Assembly: GCA_965221165.1 (NCBI GenBank)
Contig: CBDCRP010000003.1
Location: 192,001 to 256,000, forward strand
DNA from: a bacterium
Lineage (GTDB): Bacteria; UBA8248
Reading direction: 5' to 3'
DNA: 64,000 nt
This document shows positions 1 to 64,000 of this stretch, piece after piece. Numbering within the stretch: position 1 is the first letter of the stretch; each line of letters opens with the position of its first letter. The position numbers were made by a program, and so were the translations under genes. The notes under the pieces were generated by a model. That model worked only from the letters and a program-made list of their open reading frames with translations, ran no database searches and was not told where the DNA came from.

Positions 1-198
1 CTTGCCCCGAACCACTTGGCGCATCAACGTGAGGTCCCTATCCTGGATATGCCTGCGGTCTTCACGCAGATGAATGGTGATGCCTATCGCGCCCGCACGT
101 TCAGCGATGAGCGCGGCCGCCACCGGATCGGGCTCGTTCGTCTTTCGCGCTTCGCGGATGGTGGCAACGTGGTCCACATTCACGCATAGCTTGGCCAT
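1..198 (-). CDS. pdxJ: Pyridoxine 5'-phosphate synthase, 5' part only (runs off window start)
   Basis: Manual translation [55 protein letters not shown] contains the PdxJ signatures NVDHVAT and [10 protein letters not shown]; GAGGAG RBS upstream. Not in the ORF track. Confidence 0.95.
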
Positions 199-312
199 TC
201 TTCTCCTCAAAACGCATATGCAACATCATGGCATTTGAACGTTCACGTACGATGCGCCCAAGAATTCAAGGGTACTCCTGAGGAACATCATAAATCGAAA
301 TGTTGGGAGAAA

Positions 313-2232
313 CTAGGCTTGGCCGGGCGCCAAGTCCGTCGGCGACGCCTGTGGGTCCTGACGAGGGGTTTCCCCCGGTTGCGGAGAGAGCGGGGCGTTT
401 CCTTCGCCAACCTCGTCTTTTTGCTTACGATTCCTGGAAATCTCCCCGGTTTCCATCAAAGACTCGATATCCTTGAGATCGATGGTTTCATATTCAAGCA
501 GCGCATTGGCGAGCAAGTCGAGCTTATCCCGATTTTCCTCGAGCAATTTATACGCTCTCTCATAACTCGACGAGACCATGTTTTTCACTTCATTATCAAT
601 TTCCAGGGCCACCTGGTCGCTATAATCCCTGTGCTGGGAGATTTCACGCCCCAGGAAGATTTGCTCATGCTTTTTCCCGTAGGCCAAAGGACCAAGCTTC
701 TCGCTCATCCCCCATTCACAAACCATGCTTCTCGCCAGATCAGTCGACGTCTGGATGTCGGCTTTCGCACCCGTCGTTAATTCTTGAAAAACCAGCATCT
801 CCGCTGCTCGTCCACCCATCAGACAAGCAAGCTGGTTCGTCAAAAATGTTTTGTCGTTGCTATAGCGATCCTCAACAGGCGAAGACCATGTACTTCCCAA
901 CGAAAAACCTCGCGGGATAATCGTCACCTTCTCCACGGGGTCCGTCCCCGGTATCAGCAATGAAACAAGGGCGTGTCCCGCCTCATGGAAAGCTGTGTTC
1001 TTCTTTTCTTTTTCACTGAGCGCCATACTGCGCCGCTCTTTGCCCATCAATACTTTATCTTTCGCTTCCATCAGGTCGTCATTTTCGACCGATTGTTTAC
1101 CCCGGCGCGCCGCGAGGAGAGCGGATTCATTCAAAAGGTTCGCCAAATCAGCGCCCGCAAATCGCGGAGTTCCCCGCGCTATCAGATTCAAGTCGACGGA
1201 TTCGTTGAGCGGCACCTTCGCGGCATGCACCTTCAAAATCGCCAAGCGTCCTTTGATGTCGGGCAAGGAAACAACTATCTGGCGGTCAAAGCGGCCAGGC
1301 CTGAGGAGAGCCGGATCCAACACGTCGGGCCGGTTCGTCGCCGCTATCAAGATGACCCCATCATTCGATTCAAAACCATCCATTTCGACAAGAAGTTGAT
1401 TGAGCGTCTGCTCACGCTCATCGTGGCCGCCACCGAGGCCGGCGCCCCTATGTCGCCCGACAGCATCAATCTCATCGATGAAAATGATACACGGCGCATT
1501 CGACTTGCCCTGCTCGAATAAATCCCGGACCCTTGACGCACCGACCCCGACAAACATCTCCACAAAACTCGAACCACTTATAGAAAAAAACGGCACGTCC
1601 GCCTCGCCCGCGATAGCGCGCGCCAGCAGGGTTTTACCCGTGCCCGGAGGACCGACCATGAGGACACCCTTCGGGATGCGCGCACCCAAACGTGTGAATT
1701 TTTGCGGGTCACGGAGAAAATCAACAAGTTCTTCGAGTTCTTCCTTTGCTTCTTCAATGCCGGCCACATCCGCGAATGTAATTTTTTTCTTTGCGGACTC
1801 AGGCATCATTCGCGCTTTGCTTTTTCCGAAAGACAGGGCTTTGGAACCGCCCATCTGCATCTGGCGCATGAAGAAAATCCATACACCCAGCATCACCAAC
1901 ATGGGCAGCCAACTCAACAACATATTCATGTACCAGGCGTTCTGCTCCACGGGCTGCGCCGTGATGCGGACGCCCTTGGACCTGAGGGTGTCGATAAGTT
2001 TGGGATCTTTCGGAGCATAGGTATGGAAAGACCTGCCACTGAGGTAGCGGCCCCGAATGTTGTCTCCCTGGACAACCACTTCACTCACCTGCCCATCGGC
2101 CACCGCTTTCAGAAAATCGCTGTAGACGACCGTTCTGTCCATCGAGCGTGGGCTATTGAAGGCCTGAAACAAGCCCACCATTATCAAGCCAATAATCAGC
2201 CAAAGCGCCAAATTTTTGTAAAATTGGTTCAA
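313..2232 (-). CDS. ftsH: ATP-dependent zinc metalloprotease FtsH
   Basis: Two N-terminal TM segments, Walker A GPPGTGKT, pore loop FVEMFVG, Walker [36 protein letters not shown] Zn motif. Start moved to TTG 2232 ([19 protein letters not shown]). Confidence 0.97.
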
Positions 2233-2328
2233 GATACATTCCTTTTCTTTCGGGTAAACATCTCCCTGAGTTCTACAAAAACAAGTTATCAGGATTTTTC
2301 TCATCCGTCCACGAGTCAAAACCCCCAA

Positions 2329-3816
2329 TCACCGGCCCAACGAATCCCAGAGCTTAGTGTCTTCATTTTCAAGCATCGCTTTAAGGGTAATCCCCTTCTT
2401 CACATTCCCGCCAAGCGTGAATTCCGCCGAAACCTGATGGCCGATAATCCACGCCACTTTCTCCCCCACGGCAAGCAGCGGTATCCGGTTTCTCAAGGAT
2501 TTCGGTATTTTTTGCTCTATGAAGTAATCCTTGAGCTTCTTCTCCTTTTTGCGGTCCACAGGATGGAAGCGATCTCCATCGCGCCGGGTTCGGATGCGGG
2601 CATCAGCACCCAGTTTTTCCGCATCGAGACACACTTCCCACCCCCCTTTCAGGGGATGTGCAAAATCCAGCGAAGTTTCCATTTCAAGGCCTAATGAGCG
2701 ATGAACCGTCTCTCCAGGAATCCGTAGCTTTTGCTCCTCAAGTAATTTCGAATCAAAATCGGGATGCCCGAAGATGAGCCTGTCATATTCCCTTCTCGCC
2801 TCCAAACTACCCGGCAAACTCAAAACTCCCGAAGGATTATCCCCCATCGCGAGGTCATCGAGGTCTTCAATCCACTTCCGAAGAGCGCGCCTGCGGGTGC
2901 GGACGGGCGATTCTTCCCTAAGCGTATCCAGCGCCGTGCGCCAAACCCCGGCTCTGAGCGCTTGAGTGAGTTTCCTCACTTTCCGCAAAGGAAAAATCGT
3001 GATCTTCCCCTCGTCCTCACGAATGAACTTCACACACGCATCCATGGTCATTTCATCAACGAGAGAAACAAGCGGCGCCGAGATTTCCGCGCTCTTGGCG
3101 ATTCCGCTGATGGCGGCATCACCCAAATACTCTCGAACCACCGGCATGATTTTTTTGCGTATCCGGTTTCTGAGGCGGCTTTCATCTTCATTTGTTTCAT
3201 CTTCGACCCAGGAAACGCCCCGCACTTCCAGATATTCCAAAATTTCCGTGCGCGACGCATCCAGCAAGGGCCGGATGATCTGAAGCCCATCTCCTCTTTT
3301 CGACGAAAGCGGGGTCCGCCATTTGATGCCCGATATGCCCTTCACGCCCGCTCCTTCGAATAAACGCATGAGTACGGTCTCGGCCTGATCATCTTTGTTG
3401 TGCGCCAACGCGAGAGTATCGGCCCCCATCTCCCGGGTGACGGATAGGAAGGCCGAGCGTCTTGATTCGCGCGCAGCTCCCTCAAGGCCCCTTTGCGCTA
3501 TTTGAGACACCCGAACACGCTCGCAACGGAAATCGATATCGTATCGTCGACACACACGCTCGGCATGCTCAGCGTCTTTTCTCGAAAGAGCGCCCCGGAG
3601 CCCGTGCTCGACATGAACAGCGCAGAGGAGTTGTGATTCCGGCAAGAGCGACTGTAAGGACAATAAAAGGGCGGTGGAATCCGCGCCACCCGAAAAGCCG
3701 ACGAGCAAAGGGACAGGCTTCGCCTCATAAGCGCATTTTTTGAGGCCTTTTCTCACCTTGGCCTCAAACGTTTTTTTTATCTTCAAGGAAGATGTTTGCG
3801 GGGCGTCCGGAGTCAT
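2329..3816 (-). CDS. tilS: tRNA(Ile)-lysidine synthetase
   Basis: PP-loop SGGADS, AHNKDDQAETVL, IRPLL, DETN...RNRIR, C-terminal TilS-C (RRDGDRF...KKLKDYFIEQKIP); canonical neighbour of ftsH. Confidence 0.95.
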   Translation of the reverse strand: MTPDAPQTSSLKIKKTFEAKVRKGLKKCAYEAKPVPLLVGFSGGADSTALLLSLQSLLPESQLLCAVHVEHGLRGALSRKDAEHAERVCRRYDIDFRCERVRVSQIAQRGLEGAARESRRSAFLSVTREMGADTLALAHNKDDQAETVLMRLFEGAGVKGISGIKWRTPLSSKRGDGLQIIRPLLDASRTEILEYLEVRGVSWVEDETNEDESRLRNRIRKKIMPVVREYLGDAAISGIAKSAEISAPLVSLVDEMTMDACVKFIREDEGKITIFPLRKVRKLTQALRAGVWRTALDTLREESPVRTRRRALRKWIEDLDDLAMGDNPSGVLSLPGSLEARREYDRLIFGHPDFDSKLLEEQKLRIPGETVHRSLGLEMETSLDFAHPLKGGWEVCLDAEKLGADARIRTRRDGDRFHPVDRKKEKKLKDYFIEQKIPKSLRNRIPLLAVGEKVAWIIGHQVSAEFTLGGNVKKGITLKAMLENEDTKLWDSLGR

Positions 3817-3847
3817 TGAGAATATCCTCCCCTAGACGGCGAGGAAG

Positions 3848-3924
3848 TGGTAGCGGCGGAGGGACTTGAACCCCCAACACTACGGATATGAGCCGTATGC
3901 TCTAACCGGTTGAGCTACGCCGCC
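3848..3924 (-). tRNA. tRNA with CAT anticodon, most likely elongator tRNA-Met
   Basis: GGCGGCGTAGCTCAACCGGTTAGAGCATACGGCTCATATCCGTAGTGTTGGGGGTTCAAGTCCCTCCGCCGCTACCA: 77 nt cloverleaf, TTCAA T-loop, encoded CCA; lacks the initiator C1:A72 mismatch and GGG/CCC anticodon stem. Confidence 0.95.
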
Positions 3925-3937
3925 AGAATGCACTCCG

Positions 3938-4093
3938 TCAGGGGGACTGCTTGGGTCGGAATATTGCGAAAAAAAACATGACCGAGAGAATATAGAAAAA
4001 AACCTGTAAGCCAACGTCTTCCATACGGAAGCCTACCATCAAGCACAAATATCCCAAAAAGAGCAAGATCATAATTTCGATTTCACGTCTCAT
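3938..4093 (-). CDS. Small (51 aa) two-TM hypothetical membrane protein
   Basis: MRREIEIMILLFLGYLCLMVGFRMEDVGLQVFFYILSVMFFFAIFRPKQSP; ATGA overlap with the upstream stop; GGGGAG RBS. Confidence 0.55.
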   Translation of the reverse strand: MRREIEIMILLFLGYLCLMVGFRMEDVGLQVFFYILSVMFFFAIFRPKQSP

Positions 4094-4287
4094 TTGTCGT
4101 TTACTCCCCGCTCTAAACTTTCGGAAGAAGGTGACGGATCGTTCGATTTCTCCCGTTTTAATCTCAAGTCCGGAGAAAATTCCGGACAAAAAATCGCTCC
4201 ATTCGGCTCGTTACGATACTTTAGACGGCAATTCTCTCGCCAAGCGCAAACAGCACATTCACGAACTCCCTCGTAGGCCACGCTCAA
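4090..4287 (-). CDS. Small Cys-rich hypothetical protein (65 aa, possible metal-binding)
   Basis: CAVCAWRENC...CPEF four-Cys pattern; GAGGAG RBS and a sigma70-like promoter upstream. Confidence 0.65.
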   Translation of the reverse strand: MSVAYEGVRECAVCAWRENCRLKYRNEPNGAIFCPEFSPDLRLKREKSNDPSPSSESLERGVNDK

Positions 4288-4326
4288 ATACTCTCCTCTC
4301 GAGACTCCGCCTCACTACAGGAGCAG

Positions 4327-4356
4327 AATATAAATGCCCAGGGGCGAAAACGTCAA
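4327..4356 (-). promoter_or_regulatory. sigma70-like promoter for the small ORFs/tRNA/tilS
   Basis: TTGACG-N18-TATATT on the minus strand, in the intergenic gap downstream of proS. Confidence 0.55.
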
Positions 4357-4464
4357 GTTTTCTATTTTTCCGTTTTCCCTTTCCTCGACACCTCCAGTAC
4401 CGATGAGCGCTTCACAGAGAGAATGCACCAGTCACTTTGCAAATGAATCCGAGAACCTCATGAA

Positions 4465-6177
4465 TCATCCGGCGCGTTTGATCTCTTCGGAAATCAGGTT
4501 TTCCAGAAAAGATGCCGCATCGTTTACCGCTACAAACTGCGTCTCCCCGGTTCTTCGCGATTTGATCTCGATTTTATTTTCCTTGAGACCCCTCGGTCCG
4601 ATGACCGCCTTATAGGGAAACCCCATCAGGTCGGCGTCCTTGAATTTCACGCCAGGGCGCTCATCCCTGTCATCCAGCACGACATCCAGCCCTGCGGATT
4701 CGAGCGAGTCATACATGCGAGTGCAAACCTCCATGGTTTCATCATCCAGTTTCACCGGAATGATATCCACGTGATATGGAGCGATGGGAGTCGGCCAGAT
4801 GATGCCGTCTTCATCATGGTTCTGCTCTATGGCCGCCGCCACCGTGCGGCCCACGCCAATGCCATAACAACCCATGACGATGGTGTGGGTCTCGCTATTT
4901 TCATCCTGGTAGGTAGCGCTCAGAGACTCAGAATACTTGCAACCCAGCTTAAAGACATGCCCCACCTCGATACCGCGCCTGATACCAAGCGCCGCCTCAC
5001 ATTTGGGGCAGGCATCTCCTTCGTGTGCAACGGTGAGGTCCGCAAATTTGCTTGCCGTAAAGTCACGACCCTCACGCGCGCCCGTATAGTGATGATCCGT
5101 TTGATTCGCCCCGACGATAAGCCCGCCGCTACTCTCAATGGCGAAATCGGCGATGAGCCTGACGTCCGCCAAACCGACAGGGCCTGCAAAACCCACTTCA
5201 GAGCGGGTAAGTTCCTCCACCATCTCGGGGCCGGCAAGCTCGATATCCACCACATCAAGCGCATTTTTCAATTTGATTTCATTCAACTCTCTGTGGCCTG
5301 GAATCAGCGCGGCCACCGGCTCGCCGTCCGCAACATACAAAAGGGTCTTGACCATCCTGTGCGGAGGTAAAGAGAAAAATTCCGCCACCTCTGCTATCGT
5401 ATGGGCGCCCGGGGTGTGGACTTTCTCGAGATCACCTCCCTCATTCTCAGGCAGCTTCAGACGAACCGGCGATTTTTCCACATTCGCCGCGTAGCCACAT
5501 GAATCGCAGGCGGTGATTGCCTCTTCGCCCGTATCGGCCATGACCATGAACTCGTGCGAAAAACTCCCGCCAATGGCTCCTGAATCCGCCTCCACGGCAC
5601 TGAACTTCAGTCCACAGCGCTGAAATATCCGTGTATAGGCCTGCACCATCTCATCATAGCTCCGCTCAGCGCCCGCCTCGTCACGATCAAAGCTGTAGCC
5701 GTCCTTCATCGTAAACTCCCGCCCCCGCATCACGCCAAACCGCGGCCTGATCTCGTCTCTAAACTTCGTTTGAATCTGATAGAGATTAAGCGGCAGGTCC
5801 CGGTAGCTCCTCACCTCGCGCGCCACCAGATCGGTAACTACCTCTTCATGCGTGGGACCCAGGCAAAAATCGCGCTCATGGCGATCTTTTAAGCGGATCA
5901 ATTCTTTGCCATATACTTCCCATCGTCCCGTTTTTTGCCAGAGTTCGGCGGGATTCAGCGTAGGAAGGAAAACCTCTTGCGCACCTGCGTGATTCAACTC
6001 TTCGCGCAGTATCTGCTCCACTTTGCGCTGCACGCGCACACCCAGTGGCAAAAGCGTATACACGCCCGCCGCCAAGCGACGAATCATTCCCGAACGCACC
6101 ATGAGCTTGTGGCTGACGACTTCCGCCTCGGCGGGCGCTTCTTTTAATGTGGGCAAAAATCCTCGTGAGAATCGCAT
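4465..6177 (-). CDS. proS: Proline--tRNA ligase (with editing/INS domain)
   Basis: LGPTHEE, QTKFRDEIRPRFGVMRGREF, GIEVGHVFKLG, MGCYGIG. Confidence 0.97.
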   Translation of the reverse strand: MRFSRGFLPTLKEAPAEAEVVSHKLMVRSGMIRRLAAGVYTLLPLGVRVQRKVEQILREELNHAGAQEVFLPTLNPAELWQKTGRWEVYGKELIRLKDRHERDFCLGPTHEEVVTDLVAREVRSYRDLPLNLYQIQTKFRDEIRPRFGVMRGREFTMKDGYSFDRDEAGAERSYDEMVQAYTRIFQRCGLKFSAVEADSGAIGGSFSHEFMVMADTGEEAITACDSCGYAANVEKSPVRLKLPENEGGDLEKVHTPGAHTIAEVAEFFSLPPHRMVKTLLYVADGEPVAALIPGHRELNEIKLKNALDVVDIELAGPEMVEELTRSEVGFAGPVGLADVRLIADFAIESSGGLIVGANQTDHHYTGAREGRDFTASKFADLTVAHEGDACPKCEAALGIRRGIEVGHVFKLGCKYSESLSATYQDENSETHTIVMGCYGIGVGRTVAAAIEQNHDEDGIIWPTPIAPYHVDIIPVKLDDETMEVCTRMYDSLESAGLDVVLDDRDERPGVKFKDADLMGFPYKAVIGPRGLKENKIEIKSRRTGETQFVAVNDAASFLENLISEEIKRAG

Positions 6178-6191
6178 GAATCAGAATTTTC

Positions 6192-7436
6192 TTAGGAGTG
6201 GGCCGTCTCGAATTGGCCTTTTTCATATTGTTCCGCGAGTTGTTCTACGCGTTCGACCAAGTTTTTCTTGATGTCTTCGTAAGATACCAGACCAGCCTTT
6301 TCGCCTTTCATGAAAATCAGAGCGCGCTTGTGTCCGCCGGCGACGCCGATGTCGGCATCCTTCGCTTCACCGGGCCCGTTCACTTCGCAACCCATGACGG
6401 CCACCGTAATGGGGGCACTGATATGGGCGAGTTCCTGCTCTACTTCCATGGTGAGCTTATCCACATCAATCTGAACGCGGCCGCATGATGGGCACGCGAC
6501 GACATTCACGCCCTTTTGGCGCAGCTTCATACTTTTCAGAATTTCGTAACCCACACGCACCTCTTCCACCGGATCCGCCGCCAAAGAAACACGGATGGTG
6601 TCGCCAATACCCTCAGAGAGCAGAATTCCTAAACCGACGGCGCTTTTTATACTCCCCGTCTGGAGGCTTCCGCTCTCCGTGATGCCCAGGTGAAGAGGAT
6701 ACTCAACACGTTTCGCCATCAACCGATAGGCTTTTACCGTCCTCGCGACATCAGAAGCTTTCAGGGAAATTTTCGTGTCATAAAAGTTGCGCTTCTCCAG
6801 CATGGCGACATGGCGCAATCCGCTTTCCACTATCGCCTCGGGCGTGGCGCCCCCAAAGCGATCAAGCAGATGTTTTTCCAGGGAACCGGCGTTCACACCC
6901 ACACGGATGGGCAAGCCGTGGTCTTTCGCCGCGGCGACCACCTCGCTCACCCTTTCTTCTCCATTGATGTTGCCGGGGTTGATGCGCAGGCAATCAATCC
7001 CTGCATCCGCCGCCATCAAGGCATAGCGATAGTCGAAATGAATATCCGCCACCAATGGTATTTCGGTGCGTTTTCTGATTTCAGGCAGCGCCTCGGCCGA
7101 CTTCTCATCGGGAACAGCCAGGCGCACGATTTCACATCCAGCGGCTTCCAGGCGTTCGATTTGGTCGATGGTTCCCTCCACATCGTGCGTGTAGGTGTTG
7201 CACATCGACTGCACCACAATGGGAGCGCCGCCGCCAATCTTGACGCCGCGTACTTCGACTTGGGAGCTTTTTCGCCGATTCAAAGGAAACAATGAGGGGT
7301 CTGCGCAAGGCAGCGCCTCGTCGGCTGCACCCCCACCCACCATCGGAAGAGCGGAACCGTGTTGCTCTTCGGGAGGCAGACCGACTCCCGGAATGGGTTT
7401 CTTGTAAAATATATCGTCTGTAAATGGCTCAAACAT
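6192..7436 (-). CDS. ispG: HMBPP synthase IspG (flavodoxin/ferredoxin-dependent)
   Basis: IGGGAPIVVQSM, ADIHFD, RINPGN, PLHLGITESG, GIGDTIRVSL, CPSCGR and MGCEVNGPGEA (4Fe-4S ligands). Confidence 0.96.
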   Translation of the reverse strand: MFEPFTDDIFYKKPIPGVGLPPEEQHGSALPMVGGGAADEALPCADPSLFPLNRRKSSQVEVRGVKIGGGAPIVVQSMCNTYTHDVEGTIDQIERLEAAGCEIVRLAVPDEKSAEALPEIRKRTEIPLVADIHFDYRYALMAADAGIDCLRINPGNINGEERVSEVVAAAKDHGLPIRVGVNAGSLEKHLLDRFGGATPEAIVESGLRHVAMLEKRNFYDTKISLKASDVARTVKAYRLMAKRVEYPLHLGITESGSLQTGSIKSAVGLGILLSEGIGDTIRVSLAADPVEEVRVGYEILKSMKLRQKGVNVVACPSCGRVQIDVDKLTMEVEQELAHISAPITVAVMGCEVNGPGEAKDADIGVAGGHKRALIFMKGEKAGLVSYEDIKKNLVERVEQLAEQYEKGQFETAHS

Positions 7437-7447
7437 AATCAAAGCCC

Positions 7448-8641
7448 CTACTCATTTTTTTTCTTTTCAGGAGATAATTTCTTTATGTTCTTGCCTTTCC
7501 GCTCTTGTTTCTGTTTCGTGATGGATGGCGTTTCACTCCCAAGAAGATAATACACGCTATCCTTGTAGGTGGCAAAGATCATCAAACCGATGAGCAAGAC
7601 GGTGCCCACTTGCATGGCCATCTCCCGGATTCTCAAACTAATGGGCCTACCTCTCAAACCTTCAATGAGCAAGAAAAGAATGTGCCCTCCATCGAGAACC
7701 GGGATTGGCAACAGGTTCAGAATCGCCAAATTCACGCTGAGCAAAATCGTGAACATGATGAGGTAGCGGAACCCGCGTTGCGCTTGTTCCGCAGCCACTA
7801 CGGAAATACGAATCGGCCCGCCGATATCCGCAGGAATCGTTTTCGTGAGCATCGAATATAGTGTAAAGACCGTTAAGCTGACGATGCGGTAGTTTTGCTC
7901 GAATCCCTTCCCCAAGGACTCAATGAATCCAAAACGCTCGGTATGGGTGCCTTGGCCGATACTGATGCCAATGCGACCGTAACCCAACTCCTGGCCCGTC
8001 GCGCTCTTCGATGTCGGGATAATGGGCGTTTCAAAAGATTTGCGGCCGCGCTCCACTTTCAACACGAGTTTTCTATCAGCATTTTTTCGTACAATTTCGA
8101 CAAGCTCGGACCATTTTTGAATCGGCCTCCCGTCAATAGCCACGATATGATCGCCGGTTTGCAGGTTCGCCTTTTGCGCCGGCGTGCCAGGCAAAACACC
8201 GCCCACCCACGTTCCCGGCACGGGAATGCCACCCAGGTGCAGTCCCCAACTCAGGAGTATCGCCAGGACGATATTAAAGAAAGGCCCTGCCGAAATGACC
8301 GCCAATCTATGGCTCACGGGGCGCAGATAAAAAGATTTTTCCGGTTCATCCGGCTCTTTGGGCACATCGGGATCATCAGGTTGCGCTTCGGGGTCTTCGC
8401 CTACGAGCTTCACATAGCCACCCAAAGGGATGAGCGACACGCGATACTCCGTCTCTCCGCGCTCAAAACCCCAGATGCGACGGCCAAAACCTAAAGAAAA
8501 CGTAGTGACGCCGATTTTGAGCCATTTGGCCACGAGATGGTGACCCAATTCGTGGATGAAAATGAGTAAACCCAAGACAAGCACGGCCCAGAAAATCGTC
8601 TGTCCGAAACCCATCACCCAGTTTATGATTTGCATCGTCAT
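7448..8641 (-). CDS. rseP: RIP intramembrane metalloprotease RseP (site-2 protease)
   Basis: HELGH, IPLGGYVK, AGPFFN, one PDZ-like domain, NLLPIPVLDGG. Confidence 0.95.
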   Translation of the reverse strand: MTMQIINWVMGFGQTIFWAVLVLGLLIFIHELGHHLVAKWLKIGVTTFSLGFGRRIWGFERGETEYRVSLIPLGGYVKLVGEDPEAQPDDPDVPKEPDEPEKSFYLRPVSHRLAVISAGPFFNIVLAILLSWGLHLGGIPVPGTWVGGVLPGTPAQKANLQTGDHIVAIDGRPIQKWSELVEIVRKNADRKLVLKVERGRKSFETPIIPTSKSATGQELGYGRIGISIGQGTHTERFGFIESLGKGFEQNYRIVSLTVFTLYSMLTKTIPADIGGPIRISVVAAEQAQRGFRYLIMFTILLSVNLAILNLLPIPVLDGGHILFLLIEGLRGRPISLRIREMAMQVGTVLLIGLMIFATYKDSVYYLLGSETPSITKQKQERKGKNIKKLSPEKKKNE

Positions 8642-8659
8642 TCTCGAATGAATCCTTAT

Positions 8660-9403
8660 TTATTGCCGGTCGCTGTGGGCCGGCATTTGGATAACTTCCA
8701 CATTCGGCGGCACGACAAACTCAAATTCCTCTTCTGCAATTCTGACGTCTTCTCGCACATCTGAAAAACGCAAATGACTCTTGTTGCCGACGTTATCAAT
8801 ATACGCCAACGTGAGGATTGTGAAATTCTCAGGCTCCACTTCTATCCACATTCGGCGAAAAGAGGGCCCTGGAGACTTGGGCTCCAAGCGAATGCGGTGG
8901 GGCTGACCAGCCCGCCAGATTCCTCCGCTTCGTCTCGCAATTCCAACTTCTTCCACCAAAACATGAAAATTCTCCTTCAGATCCCCCTTGCCTGCCAAGA
9001 ATAACAAAGGAGTGGCACTAAACCCAAGGCGCCCGGTTTTGGAAACCATCACTTGTTTGAAGCGGGCCGTGTAGATCCAAAACGTACGACCATCAGAAAC
9101 CAGAACCTGATTTTCGGGCTTCAGATACTCCATGCGCAATTTGCCCGGTTTCTTCAACAGGAGGCTCCCGCTCGACGTCGTTGTTCGCCCAAGGGATTTC
9201 AATTCATTTTTTTGCTCGAAAGAGGCTTGCAGGGATTCCAGGGCCTCATATTTTTTCTGGAGAGCCGTGATTATTCTCCCCGTCTTCAGACGTGATTCTT
9301 CCTCCACCGGCGCACAAAAAACGGTGGCTTCAAAAAACGCGAAAAACGAAAACCCGAATACCAGCATCAAAAAAATCGATTTGCTCAAAACTCTGGTTAT
9401 CAT
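8660..9403 (-). CDS. lolA: Outer-membrane lipoprotein carrier LolA-family protein
   Basis: Signal peptide; SLQASFEQ, KKPGKLRMEY..PENQVLVSDG, C-terminal FEFVVPPNVEVI. Confidence 0.85.
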   Translation of the reverse strand: MITRVLSKSIFLMLVFGFSFFAFFEATVFCAPVEEESRLKTGRIITALQKKYEALESLQASFEQKNELKSLGRTTTSSGSLLLKKPGKLRMEYLKPENQVLVSDGRTFWIYTARFKQVMVSKTGRLGFSATPLLFLAGKGDLKENFHVLVEEVGIARRSGGIWRAGQPHRIRLEPKSPGPSFRRMWIEVEPENFTILTLAYIDNVGNKSHLRFSDVREDVRIAEEEFEFVVPPNVEVIQMPAHSDRQ

Positions 9404-9412
9404 TATGAATTA

Positions 9413-10066
9413 CTACTCCGAAACGGGCGAGATGAAACCGCTATTACCCCCAAAAACGTCTCCTGCATATTCCACAACGCCACCAATGCAGCGAACGCTC
9501 CCCTCGGCAATGAGACGCACCGCAAGCGGGTATATGCGGTGTTCATAACCGAGAATTCTCTCCGAAAGTTTTTTTTCATCATCATGGGGAAACACCGGCA
9601 CGGCGGCTTGTAAAATGACTGGCCCTGTATCCACCCCCTCGTCCACAAAGTGGACCGTGCAGCCCGTCACCCTCACGCCGGCATCCAAGGCCTTTTTTTG
9701 CGCGTGAAGACCAGGAAAACTCGGCAAAAGCGAAGGATGAATGTTGATGATTCTTCCCGAGAAACGGCTCACGAACTTTGGGGGTAAAATGCGCATGAAA
9801 CCAGCGCAACAGATGAGCTCGATTCCACAACTTTCGAGCTCATCACCCATCTTCAGATAAAAACCATCCTCTTCGGGCGCTACGTGCCGATGTTCTATTC
9901 CCGCCGCCGAAGCGCGCTCGAGCGCATACGCCTTTTTTTTGTCGCTCAACACCAGTGCGACTTCCGCCGGGAAATCCGGATTCCCTCCCGCATCAATGAG
10001 GGCTTGTAAGTTCGAGCCACGTCCCGACGCCAAAACACCCACGCGCAATCGTGTTCTTCGAGACAA
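9413..10066 (-). CDS. purN: Phosphoribosylglycinamide formyltransferase
   Basis: SGRGSNLQA, AGFMRIL, NIHPSLLPSFPG, GCTVHFVDEGVDTGP. Start set at TTG 10066, just after the purM stop. Confidence 0.95.
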   Translation of the reverse strand: MSRRTRLRVGVLASGRGSNLQALIDAGGNPDFPAEVALVLSDKKKAYALERASAAGIEHRHVAPEEDGFYLKMGDELESCGIELICCAGFMRILPPKFVSRFSGRIINIHPSLLPSFPGLHAQKKALDAGVRVTGCTVHFVDEGVDTGPVILQAAVPVFPHDDEKKLSERILGYEHRIYPLAVRLIAEGSVRCIGGVVEYAGDVFGGNSGFISPVSE

Positions 10067-10068
10067 TG

Positions 10069-11121
10069 TTATACGCCCTCGATGACGACGGAGTGGCCAC
10101 CTTTCGGTCCCTTGGTGACCTCGCCGACAACCATGGCTTCTTCGCCCGTATTTTTCAAACATTCAAGCAAAGATTCGGCCCGCTCCTCTCTCACGAGAAA
10201 GACAAGGCCCAAACCCATATTGAAAGTGCGATACATCTCCGCGCTCTCAACCGGGCCAATCTCTTGAATCAATGGAAAAATTTTCGGCACAGGCCATTTC
10301 CCGGGATACAATTTGGCTTGCAAATCATCCGGAACCAGACGGCTCACATTTCCTGGAAGACCGCCTCCCGTGATGTGCGCGATTCCGCTTAGCCCCTCTT
10401 CCCCTCTGGCGGAGCGCACCGCTTTGGCGTAAATCCGGGTCGGCTCCAATAAAACATCTTCAATGGGAGCGCCCAGCCTTCGCGCCGCTGCATCTCGTTT
10501 TTCTTTTGATTCAAATATCTTCCGCACGAGGGAATAGCCGTTGCTATGGATTCCCGAGGAAGGCAGCGCGAGAATAATATCGCCTGCTTCCACAGGTGTT
10601 CTATCGTTCAATCGCTTTCGTTCAACCACACCCACTGCGAATCCCGCGAGGTCATATGCGCCCGAGCCGTACATGTCGGGCATCTCGGCCGTCTCGCCCC
10701 CGAGGAGGGCGCACCCAGCCTCCCGACAACCCCGGGCAATGCCGGATACGACATCCGTCAGTACGTTTTGGTCAATCTTGCCCGTTGCAATGTAGTCCAG
10801 GAAAAAAAGAGGTTCCGCTCCCGTGGTCAAGATGTCGTTGACGCACATGGCCACCAAGTCAACACCAACGGAACCATGACGCCGGAACTCCTGGGCCAGG
10901 AGCAATTTCGTGCCGACGCCGTCGGCGCCTGAAACGAGTACAGGGTCTTTATAATCCCCGCCGAGGCGGAACAAACCCGCAAAATCCCCCGTCCCTTTCA
11001 GGATACGGCCACTTTGACTCTCATGGGTGGATCTTACGGCTTGGGCAATGGAGCGAACGAAACTCTCGCCCAAATCCACATCGACGCCCGCTCCGCTATA
11101 TGTCAAACGATGGTCACTCAA
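10069..11121 (-). CDS. purM: Phosphoribosylformylglycinamidine cyclo-ligase (AIR synthase)
   Basis: YSGAGVDVD, DGVGTK, VAMCVND, GGETAEMP, SSGIHSNGYS, HITGGG, TFNMGLG. Confidence 0.97.
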   Translation of the reverse strand: MSDHRLTYSGAGVDVDLGESFVRSIAQAVRSTHESQSGRILKGTGDFAGLFRLGGDYKDPVLVSGADGVGTKLLLAQEFRRHGSVGVDLVAMCVNDILTTGAEPLFFLDYIATGKIDQNVLTDVVSGIARGCREAGCALLGGETAEMPDMYGSGAYDLAGFAVGVVERKRLNDRTPVEAGDIILALPSSGIHSNGYSLVRKIFESKEKRDAAARRLGAPIEDVLLEPTRIYAKAVRSARGEEGLSGIAHITGGGLPGNVSRLVPDDLQAKLYPGKWPVPKIFPLIQEIGPVESAEMYRTFNMGLGLVFLVREERAESLLECLKNTGEEAMVVGEVTKGPKGGHSVVIEGV

Positions 11122-11172
11122 AAGCGATGTTCCATGATCTAGTAGGCGGAATCACTCGGAAAGAATTTAAAA

Positions 11173-13305
11173 TCAGGCATGGACTTCCATCAATTTTTTG
11201 ACCAAGGCGACATTATGCCGGTGACCGCTTCTCTCGGCGGTCACTTTTCCTCGAACAGGACGACCGGTTAGATACAGGTCCCCTATCACGTCAAGAATTT
11301 TATGGCGAACGAACTCGTTGGGAAACCGCAATTGGGTATTCACGATACGCGCCTTGTCCACAAGAATGACGTTGTCCCAACGACCGCCCTCGGCCAGGCC
11401 CATTTCCTCGAGCGACTCCAATTCAGAGACAAAGCCAAACGTACGGGCCGGCGCGATTTCTTCCTGAAAACTCAACGCATTTTTATGTTCATACAAGTAG
11501 GATTGCTTCCCGATCGGCCGGGGATAATCGATGAGGTATGAAACCGAAAAAGAATCCGACGGCTCAATGCGAATATAACCCCTTTCATCGCCTGGCTCAC
11601 CTACTTCATAAATTTTATCTACCCATAATTCCTCGCGTTTTTCCTTTTGATCCTCGATTCCCGCTTCTTCAAGCAAGCGACAAAATTCCACCGCCGAACC
11701 ATCCATGACGGGTACTTCCTCACTTATTTTAACGAGGGCATTACTTATCTTATATGCGTGCAAAGCGCTCATGAGATGTTCTATCGTTCGGGCTGTCACT
11801 GCCCCATTGCGCAAGTTCGTCGCATGATTGGTACTATCCACGAAATCGACATTCGCCCTCACGGTCTCGGAACTCGTCAAGCTGCCGAAATGAATCCCGC
11901 TCCCCGGCGGCAAGGGCTCAATTATCATTCCGGTTTTCAGGCCGGAATGAAGCCCCCGTCCATACAACACGACACTCTTCGAGATACTCCGTTGATTTGA
12001 TTCCTTGAGGGTCGCCGGCGCCGGTGATACGGGCTCTATCTTGTATGTTTGAATTTTTCGGTTTAAGGCGGATTCCGTCATACCCACGGCTTGAGCCGTC
12101 TTGCCAATATCCCAACCATGTTCCTCCAAATGGAAAGAAAGATACTGTCTCTCCCATTGGGTTCTGGCCGCATTAAAATTCGAAGGTGCGTCGTTTCCGG
12201 ATGCGTCCGCCTCGAAGGCAGAAACTTCGCGTATCGCATATGGCAAGTGACCGATGCGAATCTCCGCTCCAGGCGACGTATCGGCGGCTTTGGTTACCAC
12301 GCCTTTTAGTTCAGCGATATTGCCTGGCCAGTCGTATTCCTCCAGAAGCGCAATGACATCTTCTGAGAATTCCTTTTTGTTCCTGCTGGCTTCAATGTAT
12401 TCATTCAAAAATTTGTTCGCCAGCGGCGAAATATCTTCTTTGCGTTCGCGCAAAGGTGGCAGGTGTAATACATCGGCATCTATTTTTCCGGACAGAGATC
12501 GCACGTAGGCCTTGTCTTTCGGAGTTCCCATATGATCAACGGATACCATCAATCGTGTCGAATCCTTTGTATGCTTCAGGAATAGAGCAAGAAATTCCTC
12601 GCGCTCCACGATGGGCAACTGCTCCAGGCCATCAAGGTATACCGTCCCCAGAAAAGCAGGGGGGACCAACCGCTCCAGCGTCTCTTCCCATTCGTTTTTT
12701 CGCAGCATCGGGAACAAGGGGCGACAATGAACCGGCCTGAAGCCTCCTTCTTTTCTGGTACCGTTCTCGTGAATCACCCTTGCAATGAAACGCTTGCCGG
12801 TTCCCCTTTCACCTGCAATCATCAAGGGACCAAGATTTTTCGCCGTTCTCCTGATGGCTCGTTGAACCTTTTGAATGCTTTTACTCGCGCCATCAAGCAT
12901 CACATCAACGACATCATTCCCCTGTAGTTCCTTGGCCCTTCGCGCTTGAACAGCAGAGCCGACTATGCGCAAAACCGTGTCAATGGAGAGGGGTTTTTCA
13001 ATAAAATTGAAAGCGCCCAGCTTTGTTGCGGCGACGGCGGTTTCAATATTGCCATGGCCCGACATCAGGACGACTTCGATATCCGCGTTGGACTCTTTCA
13101 CCGCTTGCAAGGTTTTGATTCCATCAATTCCCGGCATCCATACATCGACCAAGACCACATCCGGGGTTTCGGTTCGAACCAACTGAAGCGCAGTTTCTCC
13201 GGACTCGGCTCGCTCCACACGATACCCCTCATCGTGCAAAACATCTTCCAGGCTCGTGAGTATTTCGCGCTCATCATCGACGATGAGGACATGTCCCTTA
13301 TCCAA
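11173..13305 (-). CDS. lpxC: Fusion: NtrX-like response regulator (REC + degenerate sigma54-type AAA+ + Fis-type HTH) joined to LpxC (UDP-3-O-acyl-GlcNAc deacetylase)
   Basis: One 710-aa ORF. REC with D10/D11, D54 (DVWMP), S82, K104 and NtrX-type SGHGNIETAV; AAA+ remnants GERGTGK, LPPLRERKEDI, WPGN; HTH (KTAQAVGMTESALNRKI); from ~aa 438 LpxC motifs QRSI..V...GRGLHSG, TIEHLMSAL, PVMDGSA, IAPARTFGF, RHKILDVIGDL, SGH. Confidence 0.93.
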   Translation of the reverse strand: MDKGHVLIVDDEREILTSLEDVLHDEGYRVERAESGETALQLVRTETPDVVLVDVWMPGIDGIKTLQAVKESNADIEVVLMSGHGNIETAVAATKLGAFNFIEKPLSIDTVLRIVGSAVQARRAKELQGNDVVDVMLDGASKSIQKVQRAIRRTAKNLGPLMIAGERGTGKRFIARVIHENGTRKEGGFRPVHCRPLFPMLRKNEWEETLERLVPPAFLGTVYLDGLEQLPIVEREEFLALFLKHTKDSTRLMVSVDHMGTPKDKAYVRSLSGKIDADVLHLPPLRERKEDISPLANKFLNEYIEASRNKKEFSEDVIALLEEYDWPGNIAELKGVVTKAADTSPGAEIRIGHLPYAIREVSAFEADASGNDAPSNFNAARTQWERQYLSFHLEEHGWDIGKTAQAVGMTESALNRKIQTYKIEPVSPAPATLKESNQRSISKSVVLYGRGLHSGLKTGMIIEPLPPGSGIHFGSLTSSETVRANVDFVDSTNHATNLRNGAVTARTIEHLMSALHAYKISNALVKISEEVPVMDGSAVEFCRLLEEAGIEDQKEKREELWVDKIYEVGEPGDERGYIRIEPSDSFSVSYLIDYPRPIGKQSYLYEHKNALSFQEEIAPARTFGFVSELESLEEMGLAEGGRWDNVILVDKARIVNTQLRFPNEFVRHKILDVIGDLYLTGRPVRGKVTAERSGHRHNVALVKKLMEVHA

Positions 13306-15562
13306 TGGAGGCCGTCCTTTGCTTTCCAGGCGTAATGTCCGCAGTACCTGCCAGTGGCAACGTTACGCGAAAAACAGAACCCGCCGGGTGGTTGTCTCGC
13401 ACGCCTATCGTTCCATTATGGTCTGCCACAATGCGATGACATATAGCCAAACCCAAACCGGAGCCCCTGTTTTTCGTGGAAAAGTAAGGCGAGAATATAT
13501 GGCCTTTCATATCTTCCGATATACCCTGCCCTTGGTCGGCAACTTCAACAAGTATCATGTTTCTGTCCTTATCGCTCCATGCTTGTAAATCTATCTCACC
13601 TTCAACCTCTTGGGATTCGAAAGCGTTTTCCAGCAAATTGATGAATACGCGCTGCAACTGCTCGGGATCCGCCATTACAGCCGCATTCTCCGCATCGATG
13701 TGAATGGAAAATTTCATATTCCCCTTCCTGCCGCGATATAAATTCACAACATCCTCAATGAGAGCAACAAAACCGCAAAGCCTTAAGCGGGGTTCCGGCA
13801 TTCGCGCGAAGCTACTGAATTCATTTACCATTTCAATCAGACTCGTCACTTGATTGATGATGGTATCCGTGCAAGATTCAAATACATCTGCAAAATCATA
13901 TGCGTCACTTTCGAATTTCCTTCTCATCCTCTGTGCGGAGAGTTGAATAGGTGTCAGCGGATTTTTGATCTCATGCGCGATGCCCCGGGCCACTTCCTGC
14001 CATGCGGCCACTTTTTGAGCCCGTATCAGAGCCGTCATATCGTCAAATACGATGACAGCGCCGAGCCTGCCGCCATCCCCGCTTCTCAGTAGAGTCAAAC
14101 TGGCTCGTAGCGTCAGTACGCGGCCATCAATCATTACCTCCACCTGCTCCGAAGCGCTTTGATTCTCTCGGCCTCTCATAGAGCGCATCAACTGGCGAAT
14201 GGGCTCGAGCTGCGCACTGTCAAAAACCTCGCTGAACATTCGCCCAATGGCGTTCTGTGGTTCAGCGTTCAACAGTTCTCCAGCCGCTTTGTTGAGGATG
14301 GTGACGCGTCCCCGGCGGTTGATGGATATCACGCCGGCGCCGATATTTTCGAGCATCGCTTCCATATATCTGCGTCTTCTGTCAATTTCCAAGTTGGTGC
14401 GGCGCAGAGTCTCGGAGGACTCTTCGATTTTCTCCTTGTTGGCCGACAATTCTTCCGTCATGCTGTTGAATGCGCTAACCAATATCCCGACCTCGCCATC
14501 CGCTTGCGCGTCCACGCGATGTTCGAGATCGCCATCCGATACCGCTCTGGTGGCTTCCGCCAATTTTTCGATGGGAACCGTGATCCCGCGAGCCAGGTAG
14601 AGGCCAAACCATATGGCGGCGAACAGGATGAGCAGCGTAACCACCAGAAAAGTGATGATATAGTTGGCTTTGATGGGATTTTTCGAGAGTTCCAGTTCTT
14701 TATAACTCACAAAGGAATCCGATATGCCTCTTATCTTCTCAACGAGCCGATAAGACACATTTTTGGATACGACGATGAACCCCACTATTTTTTTTCCAAC
14801 CTTCAAGGGCGCTACACCATGTATGACATCGCCTTTTTCCCAATTCTCCACGCTTGAGCGCGATTCCCCGTCAATCACCTGATCTATGTATCCCACCAAA
14901 GGCGAGAACTTCACGGCCTCCGCCAAACCCGGACGCTTGACCGATACGATCTCCTTTCGATCCTTATCGTAGAGTAGGATGAAATCTACGCCCAAACTCT
15001 TTCGCTCCGCCTCCAATGTTTTTTCAATCGTTTTGGGGTTTTCCGAAATACCGGGGTACTTCTTTTCCAGCATAAGCGCCAGTCGGCTTGCACTGAACAG
15101 CGCGTTTCTCTCCACCTCGCGATAATAGGTCTGGGCTACTTCGAACGATCCCTTGAGCGCGCGCTCCACATTCATGTTGAACAAGGCGTTAAAACTTTGG
15201 TTAATCAAGCCGCTGGCCACCACAAAAAGAGCCACAACCGGGATCAGCGTAAATCCGACAAAAGCCAATATGAGTTTTAATTGCAAGCGTGAACGACCGA
15301 TGCCCGCTCTTCCCTCGTAATAAAGGCGCGCCAGGTTCTTCGCCACCAGGAGGATAACCACCATGAGGAGAATGATGCTCAGGTTCACGAGCGCAAATAC
15401 AACCACATTGTTCAGCAGAGGGACTCCCGGCTCGAGTTCCTTGAAGTAAATCCAAGCCGTAAACGAAAGAGTCGCAATGGCGATCAAAGCGATAAAAGAG
15501 CGCAGGAGTGTCTTTCGTCGGCGTGCAGAAATTTCTTCCTGGTTCAGGTGCTTTGGATACAC
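13298..15562 (-). CDS. ntrY: NtrY-like membrane sensor histidine kinase (TM-periplasmic-HAMP-PAS-HisKA-HATPase)
   Basis: Multiple N-terminal TMs, HAMP (ITVPIEKLAEAT..VSDGDL...FNSMT), PAS, H-box AWQEVARGIAHEIKNPLTPIQLSAQR, N/G boxes NLLENA, DQGQG, FSTK, GSGLGL; 8-nt overlap with the regulator-LpxC gene. Confidence 0.9.
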   Translation of the reverse strand: MYPKHLNQEEISARRRKTLLRSFIALIAIATLSFTAWIYFKELEPGVPLLNNVVVFALVNLSIILLMVVILLVAKNLARLYYEGRAGIGRSRLQLKLILAFVGFTLIPVVALFVVASGLINQSFNALFNMNVERALKGSFEVAQTYYREVERNALFSASRLALMLEKKYPGISENPKTIEKTLEAERKSLGVDFILLYDKDRKEIVSVKRPGLAEAVKFSPLVGYIDQVIDGESRSSVENWEKGDVIHGVAPLKVGKKIVGFIVVSKNVSYRLVEKIRGISDSFVSYKELELSKNPIKANYIITFLVVTLLILFAAIWFGLYLARGITVPIEKLAEATRAVSDGDLEHRVDAQADGEVGILVSAFNSMTEELSANKEKIEESSETLRRTNLEIDRRRRYMEAMLENIGAGVISINRRGRVTILNKAAGELLNAEPQNAIGRMFSEVFDSAQLEPIRQLMRSMRGRENQSASEQVEVMIDGRVLTLRASLTLLRSGDGGRLGAVIVFDDMTALIRAQKVAAWQEVARGIAHEIKNPLTPIQLSAQRMRRKFESDAYDFADVFESCTDTIINQVTSLIEMVNEFSSFARMPEPRLRLCGFVALIEDVVNLYRGRKGNMKFSIHIDAENAAVMADPEQLQRVFINLLENAFESQEVEGEIDLQAWSDKDRNMILVEVADQGQGISEDMKGHIFSPYFSTKNRGSGLGLAICHRIVADHNGTIGVRDNHPAGSVFRVTLPLAGTADITPGKQRTASIG

Positions 15563-15565
15563 GAC

Positions 15566-16171
15566 TCACATTCCTTTAGAACCAAATGTGTCCGAATGGC
15601 TCCAATCAGAGTTTTCCCCCCAAAAAGCGAGTAAGTAATTGAAGGGAAAAACAAAATCCACATGATTCAACCGCGCTCTGATTTTGACATAATATTCACT
15701 GTTTTGGGACAACGCTTTGCCGGAAACAATGGGCGCGCCGTTCAATTCGCGCATCCAGTCCATCATCTCACCTTCGCTCTTGGTCACTTTTCTCTCAATG
15801 TCTTTCGCATCTTCTTTGATAAGAAAAGTGTAGGTTTTTTTCAGCGCGCTATATTTCACCTGGTGATGAAATTGCCGTGAGGAGACTTCCAAGTCATAGA
15901 TCAGCTTGCGGGAACGGAGGAGACTTACATCAAAGATGAACTTGGTCGTCACACCACTATGGATGGCTTCCAACAGTTTTGGCGAAAACGCACCCAATAG
16001 TGAACCAAAAACAAGCAACTCTCCATTCTTCTCAACAACGATGACATCTTTTATTCGAATTTCATCCGGGTCGTCCGTTGCGGAGAGCGCCGGACCCGCC
16101 AGAACGAAGAACCCGCAGATGGCTATGATTAACTTCCTCAGAACAAATGTTTTCTTGGCGTCAGATAACAT
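15566..16171 (-). CDS. Exported protein, DUF4390-like
   Basis: Signal-peptide-like N-terminus; L.EAIHSGV...F.F.V.L, VKY..LKKTY, YYVKIRA pattern; position directly upstream of ntrY-ntrX is typical of DUF4390. Confidence 0.7.
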   Translation of the reverse strand: MLSDAKKTFVLRKLIIAICGFFVLAGPALSATDDPDEIRIKDVIVVEKNGELLVFGSLLGAFSPKLLEAIHSGVTTKFIFDVSLLRSRKLIYDLEVSSRQFHHQVKYSALKKTYTFLIKEDAKDIERKVTKSEGEMMDWMRELNGAPIVSGKALSQNSEYYVKIRARLNHVDFVFPFNYLLAFWGENSDWSHSDTFGSKGM

Positions 16172-16196
16172 AAGTTCCCCTCATCCTTTAAGCTCA

Positions 16197-16225
16197 ATGC
16201 TACCGGATAAGATAAAAGCCCTCAA
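16197..16225 (-). promoter_or_regulatory. Putative sigma70 promoter for the DUF4390-ntrY-ntrX/lpxC unit
   Basis: TTGAGG-N17-TAGCAT on the minus strand, ~25 nt upstream of the ATG at 16171. Confidence 0.45.
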
Positions 16226-16305
16226 TCCCTCTTTTGCTTCCCTGTCCTCTCGCTTTTATTCACCAAACGCAACCAGATGCACGCCGGGGTCTCCAGGCGT
16301 CTTTC

Positions 16306-18987
16306 TTACTCTTCTCCACTCTCCATGAGCTTTCGTAGTTCATATAGAGCTTCGAGGGCTTGGCGAGGCGTCATGGCATTCGGGTCGAGATTTTTCAACG
16401 CTTCTTCGACCTGCGATTTCGCACGTGAAAACAAGGGCAATTGTCCATTTCCCCGGTTATTTTCCAAAAAAGATTTTTCCCCGCCAGAGCGGGACATAGT
16501 CTCCACATTCTCGAACTTGGACAATAGGGTCTTCGCCCGGTCTATGACCTCTCCGGGAAGTCCCGCTAGCCTTCCTACGTGAATGCCGTAGCTTCTATCG
16601 CAACTGCCATCGGTCACCTTTCGCAAAAAAACGATTTCATCGCCCCATTCACGAACTTCGACCGTCAAGTTTTTTACACAGGCGAGTTCTTTCGAGAGTT
16701 CGGCCAACTCATGGTAATGGGTCGCGAACAAGGTCCTCGCCCGGTGGCGAACCTGATTATGAAGATACTCCACAACCGACCAAGCGATGCTTACTCCATC
16801 GTAAGTGCTAGTGCCGCGTCCCACCTCATCCAACACAATAAAACTGCTCTGCGTCGCCTCTCTCAATATAGTGGCCGTCTCCACCATCTCCACCATGAAA
16901 GTGCTTTGACCCTCCAAAAGTCGGTCATGCGCGCCCACACGTGTGAACACCCTGTCGACCAAACCGATTTTCGCGCTCTTCGCGGGCACGAAGCTGCCAA
17001 TTTGCGCCATTAAAATGATGAGCGCCGATTGACGCAGGTAAGTGGATTTTCCGGCCATATTCGGCCCTGTGATGATGAGTATTTGGCGATCATCGTGAAT
17101 GAACAAATCATTCGGTACGAAGGGGACGCCAGGGTGCTGCGCCTCCATGACGGGATGCCTGCCTTCAATGATTTCCAGATCCGTAGAATCTGTTATTTCT
17201 GGTCTGACGTATCCATATTTGCGCGCAACGAGCGCCAGGGACAAAACCGCATCGAGAAGCGCTATCTTCTCCGCAGCGGCGAGTATACGCCTGGCATGTT
17301 TCGATATTTCCGCTCTCAAGCGTCCAAAGAGCATGAACTCGAGATGATGGGCTTTCTCTTCCGCGCCAAGAATATCTTCTTCCATCTTCTTCAACTCGGA
17401 AGTGATGTATCGCTCTGCGGAAACGAGGGTCTGTTTACGCGTATATTCTATCGGCACCTGCTCACTGAAGCGTTTGGTGATTTCGAGATAATACCCAAAA
17501 ACGCGATTAAAACCGATTTTCAGAGGCAGCCCGGTTCTTTCTTTTTCCTTGCTTTCATAATTCTTCAGCCACGTATCGCCCTCCCGCTGCGCCTTTCTCA
17601 ATTGAGCGAGTTCCTGGTCATATTCAGCACGAAAAATTCCACCCTCTCGAATCGAAAGTGGCGGCTCATCCACTATCGCGTTCTTCAGTTTCAACGCCAC
17701 ATCTTCGAGAGAATCCCACCCCGTCAAGACGGAGCGAAACAACCCTGAATCCGTTCCCTTTATCGCCTCACAAACCCCTGGCAACATGGCCAAAGACGCG
17801 CCGAGCCCCGCCAGGTCCCGGGCATTCGCAGTTTGAGAACCGACGCGACCGAGGAGGCGCTCGATATCCTGTATGGGCCCAATGGTGTCTTTGAGCATTG
17901 TCAGGATCTCGGAATTATCCACGAGTTCCTCTACGGATTCGGCGCGATAATCGACGGCCTCTTTTTGAATCAAAGGCGAAAGGACCCATTTTTTCAGCAG
18001 ACGTCCCCCCATGCCCGTCAGCGTCTCATCCAACAAGCCCAGCAAAGTACCCTTTTTCCCGCGAGCCACGGCAGAACGGGTGAGTTCTAAATTGCGCAAC
18101 GTGGCCGCATCGAGAATCATCGTGTCCGAGAGGCGGGAGAAAAACACCGGTTTGAGATGGGGAAAATCACCAGGCTGATTTTCTTTGAGATACGTCACGA
18201 CCCCCACGGCGGAATCCACCGCCGCCGGATTCGCCAGGAGATTCGCCTCGTCGGGAAATATGGCGTCCATGCCTTTGAAATCAAGCGGCTCATAAAAAGT
18301 AGCAGCCGGTCTTTTTTCAACATGAATGCCCAGTTCATCAAATTTGCTTTTCAACGCATCGGACGGAGAAAACGCATCCGGCAAGACGAGTTCGTGAGGA
18401 GAAAGTCTCTCCAATTGGTTGCAAATGAGCGTCTCGGCGGCGTCGCCCTCCGCCTGGGTTGCAGAAAATTCACCGGTGGAACTATCGAGCCATGCCATCC
18501 CCCAAAGCGCCTCTCCTTCTCGCATCGACACGGTGATCCCCGCCAGGTACTGGGATTCCTTGCTGTCAAGCAGTTCGAGATCGGCAATCGAGGTGCCCGG
18601 GGTCAGGACGCGCGTCACCTCTCGCCTCACAACTCCCCTGCTTTCTCCCGCATCTTCCACCTGCTCGCATATGGCGACTTTATGGCCCGCTTGCAGCAAT
18701 CGGCCGCAATAAGAGGATGCCGAATGACAAGGCACGCCGCACATCGGGATAGGCCCTTTGTCATCGCTCTGGCGCGACGTCAACGTGAGCTCCAGTATTT
18801 TCGCCCCGAGCTTTGCGTCTTCGTAGAACATCTCGAAAAAATCACCCAGTTGAAAAAACAGCATCGCATCCGGGTAGCGTCTCTTCATTTCCAGATATTG
18901 GCGCATTGCAGGAGATGGACCACGGGCCTTGGCCCCTGATGTATTTTTTTCTTTTCCGGCTCTAAGGGTGCTTCTGGGGGGAGACAT
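16306..18987 (-). CDS. mutS: DNA mismatch repair protein MutS
   Basis: PAMRQY, GDFFEMF, PMCGVP, ITGPNMAGKSTY, STFMVEM, DEVGRGTSTYDG, ATHYHEL, SYGIHV. Confidence 0.97.
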   Translation of the reverse strand: MSPPRSTLRAGKEKNTSGAKARGPSPAMRQYLEMKRRYPDAMLFFQLGDFFEMFYEDAKLGAKILELTLTSRQSDDKGPIPMCGVPCHSASSYCGRLLQAGHKVAICEQVEDAGESRGVVRREVTRVLTPGTSIADLELLDSKESQYLAGITVSMREGEALWGMAWLDSSTGEFSATQAEGDAAETLICNQLERLSPHELVLPDAFSPSDALKSKFDELGIHVEKRPAATFYEPLDFKGMDAIFPDEANLLANPAAVDSAVGVVTYLKENQPGDFPHLKPVFFSRLSDTMILDAATLRNLELTRSAVARGKKGTLLGLLDETLTGMGGRLLKKWVLSPLIQKEAVDYRAESVEELVDNSEILTMLKDTIGPIQDIERLLGRVGSQTANARDLAGLGASLAMLPGVCEAIKGTDSGLFRSVLTGWDSLEDVALKLKNAIVDEPPLSIREGGIFRAEYDQELAQLRKAQREGDTWLKNYESKEKERTGLPLKIGFNRVFGYYLEITKRFSEQVPIEYTRKQTLVSAERYITSELKKMEEDILGAEEKAHHLEFMLFGRLRAEISKHARRILAAAEKIALLDAVLSLALVARKYGYVRPEITDSTDLEIIEGRHPVMEAQHPGVPFVPNDLFIHDDRQILIITGPNMAGKSTYLRQSALIILMAQIGSFVPAKSAKIGLVDRVFTRVGAHDRLLEGQSTFMVEMVETATILREATQSSFIVLDEVGRGTSTYDGVSIAWSVVEYLHNQVRHRARTLFATHYHELAELSKELACVKNLTVEVREWGDEIVFLRKVTDGSCDRSYGIHVGRLAGLPGEVIDRAKTLLSKFENVETMSRSGGEKSFLENNRGNGQLPLFSRAKSQVEEALKNLDPNAMTPRQALEALYELRKLMESGEE

Positions 18988-18989
18988 GT

Positions 18990-19388
18990 TTACTCTGCCT
19001 TGGATTCGCGGGGAGATAGGCTCGTCTGAGGCTTGGGGTCAGTTTGCGGCGCGCGCTCATCACGCATGGATGTGGGTTCAATGGTTTCTGGATTTCCCAT
19101 CGGCAGGAGCTTGCCGCTATTCTCCCGCGCCTCATCCAGATTGCTCTCCAACGTCTTTGCTTCGCGCTTCAATTTTCCGATTTGGCTCCTGAACTTCAAG
19201 CGGTCTAATGCCCCGCCAATCCATGCCACCATGAACCCGAATGCAAACACGGCCAACAGAATGTAAAAAAGAGGCAAGTTTATGCTGCCCTGATAATAGG
19301 CAACAGTCACCGGATTCATGTTGATGACACCGAAGCTCGAAATCGCCAATGCCAGTATCAAGCCGACGATGAGTCGAAAACTGCCCAT
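18990..19388 (-). CDS. lapA: LapA (DUF1049)-like inner-membrane protein
   Basis: Two TM helices (..F...N...V.......LP....L..FAFG) followed by a basic coiled coil (RSQIGKLKREAKTLESNL). Confidence 0.7.
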   Translation of the reverse strand: MGSFRLIVGLILALAISSFGVINMNPVTVAYYQGSINLPLFYILLAVFAFGFMVAWIGGALDRLKFRSQIGKLKREAKTLESNLDEARENSGKLLPMGNPETIEPTSMRDERAPQTDPKPQTSLSPRESKAE

Positions 19389-19411
19389 ATCACCACCAAT
19401 TCTAACGGGTT

Positions 19412-19918
19412 TTAGATTTCAAAATCAGGGCGGAATTGATTGTAGGTTGTCTCTAAACTCTCGGGAATCACCCGCACGCCGCCGAGGACGGGCATCAGAT
19501 TATGATCCCCCTCCCAGCGAGGAACGATATGCATGTGCAGATGGCCGACAATTCCTGCGCCCGCGCTTCTCCCGAGATTAAAACCCACGTTGAAGCCATC
19601 GGCATTCAAGCGCTTCTTCAGTATCCCTACACATTTTTGCGATATCAAAAAAATCTCCCGGCTCTCCCCCTCATCCAAACTTTCGTAGTCCTCGAGATGG
19701 CGAATCGGCACCACCATAAGATGCCCGTTCGTATAGGGGTATTTGTTCATCACAACATACGAGCGCTCGCTCCTGTGAAGAATCAAATTCTCCTTCCCGT
19801 CTTCTTTATCCAGCAAATCACAAAAAACACAGGCCGATTCCGCCTTCCCCTCCACTTCCCCGGAATCAGAATGACTCACCACATATTCCCTGCGCCATGG
19901 CGCCCATAATCTTTCCAC
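19412..19918 (-). CDS. HIT-family hydrolase (Ap4A phosphorylase/Fhit-like)
   Basis: LWAPWR, CVFC, NKYPYTNGHLMVVP, GFNVGFNLG..AGAGI..HLHMHIVPRW. Confidence 0.9.
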   Translation of the reverse strand: MERLWAPWRREYVVSHSDSGEVEGKAESACVFCDLLDKEDGKENLILHRSERSYVVMNKYPYTNGHLMVVPIRHLEDYESLDEGESREIFLISQKCVGILKKRLNADGFNVGFNLGRSAGAGIVGHLHMHIVPRWEGDHNLMPVLGGVRVIPESLETTYNQFRPDFEI

Positions 19919-20398
19919 TCAACGATTCCCCGGCTTTTGCCGCGACAACCATCCCCCCTCAAGCAGAGAGGCTATCCTGTTTTCTTCCTTTCTCATCCGG
20001 ACGGATTCCGCCTTCGTGTAATGATCATATCCCTTTAGATGTAAAAGGCCGTGGACAAGCAGACGATCCGCCAAGACTCCGCAATCAACCGACTCCTCCT
20101 GCGCCTGGCGAAATACCTCATCGACGGAGATGACCACCTCACCCCGAAATGTCTTCCTCTCTTCTTTCTCTCCCGTCAATGCAAAAGAATCCGCCGGCGG
20201 AAAAGCCAGGACATCCGTTGTTTCGTCTTCGCCTCGATACCGGGAATTCAACGCTCGCATCCCCTCGTCTCGAATGAATGCGATGCTGAACCAGTCATCT
20301 TCGGATCGGAGAGCCTTCCGTATGACCTCCAAGCGCCGCCTCAGCGCCTTGTGATCCAGAGCGAACAGTTCTTGCTCGTTTTTGATCAGAACTTCCAT
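19919..20398 (-). CDS. ybeY: rRNA maturation endoribonuclease YbeY
   Basis: LN..YRG....TDVLAF, GEVVIS, HGLLHLKGYDH. Start moved to ATG 20398 (AAAGG RBS). Confidence 0.92.
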   Translation of the reverse strand: MEVLIKNEQELFALDHKALRRRLEVIRKALRSEDDWFSIAFIRDEGMRALNSRYRGEDETTDVLAFPPADSFALTGEKEERKTFRGEVVISVDEVFRQAQEESVDCGVLADRLLVHGLLHLKGYDHYTKAESVRMRKEENRIASLLEGGWLSRQKPGNR

Positions 20399-22781
20399 TC
20401 GCAGCGCCTTTCCTAGGAGCGTCTTCTTGTCCTGGATAATGAATCCGGTGATGATGAATACCAACCAGAACGCGCATGAAAGCATCCTGAATGTTGCTCA
20501 AATCCCTGAGCGTGAGGCTGCAATTATCCAGTTGCCCCTCCACAAAAGCACTCTGGACGATTCTATCCACCAAAGCGCTCAGACGTCCAAGGGAATGGTC
20601 CGAAAGCGAGTGCGTGGATGCCTCCACCATATCGGCCAACATCAGGATGCCTGCCTCTCTCGTCTGCGGCCTCGGCCCCGGATAGCGAAAAATCTCTTCT
20701 CTCACGTCATCCCCGTCCAGGCTCTTCGCTTTCTCGTAAAAAAATCGAATCAGGGATGTGCCATGATGTTGCTGGATTAAATCGATAATCTCTTTTGGCA
20801 GTTTGTGGCTTCTGGCGAGTTCAATACCTTCTTTCACATGGCTGACCAGGACGAGCGCGCTCATGTTGGGTTTGAGTCTGTCGTGGCGGTTTTTCGGCCC
20901 CTGGTTTTCGATAAAATACTCCGGCTTCATCATCTTGCCGATATCATGGAAATACGCACCCACGCGGGTGAGGAGCGGATTTGCCCCGATCGCCTCGGAC
21001 GCCTCCTCCGCCAGGTTCCCCACGAGGAGGCTATGGTGGTAAGTGCCCGGCGCGTTGACGACCATCTTCCTCAACAACGGATGGTTCTGGTCGGCCAGTT
21101 CCAGGAGCCGCATATCGGTCGTGAGCTTGAAAACCGACTCGAGCAGGGGCATGGCCCCCGCCACAATGATGACGTTCGAGAGACCGCCGAGCAAGGCGAT
21201 GGGAACATCGGTCCACTTCATAACCGCGGCGCCGAAACCCTCCTGCATGTTGAAACCCAGCGCGAGCGCGGCACCCAGCAGACCCAGCATGAGCGCTACT
21301 ATGAGCACGGAAGTCCTGCGCCGATATTCTTTCCAGCGAATGGCTGCGAGCACGCCGCCGGCCAGGGCGACGAGGCTGAAGTTCATGTGATTCGGCAAAA
21401 TCAATCCGGTGAGAACGGCGGAGAAAATCGCCATCAATACCGCAGATGATCGCCCCTGCAAAACGGCTGTGAGAAGAGAGGCGGAACAAAAAGGAATGAC
21501 ATAGTAAAACGAATGCAACGGGATTCCCCGGAAAGTTTCATGCAGCACCTGGGAGAAGAGAATCCCCATTTTCAGTAAAACGGCTTGGCTCAAGAGCAGT
21601 ATCATAAAAAGGGTTACGTTTTTGGGCGACGACAAAAAAGTCACGTCATACTTCTGCACGCAGACCCACGCCAAGACGAGCAGAATGAACACCACAAACG
21701 CCGTTCCCACGAAGTTGTCGAGCACGTGGCTTTGGCGGTAGATTTTCTCCAAACTTTTGAGTTTAGTGATTTGTCCTTCGTTCACCCGTTCACCCTCGCG
21801 AACGATCATCTCCCCTTGCTTGAGAATCTCGGAGACGGGCGGGACAGAGGCCGCGACTTTCTCTCTACTCTCGAGCGTCGCCCTGTTGTTGAACGTCAGC
21901 GTGGGTTGAACCATCTTCCGGACCTGGGAGATCAGCAAATCACCAATGCGCCGAGGTACTCTGCGGGATATCTTCCGGGTTTCTTGCTTGAGTAATTTAT
22001 CGACCTGTCTGAGCTCCAGGGGATTCATGGATCGGCTGACGGAGACGCGATTCCCCGTTCTAATGTCACGCGCCGTAATCCCCTTGGCCGCATGGGTGGC
22101 GTATAAGCGCTTATCACTCACGATTTGGCGCGAAAATGCCGCCTTCAACAACTTGGCGATATCCCCCCGAATCCAGTTCGCGAATCTCTCACTTCTCAGC
22201 CAGGCCGCCAGTTCCTTTGGAAGCGCGCCACCCACCAGCTTATGAAACGCGCTCTCCGCCTTGATGAAGGCAGGGGTAGCGTACATTTCCCGATAAACTT
22301 CCGACTCCGAAAAAAGCGTCCGGCTCTTTTGCTTGGCCCGTTTATTGAACTGCTCGGCTTTCACCTTCTCGAGTTCTTTGTCTATCGTCCGTTGAATGGA
22401 TTCAAATGCGCCATTCAACCTGTTGATGACAACTTGCGAGAGTTGGGTGTCGATATCGTAACGCGGCAAGACTTTTTCTCTCGCTGCCTGGCGTTTCGCG
22501 TTCGTGGCAATGGGGTCGACCACGCGCATGTCCTCAGGGGCTTTGATATCCCTGGGAACGACATCGCCCACCTCAAAAGACACGCGAGGGGCCGAAATAT
22601 CCGTTGTGAGCAGAAATGAAAGCACGGCGGCGAGCGTTCCGCCCAGAATCCACGGATAGGCCCTTGTGTTGGTAAACGCCAAGGCAGAATCCGCAATCCA
22701 TCGCCCCATCGACACACATAGACGCAAAAGGATGTTTTTGGGTTTTCCGGCCGTTTTCCCGGCGCCGGCTCGATGAATCAC
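20295..22781 (-). CDS. 7TM-HDIG membrane phosphohydrolase (PgpH-like c-di-AMP phosphodiesterase family)
   Basis: N-terminal TM, large extracytoplasmic domain, ~7 TMs, APGTYHHS, HDIG, HV..G, QHHGT, MLADMVEA; phoH-HD-ybeY synteny. Confidence 0.88.
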   Translation of the reverse strand: MIHRAGAGKTAGKPKNILLRLCVSMGRWIADSALAFTNTRAYPWILGGTLAAVLSFLLTTDISAPRVSFEVGDVVPRDIKAPEDMRVVDPIATNAKRQAAREKVLPRYDIDTQLSQVVINRLNGAFESIQRTIDKELEKVKAEQFNKRAKQKSRTLFSESEVYREMYATPAFIKAESAFHKLVGGALPKELAAWLRSERFANWIRGDIAKLLKAAFSRQIVSDKRLYATHAAKGITARDIRTGNRVSVSRSMNPLELRQVDKLLKQETRKISRRVPRRIGDLLISQVRKMVQPTLTFNNRATLESREKVAASVPPVSEILKQGEMIVREGERVNEGQITKLKSLEKIYRQSHVLDNFVGTAFVVFILLVLAWVCVQKYDVTFLSSPKNVTLFMILLLSQAVLLKMGILFSQVLHETFRGIPLHSFYYVIPFCSASLLTAVLQGRSSAVLMAIFSAVLTGLILPNHMNFSLVALAGGVLAAIRWKEYRRRTSVLIVALMLGLLGAALALGFNMQEGFGAAVMKWTDVPIALLGGLSNVIIVAGAMPLLESVFKLTTDMRLLELADQNHPLLRKMVVNAPGTYHHSLLVGNLAEEASEAIGANPLLTRVGAYFHDIGKMMKPEYFIENQGPKNRHDRLKPNMSALVLVSHVKEGIELARSHKLPKEIIDLIQQHHGTSLIRFFYEKAKSLDGDDVREEIFRYPGPRPQTREAGILMLADMVEASTHSLSDHSLGRLSALVDRIVQSAFVEGQLDNCSLTLRDLSNIQDAFMRVLVGIHHHRIHYPGQEDAPRKGAANGSSDQKRARTVRSGSQGAEAALGGHTEGSPIRR

Positions 22782-22881
22782 GCGATCAACCTCCAGAATC
22801 CTTCAGCGACGAAGAGATCGTGGACGTATCGGCTATATGTGAACGCCCCCGGCAATCCAAGCACTCTTTTCGAGAACTCGC

Positions 22882-23838
22882 TTACAAATTGTGGGCCTCG
22901 TATGCAGAAACGATTTTTCTCACCAACTGCGTGCGAACCACATCGCGTTCACTGAAATAGACGAAACGAACTTCTTCTAGATCTCCCAAGACATCCTGAG
23001 CGTGAATCAGCCCGCATCCAGAGGTTCCGGGCAAGTCGATTTGCGTAATGTCCCCCGTGACGATCGCCTTGCTCCGGGCGCCGATGCGGGTGAGGAACAT
23101 TTTCATCTGCTCGGGCGTCGTATTCTGCGCCTCATCCAATATGATGAAGGAATCATTCAGCGAACGACCCCTCATATATGCGAGCGGGGCTATCTCGATT
23201 TCACCCCTTTGAATGAAACGCTCCACCCGCTCGAATTCCACCATATCGTTCAGGGCGTCAAACAACGGCCTGAGATATGGATTCACCTTCTCCTGCAAAT
23301 CGCCGGGCAAAAACCCGAGCTTCTCGCCCGCCTCCACCACGGGCCTCGTCAACACGATGCGGGCGTATGCCTTCTGCAACAATCCGGAAACCGCCATGGC
23401 CATGGCCAGATAGGTTTTCCCCGTACCGGCTGGTCCGATTCCGAATGTCACTCCCTTTTCACGAATCGCCCTTATGTATTCACTCTGAACCGGGCCTTTG
23501 GGAACGATGTATCGTTTCTTCGATAAAACCGATATCCGATTCATCACCAAAGAACGAAGCGTGACGTCGCGTTCCGCCGCCACGGTCTGAGCCAGTGTCT
23601 TGACGTTCAGCGGATCGAAACGAAATCCTTCGTCCACACATTCGGTCAACTCATCGAGGAAAAGTCCGGCTTTCTCGGCAGCATCCGGTGCGCCTTCTAC
23701 CACGAACCCCTCTGATGCGATTCTGATTTTTACGTCAAACGCCCTCTCCACCGCCTTGAGAGATTCATCCCGGTTTCCAATAATATGAACCAACCTATCC
23801 GGCCCGGCGAGCGGGCTTGCAGACGTCCTCGTCGCCAA
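22882..23838 (-). CDS. phoH: PhoH-family ATPase (YbeZ/PhoH)
   Basis: GPAGTGKTYLA, TRPVVEAGEKLGFLPGD, PLAYMRGR, DEAQN, GDITQIDL. Start uncertain (TTG 23838 has GAGGAG upstream). Confidence 0.93.
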   Translation of the reverse strand: MATRTSASPLAGPDRLVHIIGNRDESLKAVERAFDVKIRIASEGFVVEGAPDAAEKAGLFLDELTECVDEGFRFDPLNVKTLAQTVAAERDVTLRSLVMNRISVLSKKRYIVPKGPVQSEYIRAIREKGVTFGIGPAGTGKTYLAMAMAVSGLLQKAYARIVLTRPVVEAGEKLGFLPGDLQEKVNPYLRPLFDALNDMVEFERVERFIQRGEIEIAPLAYMRGRSLNDSFIILDEAQNTTPEQMKMFLTRIGARSKAIVTGDITQIDLPGTSGCGLIHAQDVLGDLEEVRFVYFSERDVVRTQLVRKIVSAYEAHNL

Positions 23839-23968
23839 AAGATTCAGGCTCCTCGTATCTCCATGCGTTCGGCTTTCTTCAATGGATACCCCATGCGCCA
23901 CCAGATCGTACGCCCCAGAATTTCAGTCGTCAACAAAAGAACTCTATTTTCCTTTCGCTTTTTATTCC

Positions 23969-24922
23969 CTATCCTCTCGGATGACTTTTGTCCAAAAGCC
24001 GCCGCAGCTTCTCCCGATCCACATGCGTATACACCTCGGTGGTGGAAATATCGGAATGTCCGAGCATCGCCTGGACAGCCCGCAAGTCCGCCCCATGATT
24101 AAGCAAATGGGTCGCGAAGCTGTGACGAAACATATGCGGGCTCACACTTTTGCCCACGCCCGCTTCTTTTGCCCATCGTTTCACCCGCGCCCAAAAGGCT
24201 TGACGCGTCATGGGCTCTCCCCTGCCCGTGAGAAATACATAATCCGACTTACGGGCGCGCAACAGACTCAGCCGAGCGGCATCCAGATAATCCGCAAGCA
24301 CGTCTTTTGCTCCGTCCCCTATCGGAACAAGGCGGGATTTATCCCCCTTTCCATGAACGATGCAAAAACCCGATTCAAGCTCAATTTGGTTGAGTTTGAG
24401 TTGAATGATCTCGCTGACGCGCATTCCGGTGGCATACAAAAGCTCGAACATGGCCCTGTCCCGAACCGCCTGCGGCGTCTTGTCATCGGGCGCCAGCAGA
24501 ATTTTGGACATCTCTTCTTGCGAGAGAGTCTTGGGCAGGCGCTTCCATTTCGAAGGCTGCGCGATGTCCGCCGTAAAATCCTCCTTTACGTACCCATCAC
24601 GGACCAACAGCTTGGCGAGCGCACGAATAGACGCCAGATGCCGGCGCAGCGTAGTGTCTGATTTTCCCTTCTCCCTCTTGCCCTTGAGATAAGAGACGAT
24701 GGTGGTCTTCGACCAATTCGCCGGTGATGCTTCTTCGTTTTCTTGCGCCCAGAAGAAAAATGATTCGATGTCGTGGCTGTAACTCTCCACGGTATTCACC
24801 GCGCGGCGGCGTTCGATGAGAAGAAAATCCCGAAACGTCCTTAAAATGTCGGCCAGGCGCGCATCAAGCGAAACTCCGCTATTTTTTTGATCGCCTTGAG
24901 TCGAAACTTTTTCCTTCACCAT
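23969..24922 (-). CDS. xerD: Site-specific tyrosine recombinase XerD
   Basis: NTVESY..D, LPKTLS, RDRAMFELLYATGMRVSE, GKGDKSR, HMFRHSFATHLL, LGHSDISTT.VY. Confidence 0.9.
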   Translation of the reverse strand: MVKEKVSTQGDQKNSGVSLDARLADILRTFRDFLLIERRRAVNTVESYSHDIESFFFWAQENEEASPANWSKTTIVSYLKGKREKGKSDTTLRRHLASIRALAKLLVRDGYVKEDFTADIAQPSKWKRLPKTLSQEEMSKILLAPDDKTPQAVRDRAMFELLYATGMRVSEIIQLKLNQIELESGFCIVHGKGDKSRLVPIGDGAKDVLADYLDAARLSLLRARKSDYVFLTGRGEPMTRQAFWARVKRWAKEAGVGKSVSPHMFRHSFATHLLNHGADLRAVQAMLGHSDISTTEVYTHVDREKLRRLLDKSHPRG

Positions 24923-24938
24923 TGTTCGAACCTCATTT

Positions 24939-26618
24939 TCAGGATTTTCTCCATGCGAGGCGGGTGAAACGGCGCCAGGATTCGTAGGAGGAAACATCGA
25001 TTTTTTTCGCCATGAAGATATAGAAACAGGCGGCCAGGCAAACTTCGAGCATCATCATCAACAATTTCAGCACAGACGACACTTGCGCATCCCATAATTG
25101 CAGATGAACGAGTTGCAGATGAACGAAATACGCGAGCAGTCCCGTCAAGATTCCAAGCACCAGAAGCCTGTTCAGGGAATGGGCCAACTCTTTTTTCGGA
25201 AAATCGCTCCACTCCCGTATGATGCCTCTCAACAGCAATCCCGCGTTCAAGGCGCTCGAGCAAGACGTGGCGAGCGCGAGCCCGACAAACCCGAGAGGGA
25301 ACATCAAGGCGACGCTGAGCACCACGTTCGCGAGAACGGTGATATTGGCGCACCGCACAGGAAAGCTCGTGTTCAATCGAGCATGAAACACCCCCGCCAG
25401 AAGTCTCGTGACCCCGAAAAACATCAACCCCGCCGCATACGCCCGCAGGGCGGCCGCGCTCGCAACCGTATGGTTTTGCGTAAAAGCGCCCCGCTCGAAA
25501 ATGACTTCCATGGTCGGGTGGGCGAGAGCTATGAGCCCGAATGTCGCGGGAAGCGTGATGAACAGCGTCAGACGTCCCGCTTCGAGCATGGTGTTGCGCT
25601 CGGAATCTCCGGATTCGGAATTGCCTCTGTTTTTCGCCGCATAATCAGACAAAACCGGCAAAACGGCGGATACCACCGCGAGGCTCAATATCCCATGAGG
25701 AAGTTGCACCAATCGATTCGCATAGTAGAGATAGGAAATCGAGCCTTCGGCCAGGAACGAAGCCAGCCATCTATCAACGAGAATGTTGATCTGAAAAATA
25801 GCGCCTCCAAGAGCCGCCGGACCCATCAGCGCCAGGCATCTGCCGACGCCCTCCACCCGCCAGGGGATGGAGAGAACGGGCAATATCCGCAATTTCCTCA
25901 TGAAAGGAAGCTGGAAGAAAAACTGCGTGGCCCCACCGATTACGACGGCCCAGGCGAGCCAACGGATGGTCTCCGCCCTGCTCGCCAAAAAATCCGCCAG
26001 CAAAAGGGCGAAGATGATGACCACATTCTGGAGCGCGGGCGCGAAAGCGGGCACGAAAAAGCGGCGCGCCGCATTCAACATACCGGCCGCAACCGCCCAC
26101 AAGCCGATAAAAATAATGAACGGGAACATGAGCCTGGTGAGTTGCGCCGCGAGACGCAGTTTTTCCGGGTTACTCGAAAACCCGGGCGCCAGAGCTCTCA
26201 TCAAAGGCTCTGCGAACCAAATCCCAATCGCGCAGCCCGCGCTTCCCGCGAAGACGAGAAAGACCAACATGCCGCCGGCGAATTTTTGGGCCTCCCTGGC
26301 GCCGGATTTTTCACGCACGTCGGAGTAGACAGGAAGAAACGAGGAACTCAACGCCCCTTCCATGAACATGCGCCTGAAAAGATTGGGAATCGCGAATGCG
26401 ACGAAAAAAGCGTCGGCCATCATCGCGGCGCCAAAAAATTTGGCGATGAGCAAATCACGGAAAAAACCCGCAACCCGACTGATGAGAGTCGCCAGACTGA
26501 CGGGACCCGCAAACCTGGAGATGCTCTCCTCCGCCGGGGAATCGCCATTTTCTACTGGCGCAGCAGCAGATACATCTTCTTTTTGTCCTGGATTCGAGGA
26601 TTCAGGTGGCGTGGTCAC
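24939..26618 (-). CDS. murJ: Lipid II flippase MurJ (MviN)
   Basis: SRVAGFFRD, DAFFVAFAIPNLFRR..EGAL, YYANRLVQLP, many TMs; divergent from rpsT as in many proteobacteria. Confidence 0.95.
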   Translation of the reverse strand: MTTPPESSNPGQKEDVSAAAPVENGDSPAEESISRFAGPVSLATLISRVAGFFRDLLIAKFFGAAMMADAFFVAFAIPNLFRRMFMEGALSSSFLPVYSDVREKSGAREAQKFAGGMLVFLVFAGSAGCAIGIWFAEPLMRALAPGFSSNPEKLRLAAQLTRLMFPFIIFIGLWAVAAGMLNAARRFFVPAFAPALQNVVIIFALLLADFLASRAETIRWLAWAVVIGGATQFFFQLPFMRKLRILPVLSIPWRVEGVGRCLALMGPAALGGAIFQINILVDRWLASFLAEGSISYLYYANRLVQLPHGILSLAVVSAVLPVLSDYAAKNRGNSESGDSERNTMLEAGRLTLFITLPATFGLIALAHPTMEVIFERGAFTQNHTVASAAALRAYAAGLMFFGVTRLLAGVFHARLNTSFPVRCANITVLANVVLSVALMFPLGFVGLALATSCSSALNAGLLLRGIIREWSDFPKKELAHSLNRLLVLGILTGLLAYFVHLQLVHLQLWDAQVSSVLKLLMMMLEVCLAACFYIFMAKKIDVSSYESWRRFTRLAWRKS

Positions 26619-26645
26619 AAAATTCCTGACACCGGGGCGGTGAGC

Positions 26646-26673
26646 TTGACAACCCTTTGTTCCGTGGTATTTT
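26646..26673 (+). promoter_or_regulatory. sigma70 promoter of rpsT
   Basis: TTGACA-N16-TATTTT with an extended -10 TG. Confidence 0.55.
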
Positions 26674-26736
26674 ACCCGTGCTGCGAAGCGGCCTCAAGAG
26701 GAACATTTTAACCATATTCACGGAGAGTCAAACAAA

Positions 26737-26991
26737 TTGCCACATATTCGTTCGGCCAAAAAGCGCAATCGCCAGAACATCGTGCGCCGCGCCAAAAACC
26801 GCGCTATTCGATCCCAGTTTCGCAACACCATCAAAGAGGTTTTGAATAGCGAGGAAAACCCCGAAGAGTTGCTGAAAAAAGCCCAATCGCAATTGGACCG
26901 CGCAGCCACGAAAAGGATTATTCACAAGAAAACGGCATCGAGGCACGCGGGAAGATTGGCCAAGCGGGTTCACGCGGCATCTTCCAAATAA
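26737..26991 (+). CDS. rpsT: 30S ribosomal protein S20
   Basis: SAKKR.RQ..RR..NR..RS..R..IK, LDRAATKRIIHKKTASR; GGAGAG RBS, TTG start. Confidence 0.95.
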   Translation: MPHIRSAKKRNRQNIVRRAKNRAIRSQFRNTIKEVLNSEENPEELLKKAQSQLDRAATKRIIHKKTASRHAGRLAKRVHAASSK

Positions 26992-28035
26992 CTAGGCAAC
27001 CTTGTGCGTCCCGCTTCTTGAGGAACGCATATCCACCAAAAACAACTCGAGCGCCTGTCGGGCGACCTTTGTGTCGCTCGTCCGCTTCAGCTTGCGATCC
27101 ACCTGAAGCAGTTTCCCGTACAATTCGCGCAAGTAGGCGGAACGCAAACCCCTGACCTGCCCTTCGAGCCTTTTCGCCACAAAGGGCGGCAGACCCAGCA
27201 CTTCCGAAATCCCCTGGGCGCCTCGGCCGCTTCGAATCAAGGCTTTTGAAATCGCCCAGCGCCGAATCAAATTGCGCAACACTCCGATGAACACGACAGG
27301 GTGTTCGGTTTCCATCATCCGCCGCAAGAGAACGAGCGTTCCTCCCAAACTCCCCTGGCTGAGCGAATCACCCAGCTTGTAGAGCAACTCCTCTTTGGAA
27401 TGGCCGACGATTTCACGAATCTCCTCCGCACCGGCAAGCGTTCCGGGCATCAGGTATGCGGCAATCTTCTCGAGTTCCGTGTTGAGTCTCATCATCGAGG
27501 GCTTGACCATTTCCAGCAGTATGTCGGCGGCCTCCGGCCGCAATTCGAATCCCAGTTCCACCGCGCGCCCACGAAGCCACTGCTTTAGTTCCTGCTCCTC
27601 CAGGATATCCACCCGACAAACCTCGCTCGCCTTCACCAGGCGCTGGAAGAAAGTCGTTCGCATATCGGCGTTCTCCACACAAAAAACCGCCACCGTGGAC
27701 TCGGAGGGCTGCTCGAGATAGGAGAGGAAGATGGATTCCTCCCTCTCGGCCGGCCTGGCGAAATGGAGGATTTCGATGAGGCGCTTTTCCGCCAGGAACG
27801 GCAGCGTCTGTGCGATGGTGATGATTCCCGGCGCATCGGCCTCGGGCCAGTCGAAACGATCATGGTTGAAATCATCCGGCCCGTCGCCAAAAACCTTGCG
27901 ACGAATTACGCGCAAGTATTCATCGCGCAAAAAAGAGTCCTTGCCTTGCAAAAGGTATATGGGCCGAATCGGCGCGTTTTGCAGATCGGAGATCGCCGCC
28001 AGGGAACTCTTCGGCTTCCTGCGGCTCGGGGCCAA
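26992..28035 (-). CDS. holA: DNA polymerase III delta subunit
   Basis: PIYLLQG.D, FN, TLPFLAEKRL, ELEKI..Y, C-terminal D..LK; follows lptE. Start moved from 28323 to TTG 28035. Confidence 0.88.
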   Translation of the reverse strand: MAPSRRKPKSSLAAISDLQNAPIRPIYLLQGKDSFLRDEYLRVIRRKVFGDGPDDFNHDRFDWPEADAPGIITIAQTLPFLAEKRLIEILHFARPAEREESIFLSYLEQPSESTVAVFCVENADMRTTFFQRLVKASEVCRVDILEEQELKQWLRGRAVELGFELRPEAADILLEMVKPSMMRLNTELEKIAAYLMPGTLAGAEEIREIVGHSKEELLYKLGDSLSQGSLGGTLVLLRRMMETEHPVVFIGVLRNLIRRWAISKALIRSGRGAQGISEVLGLPPFVAKRLEGQVRGLRSAYLRELYGKLLQVDRKLKRTSDTKVARQALELFLVDMRSSRSGTHKVA

Positions 28036-28036
28036 T

Positions 28037-28573
28037 CTAAAAACCCTCCAGCACGAGGCTGACGACATCTTCCGAGAGAGAATCGGCCACTTTCTGATTC
28101 GCGCTCGAGCGGCTCGCGTCGCTTCGTGCAATGGATGAGGAAACCGCGAACTCGGCATAGGACTCCACATCCTGATTGACGAGCAATCTTCCCCGCTCCT
28201 TGTCGCGCAGCCGTATTCGGGTACGCACGACGACGCGGTATCGCCGAACCCTGTCGGCCCGCGTGAAGCCAATCGGAGAAAGGCGGTACTCGCGCAAAAC
28301 ACCTTCGAGCGCGATGTCCGCATCGGGAGAGTCGGAAAGCCGAAGGCGGCCGTCTCGCAAGAATCTTCCTCTCACCGTTTTCGTGACGGTGCGCCCAAGG
28401 CCCGGTTCGTTCGTCTGGTTCAGGAATGGAGGTATCGAAATCGTCCGCGCACCTTTCAGGTGCTCGGGGCGCCGGGTTCCCTCGAGATCGTAGCCGCAGC
28501 CCGCCACCAGGAGAACGCCCAGCAACAGTGCGAAACGCAATTTGTGAATCGTCCTTCGAAGAGCCCCGCTCAA
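28037..28573 (-). CDS. lptE: LPS assembly lipoprotein LptE
   Basis: Lipobox VAGC-GY, F.N.T.EP, AD..L.G; lptE-holA synteny. Confidence 0.85.
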   Translation of the reverse strand: MSGALRRTIHKLRFALLLGVLLVAGCGYDLEGTRRPEHLKGARTISIPPFLNQTNEPGLGRTVTKTVRGRFLRDGRLRLSDSPDADIALEGVLREYRLSPIGFTRADRVRRYRVVVRTRIRLRDKERGRLLVNQDVESYAEFAVSSSIARSDASRSSANQKVADSLSEDVVSLVLEGF

Positions 28574-29124
28574 ATGAAAACCTCCAGGGAGAGTTCGCGG
28601 TTCTTCACGCTGCTGAAAGCAATTTGCTCGCTCAGCGCAATCAACTCGTCATATTTCTCTCCATCGGGTTCGCAAACAAGAATATCGACATCCCAAGGGG
28701 TTCCGATGACACCCCGTATCGCACCGTTCATGATCTCCGTGGCCGTGGGAGCGAAGCCGTCGGGAAGCTGCACAAAACCAGAAACCTGCATCGATAAATT
28801 CTGCGCCGACGCCCGCATCATTCTCCCGAAAATATCCTTTGCGCGCCGGTAGAGCCTCGTCAGGGTCAAATCCTCCCAGGAGCCGAGTCCTGCGAACAAT
28901 ACATATTCAGGCGCCAGTCGTCCCTTTGAGGCCAGCATGGCCTGCGACTCCCATGCGCCGCTCAATTTGCCCTGCCTCACCAGGCGGCTCGCCTCGCTCT
29001 CCAACAAGCGATCGATTTCTCCCAGTTGCCCCTGAAACGGAAAATCCTCCACTGCGAACATGGAAACGGCCGCGAAACTTTTCACTTCATCCAGTCCCTG
29101 GGGAAACAGGCGAATGCGTATCAC
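28570..29124 (-). CDS. Stand-alone M17 aminopeptidase N-terminal-like domain protein
   Basis: Pattern FA.ED.P.QG..G.ID..L......RL...G..SG...L....L....VL.AGLG resembles the PepA N-terminal domain; no catalytic NTDAEGR domain. Confidence 0.5.
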   Translation of the reverse strand: MIRIRLFPQGLDEVKSFAAVSMFAVEDFPFQGQLGEIDRLLESEASRLVRQGKLSGAWESQAMLASKGRLAPEYVLFAGLGSWEDLTLTRLYRRAKDIFGRMMRASAQNLSMQVSGFVQLPDGFAPTATEIMNGAIRGVIGTPWDVDILVCEPDGEKYDELIALSEQIAFSSVKNRELSLEVFI

Positions 29125-29125
29125 C

Positions 29126-29548
29126 CTAGACCACCGTTTTCTCTTGGTGGAGACGATCCAGGATACCGTTCACGAAACCTGGAGCATTCTCCGGGCCATA
29201 TCGTTTGGCCAGACGAATCGCTTCATCCATCGTGACCGCGGGCGGGATATCCGGAATAAAATACATTTCGCAAACGCCGAGGCGCAGTATGCTTCTGGAT
29301 ACGGCGTCCATGCGTTCGAGAGACCAACTCGCGCTCGCCGCGGCGAGCAAATCGTTAATCTGGCGTTCTTTCTCCACGATGATCGACATCAACCTGTCGG
29401 CGAATATTCTTGCACTCTCATCCGCGGGATGCAGTCGCCAATAACGATCCACCTCCTCCCCCGTGAGATTTCCGGTGCGATCCGTATGGTAAAGGATTTG
29501 AAACGCAAGCTCTCGTCCCGCCTTTCTGTTCTCTCTGTTCTCCACCAT
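29126..29548 (-). CDS. nusB: Transcription antitermination factor NusB
   Basis: R..RELAFQILY, WSLERM, ILRLG..E, EAIRLAKRYG, FVNGILD; directly after ribH. Confidence 0.95.
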   Translation of the reverse strand: MVENRENRKAGRELAFQILYHTDRTGNLTGEEVDRYWRLHPADESARIFADRLMSIIVEKERQINDLLAAASASWSLERMDAVSRSILRLGVCEMYFIPDIPPAVTMDEAIRLAKRYGPENAPGFVNGILDRLHQEKTVV

Positions 29549-30048
29549 TACTTTCCCTCTGCGGGAGCGTCTTTCCCATCCTCATCCATTCTCGAAAATA
29601 AATTCGCCATCTCGACGGCCGCCAAGGCGCCCTCGTATCCCTTGTTTCCCATCTTCGTTCCCGCACGCTCGACGGCCTGTTCGATCGTATCCGTCGTCAC
29701 GACGGCGAAAATAGTCGGCACCCCCGTCTGGGCGCCCACCTGGGCGATGCCCTTCGTCGCCTCGGCGCACACCAGATCATAGTGAGAGGTCGCGCCCCGT
29801 ATCACGCAGCCCAGGCAAATGATGGCGTCGTATTTGTGCGATTTCGCCATCTTCATCGCGGCCGCCGGAAGCTCGAAGGACCCCGGCACCTGCACGTGCG
29901 CAACATCGGATGTGGACACGCCGCATTGCCGCAAGGCCGTCTGGGCCCCTCGAACGAGGTGCGTGACGATAAAATCGTTAAAGCGCGACGACACGAGGCC
30001 GACCCGCAAACCCTGTCCATTCAGGTTGCCTTCCACCGGATTATCCAT
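29548..30048 (-). CDS. ribH: 6,7-dimethyl-8-ribityllumazine synthase
   Basis: [37 protein letters not shown]. Confidence 0.96.
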
Positions 30049-30066
30049 CCCCTCTCCACATGCGTT

Positions 30067-31299
30067 TTATGGACGTTGCAAGTAGGATTCCTTGCCATCC
30101 TTTCTCTTTTTTTGCATAGACGGCAAGCGTGGCTCCATGCCCACCGCCACCCTGTCCTCGAGTTCCAGGCCATAACCTTCGAGCGCCACGATTCTGCGCT
30201 CGTCATTCGTCAGTATCCGAATCCGCCGCAAACCCAAATCCACCAGTATCTGGGCGCCTATGCCGTAATCGCGCAACCCTTCAAACGGAGCGCTCTTGAT
30301 CCCAATCCTCTCAGCCACGTCACGCGGGACTGCGGCCATCTTCTCTTTTCTCGAGGTTTCCTCTCCCATCGAATCGGGCTGCAAAAACACCAGCACCCCC
30401 TTGCCCGCTTCCTGAATCTTGGCCAGCGCGTTTCTGGTCCTGTCCGGACAATCCGAGCGCAAAAGCGCCAACAAATCCCAGATGGCATTCACCGGCTGCA
30501 CCCGAATGTGGGTGGGTTCATCCGGGTCCAACTCGCCCATCACCAAAGCGGCGTGCATCCTTCCGCTGCTTTGGTTGTGGTACGCATAGACCTTGAAAGT
30601 GCCGTACGCCGTCGGCAGTTCGGCCTCCTCCACACGCTCCACCAAGCGATCGTGCCGCATGCGATACGCAATGAGATCCTTGATGGTCACGAGGGAGAGA
30701 TTGTTTTTTTTCGCGATTTTCCACAAGTTGGGGAGGCGCGCCATCGAGCCGTCTTCATTCAAAACCTCACAAAGAACGCCCGCGGGCCGAAGCCCGGCCA
30801 GACGGGCCAGATCCACCGTGCCCTCCGTGTGGCCCGCTCGCCTGAGCACGCCGCCCGGCTGCGCCCGCAGCGGGAAAATGTGGCCGGGCGTCACCAGGTC
30901 CGACGGCCTGGCGTCTTCCTGTATCGCGGTTTGTATGGTGTGGGCCCTGTCGAAGGCGCTGATGCCCGTCGTGACGCCTTCGCGCGCTTCGATGGAAACC
31001 GTAAAAGCCGTGCCGAAAGCCGAGCCGTTCTGGCCGCTCGGCACCATCATGGGAAGGCCCAGAGATTCCACCTTCTCGGGCGTGAGCGCGAGGCAGACCA
31101 GACCGCGCGCGTACTTGGTCATGAAGTTGATCGACTCGGGCGTCACCCTCTCGGCCGCCAGGATAAAATCGCCCTCGTTCTCGCGGTCCTCATCATCCAC
31201 GAGGACGACGATGCGTCCCTCGCGAATATCGCCAATCGCCTCATCGATCGTGGAGAATGGACTTTCGTCGAAATCCTTCTCCTCCCTCGGCTCAGGCAT
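30067..31299 (-). CDS. ribB: DHBP synthase RibB fused to a degenerate GTP cyclohydrolase II-like domain (RibBX-type)
   Basis: DDEDRENEGD, TAFTVSIEA, GISAFDRA, PGHIFPL, GHTE intact; the C-terminal domain keeps RDYGIGAQIL but lacks the Zn-binding Cys set and EGRG. Confidence 0.9.
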   Translation of the reverse strand: MPEPREEKDFDESPFSTIDEAIGDIREGRIVVLVDDEDRENEGDFILAAERVTPESINFMTKYARGLVCLALTPEKVESLGLPMMVPSGQNGSAFGTAFTVSIEAREGVTTGISAFDRAHTIQTAIQEDARPSDLVTPGHIFPLRAQPGGVLRRAGHTEGTVDLARLAGLRPAGVLCEVLNEDGSMARLPNLWKIAKKNNLSLVTIKDLIAYRMRHDRLVERVEEAELPTAYGTFKVYAYHNQSSGRMHAALVMGELDPDEPTHIRVQPVNAIWDLLALLRSDCPDRTRNALAKIQEAGKGVLVFLQPDSMGEETSRKEKMAAVPRDVAERIGIKSAPFEGLRDYGIGAQILVDLGLRRIRILTNDERRIVALEGYGLELEDRVAVGMEPRLPSMQKKRKDGKESYLQRP

Positions 31300-31942
31300 A
31301 GCCCCGCTCCTTCAGCTTCTCCATGGTGACGCCGTCTCGGGACCGCGATTCCGCGTGGGGAGTGAGCAGCTTCTCCACATATTTCCCGATCAAATCCGCC
31401 TCCAGATTCACGACTCCGCCGTCTTTCTTCTCCGTGAGAGTCGTTTGCTCACTCGTATGCGGGATGACGGAAACCGAAAAAGTCTCGTCATCACACGCCG
31501 CTACCGTCAAGCTGATTCCATCCACCGCGATAGAACCTTTATAGACGACATAGCGCATCACCTCCACCGGGGCCTCGAATGTGAGCCAAATGGAGTCGCC
31601 CTCGTTTTTTCTGCTCTTGATCCTGCCCACGCCATCCACGTGGCCGCTCACCAGGTGGCCGCCCAAGCGCTCTCCCAGCGCCATGGCGCGCTCCAGATTG
31701 CATCCGTCACCGACGGCCAGTTCCCCCAAATTCGTACGCCTCAGCGTCTCGATGGACAAATCGGCTTCGAAATTTCTTTCATCACAATCGACCACCGTGA
31801 CACAGACGCCATTGAGCGCTATGGAATCCCCCAACCGCACCCCACTCAAAACACCCGGCGCCTCGATGGCGATTCGCGCACCTTTGGCGTCTTTTCTCAG
31901 TGAGTGAATCGCGCCGATGGTCTCGATGATCCCGCTAAACAC
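31292..31942 (-). CDS. ribE: Riboflavin synthase (alpha subunit)
   Basis: MFSGIIE, GDSIALNGVC.TV, NLERAM, GGHLVSGHVDG, KGSIAVDGISLTV. Confidence 0.96.
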   Translation of the reverse strand: MFSGIIETIGAIHSLRKDAKGARIAIEAPGVLSGVRLGDSIALNGVCVTVVDCDERNFEADLSIETLRRTNLGELAVGDGCNLERAMALGERLGGHLVSGHVDGVGRIKSRKNEGDSIWLTFEAPVEVMRYVVYKGSIAVDGISLTVAACDDETFSVSVIPHTSEQTTLTEKKDGGVVNLEADLIGKYVEKLLTPHAESRSRDGVTMEKLKERGYA

Positions 31943-33092
31943 CCGCCCAGTCCCCCATGTCTTTCCATACTGGTTTTTTGAAATATCCTTGAATCAACAA
32001 ATCATCTCCAATAACTTCATGTATTACATTAAATAATCCGGGCAGAGATTGCAATTCCGATTCATGAAGTCCGGAAATCGCGCCCGGAGCCTGCGCATCC
32101 CCTACCACCAGGGGCGCCAAAAAATACAGGAGACGATCCGCCAAACCCTCACGAATGAAAGAACCGTGAACCCGCCCGCCGCCCTCTACTAGAATATGAC
32201 GAACGCCGCGATTTCCCAACACCCCTAGAAGCGGGGCGAGAGATACCCGGCCTTGTAAGTCCGCTTCCACCCGAACGACCTCCGCACCCGCCTCGCGCAG
32301 GGCCTTTTCCTTGGCCGGAGGCGCTGCTTCCATCGCCGCAACGATGGTGGAGCTGCCTTGCAGCGGGGCCAGCACCCGGGCTTTGGGAGGGGTCCTGAGC
32401 ATTGAATCCAGGACAACTCTCGTCAACGGCTTGCCCGGGACTCCATCGGGCCGCGCAGTGAGTAACGGGTCGTCCTCGATCACCGTCTCCACGCCCACCA
32501 GAATGGCGTCCGCCTTATTCCTGAAATGATGGCCCGCATTTCTCGCCGCCTCGCCCGTTATCCACCTGCTTTGCCCGCTTCGTGTAGCGATTTTCCCGTC
32601 CAGACTCGCAGCGGCCTTCAGGGTAAGGAAGGGGCGACCACGCTTCCACCAGTGAAAATAGACTTCATTCCGGCGCACCGCCTCCTCGGCCATTATACCA
32701 ATTTCCACCCCGACGCCATGCGCGCGCAGGTGCGCAAATCCTTTGCCGGACACTTGCGGGTTCGGGTCCGAGACGGCGGCGATGACGTGAGAAACGCCCG
32801 CGTCCACCACGAAAGGCGCGCAAGGGGGCGTTCTGCCTTGGTGAGAACATGGCTCCAGGGTGAGGATTAAAACGCCGCCTCGCGCACGGTCGCCCGCTTC
32901 TTGTAAGGCCAAGACTTCCGCGTGCGGCTCCCCTGCCTTCCGGTGCCAGCCCCGGCCCACGACCTCTGCGCCGGAATCGAGAACGACGGCTCCGACGAGC
33001 GGGTTGGGACTCGTCATTCCCTCCGCGCGCGCCGCGAGAGACAGGGCTTCGGCCATCAACTCGTTTTTCCGCTCGGCGGAGAGGTGGACCAT
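31935..33092 (-). CDS. ribD: Bifunctional deaminase/reductase RibD
   Basis: PNPLVGAV, HAE, TLEPCSH.GRTPPC, SLDGKIA, DDPLLT.R, VEGGG. Confidence 0.96.
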   Translation of the reverse strand: MVHLSAERKNELMAEALSLAARAEGMTSPNPLVGAVVLDSGAEVVGRGWHRKAGEPHAEVLALQEAGDRARGGVLILTLEPCSHQGRTPPCAPFVVDAGVSHVIAAVSDPNPQVSGKGFAHLRAHGVGVEIGIMAEEAVRRNEVYFHWWKRGRPFLTLKAAASLDGKIATRSGQSRWITGEAARNAGHHFRNKADAILVGVETVIEDDPLLTARPDGVPGKPLTRVVLDSMLRTPPKARVLAPLQGSSTIVAAMEAAPPAKEKALREAGAEVVRVEADLQGRVSLAPLLGVLGNRGVRHILVEGGGRVHGSFIREGLADRLLYFLAPLVVGDAQAPGAISGLHESELQSLPGLFNVIHEVIGDDLLIQGYFKKPVWKDMGDWAGV

Positions 33093-33108
33093 CAAAAGGG
33101 AATCTCGC

Positions 33109-35760
33109 TCAATGGATTTCGACCGTTTGGTATGAACCGTGCGTTACAGTCGCCTGGGCGGCGGCGAGCCTCGCAATCGGCGCCCGGTACGGAGCGCAGG
33201 AGACGTAATCCATTTTCATCATGTGGCAAAATTCAACCGACGTGGGTTCACCGCCATGCTCCCCGCAAATGCCCACCTCGAGATCCTTCCGTCTCGCACG
33301 GCCGCGCTCCATGCCGATCTGCACCATCTCGCCCACTCCCTCACGATCAACGGCCACGAAGGGATCTCTGGGAATCAATTCCTTTTCGATGTACCTGGGC
33401 AGGAACCAGCCCGCGTCATCGCGGCTCAGACCATAGGTAAGCTGGGTCAGATCGTTCGTGCCGAAACTGAAGAATTCCGCACTATCGGCAATTTCTCCCG
33501 CCAGGAGACAGGCCCTGGGAATTTCGATCATCGTGCCCGTGAGGTAGCGGGGCGTGACGCCTTTTTCTTCGATTACCTTCCCGGCGATGTCGTGCACGAT
33601 GTCGCGATTGAACTCCCATTCCCCTATGCCGGAGGTGAGAGGAATCATGATTTCAGGCAACACGTCCACGCCCCGCGATTTCATTTCACAGGCCGCCTCG
33701 ATGATGGCGCGCACCTGCATTTCGGCGATTTCGGGATACGTGACCACCAGACGACAGCCGCGGTGGCCCAGCATCGGGTTCTGCTCTTCGGTCGCTTCGG
33801 TGGCGTGGCGCACCGCGTCGAGGCCTACGCCCAACAACCTGGCCACATGCTCCATGTCTTCTTCCGTCTTGGGCAAAAATTCGTGAAGCGGCGGATCCAA
33901 GAGCCTGATCGTCACTGGCCTTTCTTTCATCACTTCGAAGATGCCGATGAAATCCTCGCGCTGCATGGGCAGGAGATGATCCAGCGCATCTCGCCTGTCT
34001 TCCTCCGTAGTCGCCAGAATCATCGCGCGCACGTAATCGATGCGCTCCCCCTCGAAGAACATATGCTCCGTCCGGCACAGGCCGATTCCCTCGCAGCCGA
34101 ATTTGAGAGCCGCCTTGCTATCCGTCACCGTGTCGGCGTTCGCGCGAACGCCCAAGGTTCTAATCTCATCCGCCCATTCCATCAGGGTGGCGAAATCCCC
34201 CGAAAGCTCGGGTTGCTTGAGTTTCGCCTCGCCCAGAATCACCTCTCCGGTAGTTCCGTTCAAGGAAATGAAATCGCCCTCCAATACCGTTTCGCCGTTC
34301 ACGCGAATAACCTTCTCATCCCCCTTTACGTTCAGGGCGCTGCAGCCGGTGACGCAGCATTTGCCCATCTGCCTCGCGACGACGGCCGCATGCGAGGTGA
34401 GCCCGCCCCGCGCCGTGAGGATGCCCTGAGAAACGTTCATCCCGTTGATGTCTTCGGGGCTCGTCTCCTGGCGCACCAGGATAACGGGTTCTCCCGCCTC
34501 CGCCCGCTCCACCGCATCCGTGGCGGTGAACACCACCCGGCCCACGGCGGCGCCCGGCGATGCGGCCAGGCCCGTGGCCACCACTTTCAACTCCCCTTCC
34601 ACGTCGATCATCGGATGCAGCAGCTGGTCAAGACTATCGGGGTCCACCATCTTCAAAGCGGTTCGCCTGTCTATCATGCCTTCCCTCACCAACTGGATGG
34701 CGATTCGCACGGCCGCCGCCGCAGTCCGCTTTCCGTTCCTCGTCTGGAGCATGAAAAGGCGCCCGTTCTGAATCGTGAACTCCATGTCCTGCATATCTTT
34801 GTAATGGGCTTCGAGCTTTTCGGTAATTCTTTCAAATTCCTCATAACATTCGGGCATCTTTCCCTTGAGGTTCTCGATGGGCTCGGGCGTCCTGATACCC
34901 GCCACCACGTCCTCGCCCTGGGCGTTGAAGAGAATCTCGCCATAGAGCTTATTCTCGCCGGTGGCGGGGTTCCGCGAAAAAGCGACCCCGGTGCCGCAAT
35001 CCTCTCCCATGTTGCCATACACCATGCACTGCACGTTGACGGCGGTGCCCCAGTCGTGGGGAATGTGATACAGCCGGCGGTAGGTGAAAGCGCGATCGTT
35101 GTTCCAGGACTTGAACACCGCTTCGATGGCCAGACGCAGTTGCTCGTAAGGGTCCTGGGGGAAACTCGAACCCGTCTTCTCTTTCACGAGGGCGGCGTAT
35201 TCATCCACCAGTTCGGCCAGATCGTCCGCCGTCAGGTCCAAATCGGAAGCGGCCCCCTTGCGTTGTTTCATCGCCTCGATCTTCGATTCAAAATCGTGGT
35301 GCTCCATCTCGAGAACCACGTTCCCGAACATGTTGATGAACCTGCGGTAGCTGTCGTACGCAAAACGGCGGCTGCCCGATTTTTTTTCGAGAGCGACGAC
35401 CGTCTCGTCGTTCATCCCCAAATTCAGGACGGTATCCATCATGCCCGGCATCGAATCGCGCGCCCCGGAGCGTACACTCACCAAGAGCGGGTTTTCATCG
35501 CCGCCGAATTGCGTCCCCATCGCGTCTTCCAGGCGCGCCATCTGCTCCTTCACGCCCTCCCAGAGACCCGAGGGAAACTCGCTTTGTTCCAGGTAATCGA
35601 CGCAAACCTGCGTCGTGATGGTGAAACCCGGCGGCACGGGGATGTCCAGGCTCGCCATTTCCGCCAAGTTCGCGCCCTTACCTCCCAGCAGATTGCGCAT
35701 GCCGGCGCTTCCATCGGTCCGCCCGGCGCCAAAGGAATAAATCATCTTCTCCGTCATCAC
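33109..35760 (-). CDS. ppdK: Pyruvate, phosphate dikinase
   Basis: LLGGKGANL, SVRSGA..SMPGMMDT, GGLTSHAAVVAR (phospho-His), GIGLCRTEHMF, FSFGTNDLTQ, GICGEHGG. Confidence 0.97.
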   Translation of the reverse strand: MMTEKMIYSFGAGRTDGSAGMRNLLGGKGANLAEMASLDIPVPPGFTITTQVCVDYLEQSEFPSGLWEGVKEQMARLEDAMGTQFGGDENPLLVSVRSGARDSMPGMMDTVLNLGMNDETVVALEKKSGSRRFAYDSYRRFINMFGNVVLEMEHHDFESKIEAMKQRKGAASDLDLTADDLAELVDEYAALVKEKTGSSFPQDPYEQLRLAIEAVFKSWNNDRAFTYRRLYHIPHDWGTAVNVQCMVYGNMGEDCGTGVAFSRNPATGENKLYGEILFNAQGEDVVAGIRTPEPIENLKGKMPECYEEFERITEKLEAHYKDMQDMEFTIQNGRLFMLQTRNGKRTAAAAVRIAIQLVREGMIDRRTALKMVDPDSLDQLLHPMIDVEGELKVVATGLAASPGAAVGRVVFTATDAVERAEAGEPVILVRQETSPEDINGMNVSQGILTARGGLTSHAAVVARQMGKCCVTGCSALNVKGDEKVIRVNGETVLEGDFISLNGTTGEVILGEAKLKQPELSGDFATLMEWADEIRTLGVRANADTVTDSKAALKFGCEGIGLCRTEHMFFEGERIDYVRAMILATTEEDRRDALDHLLPMQREDFIGIFEVMKERPVTIRLLDPPLHEFLPKTEEDMEHVARLLGVGLDAVRHATEATEEQNPMLGHRGCRLVVTYPEIAEMQVRAIIEAACEMKSRGVDVLPEIMIPLTSGIGEWEFNRDIVHDIAGKVIEEKGVTPRYLTGTMIEIPRACLLAGEIADSAEFFSFGTNDLTQLTYGLSRDDAGWFLPRYIEKELIPRDPFVAVDREGVGEMVQIGMERGRARRKDLEVGICGEHGGEPTSVEFCHMMKMDYVSCAPYRAPIARLAAAQATVTHGSYQTVEIH

Positions 35761-35901
35761 CTACATCCTCCCGCGCCGCTCGCGCGCATCACAATGGTTA
35801 CAGATGTTAAAAAACCGCTCCGGTTACTCTGTTGTCCTGTTCTTTATCACGCCTTCGGCCTCACCCGTCGGGACGCCGGCTGCGCCCTTAAAGCTGCCTG
35901 A

Positions 35902-38091
35902 TTATACCCTGCGAATTTTCGTGAAATCCGCAATCGGCGAAAACAGCGCGCCCACGCCGCTCATCAGCGCAAGACGGTTTTTTCGCAAGGCGGCATCCTC
36001 GGCCATCACCATCACCTCATCGAAAAAATCATCCACCACGGGCCGGATTTCAGCAATCGAGGACGTCGCCGAAACATACGCCTCCTCCAAGGAGGCGGCA
36101 TCTCCCGCCCGGACGTTCGTCAAGGCTGCCTCCACTGCTTCTGAAACCTTGCCCAAAGATGCGTTCAGCTTCTTCTCGGCGCCGTCCGCGAGGAGCCGCG
36201 CATCCAGGCTGTCCGCCGCATCATGCCTACCTTCCTCTTTCGCCTGGCGGATGATGTTGCTCACCCGCCTGAAGGTCGTCGTGAGCGGCTCGAAGGTTTC
36301 CTCACTCGACGCCAAGCGCTCCAGGGCGCGGAGACGCGCCCGCGCGTCCATCACGTCGCGCCAGCCCGAGTCGTCTCCCGCCGCGAGCACCGCTTCCACC
36401 AGATCGCCGCGCGCGCCGCCGCGCGAGAGATGAGCGGACACCCTGTTGCGCAGAAAACCCAAAATACTTTTCGACGCCTCGGCGTAGGCTTCTTTGAACT
36501 TATCCTCCAGAGGCTCGCTCGCCATCTCCACCCATTCGGGCAAGGAGATTCCAAAGCTCTTGTCCTCCAGGATGAGCAAAATCGCGTTGGCCGCGCGCCT
36601 GAGCGCATAAGGGTCCTCGGAACCGCTGGGCAGGTAGCCCAGACCCACCATGCCGACGATGGTATCCATCCTGTCGGCGAGACCCACGATGGCGCCCGCA
36701 CGGCCGCCCGGGAGGTCGTCTCCCTCGCCCCTGGGCAGGTAATGCTCATATATGGCGCGGGATACCGCCTCGTCCCTGCCCTCGCGCTCGGCATAGCGCC
36801 GCCCCATGACGCCCTGAAGCTCGGGAAATTCATACACCATGCCGCTGGTCAAATCCGCCTTACACAAAAAGGCCGCCTCGTCCACGGCTTTCGCCAAAGC
36901 GCCATCGCCCGGCGCGAGTTTTTCGCACATCCATGCGCTCAGGCGCCTGAAGCGCTCGACCTTGTCCCAACTCGTGCCCAGCCTCGGGTGATAGACGACG
37001 CCCTTGAGCCCCTCCGCCATGTCGACGAGAGGCGTTTTGAGGTCCTGGCTCCAGTAGAAATCCGCATCCTCCAGCCTCGCGCGCACGACGCGCTCATATC
37101 CTTTTCGCACCACGCCCATGTCCCTCGCCCGCGTGTTGCTCACGCCGATGAAGGAGGGAATGAGCCGCTCTCCTCCCTTTTCCCTGAGCGCAAAGCACCT
37201 TTGGTGCACCTCCAGGGTGGAGATGATGACCTCATCGGGCAGGTCCAGAAATTTCTCATCGAACCCGCACGCCACCGGAAACGGCCATTCGACCAGATGC
37301 GCCACCTTCTCCACCAAGCGCTCCACGGCCTCCGCATCCGCCGCGGGTTCGCCGCCCTCTGATTCCGCGGCCTCCAGAACGCCTGCGCGCACCATGGGGA
37401 TGCGCCCGCCACCAGATCCGTCATCGACAAAGGGCTCCACATTATTCTCATGTAGAACATCAATATATTTCTGAAAACTATTGATATCGAATATATAATT
37501 TGCATGAAATCTGTGGCCATAAGTCTCCGGCCCGAAGCACGGAAGCGACTCGTCTTCACCCGGTGCAGGACCATCGACGCACTCTTGTCCATAGAGGGCC
37601 AAAATCCACTGCACGGGCCGGACGAAGGAAAATTTACCGGCTCCCCACCGCATGGACTTAGGAGACGGCAACTCCCTGATGAGTTTCGTCAGCAAAGGCC
37701 CCAAAACGGCCTTGGCCTCCTGCCCTAAGTCTTCTCTAAAATACATCAGGCGCGCACCCTTGGGCGTATCCACCTCCTTGAGCTCGGCCACGGCCACTCC
37801 ATTCGTCCTGGCGAAGCCGAGGGCCGCTTTCGTCGGATTCCCGTCCCCATCGAATGCGTTCTTGACGGGGGGACCCAGGATTTCCTCCCGAAGCGGCTTT
37901 TGACGCTCCGCCAGATCGGCCACATGCAAAACGAGCCTTCTGGGCGTCCCGAACGTCTCCAGGCCCTCGAAATCCAGGCGCGCCTCGACAAACGCCGCCT
38001 CGGCCCGATCCTTGAGAGCCGCTATCATCCCCGGCATGTAGGTGGAGGGAATCTCCTCGGTTCCGATTTCAAAAACAAGCTCTTTGCCCAA
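35902..38091 (-). CDS. glyS: Glycine--tRNA ligase beta subunit
   Basis: FEIGTEEIP, TPRRL, KSMRWG, GHRF, ARLEDA.F, KADL..MV.EFPELQG, DPYALRR, RKNRLAL. Confidence 0.95.
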   Translation of the reverse strand: MGKELVFEIGTEEIPSTYMPGMIAALKDRAEAAFVEARLDFEGLETFGTPRRLVLHVADLAERQKPLREEILGPPVKNAFDGDGNPTKAALGFARTNGVAVAELKEVDTPKGARLMYFREDLGQEAKAVLGPLLTKLIRELPSPKSMRWGAGKFSFVRPVQWILALYGQECVDGPAPGEDESLPCFGPETYGHRFHANYIFDINSFQKYIDVLHENNVEPFVDDGSGGGRIPMVRAGVLEAAESEGGEPAADAEAVERLVEKVAHLVEWPFPVACGFDEKFLDLPDEVIISTLEVHQRCFALREKGGERLIPSFIGVSNTRARDMGVVRKGYERVVRARLEDADFYWSQDLKTPLVDMAEGLKGVVYHPRLGTSWDKVERFRRLSAWMCEKLAPGDGALAKAVDEAAFLCKADLTSGMVYEFPELQGVMGRRYAEREGRDEAVSRAIYEHYLPRGEGDDLPGGRAGAIVGLADRMDTIVGMVGLGYLPSGSEDPYALRRAANAILLILEDKSFGISLPEWVEMASEPLEDKFKEAYAEASKSILGFLRNRVSAHLSRGGARGDLVEAVLAAGDDSGWRDVMDARARLRALERLASSEETFEPLTTTFRRVSNIIRQAKEEGRHDAADSLDARLLADGAEKKLNASLGKVSEAVEAALTNVRAGDAASLEEAYVSATSSIAEIRPVVDDFFDEVMVMAEDAALRKNRLALMSGVGALFSPIADFTKIRRV

Positions 38092-38103
38092 ACCCGAAGC
38101 CCC

Positions 38104-39072
38104 CTAACCCTTCACCGCTTTTACTTTCGCCTCGTATTGCGCGGCGTAGAGGGCGAGATGCTCCCTACGCTGCGCATCGTCCCTGATCAGAGGGAAACCG
38201 GCCTCATAGCGAGACTTGAGATAGCTCTCGGCGCACGCGCGCGCCATTTTTCTGATTCTGCCGATATAGCGCGCCCGCTCGCTCACGCTGATGGCGCCTC
38301 GCGCATCCAGAAGATTAAAGGTGTGCGAGCACTTGAGCGCGTGATCGTAGGCGGGAAACGTGAGGCCCTTCTCCACGAGGCGCAATCCTTCCGCCTCGTA
38401 TTTATCAAAAATGTCGAAATGAATGGTTACGTCCGCCTCATCGAAATTATAGTGGCTGAACTCCACTTCCGTCTGGTGATGCACGTCGGCGTATCTGACG
38501 ACTCCACCATCCGTATCTCGCGCCCATACGAGGTCGTACACGCTCTCCACCCCTTGTAGGTACATGGCGATGCGTTCGAGCCCGTAGGTCAACTCCGCGG
38601 ACACCAGGTCCAAATCCAGTCCGCCGGCCTGCTGGAAATACGTGAACTGCGTGACTTCCATGCCATCGAGCCACACCTCCCAGCCCAGTCCCCAGGCGCC
38701 GAGGTTCGGCGATTCCCAATCATCTTCGACAAAACGGATATCGTGCTCGAGCGGGTCGACGCCCAAACTCTTCAGGCTTTCGAGATACTGCTCCTGCACG
38801 TCGATGGGCGAGGGTTTCAGAATCACCTGGTACTGATAATAATGCTGGAGCCTGTTCGGGTTCTCCCCGTAGCGGCCGTCCGTGGGCCTCCTGCTGGGCT
38901 CGACGTAGGCCACCTTCCAGGGTTCGGGGCCGAGAGAGCGCAAAAAAGTGGCCGGGTTCATCGTGCCCGCGCCGACCTCGATGTCGTATGGCTGCTGGAT
39001 GACGCACCCTTTTTGAGACCAGTACCTCTCCAGCCCCATGATCACTTCCTGAAACGTCAACAGGTCGCTCAA
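38104..39072 (-). CDS. glyQ: Glycine--tRNA ligase alpha subunit
   Basis: [54 protein letters not shown]. Confidence 0.97.
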
Positions 39073-40277
39073 CCAATAAACTCCTTATGCAGCACGCGCA
39101 CCGAATTCTCGGAGTCCGCCTGACGAACCACGACGGATATGGAAATCTCGGAAGTCGAGATCATCATGATGTTGATGCGGCTTCTCGCCAATGCGGAGAA
39201 GACGCGCGCCGCCACGCCGGCCTGGCTCTTCATGCCTATGCCCACGACGGAGACTTTTGCGATCTCATCGTCGCGGGAGATGGCGGCGTCGCCCAGGGAT
39301 TCATGCGATTGATGCATGATGCGCTCCACCTCCCCCGCCATGTCGCTGTTCACCGTGATGGAGATGTCGGTCAGGCCGTTTTCGCTCACGTTCTGAACGA
39401 TCATGTCCACCATGATGGATTTCTCGGCCAACTGGCCGAACAAGGCGGCAGCGATGCCGGGCCTGTCGGGCACGCCGCTGACCGTGAGTTTCGATTGTTT
39501 CGAATCGCAGCTCACGCCGCGAACGGCGGGGGACTCGATTCCCGTCGACTCTGGAATGACCAATGTTCCCTCTCCTTCATCAAACGCGGAGCGGACGACG
39601 AGGGGAAGGTCGTATTTCGCCGCCAGATCCACAGAGCGCGCCTGCAACACTTTCGCGCCCAGGGACGCGAGTTCCATCATCTCCTCGAACGATATCTGCT
39701 CCAGGCGCTTCGCGTCGGGGACAAGGCGCGGATCCGCCGTGTATACCCCGTCCACATCGGTATAAATCTCACAGCGATCCGCTTCAAGCGCCGCGGCCAA
39801 CGCCACCGCGGTGAGGTCGGAGCCTCCGCGACCCAGCGTCGTCTCTTCGTCGAACTCATCGACTCCCTGAAAGCCTGCGGCAACGACCACCTTGCCTTCG
39901 TCGAGTTCCTTGATAATCCTCGCCGGGCGGATGGAACGCACGCGGGCCTGGGTATGAGAGCCCTCCGTGAGAATGCCCGCCTGTCCGCCCGTAAGGGATA
40001 TCGCGGGGATTCCGACCGCATCCAGGCCGATGGCCAAAAGCGAACTCGCTATGCGCTCCCCGGAGGTGAGCAACAAATCCATCTCCCGCCCCACCGGCTG
40101 AGGCGAGAGTTCATGCGCGAACCGGATCAGCTTGTCGGTTTCCCCCGCCATCGCGCTCACGACGACGATGATGCGTTCCCAGGAACTCCTCGCCGCCGAT
40201 ATGCGCTTCACCACGCCGCGAATTCTATCCAGGTCGGCCACCGAGGTGCCGCCGAATTTTTTTACGACCAGGCTCAT
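39069..40277 (-). CDS. lysC: Aspartate kinase
   Basis: [33 protein letters not shown], two ACT domains. Confidence 0.96.
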
Positions 40278-40287
40278 TTTTCCCCTA

Positions 40288-41538
40288 TCATTCTCTGAAC
40301 AATCGTTTTTTCACCGCATCAAGCGAATAGACGCGCTCCGCCCGCTCCAGTTCCTCGGAAAAACCGGCGGCCGAAATTTTTTGCTTCCCGTCGCCGCCGC
40401 GAATCATCCGCCAGAGACCCGCCAATCCGCGCGGTCGTTTCGGCGGTGTGAGATTCTTTCCATCAAAATCCGCCATCGCGAACGGAACCGCATCGGCGCT
40501 CCACTCCTGGGATTCCACGCTGAACCCATGATCCACCGCCACGAGGATACGGCACGGCTCGCTCAGGCCCTCCACCAGGGGCGACATGAACTCGGAGTCG
40601 AACCTCTCGATGGCCTCGATTTTCTCCTCCACCTCGCGCCAGGGGGATATATCGTCCACATCATGGAGCGAGAAGACGAAATCATGACTCGAGAGCGCCT
40701 CGCACACAGTGGCGGAAGCTTTCTCCCCCGGCTCATATACATCCGCACCCCCTAGTTTGGCAAAGCCCTTTGCCAGTTGCGAATCGGTTACCAGCGCCGA
40801 AGCCCGGCCTCCCGTCTTTTCCGAGATTCGCTCCACCTCTTCCGCGAGGCCGCCACCCCAAAGCCATACGGAGTTCGCCGCGAACATCCGGGTTTCCGCC
40901 TTTTCGTTCAACCCCGCATGGGTGGAGAGCACCATCTGGGAATCATTGACGAAATGAACGAAACGACGCGCCTCCTCCGCTAACGGCATGTGATCTCCGA
41001 TGGGCCTTCCGGCGATCGCATGCGGAGGCGAGAATCCGCGAAAAGATTCAGGGGAAAGCGGTGCGCCCGCACCCTTATAAAAGAGAAGCGCCTCGCAGCC
41101 GCCCAGGGATTCATAGCGGAAAGATTCGCCTTCGTCGGGTGGCATGTGCCGCTCCAGGTAAGCGATGAGTTCGCGGTTCTCCTCGTCCGTGACGCCGAAG
41201 CCCCTCGGGTCCAGCATGACGACGCTCGTGGCGCCGGGCTTCAGGCAGACGAAGTTGAGCCGGAAGACGGCTTCCCCCGCCTTGGGGAGAACGTCGGCTG
41301 CGGCGGCCAGCATCAATCCGGGTGACAAAGCGACGGAGGAGGCGAAAAAATTATTCAAGAAACCATCCAGAGAGGGATGCGCATCACCGTACGCAGTAGA
41401 CCAGGTCCCCGAAAACCCCGAACCCGCCAGGCGATCCAGCGCGGGCGTACGGGCCCTTTGCAAGGGCGTTTCGCCACCAAAGTCCGCCACTGGCCTGTCG
41501 GCGAGACCGCGCGCGAGAACCATCAGGATTTTCCGCAT
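40288..41538 (-). CDS. ApgM/iPGM-like (alkaline phosphatase superfamily) protein with degenerate active site
   Basis: G.AD.P......TPL..A.TP.LD.LA..G, FRLN, PPH...G, ANSVWLWG.G, K.EAIE.FD, DH, VPF scaffold; position between hom and lysC. Confidence 0.75.
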   Translation of the reverse strand: MRKILMVLARGLADRPVADFGGETPLQRARTPALDRLAGSGFSGTWSTAYGDAHPSLDGFLNNFFASSVALSPGLMLAAAADVLPKAGEAVFRLNFVCLKPGATSVVMLDPRGFGVTDEENRELIAYLERHMPPDEGESFRYESLGGCEALLFYKGAGAPLSPESFRGFSPPHAIAGRPIGDHMPLAEEARRFVHFVNDSQMVLSTHAGLNEKAETRMFAANSVWLWGGGLAEEVERISEKTGGRASALVTDSQLAKGFAKLGGADVYEPGEKASATVCEALSSHDFVFSLHDVDDISPWREVEEKIEAIERFDSEFMSPLVEGLSEPCRILVAVDHGFSVESQEWSADAVPFAMADFDGKNLTPPKRPRGLAGLWRMIRGGDGKQKISAAGFSEELERAERVYSLDAVKKRLFRE

Positions 41539-41563
41539 CAGGGATGAACTCTTGTCTGCTCGG

Positions 41564-42892
41564 TCACATGAACGCCATACCGTCTGATTCCACACGGATG
41601 AGAGCGTAAGCGGGCTGCACTACGTCGAGGCGGGAAATCTCCCCGAGCGCGGTTTGCATATTTTCCTCCGTCGCCTTATGGGTAAGCAGCACCAGGCGAG
41701 CGTAGCCGTCCTCGCCGGCTCGGCCTTTCTGGACGACGGTTTCGAGGCTGATGTCGTGCTCGCCGAAAACGCCGGAGATGCGGCTCAAGACCCCCGGCTT
41801 GTCCAGGGCCGCGAAACGGACGTAGAAGCGCGTTGAAATTTCCCGGGGCGTCAGGATGTCGAGGCGCGCGCGCTGGTCAGGCAAAAAAGCGGCGGCGGGA
41901 ATCCGCGAGTCGCCGCCATTCTCGATCCACCTCGCCACTTCGATGATGTCGCCCACCACGGCGGAAGCCGTGGCTTCTGAACCCGCGCCTTTACCGATGA
42001 AAACCTGAGGCCCTGCATTCGCCCCCGAGACGGCCACCGCATTATAGACTCCGCCCACCCGCGAGAGGGGGTGGTTTTCGGGAAGCATCGTCGGGTGAAC
42101 GCGGATATCGAGTTTGCCGTCCGTCTCTTGCGCCATGGCGATGAGCTTGATTCGGTAGCCAAGTTCCTTGGCGATGTCGATGTCGACGGAAGTAACGTGG
42201 CGTATCCCTTCCGTATGGTAATCCTCGACATCCACGGGCGTGCCATACGCCAGGTTCGCCAGAATCGCTATCTTGTGGGACGCATCGACGCCGTCGATAT
42301 CAAAAGCCGGGTCGGCCTCGGCGTAGCCGAGTTCCTGCGCGCGCTCGAGCGTCTCGCCGAAGTCCGCGCCCATTTCCGTCATCCGGCTCAGAATATAGTT
42401 GCACGTGCCGTTCAGAATGCCGGCGAGCCTTTCGATTCTATCCGCCGCGAAAGCCTCGCGTAAATTCCTGACTATCGGAATACCGCCCGCGACGGACGCC
42501 TCGAAACCCAGGGGACAGCCCGCCTTCTCCGCCGCGGCGAATATCTCCTCACCGTGGACGGCGAGCACAGCCTTGTTCGCGGTCACCACCGGCTTTTTCT
42601 TGCCGATCGCCCGAAGGATGTGCCGCCTGGCGTCGTCCGTACCGCCGATGAGTTCCGCGACCACGTGCACGTCGGGCGAGTCGATGACCGCCTCGAAATC
42701 CGTACCCAGATTCCCGGAAGCCACTCCGCGCGCCGTCTTGTTCTTGGTGAAGATGCTGCGGTCCGCGATTCTGGAGACGCACATTTCCACGCCGAGGCGT
42801 CTTTGGATCAACTCGCGCTGTTCATCGAGCAGATTCGCCACGCCGCTTCCGACCGTGCCCAAACCCAATATGCCGACGCAAATTTTCTTCAT
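41564..42892 (-). CDS. hom: Homoserine dehydrogenase (C-terminal ACT)
   Basis: GLGTVG, ELIGG, VTANKA, FEASVAGGIP, GILNGTCNYIL, GYAEADP, GAGS..TASAV. Confidence 0.96.
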   Translation of the reverse strand: MKKICVGILGLGTVGSGVANLLDEQRELIQRRLGVEMCVSRIADRSIFTKNKTARGVASGNLGTDFEAVIDSPDVHVVAELIGGTDDARRHILRAIGKKKPVVTANKAVLAVHGEEIFAAAEKAGCPLGFEASVAGGIPIVRNLREAFAADRIERLAGILNGTCNYILSRMTEMGADFGETLERAQELGYAEADPAFDIDGVDASHKIAILANLAYGTPVDVEDYHTEGIRHVTSVDIDIAKELGYRIKLIAMAQETDGKLDIRVHPTMLPENHPLSRVGGVYNAVAVSGANAGPQVFIGKGAGSEATASAVVGDIIEVARWIENGGDSRIPAAAFLPDQRARLDILTPREISTRFYVRFAALDKPGVLSRISGVFGEHDISLETVVQKGRAGEDGYARLVLLTHKATEENMQTALGEISRLDVVQPAYALIRVESDGMAFM

Positions 42893-42918
42893 GTCCCTTG
42901 TCTCGATCAAGCGGCGGA

Positions 42919-44115
42919 CTAGCTCGCCGCTCGCCTGGACGCTTTTTCCTGAAATATGGAGCGGAGGTTTTTGAGCGCCTGACGCGTGCGGTGCTCATTC
43001 TCCACGAGCGCGAAGCGTACGTGCCCATCCCCCAACTCGCCGAAGCCGACGCCCGGCGATACGGCCACCTCTGTTTCCTTCAACAAGAACTTGGAGAACT
43101 CCAGAGAACCCATCTCTTTATAAGGTTGAGGAATCTCCGCCCAGACGAACATCGTGCCTTTGGGTTTTGGAACGTGCCAGCCGATTCTCTCCAACCCGTT
43201 GCACAGCGCGTCGCGGCGACTCTGGTAGATCTGCCGTATTTCCTCGACACATTCCTGAGAGCCGTTGAGCGCGATGATCGACGCGATCTGGATGGGCTGG
43301 AACGCGCCGTAGTCCAGGTAGCTCTTGATGCGCCTGAGCGCGCTGATAATCTCGCGGTTCCCCACGGCGAAGCCCATCCGCCACCCGGGCATCGAGTAGC
43401 TCTTGGAGAGCGAGAAAAACTCCACGCTCACATCCTTCGCGCCCTTCACCTGCAATATGCTGGGCGGCTCGTAGCCATCGAACCCCAGGTCGGCATAAGC
43501 GAAATCATGCACGACGATGAGGTTGTACTCTTTCGCGAAGGCGACGACTTTTTCAAAAAAATCAAGAGCCACGCAAACCGTGGTGGGATTGTGCGGAAAA
43601 CTCAGAACGAGGATTTTCGGCCGCGGCCATATCGGACGAATGATGTCGGTCATGTTCTCGAAAAAATCATCCCCCTGCGAGAGCGGCACATGAATCACGT
43701 TGCCGTTCGCCAACACCATGGCGTAGGTATGGATGGGGTATGTGGGACTCGGCACCATGACCAAATCGCCCGGGTTCGTGATGGCCAAGGCCAGATGGGA
43801 GATGCCCTCCTTCACGCCGATGGTGACGATGGCCTCCTCTTCGGGGTCGATATTCACGTCATAGCGGCGGCCGTACCAGTCGGCGATGGCCATCCGCAGA
43901 CGGGTGATGCCGCGCGAAGCGCTATAGCGGTGATTCCTGGGATTCGTCGCCGCCTCCACGAGCTTTTCCACGATGTGCGGCGGGGTGGCGAGGTCCGGGT
44001 TCCCCATGCCGAAATCGATGATGTCATCGCCCCGGCGGCGGGCCTCGATTTTCAGTTCATCGACGCCCGCGAAGACATAGGGGGGCAGACGCGTAATGCG
44101 CTGGAACTCATACAT
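42919..44115 (-). CDS. alaC: PLP-dependent class I aminotransferase (AlaC/YfdZ-like)
   Basis: [46 protein letters not shown]; upstream of hom. Confidence 0.8.
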
Positions 44116-44127
44116 GATCAAGAATCC

Positions 44128-45111
44128 TCAACTAACCGGCAAAGAAATCAGGCGATGGGAGGGAGCCGGAACATTCCGTCCCGAGCCATCCTCCGTCATG
44201 AAGGCGCGGCCCTCGGGGTCTCCCTCGGGTTTCCCGTCCGCCAGCCCCCGGGAGGCGTGCAGGGCTTCTTCCGCATTGTAAGAACTCCGCACGAATGGAC
44301 CCGCGAACACGTGCGCGAACCCCCTCGCCTCACCCGCGTGCCGGTAGCGCGCATACACGTCGGGGTGAATGTACTCGCGAACGGGAATCGCCTTTTTCCG
44401 GGGCGATAGATACTGTCCAATCGTCATGATCCGGCAATCCACCCTTTCATCTCTCAAATCATCCATCAAGGAGAGCACGTCCTTTTCGGTTTCACCCATG
44501 CCGACCATGACGCCGCTTTTCGTCACCATCTCCGGGGCAATTTCTCTTGCCATGCCGATGACGCGCAGCGAGCGCTCATAATCGCCGTTGGGCCGCGTAC
44601 TCTTGAACAGGCGCCTCACCGTCTCGATGTTGTGATTAAAAACATCCGGCCCGGCGCGAACCACCCGCTCGACCGCATCGAAATCGCCCATGAAATCGCT
44701 CACCAAAACCTCTACCGTGGTCCGGGGCAGCAACTCGCGAATCGCTTCGATAGTCGCCACCACGTGGCCGGCCGCGCCATCGGGCAAATCATCGCGATTC
44801 ACCATCGTGACGACCACATGCTCGAGCCCCAGTGATTTCGCGGCCTCGGCCACATGCAGCGGCTCGTTTGCGTCCAGAGGCTCCGGCGCGCCCTTCGTGA
44901 CGGCGCAATAGCCGCAAGTTCTGGTGCATACATCCCCGCCAATCATGAAGGTGGCCGTGTTGCGTGAAAAACACTCGAACAGGTTCGGGCAACGGGCTTC
45001 CTCGCACACGGTGTGCAGATGCTTGTTGCGCATCAGCGCCTTGACGTCGTGAGAACGGCTCGGACTCGGCAGCCGCTTTACGAGCCATGGGGGAAAGCGT
45101 CGAGAAGCCAT
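44128..45111 (-). CDS. lipA: Lipoyl synthase
   Basis: CEEARCPNLFEC, CTRTCGYC radical SAM motif, NHNIETV, TIGQYL, VRSSY. Confidence 0.96.
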   Translation of the reverse strand: MASRRFPPWLVKRLPSPSRSHDVKALMRNKHLHTVCEEARCPNLFECFSRNTATFMIGGDVCTRTCGYCAVTKGAPEPLDANEPLHVAEAAKSLGLEHVVVTMVNRDDLPDGAAGHVVATIEAIRELLPRTTVEVLVSDFMGDFDAVERVVRAGPDVFNHNIETVRRLFKSTRPNGDYERSLRVIGMAREIAPEMVTKSGVMVGMGETEKDVLSLMDDLRDERVDCRIMTIGQYLSPRKKAIPVREYIHPDVYARYRHAGEARGFAHVFAGPFVRSSYNAEEALHASRGLADGKPEGDPEGRAFMTEDGSGRNVPAPSHRLISLPVS

Positions 45112-45146
45112 CGAATTGCCTCCGCTCCCGGGAATCGGGAGGCTGC

Positions 45147-45175
45147 ATCTTAGAAACGGAAACCGCAGGTGTCAA
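45147..45175 (-). promoter_or_regulatory. Near-consensus sigma70 promoter of lipA with an AT-rich upstream tract
   Basis: TTGACA-N17-TAAGAT; AT-rich 45176-45228 directly upstream. Confidence 0.65.
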
Positions 45176-45228
45176 GATTAAAGCTATTTATAGCAAATAA
45201 ACTGCAAATCATTGTATTCAAAATTACT

Positions 45229-46047
45229 TCACATAGGAGCGATTTTGGCCCCCGCGAGGTTCATTTTCGCCCTGATCTCGGAGAGCGCTTTTCGGGCCTC
45301 CGCCTTGTCCCGATAGTGTCCCACCCGGACGCGGTACCACGTTCCCCTGGCGCCGAGATCCGCATTCCTGATGTAGGGTTGAAAGCCCGTGTCCCTCAGC
45401 CTCCGGACGGTTCGAAGCGCCTCATCGAATGTTTGGACCGAAACCACCTGAATGGTATATCCGCTTGCTTCCATCCAGGGTTTCGAGGTGCGCAGGCTCG
45501 CCTCCGACCGCTTTTTGGGTTCTTCATCGAGCGCATCCATATCGTCTTGCTTCTCGGCAACCATCTCCCCTGTAGGCTTCTCCACCGCAGCCACAGGCGG
45601 GGGCAGCGGCGTCGGTTCGGGCGAGCTTTTCTTTCTCACCACCGGCAACTTGATGGGTTCGATGGGCTGCTCGTATTCCTGTCCTTCCATGAGCAGGTCC
45701 TGATAAAATTTCGGCTTGATGATATCTGCAGGTCTGCTCGACACCTCTGTTTTCGTTTCGGGCGTCTTTTTTCGTTCGGGCATCTTTTTCAAGGCGACGA
45801 CCGCGCCGGGCGCGGCATTTTCGCCCTTGCCCCTTTCGAGGCCTAAAAGTTCGGCCGCAACCCCGGCCACCTCACTCGATGCGCCGCGCGCACCCCAGTG
45901 ATAGCCGAGGCCAAAAGACGCGGCCGTCACCACGAGGAGGACGAGGGCGAAAACACCGGCCTGCATTTTGCCGAAAACAATCCGGTAGCGCTTTCCGGAT
46001 GCGCGGCGCGGGGACTTCATGGGTTTTCTCGTTTTTCGTGGGCGCAT
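45229..46047 (-). CDS. SPOR-domain membrane protein (FtsN/DedD-like)
   Basis: N-terminal TM, Pro/Glu/Lys-rich linker, C-terminal YTIQV.S...A...L...G...WYRVRVG; follows argS. Confidence 0.85.
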   Translation of the reverse strand: MRPRKTRKPMKSPRRASGKRYRIVFGKMQAGVFALVLLVVTAASFGLGYHWGARGASSEVAGVAAELLGLERGKGENAAPGAVVALKKMPERKKTPETKTEVSSRPADIIKPKFYQDLLMEGQEYEQPIEPIKLPVVRKKSSPEPTPLPPPVAAVEKPTGEMVAEKQDDMDALDEEPKKRSEASLRTSKPWMEASGYTIQVVSVQTFDEALRTVRRLRDTGFQPYIRNADLGARGTWYRVRVGHYRDKAEARKALSEIRAKMNLAGAKIAPM

Positions 46048-46052
46048 GCCGA

Positions 46053-47732
46053 TTACATCTTTTCGGGGGCGGAGACTCCCAACAAATTCAAGCCGCTCTT
46101 CAGGACGACTTGCACGCACTTCGTGAGACACAGGCGGGCGCGGGTGACCTCCGCGCGCTGTCCCAGTATGCGGTTGCGATTATAATAGGCATGAAACTGT
46201 TTGGCGAGAGCGATGAGGCCGAATGTGACGTGGTGGGGCTCCAGCCTCTCGGCCGCTATTCGCACCACGTCGGGCCATTCGAGGAGATTCTTCATAAGCC
46301 CGTGCTCCTCGTCCAGCACGAGCACTCCGGGCGGCGCCTCCTCGAGGTCACCGGGCGATTCGCCTTCTTCCGCCGCCTGCCTGAAAAGACTGCACGCGCG
46401 CGCATGGGCGTATTGAACATAGTAGACCGGATTCTCGCTGCTTTGTTCTTTCGCCAAATCCAGGTCGAACTCCAGCGCCGTGTCCGCGCTCCTCATCAGG
46501 AAGAAAAAACGGGCCGCGTCCACGCCCACTTCATTCACAACGGAGGATAATTCCTCGAACTCGCCCGAGCGCGTGCTCATCTGCACCGCCTCGCCGCTAC
46601 GGCGCAAGCTCACAAACTGAACGAAGAGAACGTCGAGCTTTTCGGGTTCATGGCCGAGCATCTCCACCGCCGCGCGCACCCGGGGCAAATACCCGTGATG
46701 ATCCGCCCCCCACACGTTGACGTAACGGTCGAAGCCGCGCTCGTACTTGAGGTGATGATAGGCGATGTCCGAAGCCAGATAGGTCGGGCGGCCGTCGTCT
46801 CGCACGACGACGCGATCCTTTTCATCCCCGTGCGCACTCGAAGCGAGCCACCTGGCCCCGTCTTTCTCATAGAGTTCTTTGTTCGCCTCGAGCGCGGCGA
46901 TCGCTTTCTCCACCCTGTTCCCGTTTTCCGAGAACAAAGAAGACTCGCTGAACCATTCATCGAAATGAACCCGGAACTCGGCGAGGGATTTTTCGATATC
47001 CTCCAATATCAAATCCTTGGCGATGACGCCCGCTTGCGAGAGAAGGATTTTTTCTCCCTTCCCGACAAACGGCTCGACGCCCTCCCGAAACCTGGGCGAC
47101 TTGACGATCTCGCGAATGTATTCGCCCTGGTAGGCATCCTCGGGAAAGTCCACCGCCTCGCCCCTCACGTCTTGTAAGTAGCGCGCGTAGGCCGATTTCG
47201 CCAACGTCTCGATCTGGTTGCCCGCATCGTTGATGTAATACTCCCGGTGCACGCGAAACCCCGACGCCTCCATCACGCGGCCCAGGACATCGCCTAGCGC
47301 AGCGCCCCGTCCATGGCCGACGTGAAGCGGACCCGTGGGATTTGCGCTCACGAACTCCAGATGAACGGATTTGCCCGCCCCCAATTCGTTTTTTCCAAAA
47401 TCATCCGGCGAGGTCAATATCTCCTTGAGCTTCGCGCACAGGTAATCTCCATCGAGATAGAGGTTGATGAAGCCCGGTTTTTCGATTCGAACGTCTTCCA
47501 AAAACCCTTCCGGCGCCTCGAAGTGTTTTACGATTTGCTCTGCAATCACCAGGGGCGCCTTGCGCTCGGCCCTGGCCAGCGTCATCGCGATGTTGCAGGA
47601 AAAATCGCCAAACGCCTCGTTCTGCGGCGTTTCGATGACGACCGCAGGCCTGCCCCCGGAAGTCAGGTCGCCCGCTGCGCGAGCGCTTTCGAACGCGTTC
47701 TCGAATATGGGGACCAGCATTTCTTTCAACAC
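46053..47732 (-). CDS. argS: Arginine--tRNA ligase
   Basis: GDFSCN.A, PGFIN, EFVSANPTGPLHVGHGRGA, WGADHHGY, MSTRSG, NPVYYVQYAHAR, SAPEKM. Confidence 0.97.
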   Translation of the reverse strand: MLKEMLVPIFENAFESARAAGDLTSGGRPAVVIETPQNEAFGDFSCNIAMTLARAERKAPLVIAEQIVKHFEAPEGFLEDVRIEKPGFINLYLDGDYLCAKLKEILTSPDDFGKNELGAGKSVHLEFVSANPTGPLHVGHGRGAALGDVLGRVMEASGFRVHREYYINDAGNQIETLAKSAYARYLQDVRGEAVDFPEDAYQGEYIREIVKSPRFREGVEPFVGKGEKILLSQAGVIAKDLILEDIEKSLAEFRVHFDEWFSESSLFSENGNRVEKAIAALEANKELYEKDGARWLASSAHGDEKDRVVVRDDGRPTYLASDIAYHHLKYERGFDRYVNVWGADHHGYLPRVRAAVEMLGHEPEKLDVLFVQFVSLRRSGEAVQMSTRSGEFEELSSVVNEVGVDAARFFFLMRSADTALEFDLDLAKEQSSENPVYYVQYAHARACSLFRQAAEEGESPGDLEEAPPGVLVLDEEHGLMKNLLEWPDVVRIAAERLEPHHVTFGLIALAKQFHAYYNRNRILGQRAEVTRARLCLTKCVQVVLKSGLNLLGVSAPEKM

Positions 47733-47798
47733 GAGAGCCTCATGAAAAAAAACAACCGGAGCAACGAGAGGAACAAATACCGCTACCGCGGAATTCCG

Positions 47799-48551
47799 TC
47801 AACGCGAAACCGGGGTGTGGCCCGAGCGCCCGGGCAGGGTCTTTCCGCTATGATATTTCAAAAACGCTTCTGCGCACCCGATGATCTCGGACCGCAAGGA
47901 CGCGGCGAACCGAATGGAAAAACACTTATCCACCGGCAAGCGAAGAACCTCTCTCGTCGCGGCGACGGCGCCGGCGCGCAAACGCACTTCCCGAGCGGGA
48001 GACTGCGGGCACCTCGCACAGCGCAACTCGCCCGTTGCAACATCAAAGCGCGCCGTTTCACTTCCCGGTTTTTTCTCGCACTCCGCGCAATACTCAAGGC
48101 CCGGGCGCAGCCCCATCGTCTTGAGCAGCATGAGGAGAAAAATTCCCTCCATACTCGACGCGCTCGCGCCCGTCTCCAGGGTTTCGAGCGAGAAGCGGAG
48201 CAACAGATAGTGCGCTCTCTCGCCCTCATCCACGTTCAACACCGCATCGAGTATCTTCAAAAGGCGGGACGCCACCCGCATGGCCTCATAGTCTTTCCAG
48301 AGTCTTTGATAGACCAGGGTCGTCTCGCATTTTCGCATCGTGCCCAAACCCGAGACGCTGCGCCGGCTCCACTCGATATGACTCTGGCTTGCGGGTTCGA
48401 GTCCCACGCCCACCCTGGCCTTCGCCGAGCGCACGCCCTTGGCCACCAAGCGCACCTTGCCCTGTTCTTTGGTCAAGAACGTGACTATCAGGCTCGTATT
48501 CGAATATGCGCGCGCGCCCAGGACGATGGCTTCGTCGCTTAAAATAGCCAA
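47799..48551 (-). CDS. recO: DNA repair protein RecO
   Basis: EAIVL....Y....IV..LT...G.V..VAKG, CAEC...CARC Zn finger; near era. Confidence 0.88.
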
Positions 48552-48586
48552 GAAAACGCCCCCCAACAGGTCTTCTTTTTTAGGTC

Positions 48587-48615
48587 TTGACGAAATCCGG
48601 CGGATGAGAGATAGT
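48587..48615 (+). promoter_or_regulatory. Putative sigma70 promoter of rpsU
   Basis: TTGACG-N17-GATAGT. Confidence 0.45.
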
Positions 48616-48678
48616 TTGCGTCCTGAAAGATTCTATTTTCTGTCGTCTCATACCGCAAACGGGAGGAACACAACCAAT

Positions 48679-48867
48679 ATGCCAGGCGTGAAAGTACACG
48701 AGGGTGAATCCATCGACAAGGCTTTGAAACAGTTCAAGAAACAATGCGAGAAATCAGGCATTCTCACGGAAATCAAAAAGCGCGAGTATTACGAAAAACC
48801 CAGTGTGAAGCGCAAAAGAAAGATACTCGCCGCGCACAAAAAGCGCATGCGCGCCCAGAACCGCTAA
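48679..48867 (+). CDS. rpsU: 30S ribosomal protein S21
   Basis: [46 protein letters not shown]; GGAGG RBS. It is the 3' part of track ORF 48439..48867. Confidence 0.96.
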
Positions 48868-48869
48868 AC

Positions 48870-49862
48870 CTAGACATTCTCATACCCTAGCTCCTGAAGC
48901 GCGGCGTCCTTCTGCCGCCAGTTGGGTTTGAGCCGCACCTTGAGGCCGAGATATATCTGCTCGCCCAGGCGGCGTTCAATCTCCTTTCTCGAAAATTCTC
49001 CGATTTTCTTAATCTGCCCCCCTCCTTTTCCCACAAGAATGCCCCGCTGGCTCTTTCGCTCCACATATATTTCCGCCTCGACGTGCAAAAGGCCGGAACC
49101 CGCGGCGCGCTCCATCTCCCGCACCCTCACCGCCACGGCGTAGGGGATTTCCTTGTGTAGCCGGCGATACACCTGCTCGCGAACGAATTCTTCTATCAGG
49201 AGGGCTTCGCTGATGTCGGTCGTCATATCGGGAGAAAAGTATCTCGGGCCTTCAGGGAGAGCCTTTATGATATCTCCCACCAGTGGCTCCACGTTATCCC
49301 CCTTGAGCGCCGAGATCGGGTATGCCTTCCTGAATCCATCGTTTTCGGCGTGTTTCGCCAGAACGGGCAAGAGTTTCGTCTTGTCTTTCATCCGGTCCAC
49401 CTTGTTGATGAGGAGAAACGCAGGCACGCCCGCATCCTCAATGAAGGCGAGCGCATTCTCGTCCACCTCGCCCTCGAAGTCGTCGGTCATGAACAGGGCG
49501 AGGTCCGCCCCCGAGCACGCGGCCTTCACCTCTTCGAGCAGAAAACGCCCGAGTTTCGAGGCGGGACGCTCGATGCCCGGGGTATCGAAAAAAGCCGCCT
49601 GCGCGTTTTCCGTGTTCAACACGCCGAGAAGCCTGCGTCTCGTGGTTCCGGGCTTTCGGGTAACGATGGCGAGTTTTTCCCCGAGGATGCGGTTGAGAAG
49701 AGTGGATTTGCCCACGTTCGGGCGGCCGATGATGGCGATGAAGCCCGAGCGAAACCCCTCCGGTGTTTCGGGGTGCTCATCGGCGCTTCTCAAGATTTTA
49801 TCGAGGTCGAGCGTGCGCGCATCGCCCCCGGTTCGAGGCGCCCTCTTCTTCTTCCGCGGCAC
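48870..49862 (-). CDS. era: GTPase Era
   Basis: GRPNVGKSTL, TTR, DTPG, NKVD, ISAL, KH domain with ILVGKGG..IK.IG. Confidence 0.96.
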   Translation of the reverse strand: MPRKKKRAPRTGGDARTLDLDKILRSADEHPETPEGFRSGFIAIIGRPNVGKSTLLNRILGEKLAIVTRKPGTTRRRLLGVLNTENAQAAFFDTPGIERPASKLGRFLLEEVKAACSGADLALFMTDDFEGEVDENALAFIEDAGVPAFLLINKVDRMKDKTKLLPVLAKHAENDGFRKAYPISALKGDNVEPLVGDIIKALPEGPRYFSPDMTTDISEALLIEEFVREQVYRRLHKEIPYAVAVRVREMERAAGSGLLHVEAEIYVERKSQRGILVGKGGGQIKKIGEFSRKEIERRLGEQIYLGLKVRLKPNWRQKDAALQELGYENV

Positions 49863-49871
49863 CCGGGCGCC

Positions 49872-51698
49872 CTACCCGAACGACCCGTCGATGCCCAATT
49901 CCCGGAGCTGAATACGCTCGACCGAGGCCGGCGCGCCGGTCATCAGGCAGGTGGCTTTCTGGGTCTTGGGAAACGCAATGACGTCGCGGATGGAGGGAGC
50001 GCTCGTCAAGAGCATCATAATCCGGTCCAGGCCGAACGCGATTCCCCCGTGGGGAGGCGTGCCGAACTCGAGCGCCTCCATGAAGAAGCCGAAGCGCCGC
50101 TGCGCCTCTTTTTCATCCATGTCCAGGGCGGCGAACATTTTTTGCTGCACCTCGCGCTGGTGGATTCGCCGGCTGCCGCCGCCGATTTCATTCCCGTTCA
50201 CCACCATGTCGTAGGCCTGGGAGCGAATGGCGCCGGGGTCGGAATCGAACAGCGCCACGTCCTCGGGCACGGGCGCCGTAAAGGGATGGTGAAGCGCATG
50301 AAATCTCTTCTCCGCCTCGTCGTATTCCAGGAGCGGGAAATCCACGACCCAGCAAAAATCGAATTTCTCATCGTCACGGGAAACGAGGCCCAGGCGCGCG
50401 CCGATCTCATCGCGCAGATGGCCCAGAACCGACGCGCTCACCGCCGGAGCGTCGGCCACCATCATCAACAAGTCACCGACTTCCACTCCCGCTCTCGCGC
50501 CGATCTCCTCCAACTGGCCGTCCAGAAAAAACTTGGTGATGTTCGACTCGTATCCCTTTTCCGTCCGCTTCGCCCAGGCGAGACCGCCCGCGCCCAGCTC
50601 CTGCGCGCGCGCGATGATGTCGTCTATCTCTTTTCTCGAGGCCGACGCCATGCCCGGCCCTGCCATGGCGCGCGCCACGCCTCCTTTTTCCACCGCGCCC
50701 TTGAATACCTTGAACCCGCTCGCCCGCGCCACGTCCGTGAAAGTCGCCAGCTTCATGCCGAAGCGCCTGTCCGGCCTGTCGGTTCCGTACTGCGCGATCG
50801 CCTCGGCGTAGGGAACCCGCTCGAAGGGCGTCTCGATTTCCACGCCGCCCACCTCTTTCCATATCTTCGCCACCAGACCCTCCATGAGGCCGAAAAAAGT
50901 CTCCCTGTTCAGGAAGGAGCATTCGATGTCGATTTGCGTGAACTCCGGCTGCCTGTCGGCGCGCAAGTCCTCGTCCCGGAAGCATTTGACGATCTGGTAG
51001 TAGCGATCGAAGCCCGCGACCATGAGAATCTGCTTGAACATCTGGGGACTCTGGGGGAGAGCGAAGAAATTCCCGCGCGCGAGCCGGCTGGGGACCAGAT
51101 AATCCCTCGCCCCCTCGGGGGTGCTCCTCGTGAGGACCGGGGTTTCGACGTCGACGAATTGATTTTCCGTCAGGAAATTGCGAATCACCTGGGTCGCCTG
51201 ATGACGCCGGATGAAATTCTCCCGCAGGGCCGGTCGTCTCAAGTCGATGTAGCGGTACTGAAGGCGCAGCGCTTCTCCGGCGTCTGATTCATCATCTATT
51301 TCAAAGGGCGGCGTCTTCGCCTCGCTCAGAACTTCCAGCCTCGTCACCCGCACCTCGATTTCGCCGGTGGCGAGATTCGGGTTCGCCATCCCTTCGGGGC
51401 GCGCGATGACCACCCCCTGAACGGCGAGCACCCATTCGCCGCGCACCCGTTCGGCGAGGGCATGGGACGCTTCGTCATACGAGGGGTCGGCCACCACCTG
51501 GGTGACGCCGTAGCGATCGCGCAAGTCGATGAAAATCAACCCGCCGTGGTCGCGGTTCGAGCCCGCCCAGCCCATGAGGACGACTTCGCCGCCTATGTCG
51601 GAGGTGCTAAGCGCTCCGCAATGGTGGGTTCTTCCTTTTTCCAAAAGCCCGCTCAAAGTCTCGTATCCTTCATCTGCGATAGAGTTCAGCAAATCCAC
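49872..51698 (-). CDS. aspS: Aspartate--tRNA ligase (likely non-discriminating Asp/Asn)
   Basis: RTHHCG, RDHGG, TPEGARDYLVP, PQSPQ, FRDEDLRADRQPEFTQ, GAD insert, HHPF, PPHGG.A.GLDR. Confidence 0.97.
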   Translation of the reverse strand: MDLLNSIADEGYETLSGLLEKGRTHHCGALSTSDIGGEVVLMGWAGSNRDHGGLIFIDLRDRYGVTQVVADPSYDEASHALAERVRGEWVLAVQGVVIARPEGMANPNLATGEIEVRVTRLEVLSEAKTPPFEIDDESDAGEALRLQYRYIDLRRPALRENFIRRHQATQVIRNFLTENQFVDVETPVLTRSTPEGARDYLVPSRLARGNFFALPQSPQMFKQILMVAGFDRYYQIVKCFRDEDLRADRQPEFTQIDIECSFLNRETFFGLMEGLVAKIWKEVGGVEIETPFERVPYAEAIAQYGTDRPDRRFGMKLATFTDVARASGFKVFKGAVEKGGVARAMAGPGMASASRKEIDDIIARAQELGAGGLAWAKRTEKGYESNITKFFLDGQLEEIGARAGVEVGDLLMMVADAPAVSASVLGHLRDEIGARLGLVSRDDEKFDFCWVVDFPLLEYDEAEKRFHALHHPFTAPVPEDVALFDSDPGAIRSQAYDMVVNGNEIGGGSRRIHQREVQQKMFAALDMDEKEAQRRFGFFMEALEFGTPPHGGIAFGLDRIMMLLTSAPSIRDVIAFPKTQKATCLMTGAPASVERIQLRELGIDGSFG

Positions 51699-51737
51699 AT
51701 CACTGGCGCGGGAGCGTATCGGCTTCGCACCGGGAAT

Positions 51738-52985
51738 TCAAGCATCCTGCGTCCGCCTCTTCATTATACGGGAAAGCCAGAGGATTCCGCCCAGACCAAT
51801 CCAGACGGACACGCCCACCGAAGCCCAGGCCACCGTCCATTCCCTGGGCAGGACCTCGCCCCGGGAACCCGGGTTCGTGATGTCGAGAATGTAGCCCACT
51901 TCGATGGAAGAGAGTGCGCCGAACAGGAAGCCGAACCCCGCGAGGCAGCCCAGGGCCGTGCCCAGATGGCGCTTGGGCGAGATTTCGCTCATCACGACCA
52001 GGAAAACGGACGCATCGACGGCCATCGTCACCGCCCAGACCAACGCCACGATCAGCAGAACCGGAATCGGCGCGTGAAACAGAAAACCGATGCCGTACGT
52101 CATCGCGCCGCTCAGGAACAAGCTGCCCGCGATGCTCGGGAGGCGCCCGAACCTGTCGGCCGACCACGCGCCGATGAAATTCGAGAACGCGGATATCGCG
52201 ATCATGAACGCCAGGGCCGTCGCGGCGTTATCCACCGCACTTCCCCTCGGCAGGCCGTGCGCCACGAACGCCGAGGCGAGGAAGGTGACGCCCCAGCCCC
52301 TGAAGGCGAACATCTCCCAGCGGTGCATGACGTAGGAGCCGATGAGCACCCAGCATCTGAGCGGCAAGCGGGGAAAGGCGAACTTCTCCCCGCCTCCCGA
52401 TTCCTCCTTTCCGGGGTCGGGCACCCAGATCAACACCATGAGTATGCCCACGACGGGGCCGAGCGAACCCGCGGCGAAGGTGAAGCGCCAGCCGAAATCG
52501 GGGAGCAGATAACCCGTCAGGAACATCGAGACCGATACGCTGAAGGTGAAGAAAAAGGCGTAGCCCGACACCATCTTCGCCCGCATCGCCGGCGAGGAGT
52601 GCTCGGCCACGATGCGCAGGCCCGGCCCGAACACGCCCGCAAGCCCTACTCCGCATGCGCACCTCAGCAGGGCGGCCGTCCACAAACCCTCGGCGAAGAA
52701 GGGGAACATCAGGTTCGTGAGGCCGAGCCAGGCGGCCGAGAAGAGATAAATCGTTCTCGCGCTGAAATAATCCGTCGCCCCGGTGAGGACGGCGGAAGCG
52801 ACGACGTAGCCCATGTAAAACGCAAAATAGATGAAACCGGCATCCGTATTGGTGAGCGACCATTCCGCTTTCAGGATCGGGATGGCGGTCGGGTAGTTGG
52901 CGTAGACCAGCATGATGGGAAGCTGCGAGAAGCCCAGCACCGACAGGGCGGCCTGGCTGATGCGCACTTTTCGGGGAGTGTCCAT
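51738..52985 (-). CDS. MFS transporter
   Basis: ~12 hydrophobic segments; motif-A-like GAWSADRFGR. Confidence 0.85.
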   Translation of the reverse strand: MDTPRKVRISQAALSVLGFSQLPIMLVYANYPTAIPILKAEWSLTNTDAGFIYFAFYMGYVVASAVLTGATDYFSARTIYLFSAAWLGLTNLMFPFFAEGLWTAALLRCACGVGLAGVFGPGLRIVAEHSSPAMRAKMVSGYAFFFTFSVSVSMFLTGYLLPDFGWRFTFAAGSLGPVVGILMVLIWVPDPGKEESGGGEKFAFPRLPLRCWVLIGSYVMHRWEMFAFRGWGVTFLASAFVAHGLPRGSAVDNAATALAFMIAISAFSNFIGAWSADRFGRLPSIAGSLFLSGAMTYGIGFLFHAPIPVLLIVALVWAVTMAVDASVFLVVMSEISPKRHLGTALGCLAGFGFLFGALSSIEVGYILDITNPGSRGEVLPREWTVAWASVGVSVWIGLGGILWLSRIMKRRTQDA

Positions 52986-53012
52986 GGATTCGGCGATCGG
53001 TTTGCTCTCTAC

Positions 53013-54017
53013 TCAGGCGAAATCGTTTGCCCAGATGGTTTTGAGTCTTTGCATGTCAACCAGCGGCAGAGGTGCTGCGCCCGCGCAGGAGAGCGCCTCA
53101 CCCAGTTGGTCCTCGCCCGAGAAACCCACCAGAGCGCAAGAGACTTCATCCCGCATCAAGACGAAGCGAAGCGCCGCCTGCGCCAGGGTGCATCCCTCGC
53201 GAACGAGAAACCGGAGCTTCCCGGCGCGCGCCACGTCCTCCTCGTATTCCGAACCCACAGAGAGAACCGGCGGAATTTCATCCAGAAAACCCAGCAGATT
53301 CGGTTCGGCGCTGAGCGCGCCCAGGGCGAGGGCGCGAATCGCCAGTACCCCCATGCCCTTTTTCGCGGCGCGCTCCATGAGCAAGTCGTAATCCACTGCG
53401 CCGAAACGCTCCGGCGCCGCATACGCCGCGCTCGGGTTGAGCAAGTTGAAATACGCCTGCACCGTGTGGAACTCGCCGCTGTCGACCATCTCGGCCAAAG
53501 AGGCGGGATGCCCGATGCCGGTGAACCCGAAAAAGCGCACGAGGCCTCGATCGCGCAATTCCCTGAAACCATCGAGCACGCCGCCTGTACGAAAAATATC
53601 GGAGGGTTGGAACACCACCTCCCCCACCGGCCAATCCCGCTCGGGGGCCACGTAGTTGTGGATCTGAATCAGGTCGACTTGGGGTCGGCCCAATCGCTCC
53701 AGACTCTTCTCCACCGAGGCGACCACCGCCTCCTTCGGCGCGTCGCGCTCCTCGGCGGTGAGGCGAATCTTCGTCGTGAGGACGACCTTCGCCCCCAGGC
53801 GATTGAGCGCAGCGCCCAGGTTGGCTTCAGACTTCCCGCTTCCGTAGCCCATCGCCGTATCGAAGAAATTCACGCCCCCGTCCAGGGCGCCGCGAACCGC
53901 GCGGAGCTGCGCCTCCTGGTCGTCGACCACCATCAAGCGGCTGATGCCGCCCGTGCCGAAACCTATCTCGGACACCGAGATACCCGTACTCCCGAGGGTG
54001 CGCTCGCGCATCGTCAT
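53013..54017 (-). CDS. Aldo/keto reductase
   Basis: LGSTG..VSEIGFG, FFDTAMGYG.G.SE, TK, SLERL...VDL.QIH. Confidence 0.9.
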   Translation of the reverse strand: MTMRERTLGSTGISVSEIGFGTGGISRLMVVDDQEAQLRAVRGALDGGVNFFDTAMGYGSGKSEANLGAALNRLGAKVVLTTKIRLTAEERDAPKEAVVASVEKSLERLGRPQVDLIQIHNYVAPERDWPVGEVVFQPSDIFRTGGVLDGFRELRDRGLVRFFGFTGIGHPASLAEMVDSGEFHTVQAYFNLLNPSAAYAAPERFGAVDYDLLMERAAKKGMGVLAIRALALGALSAEPNLLGFLDEIPPVLSVGSEYEEDVARAGKLRFLVREGCTLAQAALRFVLMRDEVSCALVGFSGEDQLGEALSCAGAAPLPLVDMQRLKTIWANDFA

Positions 54018-54143
54018 CCTCTCCAGTAAATTTCATCCATCCATCCGGGGCGAAGACTATCACGACCGGGCGTGAAGGCGAAGGAGACTGCGCACCCGGA
54101 GCATTTTGATGTACGATAGGCGCATTCCTTACATGGAGAGAAC

Positions 54144-56669
54144 GTGCACCCCCTGCATTTACTGGCGATCGGCTACATAGCAGGCTTGTTGGCGGGCGGG
54201 ATTTCCCTCGACTTCGAGCGGGGAGACGCGGCATCCACCCTCACAGCCGCGCTCGTGCTTGCCATATCAGTTCTGCTCGCCATAAGCCGCCGCATCCGGG
54301 GAAAAGCGGAAGGCCTCCTCGCGGCGCTTCTCGTGTTCGCGGGACTCATCGTTTCTTTCGCCGTGCCCGCGCTCCATCGCGGCTCGACTCCGGAGCATCA
54401 CCTGCTGCAGGACATTCCCTATGAGCGCATGAACGTCACGGGCCACCTCTCCCGACCCGTGGAGCGAAACGACGGAGCGTCGCCCAGACCGCGCATATAT
54501 CTAGACGTGGAGCGCGCCCTCATCCGCGGCGTCGAGGTTCCCATGACCGGCGTCGTGCGCATCACGCTGGCCTCACGGCTCGAAAAAATCCCCGAGGTGG
54601 GAGACAGGCTCCTCATCCGGCGCGCGCGCCTAAAGCCTCCGGATCGCTTCAAGAACCCCGGCGCGTTCGACTATCGGGAATTCCTGCGCTTAAGAGGCGT
54701 CCACGCCGTCGGCTATAGCGGGGTGCGCAATGTTCACCTCTTAGAAGCAAAGGAAAAATGGGGCTGGCGGCGGGTATTGTTCCGCTTCCGCGAGCAGATG
54801 AGCGCCCATATGCACGCCGTCTACCCCGAGCGCGCCGCCGGCCTGATCGAGGCGATGACCATCGGCCAGCGCGAGGGGATCGACCTTGAACTCAAAGACG
54901 CCTTCAGAAGGTCGGGCGCAGCGCATCTTCTCGCCATCAGCGGCTTGCACGTGGGCTTCATCGCCGCTTTTTTCTTCTTCGCCCTGCAGGGCCTTCTGCG
55001 CAGGCTTCCGCCCCGGGTTTTTCCCCTGCGCCCGTTCGTACTCACGCCCTCGAAACTCGCATCGCTCGGCGTCATCCCCCTCGTGATTCTCTTCGCGCTG
55101 CTGAGCGGTGCCCGAATATCCACCGTGCGCGCCACGATCATGATCGTCACCTATCTCCTCACCCGGCTCCTGGAGCGGCCGGGAACGGCGATTCACTCCG
55201 TCCTGCTCGCCGCCCTGCTCATCCTGCTGGTCAAGCCCGGCTTCATATGGGACGTGGGGTTTCAGCTCTCCTTCGTGGCGGTGAGCGCCATCATCCTGGC
55301 GGCCGACAGGCTCCCGCGACCCGAGGCGCGCCTGAGAATCTGGGAGAAAAAGCGCTGGTTCGCATGGGCGCATCAACTCGCCATCATCCAGTTGGTCGTC
55401 ACCGCGGCGATCACGCCGTTGACGGCGCTTCATTTTCACGAGGCGCACCCCATCGGCCTGATCGTGAATTTTCTCCTCATCCCGGTCGCCTCTTTGCTCG
55501 TGCCCCTCTCTTTCGCCGCGAGCGCCATCGCCGCCGTCATGCCGGCGGCCGGGGCCGCACTCCTCCTCCCCGCCACATGGCTCACCGGCGCTCTCGCGCA
55601 ATTCATGATCCTCGTATCGACATATTCTTCTCAAATACCGTGGGCCTCCTTCGTCGCGCCGAGTCCCCAGGTCTGGCTCATCGCCTCGGTCTACGCCCTC
55701 ATGGCTCTGGCCTTGCGTTCTAGGCGCGCGCGGTGGAGGCGAAGCGCCTGGGCGGGCGTGTGCTGCCTGACTTTATTCCTCCTGCTCCCCAGTGCCACTA
55801 CACAGGCCTCAGGGTCCAAGCGCACGACGCTGCTATTGCCCGACGCCGGGAGCGTGGATGCTTTTTTCCTCCGCCTCCCCGACGGAAAGGGTCTGGTGGT
55901 CGATGGCGCAGGCGGCCGGGCGGGCCGCTTCAACGCCTGGCGAAACGTGCTCGCCCCCTTGATGCGCAGGGAGAAGGAACGCAACTGGCATACGATGCTC
56001 TCCCTGGCCCGATACCCGAAAGACCAACTGGCCGCGAACGGATTCGCCATCGGCATACGAATCGAAAATGCGCATCGCATAAGAGACTTGAGCGCCTCCG
56101 CGCCATATCGTTCCCGTTTCAGGAACCGGCGGAATCCTCCCCGCACCATCTGGCGAATGACCGGAGGCGGGGCGCGGGTAGCCTTGCGTTCATGGAGAAA
56201 AGGCGCGATGGGCTTCGAGGTGAAAAACCGCCGCTCCCGCTGGCTGTTCATGCTGCCTTCTAAACATTCCGCGTTCGAGGCCAAGTGGTTTCGGGGGAAA
56301 AAGTACGACCTCGTGCGCCTGCCCGAAAGCCTGCTCAGGAAACGGGAAGTTCTCGACTGGCTCGAGGCGCGTCCGCCCGGAGTCGTCCTGGCCGCTCCCC
56401 AGAGGGTGAAGTGGCTGCGAGCGGACGTTTGGCGGGAAACGAGAAGACGACAGAGAAAGCTGGGGGTCTATCGTCCCTGGCGCGGCGGGATGCTGCGCGT
56501 CAGGGCGAACACCGAAACGGATAGAGCGCACCTCACCGCCGAACGATTCCGCGCGGCCAAAGCCTGGCCCGGGAGCGGCGCCGGGAAGTGGAGAGCGTTT
56601 CGCAGGAGCCTTGCGCCCGAATTTTCACGCCGTCGCGTAGGGAAAAGAGGCGAAACCTCCTCTCAGTGA
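54144..56669 (+). CDS. comEC: ComEC/Rec2 DNA uptake channel (DUF4131/OB + competence domain + degenerate MBL-like domain)
   Basis: NPGAFDY, FRRSG.AHLLAISGLHVG, RATIM, GFQLSF, N...P; the C-terminal domain lacks HxHxDH. Confidence 0.9.
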   Translation: MHPLHLLAIGYIAGLLAGGISLDFERGDAASTLTAALVLAISVLLAISRRIRGKAEGLLAALLVFAGLIVSFAVPALHRGSTPEHHLLQDIPYERMNVTGHLSRPVERNDGASPRPRIYLDVERALIRGVEVPMTGVVRITLASRLEKIPEVGDRLLIRRARLKPPDRFKNPGAFDYREFLRLRGVHAVGYSGVRNVHLLEAKEKWGWRRVLFRFREQMSAHMHAVYPERAAGLIEAMTIGQREGIDLELKDAFRRSGAAHLLAISGLHVGFIAAFFFFALQGLLRRLPPRVFPLRPFVLTPSKLASLGVIPLVILFALLSGARISTVRATIMIVTYLLTRLLERPGTAIHSVLLAALLILLVKPGFIWDVGFQLSFVAVSAIILAADRLPRPEARLRIWEKKRWFAWAHQLAIIQLVVTAAITPLTALHFHEAHPIGLIVNFLLIPVASLLVPLSFAASAIAAVMPAAGAALLLPATWLTGALAQFMILVSTYSSQIPWASFVAPSPQVWLIASVYALMALALRSRRARWRRSAWAGVCCLTLFLLLPSATTQASGSKRTTLLLPDAGSVDAFFLRLPDGKGLVVDGAGGRAGRFNAWRNVLAPLMRREKERNWHTMLSLARYPKDQLAANGFAIGIRIENAHRIRDLSASAPYRSRFRNRRNPPRTIWRMTGGGARVALRSWRKGAMGFEVKNRRSRWLFMLPSKHSAFEAKWFRGKKYDLVRLPESLLRKREVLDWLEARPPGVVLAAPQRVKWLRADVWRETRRRQRKLGVYRPWRGGMLRVRANTETDRAHLTAERFRAAKAWPGSGAGKWRAFRRSLAPEFSRRRVGKRGETSSQ

Positions 56670-56712
56670 AACTAACCGGCGTGCTGCTTTGCTGCCCGAA
56701 AAACAACTCGAA

Positions 56713-58416
56713 TCAGGAGCCCGCGTCGGGCGGCGGCGCGGTGGCGGCCCCGCCCCGAAAGGATTTCACCGTCCGCGTCCATCTCGACGAGAGCACATCG
56801 CGGTCGATCGGGCAGTCGATGACGTGAACGCCGCCTTGCGCCTGCGAGTCGCGGATAGCCTTCTTCAACTCTTCCGCCGAGGCTACGCGATGGCCATGCG
56901 CGCCGAATGCGCGCGCCAGGGCCGGGAAATCGGGATTGTTGAGCGAAGTGGCGATGTAGCGCTCGCCGAACACGTGTTTCTGGGAATGCCTGAGCGCGTT
57001 GTATTCCCCATCGTTGAAAACGAGGTAGGTGATGGGCAAATCGAGCGACGTCGCCGTGGCCAGCTCGCCGCACGTCATAGTGAAACTGCCGTCGCCCACG
57101 ACCGCGCACACCGCTCTTTCTGGTGCGCCGATCTTCGCCCCGATGGCGGCGCCCAAGGCGTAGCCCATCGACTGGTAGGCTTCCGAGAGCAGGATGCTCC
57201 GGGGCCGGTGAACCACGAACGCCTGCTCCATGAGCCAGCTCTGGGTGGCGGAGGAATCCGAGACGAAAATCGTGTCGGGCGAGGTGTTCTCGCGCAGCGT
57301 CTTCATCACGAAAAGACCGTGGAAGGGAGGCTCGGCCGGTTGCGTCGAAAACGAACGCAGCCTTTCCTCATAGAGTCTTTTCCCCGCGCGCACGCGGACG
57401 TGGCCTTCCGAGAGGGCGGCGTCCTCCGCGTCCGAAATTCTCTTGAGCAGTCCTTCGAGCGCAGGCTTCAAGTCGCTCACCAAACCCCTGGAGGCGGGAT
57501 AATTACGTCCGATGCGCTCGGGGTCGATATCTATCTGCACGAGATTCTTCGGCATCGGCGCCTTAAAATAAAAAGTGGCGAACTGCCCGAAACCCGTACC
57601 CAGAGCCAGACACAAATCCGCCTCTCCGAGCATCTCCTCACAGCCCAGGAAATGAACCAGGCCGAAAGAGAGCGGGTCTGCTTCGGAGAGAATTCCCCTT
57701 CCCTTCACGGAGGTGACGACGGGCGCGCCGAGCCCGGAAGCCAGAAGCTGCACCTCCCTCTCGCAGCGGGCGCTCACTACGCCGTTGCCCGCGTAAATCA
57801 CAGGCCGCTTCGCGGCCAGGAGCAACCCGGCGATTTCATCGAGCGCGCGCTCATCGGTGGGAGGCGGGGGCGGCGGCCCCTCGAACTCGGGTTTTATGAT
57901 TACCCGTTCTTCTTCGGCCTGGAACAGGTTCGCCTTCATCACCACCTGCGTCGGCCCGGGCCTTCCCGCCGCCGCCCAGCGAAACGCGGCTTCCACGGCG
58001 GGCGCGACCCCCGCGACGGAATCGGGCGTGAACGCCTTTTTGACGCAGCCTGCGAGCGCCTTTCCCATATCCACGTCGTGGATGGCGCTTCTGTTCCTCA
58101 TGTCGTCGGCGAGCGTGGCCGTCACCGCGACCATGGGGACAGCATCCTCATACGCTGAGCGAAGCGCGGTGGCGACGTTCGTGCCGCCCGGCCCCGGTAC
58201 GGTGAAAACCACGCCCGTCTTGCCGGAAACCTTGGCGTAGGCATCCGCCGCGAAACCCGCACCCTGCTCGTGGCGCGTGACGATGGGCGTAGCACCCGCG
58301 CCGTCGATCATCCCGTCGTAGACCGGCAGCGTGAGCGTGCCCGGGATGCCGAAAATGTATTCCGCGCCGTTTGCGTGAAGCGCATCCAGCAGGACTTGCG
58401 ATCCGTTTCGCGCCAC
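56713..58416 (-). CDS. Thiamine diphosphate-dependent enzyme (acetolactate synthase-like superfamily; substrate unknown)
   Basis: FGIPG, RHEQGAGFAADAYA, GPGGTN, MGYALGAAIG, GDG...ND ThDP motif, PDF..LA.AFG. Start GTG 58416 with GGAG RBS. Confidence 0.88.
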   Translation of the reverse strand: MARNGSQVLLDALHANGAEYIFGIPGTLTLPVYDGMIDGAGATPIVTRHEQGAGFAADAYAKVSGKTGVVFTVPGPGGTNVATALRSAYEDAVPMVAVTATLADDMRNRSAIHDVDMGKALAGCVKKAFTPDSVAGVAPAVEAAFRWAAAGRPGPTQVVMKANLFQAEEERVIIKPEFEGPPPPPPTDERALDEIAGLLLAAKRPVIYAGNGVVSARCEREVQLLASGLGAPVVTSVKGRGILSEADPLSFGLVHFLGCEEMLGEADLCLALGTGFGQFATFYFKAPMPKNLVQIDIDPERIGRNYPASRGLVSDLKPALEGLLKRISDAEDAALSEGHVRVRAGKRLYEERLRSFSTQPAEPPFHGLFVMKTLRENTSPDTIFVSDSSATQSWLMEQAFVVHRPRSILLSEAYQSMGYALGAAIGAKIGAPERAVCAVVGDGSFTMTCGELATATSLDLPITYLVFNDGEYNALRHSQKHVFGERYIATSLNNPDFPALARAFGAHGHRVASAEELKKAIRDSQAQGGVHVIDCPIDRDVLSSRWTRTVKSFRGGAATAPPPDAGS

Positions 58417-58457
58417 CTGTAACTCCTCCGGTTTCCTCAAAAATATAAAACTCGCCA

Positions 58458-58486
58458 AAGCTAGGCGGCATCCGCGCGCGTGTCAA
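58458..58486 (-). promoter_or_regulatory. sigma70 promoter of the ThDP enzyme gene
   Basis: TTGACA-N17-TAGCTT. Confidence 0.55.
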
Positions 58487-58713
58487 CTTCCATCCCCGTT
58501 TGCGCACGAGGGGGGTATGCACTACCTTCTCGACTGTTTCATACCGGCGCGCATCATGAGCCACAACAGTATGCGCAGCCGATAAACGCATCCCCGCCCG
58601 CATTGCGGGGAGCGGTACGCATCTGCAGCCGGGGGAGTTCATAACAGGCGGCAAACACTGCGCGTGCATTTTCTCGCGCATCGCATACTTGTCCGCGAGA
58701 GGGGCGCGAACGC

Positions 58714-59478
58714 ATGATGGAAAAGCCGATGTTCAGCCAAGAGGCGATAGACGCTCTCAAGGAGGCGCAATCCGTGGCCGTCCTGACCGGAGCGGGCGTG
58801 AGCGCTGAGAGCGGCGTGCCCACCTTCCGGGGAGCGGGCGGCCTCTGGCGCGAGTACAGCGCCACCTCGCTGGCCACGCCCGAGGCTTTTCGCGCCGACC
58901 CCAGGCTCGTCTGGGAGTTTTACAACTATCGCCGCGAGGTGCTCACGCCCCTGACGCCCAACCCGGGCCACTACGCCATCGCCTCGATGGAGGAGCGTTT
59001 CGCGCGCTTCACCCTCATTACGCAAAACATCGACAACCTCCACCGCGTCGCCGGGACGAGGGAAATCGTGGAGTTGCACGGCAACATCTGGCGCGTTCGC
59101 TGCACGAACTTAGGCTGTGAGCGCTACACTCTCGCATGGGAGAACCGCGAGGTTCCACTCGACCCCCTGCCCCCAAAGTGTGAGGCGTGCGAGAACCTCC
59201 TGCGTCCCCACGTGGTGTGGTTCGGCGAGATGCTCGACTCCGAGCAGTTGCGCCGGGCGTTGATTGCGGTGGATGATTGCGATTACCTGATCGTGGCGGG
59301 CACGTCCGCCGTGGTGCAGCCGGCCGCCTCCATGCCCATGACGGCCTCTCGAGGCGGCGCGTTCGTGCTCGAGGTGAACCTCGAGCCGACGGACATCAGC
59401 CCATACATGAGCGAGGCGGTGCAAGAGCCCTCGGGCGTCGCCCTTCCCCGCCTGCTCGAAGCGGCTTTTGGAGGATAG
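58714..59478 (+). CDS. cobB: NAD-dependent protein deacylase (sirtuin, class III)
   Basis: TGAGVSAESGVPTFRG, FY..RR, TQNID.LH..AG, HG, C..C/C..C Zn site, RPHVVWFGE, GTS.VV.PAA. Confidence 0.93.
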   Translation: MMEKPMFSQEAIDALKEAQSVAVLTGAGVSAESGVPTFRGAGGLWREYSATSLATPEAFRADPRLVWEFYNYRREVLTPLTPNPGHYAIASMEERFARFTLITQNIDNLHRVAGTREIVELHGNIWRVRCTNLGCERYTLAWENREVPLDPLPPKCEACENLLRPHVVWFGEMLDSEQLRRALIAVDDCDYLIVAGTSAVVQPAASMPMTASRGGAFVLEVNLEPTDISPYMSEAVQEPSGVALPRLLEAAFGG

Positions 59479-59480
59479 CG

Positions 59481-60743
59481 ATGGCGCGGCCCAAGCTCAC
59501 GGCGGTGCGCGGCGTGAAAGACATTCTGCCGGAAGAATCTTTGAGCTGGCGAGGAGCCGAGCGTCTGGCGCGCGAGATTTTCACGCGCTACGGCTACGGA
59601 GAGATAAGAGTGCCCGTGTTCGAGCGCACGGAACTGTTTGCGCGCGGCATCGGCGAGGAAACCGACATCGTCTCCAAGGAGATGTACACCTTCGACGACA
59701 AGGGCGGTGACTCCATCACCCTCCGCCCCGAAGCGACCGCCTCGATTTGCCGCGCCTACGTCCAGAACGGCCTCCACAACCGCCCCGGCGTATCGAAGCT
59801 CTTCTGCATCGGCCCCATGTTCCGCTACGAGCGTCCCCAGGCGGGCCGCCTGAGGCAGTTTCACCAAATAGACGCCGAGGTATTCGGCGCCGAGGACCCG
59901 GCGGTAGACGCCGAACTCATCGTGATGCTCATGGAATTTCTGGACGCCATGGGGGTCGAAGGTCTGGCGCTTCAGATCAACAATCTGGGCGACACCGAAT
60001 GCCGCCCGGCCTACGCCGCCGCCCTCCAGGAATATCTCAGACAGGAAACGAAGCATTTAGGCCCTGAAATCGCCGAGCGCATCGAGCGCAACCCGCTGCG
60101 CTTCCTGGACAGCAAGGACCCGGATCATCAGGAGATCATCGCGCGCGCGCCGAGGATAGACGCGTTCTGGAACGATGCGTGCCGGGAGCATTTGAACAGC
60201 GTATGCGAATTCCTAAAAGGCGAGGGCGTCGCCTACAAGATAAACCCGAGGCTCGTTCGCGGTCTCGATTATTACTGCCTCACCGTCTTCGAGGTGACGA
60301 GCGAGAGTCTGGGGGCTCAAAACGCGGTGTGCGGCGGGGGGCGCTACGACGGTCTCGTGGAAGAACTGGGCGGCCCTCCCACGCCGGCGATTGGTTTCGC
60401 GGTCGGGATGGAGCGTCTTTTGCAGTTGGCCGGCGAAAAGGCCCCGGCCCCGAAAGAGGGAACGCAAGTCTACATCGTCGCGCTCGGCGACGCCGCGCAG
60501 CGCCAGGTCTTCGAACTCGCCTCCGAATTGCGCGCGCACGGGATTCGGACGGAACGCTCCTTCGGCGGGGGCAGCATGAAGAGTCAGATGAAGCGCGCCG
60601 ATCGCTCAGGCGCCGAATTCGTGCTGTTGCTCGGCGATGACGAGGCGGCCAAGGGAGTGGTGAGCGTTCGCCACATGGTCGAAAGCCGCCAGAGAGAGGT
60701 GAAACGAAGCGAGATATACAATTACATAAAAGATAATTTATAG
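59481..60743 (+). CDS. hisS: Histidine--tRNA ligase
   Basis: RG.KD.LP, KEMY.F.D, LRPE.TA, FRYERPQAGR.RQF.Q, LVRGLDYY, GGRYD, G.ER. Start ATG 59481 (GGAGG RBS). Confidence 0.97.
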   Translation: MARPKLTAVRGVKDILPEESLSWRGAERLAREIFTRYGYGEIRVPVFERTELFARGIGEETDIVSKEMYTFDDKGGDSITLRPEATASICRAYVQNGLHNRPGVSKLFCIGPMFRYERPQAGRLRQFHQIDAEVFGAEDPAVDAELIVMLMEFLDAMGVEGLALQINNLGDTECRPAYAAALQEYLRQETKHLGPEIAERIERNPLRFLDSKDPDHQEIIARAPRIDAFWNDACREHLNSVCEFLKGEGVAYKINPRLVRGLDYYCLTVFEVTSESLGAQNAVCGGGRYDGLVEELGGPPTPAIGFAVGMERLLQLAGEKAPAPKEGTQVYIVALGDAAQRQVFELASELRAHGIRTERSFGGGSMKSQMKRADRSGAEFVLLLGDDEAAKGVVSVRHMVESRQREVKRSEIYNYIKDNL

Positions 60744-60788
60744 CTAACTAACAATTAGTTGCACGGTATAATTCAAGTAGATTCTATC

Positions 60789-61721
60789 TTACGAGCAAAG
60801 CCATTCATACACGCTGACGACCCCCACCTCGCCGAACCCCAGATCCTGATAGAACGCGCGCACCCCCTCGTCATCGGCGGAGACGATAAGTTCGAGCGCC
60901 TCCGCGCCGCACGCCAACGCCCTTTGGGCGGATGCCTGAATCAGCAAGCGGCCCAGCCCTTTTCTGCGGTGGGCGCGCATGACGCCGATGTCGGGAATGT
61001 AGACGGATTTATCGCCCGAAGCCAACCGGTTCGGGTCGACGGCCAGTATCGCCATACCCGCCCCCTCGGGGTCGCCCGATTCCGTATCGAAGAACTCGAG
61101 GATGAGTGAATTCTCCGGGCGCGTATCCGGCGCGTCGTACCACGCGGTTATGGTCTCGGCCGTATGGCGCATAAAATTCCACATGTTCACGAAAATCCCG
61201 TTGAACAGATCGGCGAGGTATTGCGCATCGCCGGGCAGGGCCGGCGCGCGAATTCCGTAGCCCGTCGGCGGGAGAGAATCCGACAGTTCTTCCAGCGAGT
61301 CATGCTTCAGGAAACGAAGATCGTGAACCTTCCGCCCACCGCTCAGATACACGAAACGCCCCGGAAGCGAGACGGGCAGATAGGCCCATATGCCCCCCAG
61401 GCCGTTTTCTTTCGCCCCGGCGAGGGCCGCCTCCAGCAGATGGCGCGCATAGCCCTCCTTTCTGCTCTCGGGCCGCACGAAAAGGGCGTCGATGCAGGCC
61501 CTGTCCCTCGCTCTCGTCTCCCTGTTCATGACCATCCGGCAATAGCCCGCCGGGATCTCATCGCCTTCCTCTCCCGACCAGACCAGCCAGACCTCCGTGC
61601 CCGGCGCGCCGAAGCCTCCGACCACCTCTTCGTGCGAAAGCCCAAAAGCATCCGCCGCCAAAGAGGCCAGCGCATCACGGTGCCTGGACTCGAACCGCTC
61701 CACTCTAACCTCGGTAGACAT
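60789..61721 (-). CDS. Tandem GNAT acetyltransferase (MshD-like architecture)
   Basis: Two acetyl-CoA motif A copies (LFVRPESRKEGYARHLL; IGVMRAHRRKGLGRLL) and FYQDLGF. Confidence 0.82.
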   Translation of the reverse strand: MSTEVRVERFESRHRDALASLAADAFGLSHEEVVGGFGAPGTEVWLVWSGEEGDEIPAGYCRMVMNRETRARDRACIDALFVRPESRKEGYARHLLEAALAGAKENGLGGIWAYLPVSLPGRFVYLSGGRKVHDLRFLKHDSLEELSDSLPPTGYGIRAPALPGDAQYLADLFNGIFVNMWNFMRHTAETITAWYDAPDTRPENSLILEFFDTESGDPEGAGMAILAVDPNRLASGDKSVYIPDIGVMRAHRRKGLGRLLIQASAQRALACGAEALELIVSADDEGVRAFYQDLGFGEVGVVSVYEWLCS

Positions 61722-62097
61722 GCACGCTTCCCTCGTCGATCATCTTCTCGAATTTTTTCATCAGCCAGCCCCGCAGCACGGCGCGCACGGGAGGCGCCAT
61801 CAGGGCGAAACCGGCGGCGTCCGTCAGAAGGCCGGGGGTGAGGAGCAGCACGCCGCCCACGAGCACCATGGCGCCCTCGACCATCTCGGCCCCGGGGAGC
61901 CTCCCCTCCGCCATTTCCGCCTGTATGCGCGAGACCACGTAAAACCCCTGGGTTCTCGCCGCCCATGCGCCCAGCGCGCCCGTGAGAATCACGACCCCCA
62001 GCGTCGGCGCCAGACCGATGGCGCTGCCCAGATCGATGAGAATCATCAATTCCGCGATGGGGATGAGCGTGAAGAGCAAAAACAGTTTGAAGATCAA
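61705..62097 (-). CDS. fxsA: FxsA family membrane protein
   Basis: LF..IP..E..ILI..G..IG...T, G..L..PG..TD..G. Confidence 0.9.
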   Translation of the reverse strand: MIFKLFLLFTLIPIAELMILIDLGSAIGLAPTLGVVILTGALGAWAARTQGFYVVSRIQAEMAEGRLPGAEMVEGAMVLVGGVLLLTPGLLTDAAGFALMAPPVRAVLRGWLMKKFEKMIDEGSVHVYRG

Positions 62098-62339
62098 GAC
62101 GCTTCTCCTTCGTTGCACGTTCGCCTTATTTTAGCACGAGTTCGCGCGAAATGGATATATGGGGAGATTCGTGCAAAACAGGGAGGAAACGAGGCAGGCG
62201 CAAAACAATCCCGAGGTGCGCGAAACGCAGGCCGCCTCTTTTCAGGCCGGGTGAAAAGCCTTACAGTCCTACGAAGCATTTCAATACTTCCACGCGCTTG
62301 CGGCTATCGCACCCGATGAGATCGAAGGAGGCTCGAGAA

Positions 62340-63401
62340 ATGGCATCCACAATGAAAGCAATGCGGCTTCATGAGTTGGGCGGCTCGTTCAGGCTGGAGG
62401 AGGTTTCGATTCCCCAGCCCGGCCCGAACGATGCTCTCGTACGCCTCAAGGCCACGGGCGTGGGACTCACGCTGGTCATCATGCGCAGCACGCCGGGCTT
62501 GGTGGATGAATACCCGAGAATTCTGGGACACGAAATCGCGGGCGAGGTCGTCGAGACGGGCTCCCACGTCACGAACGTGGGCGAAGGCGATCACGTGACG
62601 TGCCATTTTTACCTCACCTGCCACAACTGCCGGTTCTGCCGCAGCGGCCGTGAAACGCTTTGCGAGAATTTCAGGGGATACTTCGGCCTCGTCATGGACG
62701 GGGGCTATGCGGAATACACCGTCGTTCCCGCCGTGAACCTCTGCAAGATTCCCGAGGGCGTCAGCTCGCTCGACGCCTGCGTGGCGGCGGACGCCATCTG
62801 CACCCCCTATCACAACTGTGTGGCAGAGGCCCAGATAAAACCGGGCGACCTGGTGGCGGTCGTGGGCGCAGGCGGCGGCGTGGCGATCCACTCGGTGCAG
62901 ATGGCCCAGGTGTGCGGCGGCCACGTCATCGGAATCGACGTGTCGGAGAAAAAACTCGAAACCGTCTCCGAACTCGGGGCCTTCGCCACGCTGAACCCCG
63001 CGCAAACCGACACCGTGGAGGAAATCCTCTCCCTGACCGACGGACGCGGAGTGGACGCCTACATCGACTACGTGGCCTCGCGCGAGACGCTCGAAGCGGG
63101 CCTCGCCAGCCTCGCGCGCGGGGGCAAGCTGGTGATCGTGGGCTACCGCCCTGCCGCGGCGTACAAGAACGTGTCGCCGAACTTCACCGTCGACCCGCTT
63201 CACCTGCTCACCTACGCGCAGGAGATTCACGGCTCGCGCTACTGTTCGATGGAGGAACTCGGGCAATCGCTCGCGCTGGTTCAGCAGGGCAGGATAAAAC
63301 CCATCGTGACGGAAACCTTCCCGCTCGAAGAGACGGAAGCCGCATTTCAGGCGCTCATTGAAAACCGGGTGACCGGCAGGGCGGCGGTGGTGTTTGATTA
63401 G
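62340..63401 (+). CDS. Zinc-binding medium-chain dehydrogenase/reductase
   Basis: GHE..G.V, structural Zn CHNCRFC...C, DGGYAEY, GAGGG Rossmann motif, GR.V; AAGGAGG RBS. Confidence 0.88.
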   Translation: MASTMKAMRLHELGGSFRLEEVSIPQPGPNDALVRLKATGVGLTLVIMRSTPGLVDEYPRILGHEIAGEVVETGSHVTNVGEGDHVTCHFYLTCHNCRFCRSGRETLCENFRGYFGLVMDGGYAEYTVVPAVNLCKIPEGVSSLDACVAADAICTPYHNCVAEAQIKPGDLVAVVGAGGGVAIHSVQMAQVCGGHVIGIDVSEKKLETVSELGAFATLNPAQTDTVEEILSLTDGRGVDAYIDYVASRETLEAGLASLARGGKLVIVGYRPAAAYKNVSPNFTVDPLHLLTYAQEIHGSRYCSMEELGQSLALVQQGRIKPIVTETFPLEETEAAFQALIENRVTGRAAVVFD

Positions 63402-63463
63402 GCTTCATACGCGAAGAAGTATTCGTCTTGATGACTTTCAGATGATTTTTAGGAGAAACACCC

Positions 63464-63940
63464 ATGGTGGAAGCCGTAGACATGGAAGTGATGGCCAAGC
63501 AGGAGCGCCGGGTAAGGGCCAGGCGCATGGAGGGCTGCCGGGTGGAACTGAAAGCGCGGAAGCACTCCTTCATCGCCGATGAACCCGCGCAGGGCGGCGG
63601 AACCGACACCGGCCCCACGCCGCGCGAACTCGCGCTCGGCGCGCTTTCCGCCTGCATCACGGTCATCACGAGCAAGGTGGCCGATGGGCTGGGCTTCAAC
63701 GTCATCGCCCAGGAAGTGGAGGTTCGCGGCACGGCCGACCCCAGGGGCGCCAAGGATGCGGACAACGACATCAGCCCCAACTTCGATTACGTGGAGGCGA
63801 AAATCCACCTCACCACCGATGAGTCCGACGAGCGCGTCGAGGAACTCAAGCGCCAGCATCACGGGCGCTGCCCCATTTCCGCTCTCTACCGCGAGAGCGG
63901 CTGCGAACTGGTGGAGGAATGGGTGATCAAGCGGCCATAA
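63464..63940 (+). CDS. OsmC/Ohr-family protein
   Basis: DEP...GG.D.GPTP.EL.L.AL.AC ... CPI; AGGAG RBS. Confidence 0.85.
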   Translation: MVEAVDMEVMAKQERRVRARRMEGCRVELKARKHSFIADEPAQGGGTDTGPTPRELALGALSACITVITSKVADGLGFNVIAQEVEVRGTADPRGAKDADNDISPNFDYVEAKIHLTTDESDERVEELKRQHHGRCPISALYRESGCELVEEWVIKRP

Positions 63941-63947
63941 AAACCCG

Positions 63948-63987
63948 AAACCCCCGCCGCGTCCCGAAAAACGCGCCGGGGGTTTTT
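63948..63987 (+). terminator. Rho-independent terminator after the OsmC-family gene
   Basis: AAACCCCCGCCGCGT / ACGCGCCGGGGGTTT stem (one mismatch), 8-nt loop, T-run. Confidence 0.8.
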
Positions 63988-64000
63988 GTATAGGGCGCAT

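Follow-up and report, generated by a model that had tools for sequence, protein, structure and literature searches.

Can LpxC, the enzyme of the committed step in the synthesis of the lipid A of the bacterial outer membrane, be controlled by a receiver domain carried on its own polypeptide? The question is raised by a gene in the window, that is, the whole stretch of 64,000 nucleotides analysed here, in which an NtrX-like response regulator continues in one frame into LpxC. The active site of LpxC comprises His, His, and Asp as zinc ligands and a catalytic Glu and His. To our knowledge, the balance between lipid A and phospholipid or cell-wall synthesis is understood in detail just for a few Proteobacteria, where it involves LpxC proteolysis, a partner protein, and transcription. 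A receiver wired onto LpxC would, if true, represent a further, mechanistically simple mode of control. The gene, its parts, and its two neighbours are the following:

11173..13305, minus strand: fused NtrX-like response regulator and LpxC; 710 aa plus stop, single ORF with a TTG start
12967..13290, minus strand: receiver (REC; Response_reg), aa 6-113; Pfam, 103 bits
12451..12891, minus strand: decayed sigma54-type AAA+ core, aa 139-285; match to Pfam Sigma54_activ_2
12211..12450, minus strand: AAA+ lid (AAA_lid_14, PF25601), aa 286-365, including LPPLRERKEDI; 72.7 bits
12043..12159, minus strand: Fis-type HTH_8, aa 383-421; Pfam, 22.9 bits (cut-off 22)
11995..12042, minus strand: flexible linker, aa 422-437, with …IEPVSPAPATLKES N; free of stops and of conserved internal starts
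11188..11994, minus strand: complete LpxC domain, aa 438-706; Pfam, 281 bits, profile positions 1-267 of 268
13298..15562, minus strand: NtrY/PlrS-like sensor histidine kinase, 754 aa; NtrY_N, HAMP, PAS, HisKA, and HATPase_c
15566..16171, minus strand: DUF4390 (PlrP-like) gene, 201 aa; PF14334, 92 bits, aa 36-191

ORF calling reproduced, free of stops, the uninterrupted 710-aa ORF at 11173-13305 of the original prediction, and the encoded protein consists, in this order, of the receiver, the AAA+ domain with its lid, the Fis-type HTH, a linker of ~14 residues, and LpxC. The protein ends 4 residues past the LpxC fold, without a long C-terminal tail. The Fis-type HTH proposed from the sequence was recovered by Pfam, the Pro/Ala linker EPVSPAPATLKES was found between it and LpxC, and the LpxC part, placed originally from 11994 down to 11173, gave a match at 11188-11994. 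A stop or frameshift between the HTH and LpxC would have undone the fusion; contigs bridge this junction in frame. Positions 11000-13287 are covered, without a single difference or gap, by independent contigs from what is likely the source sample, and contigs of relatives from another study span the HTH-LpxC junction with 1-nt indels that occur only in paired, frame-restoring combinations. The fusion is real and not an artefact: LpxC was detected in 50 of the 51 genomes of the phylum, and none of these 50 related genomes contains a complete stand-alone copy. Thus, rather than always having two separate genes, the relatives conserve the fusion. Among the 50, the frame is open at 646-755 aa in 35 genomes and at 432-538 aa in nine; one long form (G011) is cut by a contig end, four are contig-end fragments, and one more long form (G029) lies on a contig that carries frameshifts in NtrY, LpxC, and PurM alike.

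An open frame could nevertheless yield two separate proteins, through an internal start or programmed cleavage of the linker, or could itself reflect an assembly or frameshift artefact, an explanation to which we give very little credence. The linker is disordered in the AF2 model (pLDDT <50 at aa 427-433) and would be accessible to proteases, and GTG and TTG codons at V446 and L447 are the only candidate internal starts. However, the invariant Q438, with which the LpxC fold begins, precedes both these codons, no conserved Met was found at the LpxC start among the aligned fused forms, and no Shine-Dalgarno sequence was detected at the right distance for an internal LpxC start. Furthermore, the frame is open in all 35 long and nine short complete loci of the phylum as well as in hundreds of proteins elsewhere, the linker indels of the relatives restore it, and the independent assembly is identical.

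The LpxC domain itself exceeds the cut-offs of the respective models, with 281 bits against 27 for PF03331 and 233 bits against 187 for TIGR00325 (lpxC). The motifs TIEHL, HKILD, and SGH are intact, as originally read. E509/H510, T622/F623, H668/K669/D672/D676, and H695 are all present, and in an alignment all of these except T622/F623 match the corresponding residues of the P. aeruginosa LpxC structures. In an alignment of fused proteins (A2), the catalytic residues are retained in 129 of 129 sequences and T622 in 128 of 129, and F623 is an invariant column. A single LpxC locus was found in the genome, so that this appears to be its only lpxC; given that the source genome is a bin of 96.34% completeness and 8.47% contamination, the case for this status is strong, not absolute. 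As the sole LpxC in its own genome and in the 50 related genomes, the fused domain is predicted to possess UDP-3-O-acyl-GlcNAc deacetylase activity.

At the other end of the protein, the receiver residues listed in the original prediction (D10, D11, D54, S82, and K104) are all found. Across alignment A2, D54 is present in 127 of 129 fused proteins, D11 and K104 in 128 of 129 each, and Ser or Thr at position 82 in 129 of 129. D54 was lost in one fused lineage (P0136 and P0137), and therefore, at least some fusions apparently function without phosphorylation.

The prediction of an AAA+-like domain held in part: the domain is present but decayed. The Walker A motif GERGTGK is kept, whereas the Walker B motif reads LDG, not LDE, and so lacks the glutamate; the GAFTGA loop is absent; compared with other members of the family, the domain has two deletions; and the match to Sigma54_activat (PF00158) is limited to aa 139-196 (profile positions 3-60 of 168). 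The same decay extends to the other long forms, with Walker B Asp-Glu in just 5 of 103 and no GAFTGA loop in any of the 18 that were aligned; R288 of the AAA+ lid is retained in 100 of 103. The fused regulator accordingly lacks the features of a sigma54-dependent enhancer-binding protein of the NtrC family, namely, GAFTGA, Walker B Asp-Glu, and a full Sigma54_activat domain, all of which are there in an unfused relative (locus L050). The genome encodes rpoN, and no sigma54-type promoter scoring >9 of 12 was found in positions 8400-19500 of the window. Because GAFTGA is absent, Walker B Asp-Glu is rare, and there is no such promoter nearby, the AAA+ domain of the fused protein cannot serve as a sigma54 activator.

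The best NCBIfam model for the regulator is NtrX (NF051870), with 251 bits, below the equivalog cut-off of 600, and hence we denote the regulator NtrX-like, not NtrX. As in NtrX, the gene follows that of an NtrY kinase and encodes a receiver, an AAA+ domain that lacks GAFTGA, and HTH_8. Brucella NtrX can be aligned with the N-terminal 420 aa over their whole length (E 2e-47), with HTH_8 placed on the C-terminal HTH of the Brucella protein (5m7n). The Brucella NtrYX system shares the NtrY-like kinase encoded directly upstream and the missing GAFTGA loop; by comparison with NtrX, the AAA+ core of the fused protein is further decayed, given the LDG Walker B and the two deletions. This NtrX-like, ATPase-dead character had escaped the earlier reading.

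The retained body of the regulator raises the possibility that the protein is bifunctional and uncoupled, with the NtrX-like part acting as a phosphorylation-controlled, sigma54-independent DNA-binding regulator, similar to alphaproteobacterial NtrX, and LpxC being a constitutively active passenger whose fusion fixes co-expression or stoichiometry. We consider this unlikely, although several observations point in that direction. Both HTH_8 and the AAA lid are still recognizable, and the alignment with Brucella NtrX is complete. Identity among 10 loci of the genus is 61-87% for AAA+ and 67-95% for the HTH, compared with 73-93% for PurM and 71-92% for PurN; these domains are about as conserved as PurM and PurN, and therefore, they are not degenerating unchecked and may retain the binding of DNA or a nucleotide. 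For this long form, a combined role as an enzyme and a transcription factor is thus possible.

The gene neighbourhood places the regulator in a three-gene module. The DUF4390 gene is located immediately upstream of the ORF of the membrane NtrY-like kinase, at a distance of 3 nt, and the fused gene follows as the third gene. The TAA stop of the kinase overlaps the TTG start of the fused gene by 8 nt, and the translation of the fused gene is coupled to that of the kinase. DUF4390 was found in 9 of the 14 longer loci of the phylum. The order DUF4390, kinase, regulator with overlapping stop and start codons is that of the Bordetella PlrP-PlrS-PlrR system, where the periplasmic DUF4390 protein PlrP, according to the available part of the source, serves as a third component and governs the phosphatase activity of the kinase (PMC13001219). 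The DUF4390 protein of the window has an N-terminus, MLSDAKKTFVLRKLIIAICGFFVLAGPALSA, that by eye resembles a signal peptide, and probably is the periplasmic third component of the module. The two systems differ in that here the module's upstream neighbour is mutS, not rsmB, and the regulator carries LpxC; a further trait of PlrP/PlrS/PlrR-type systems is a periplasmic PDC domain in the kinase, where the match obtained here is NtrY_N; in the part of the PlrP paper that is available, with a survey limited to Proteobacteria, LpxC and lipid A are not mentioned (PMC13001219). The membership of the regulator in a DUF4390/NtrY module is an addition to the earlier sequence-only reading, where it had been missed. 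Scans of positions 8400-16500 yielded sigma70 promoters and terminators in about the numbers that chance would give (5 versus an expected 7.0 and 12 versus an expected 10.5, respectively).

The evidence on the role of the receiver comes from the short forms of the fused protein. In all eight short-form loci of the phylum, there is no AAA or HTH match, yet the gene occupies the same position directly after NtrY. One short form (G025) is nested among long forms within the genus of the window itself (support 99), and well-supported branches of the LpxC tree force at least six to seven changes between long and short forms. Intermediate REC-HTH-LpxC forms also exist. Among 26 short and intermediate forms, D54 is present in 25 and D11, K104, and S82 in 26 each. 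The AAA+/HTH middle has disappeared several times, and the remaining REC-LpxC has kept its phospho-acceptor pocket intact, which suggests that selection retains the receiver-enzyme pair. Outside the phylum, the open fused frame recurs in hundreds of proteins, including some from MAGs whose labels name several other phyla; the best 120 relatives of one short form (P0149) carry the labels Spirochaetota, Thermoanaerobaculia, Deltaproteobacteria, and Nitrospinales. These patterns are difficult to reconcile with a passenger LpxC: the DNA-binding part was repeatedly lost while the receiver, with its pocket intact, stayed on the enzyme; the receiver of the REC-LpxC forms has no output except LpxC or a binding partner; and co-expression alone, for which neighbouring genes would suffice, poorly explains why the whole phylum has kept the fusion as its only LpxC.

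[quoted passage not shown] Under this scenario, the NtrY-like kinase would set the phosphorylation state of Asp54, and most likely, the receiver, or receiver-driven dimerisation via the long alpha-5 helix, would occlude or release the enzyme, in the manner of CheB or PleD. The next likeliest route would be an effect of phosphorylation on stability, followed by docking to the kinase that would bring LpxC to the membrane. Gating by Asp phosphorylation, which was part of the original prediction, is favoured by the comparative evidence, that is, the loss of AAA+/HTH and the retention of REC-LpxC with D54 in 25 of 26 forms; structure modelling, however, predicts no defined contact between the receiver and LpxC. 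In the AF2 models of the full-length protein (pLDDT 84.5, pTM 0.47) and of a short form (pLDDT 90.1, pTM 0.68), the domains are confident and the linkers disordered, but the arrangement of the receiver and LpxC is undefined. Prediction of a complex between the receiver (aa 1-125) and LpxC (aa 437-710), each with alignment A2, gave a score of 0.01 against a mark of 0.32, which weighs neither for nor against a contact. The disordered LpxC linker and the lack of fixed packing in AF2 would also suit the uncoupled, bifunctional protein considered above.

Several response regulators have an enzymatic output, such as the methylesterase CheB and the cyclases PleD and WspR. To these, RpfG with its HD-GYP output can be added; RpfG-type regulators are mentioned in the available part of a preprint (bioRxiv 10.1101/2021.11.05.467447). 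The architecture of a receiver, a flexible linker, and an enzyme is shared with all of these and is clearest in the REC-LpxC short forms; unlike CheB, PleD/WspR, and RpfG, the long form analysed here retains a relic transcription-factor body between the receiver and the enzyme.

In the long forms, information might also flow in the opposite direction, if the LpxC domain additionally reported the occupancy of its substrate or product such that the levels of lipid A precursors tuned DNA binding or phosphatase-sensitive signalling. The short HTH-LpxC tether of ~14 residues could permit steric coupling, and alphaproteobacterial NtrYX systems regulate envelope genes, as reported in the available part of PMC7240162. 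Nevertheless, this idea is purely conceptual and does not apply to the REC-LpxC forms because these have no DNA-binding output, so that we regard it as quite improbable.

Possible antecedents of the proposed directly gated enzyme can be recognized among the unfused relatives of the regulator. Of 58 unfused regulator loci, 18 have a stand-alone lpxC upstream in the same orientation, and in 15 of the 18 DUF4390 is situated in between; one locus (L103) with a stand-alone lpxC and no regulator nearby was left out of the 58. A sigma54 -24/-12 element is located 38-75 nt before lpxC in 10 of the 18 loci, compared with 0.4% of shuffles. The element accompanies the regulator loop: it is present in 10 of the 12 loci where the regulator has a GAFTGA-like loop and in none of the 6 where it does not. 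In the unfused layout, lpxC and its sigma54 promoter come first, and the genes for DUF4390, the kinase, and an intact sigma54 activator come after. These sigma54 promoters were likewise missed in the earlier reading. The fused system appears to be the counterpart of an lpxC-dedicated, sigma54-dependent two-component system that is unfused in other phyla, and in this lineage, control seems to have shifted from the lpxC promoter to the enzyme itself. The LpxC and regulator trees, which have a midpoint root only and are effectively unrooted, both set the fused forms apart from the unfused ones, by one branch with support 100 in the regulator tree, and the fusion may have a single origin. With no true root in either tree, it is the decay of the motifs, and not tree polarity, that suggests descent from a sigma54 system.

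The layout of the unfused relatives matches that of the lpxC-directed two-component system DVU2931/DVU2934 of D. vulgaris, and lpxC is given as the single mapped target of the regulator DVU2934 in the available part of the source (PMC3333781). Likened by target and layout alone, the two share a dedicated signalling route to lpxC; DVU2931/DVU2934 exerts control at the promoter, whereas here, the sigma54-contact loop is lost and the regulator is fused to the enzyme. In R. sphaeroides, loss of NtrYX increases lpxC mRNA 8.8-fold and raises LPS, according to the available part of PMC7240162. This alphaproteobacterial link to lpxC is transcriptional and reported to be indirect, with no NtrX site at lpxC, in contrast to the covalent attachment of the regulator to LpxC in the window. 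Tentatively, as a proposal about as apt to fail as to hold, perhaps slightly more so, we suggest that the periplasm-sensing DUF4390/NtrY module phosphorylates the LpxC-attached receiver and so would form a post-translational LPS homeostat, the sole control of LpxC throughout the phylum as well as in lineages belonging to several other phyla. The origin of this homeostat would lie in the capture of the target enzyme by an lpxC-dedicated sigma54 regulator, with the DNA-binding body being lost afterwards. The separate lpxC with a sigma54 promoter, the full regulator-LpxC, REC-HTH-LpxC, and REC-LpxC would constitute a graded natural series that lets one follow, as is rarely possible, how a regulator merges with its own target. 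The present findings also support the idea that systems of the NtrYX family, long labelled 'nitrogen' regulators, are at root regulators of the envelope and LPS.

In line with the original prediction, which knew of no characterised example, we found no paper that describes a response regulator-LpxC fusion, nor any description in the literature of phosphorylation-type direct control of LpxC by an attached receiver or of a response regulator with a lipid A biosynthetic enzyme as its output. The known modes of LpxC control are proteolysis involving FtsH/LapB/YejM in E. coli, MurA binding in P. aeruginosa, and Lon in alphaproteobacteria (PMC12444477), none of which acts via a covalently attached receiver, unlike the mode proposed here; the terms 'fusion', 'fused', and 'response regulator' do not occur in this review (PMC12444477). 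The LapB zinc-ribbon model PF18073 had no match in the genome, but this model is short and unspecific, having matched 10 of 14 control genomes including Gram-positives. The LpxC-FabZ protein of Bacteroidota (NF009667) is another natural fusion of LpxC, but there, the partner is a C-terminal enzyme of the pathway; the 710-aa protein scores 211 bits with that model, below the cut-off of 465, and aligns with it through the LpxC part only.

The fused gene (window 11173..13305, minus strand) starts with TTG and runs for 710 codons as a single open reading frame; its product consists of the following domains.

Pfam domains of the fused protein (amino acid positions; gene on the minus strand)
6-113: Response_reg
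139-196: Sigma54_activat, partial (profile positions 3-60 of 168)
139-285: Sigma54_activ_2
286-365: AAA_lid_14
383-421: HTH_8, barely above the cut-off
438-706: LpxC, practically full length (281 bits)

The LpxC part passes the NCBIfam lpxC equivalog model (233 bits against a cut-off of 187) and aligns with solved LpxC chains from P. aeruginosa and others (E ~1e-47); the structure alignment contains all of the catalytic motifs (Glu-His, Thr-Phe, His-Lys..Asp..Asp and Ser-Gly-His). For the N-terminal part, the top NCBIfam model is NtrX (251 bits, well under the cut-off of 600), and residues 1-420 match Brucella NtrX 5m7n end to end (E 2e-47). The LpxC fold starts exactly at the invariant Gln438, after a linker (residues 422-437) that is variable in the alignment and disordered in the AlphaFold2 (AF2) model. 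The original prediction, namely, a receiver, an AAA+-like domain, a Fis-type HTH and a full LpxC in one frame, is correct because the domain, equivalog and structure matches all fit, except that its AAA+ module has decayed, retaining Walker A but with LDG as Walker B, no GAFTGA loop and two deletions compared to other family members. The gene encodes one polypeptide with an intact enzyme and an intact phospho-acceptor pocket; the ATPase and sigma54-contact motifs of the regulator are dead.

The fusion is not an artefact. Two runs of a single sample, which is probably the source, gave independently assembled contigs that show no differences and no gaps across 11000-13287. The HTH-LpxC junction is also bridged by contigs that another study obtained from relatives; these differ in length only by two pairs of 1-nt indels, with the frame regained within 6 nt. 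Among the best 120 matches in a 90%-identity protein collection, which derive from many independent contigs, all 120 contain the LpxC family and 116 also contain the receiver family.

The genome itself (3.69 Mb in 3 contigs, 96.34% complete, 8.47% contamination) contains a single LpxC locus. Across the phylum, LpxC was found in 50 of the 51 genomes (15 genera), the exception being 93% complete. It lies in open frames of 646-755 aa in 35 of the 50 and of 432-538 aa in 9; four carry contig-end fragments, one a long form broken off at a contig end (G011), and one a long form whose contig has frameshifts not only in LpxC but also in NtrY and PurM (G029). No complete stand-alone LpxC was seen among the 51 genomes. 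In the 8-Mb genome G029, the frameshifts in all three genes fall within 4 kb (L109, C19:32000-37500), which looks like error-prone assembly rather than gene decay. The close relatives carry the public labels Nitrospinota or Nitrospinae.

The genes run in the order DUF4390, NtrY-like kinase, fused gene, purM, purN, lolA, with an 8-nt overlap between the TAA of the kinase and the TTG of the regulator. Among the 14 longer loci examined in the phylum, purM, purN and lolA are present in all 14, NtrY in 13 (the 14th is cut) and DUF4390 in 9; the fused gene is linked to the kinase and the DUF4390 gene. By eye, the N-terminus of the DUF4390 protein resembles a signal peptide. PlrP, the DUF4390 protein of Bordetella, is described as a periplasmic third component, which keeps the phosphatase activity of the NtrY-family kinase PlrS in check; LpxC and lipid A go unmentioned in that paper (PMC13001219).

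Several minor features of the surroundings can be added. The purN ORF as listed (window 9413-10162, minus strand) shares 94 nt with purM and starts ~39 codons ahead of the formyltransferase domain; the true start probably lies further downstream. Adjoining mutS is a gene for a 132-aa LapA-domain protein (lipopolysaccharide assembly protein A, 52 bits; window 18990-19388, minus strand), and upstream of it (19412-22781, minus strand) runs what appears to be an ordinary housekeeping context of a HIT-family protein, YbeY endoribonuclease and an 828-aa 7TM-receptor HD hydrolase. In E. coli, lapA adjoins lapB; the LapB zinc-ribbon had no match anywhere in the genome, which is weak evidence because the model is unspecific.

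Unfused relatives of the regulator provide a counterpart. In 18 of 58 loci with such a relative, a stand-alone lpxC is encoded shortly upstream in the same orientation, and in 15 of the 18 DUF4390 separates the two genes. Locus L050, for example, encodes a 313-aa LpxC, DUF4390, an NtrY-like kinase and a 454-aa regulator with a complete Sigma54_activat domain, GAFTGA, an LDE Walker B and the arginine-finger motif. A sigma54-type -24/-12 element, called at 10 or more of 12 specified positions, lies 38-75 nt ahead of lpxC in 10 of the 18 loci (0.4% in shuffles of the same upstream regions), that is, in 10/12 loci with a GAFTGA-like regulator loop versus 0/6 without. In unfused relatives, the same module is tied to lpxC promoters. 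This pattern would match the sole experimental anchor, regulator DVU2934 of D. vulgaris, for which lpxC is the single mapped target; in S. fumaroxidans, lpxC adjoins the orthologous operon (PMC3333781). Near-consensus sigma54 promoters front lpxC-DUF4390-ntrY-regulator clusters of the unfused relatives (L047-L106), such as TGGTACGGTTATTGCT at 1995-2010 of L050, 55 nt ahead of the start. In a Desulfobacterales-type clade, promoter and GAFTGA loop are both gone, and lpxC is still adjacent. On the coding strand of window 8400-19500, no sigma54-type promoter scored above 9 of 12. The genome does encode rpoN (G000:C3:185812-186288, ~6 kb before the first base of the window), although the fused regulator lacks the sigma54-contact loop. 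In the unrooted tree of the regulator part, one branch (support 100) splits 28 fused from 55 unfused rows, and the branches of the fused rows are long.

Response regulators with enzyme outputs are already known, and the fused gene would add LpxC to this class. In the literature searched (LpxC with NtrX, receiver or response-regulator terms, and Nitrospina), we found no description of an LpxC-regulator fusion; LpxC as such an output, and its control in this manner, is undescribed there. A 2025 review of lipid A regulation, in the portion available, does not contain 'fusion', 'fused' or 'response regulator', and NtrYX figures in it only through its influence on transcription in two alphaproteobacteria (PMC12444477). 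Databases name the fused proteins just LpxC or NtrX.

The best 150 representatives at 50% identity comprise 64 proteins with LpxC and regulator parts, 18 with LpxC alone and 68 with the regulator alone. Long forms come from genome records labelled Nitrospinota, Thermodesulfobacteriota and Desulfomonile; short forms, in which the receiver directly precedes LpxC, from Thermoanaerobaculia, Holophagales and other Acidobacteriota, 'Deltaproteobacteria', Thermodesulfovibrionia, Desulfocapsaceae and Spirochaetota; and an intermediate with receiver, HTH and LpxC from Entotheonellia. Some short forms outside the phylum (L037, L043) still follow DUF4390 and/or NtrY; for those of Acidobacteriota, the fetched flanks gave no NtrY match and one weak kinase match (L040).

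Across 129 aligned, complete fused proteins (103 long, 26 short or intermediate), the LpxC residues E509, H510, H668, K669, D672, D676 and H695 are each present in all 129 and T622 in 128, and the receiver retains D54 in 127 and D11 and K104 in 128 each. Mean identity of the other 102 long forms to the window's protein is 0.62 for the receiver and 0.63 for LpxC; it is 0.34 for the AAA core, 0.42 for the lid and 0.43 for the HTH, and the Walker B 'DE' is left in 5 of 103. Eight phylum loci have only the receiver and LpxC, in the same position directly after NtrY. One of these short forms (G025) sits inside the window's own genus amid long forms (support 99) and keeps a vestige of the last HTH helix; elsewhere, short or intermediate forms are grouped with long ones in the tree (P0125/P0132, support 100; P0136 with P0137 and P0141, support 100), P0132 being a receiver-HTH-LpxC intermediate. 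Well-supported branches of the LpxC tree require at least 6-7 changes between long and short forms. The middle was dropped entirely on many occasions, and the receiver and LpxC were kept.

The chief reason for thinking that the receiver acts on LpxC is that it stays phosphorylatable with LpxC as the only attached domain: in the 26 short or intermediate forms, D54 is present in 25, and D11, K104 and S82 in all. The best-supported reading, which we hold with moderate confidence, is that phosphorylation of Asp54 would set LpxC output directly. The predicted phosphorylation control is partly supported by the repeated loss of the middle with the receiver pocket kept. AF2 models of the full-length and short forms contain confident domains and disordered linkers, and their pTM of 0.47 and 0.68 does not fix the domain arrangement. 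NtrC-family receivers dimerise via the alpha-5 helix; this helix is long in both models (residues 108-128 and 108-134), which would suit dimerisation. Occlusion or dimerisation would be the most likely route of control, followed by regulated stability and then by kinase-mediated recruitment to the membrane.

In addition to such direct control, the long form in the window may have retained DNA binding, because within the genus AAA and HTH are about as conserved as PurM and PurN: across 10 same-genus loci, identity is 61-87% for AAA, 67-95% for HTH, 73-93% for PurM and 71-92% for PurN (81-97% for the receiver and 86-95% for LpxC). One fused lineage (P0136 and P0137) has a degenerate receiver, with N or S in place of D54 and, in P0137, changes of D10, D11 and K104 as well; judging by these residues, this is a pseudo-receiver joined to an intact LpxC.
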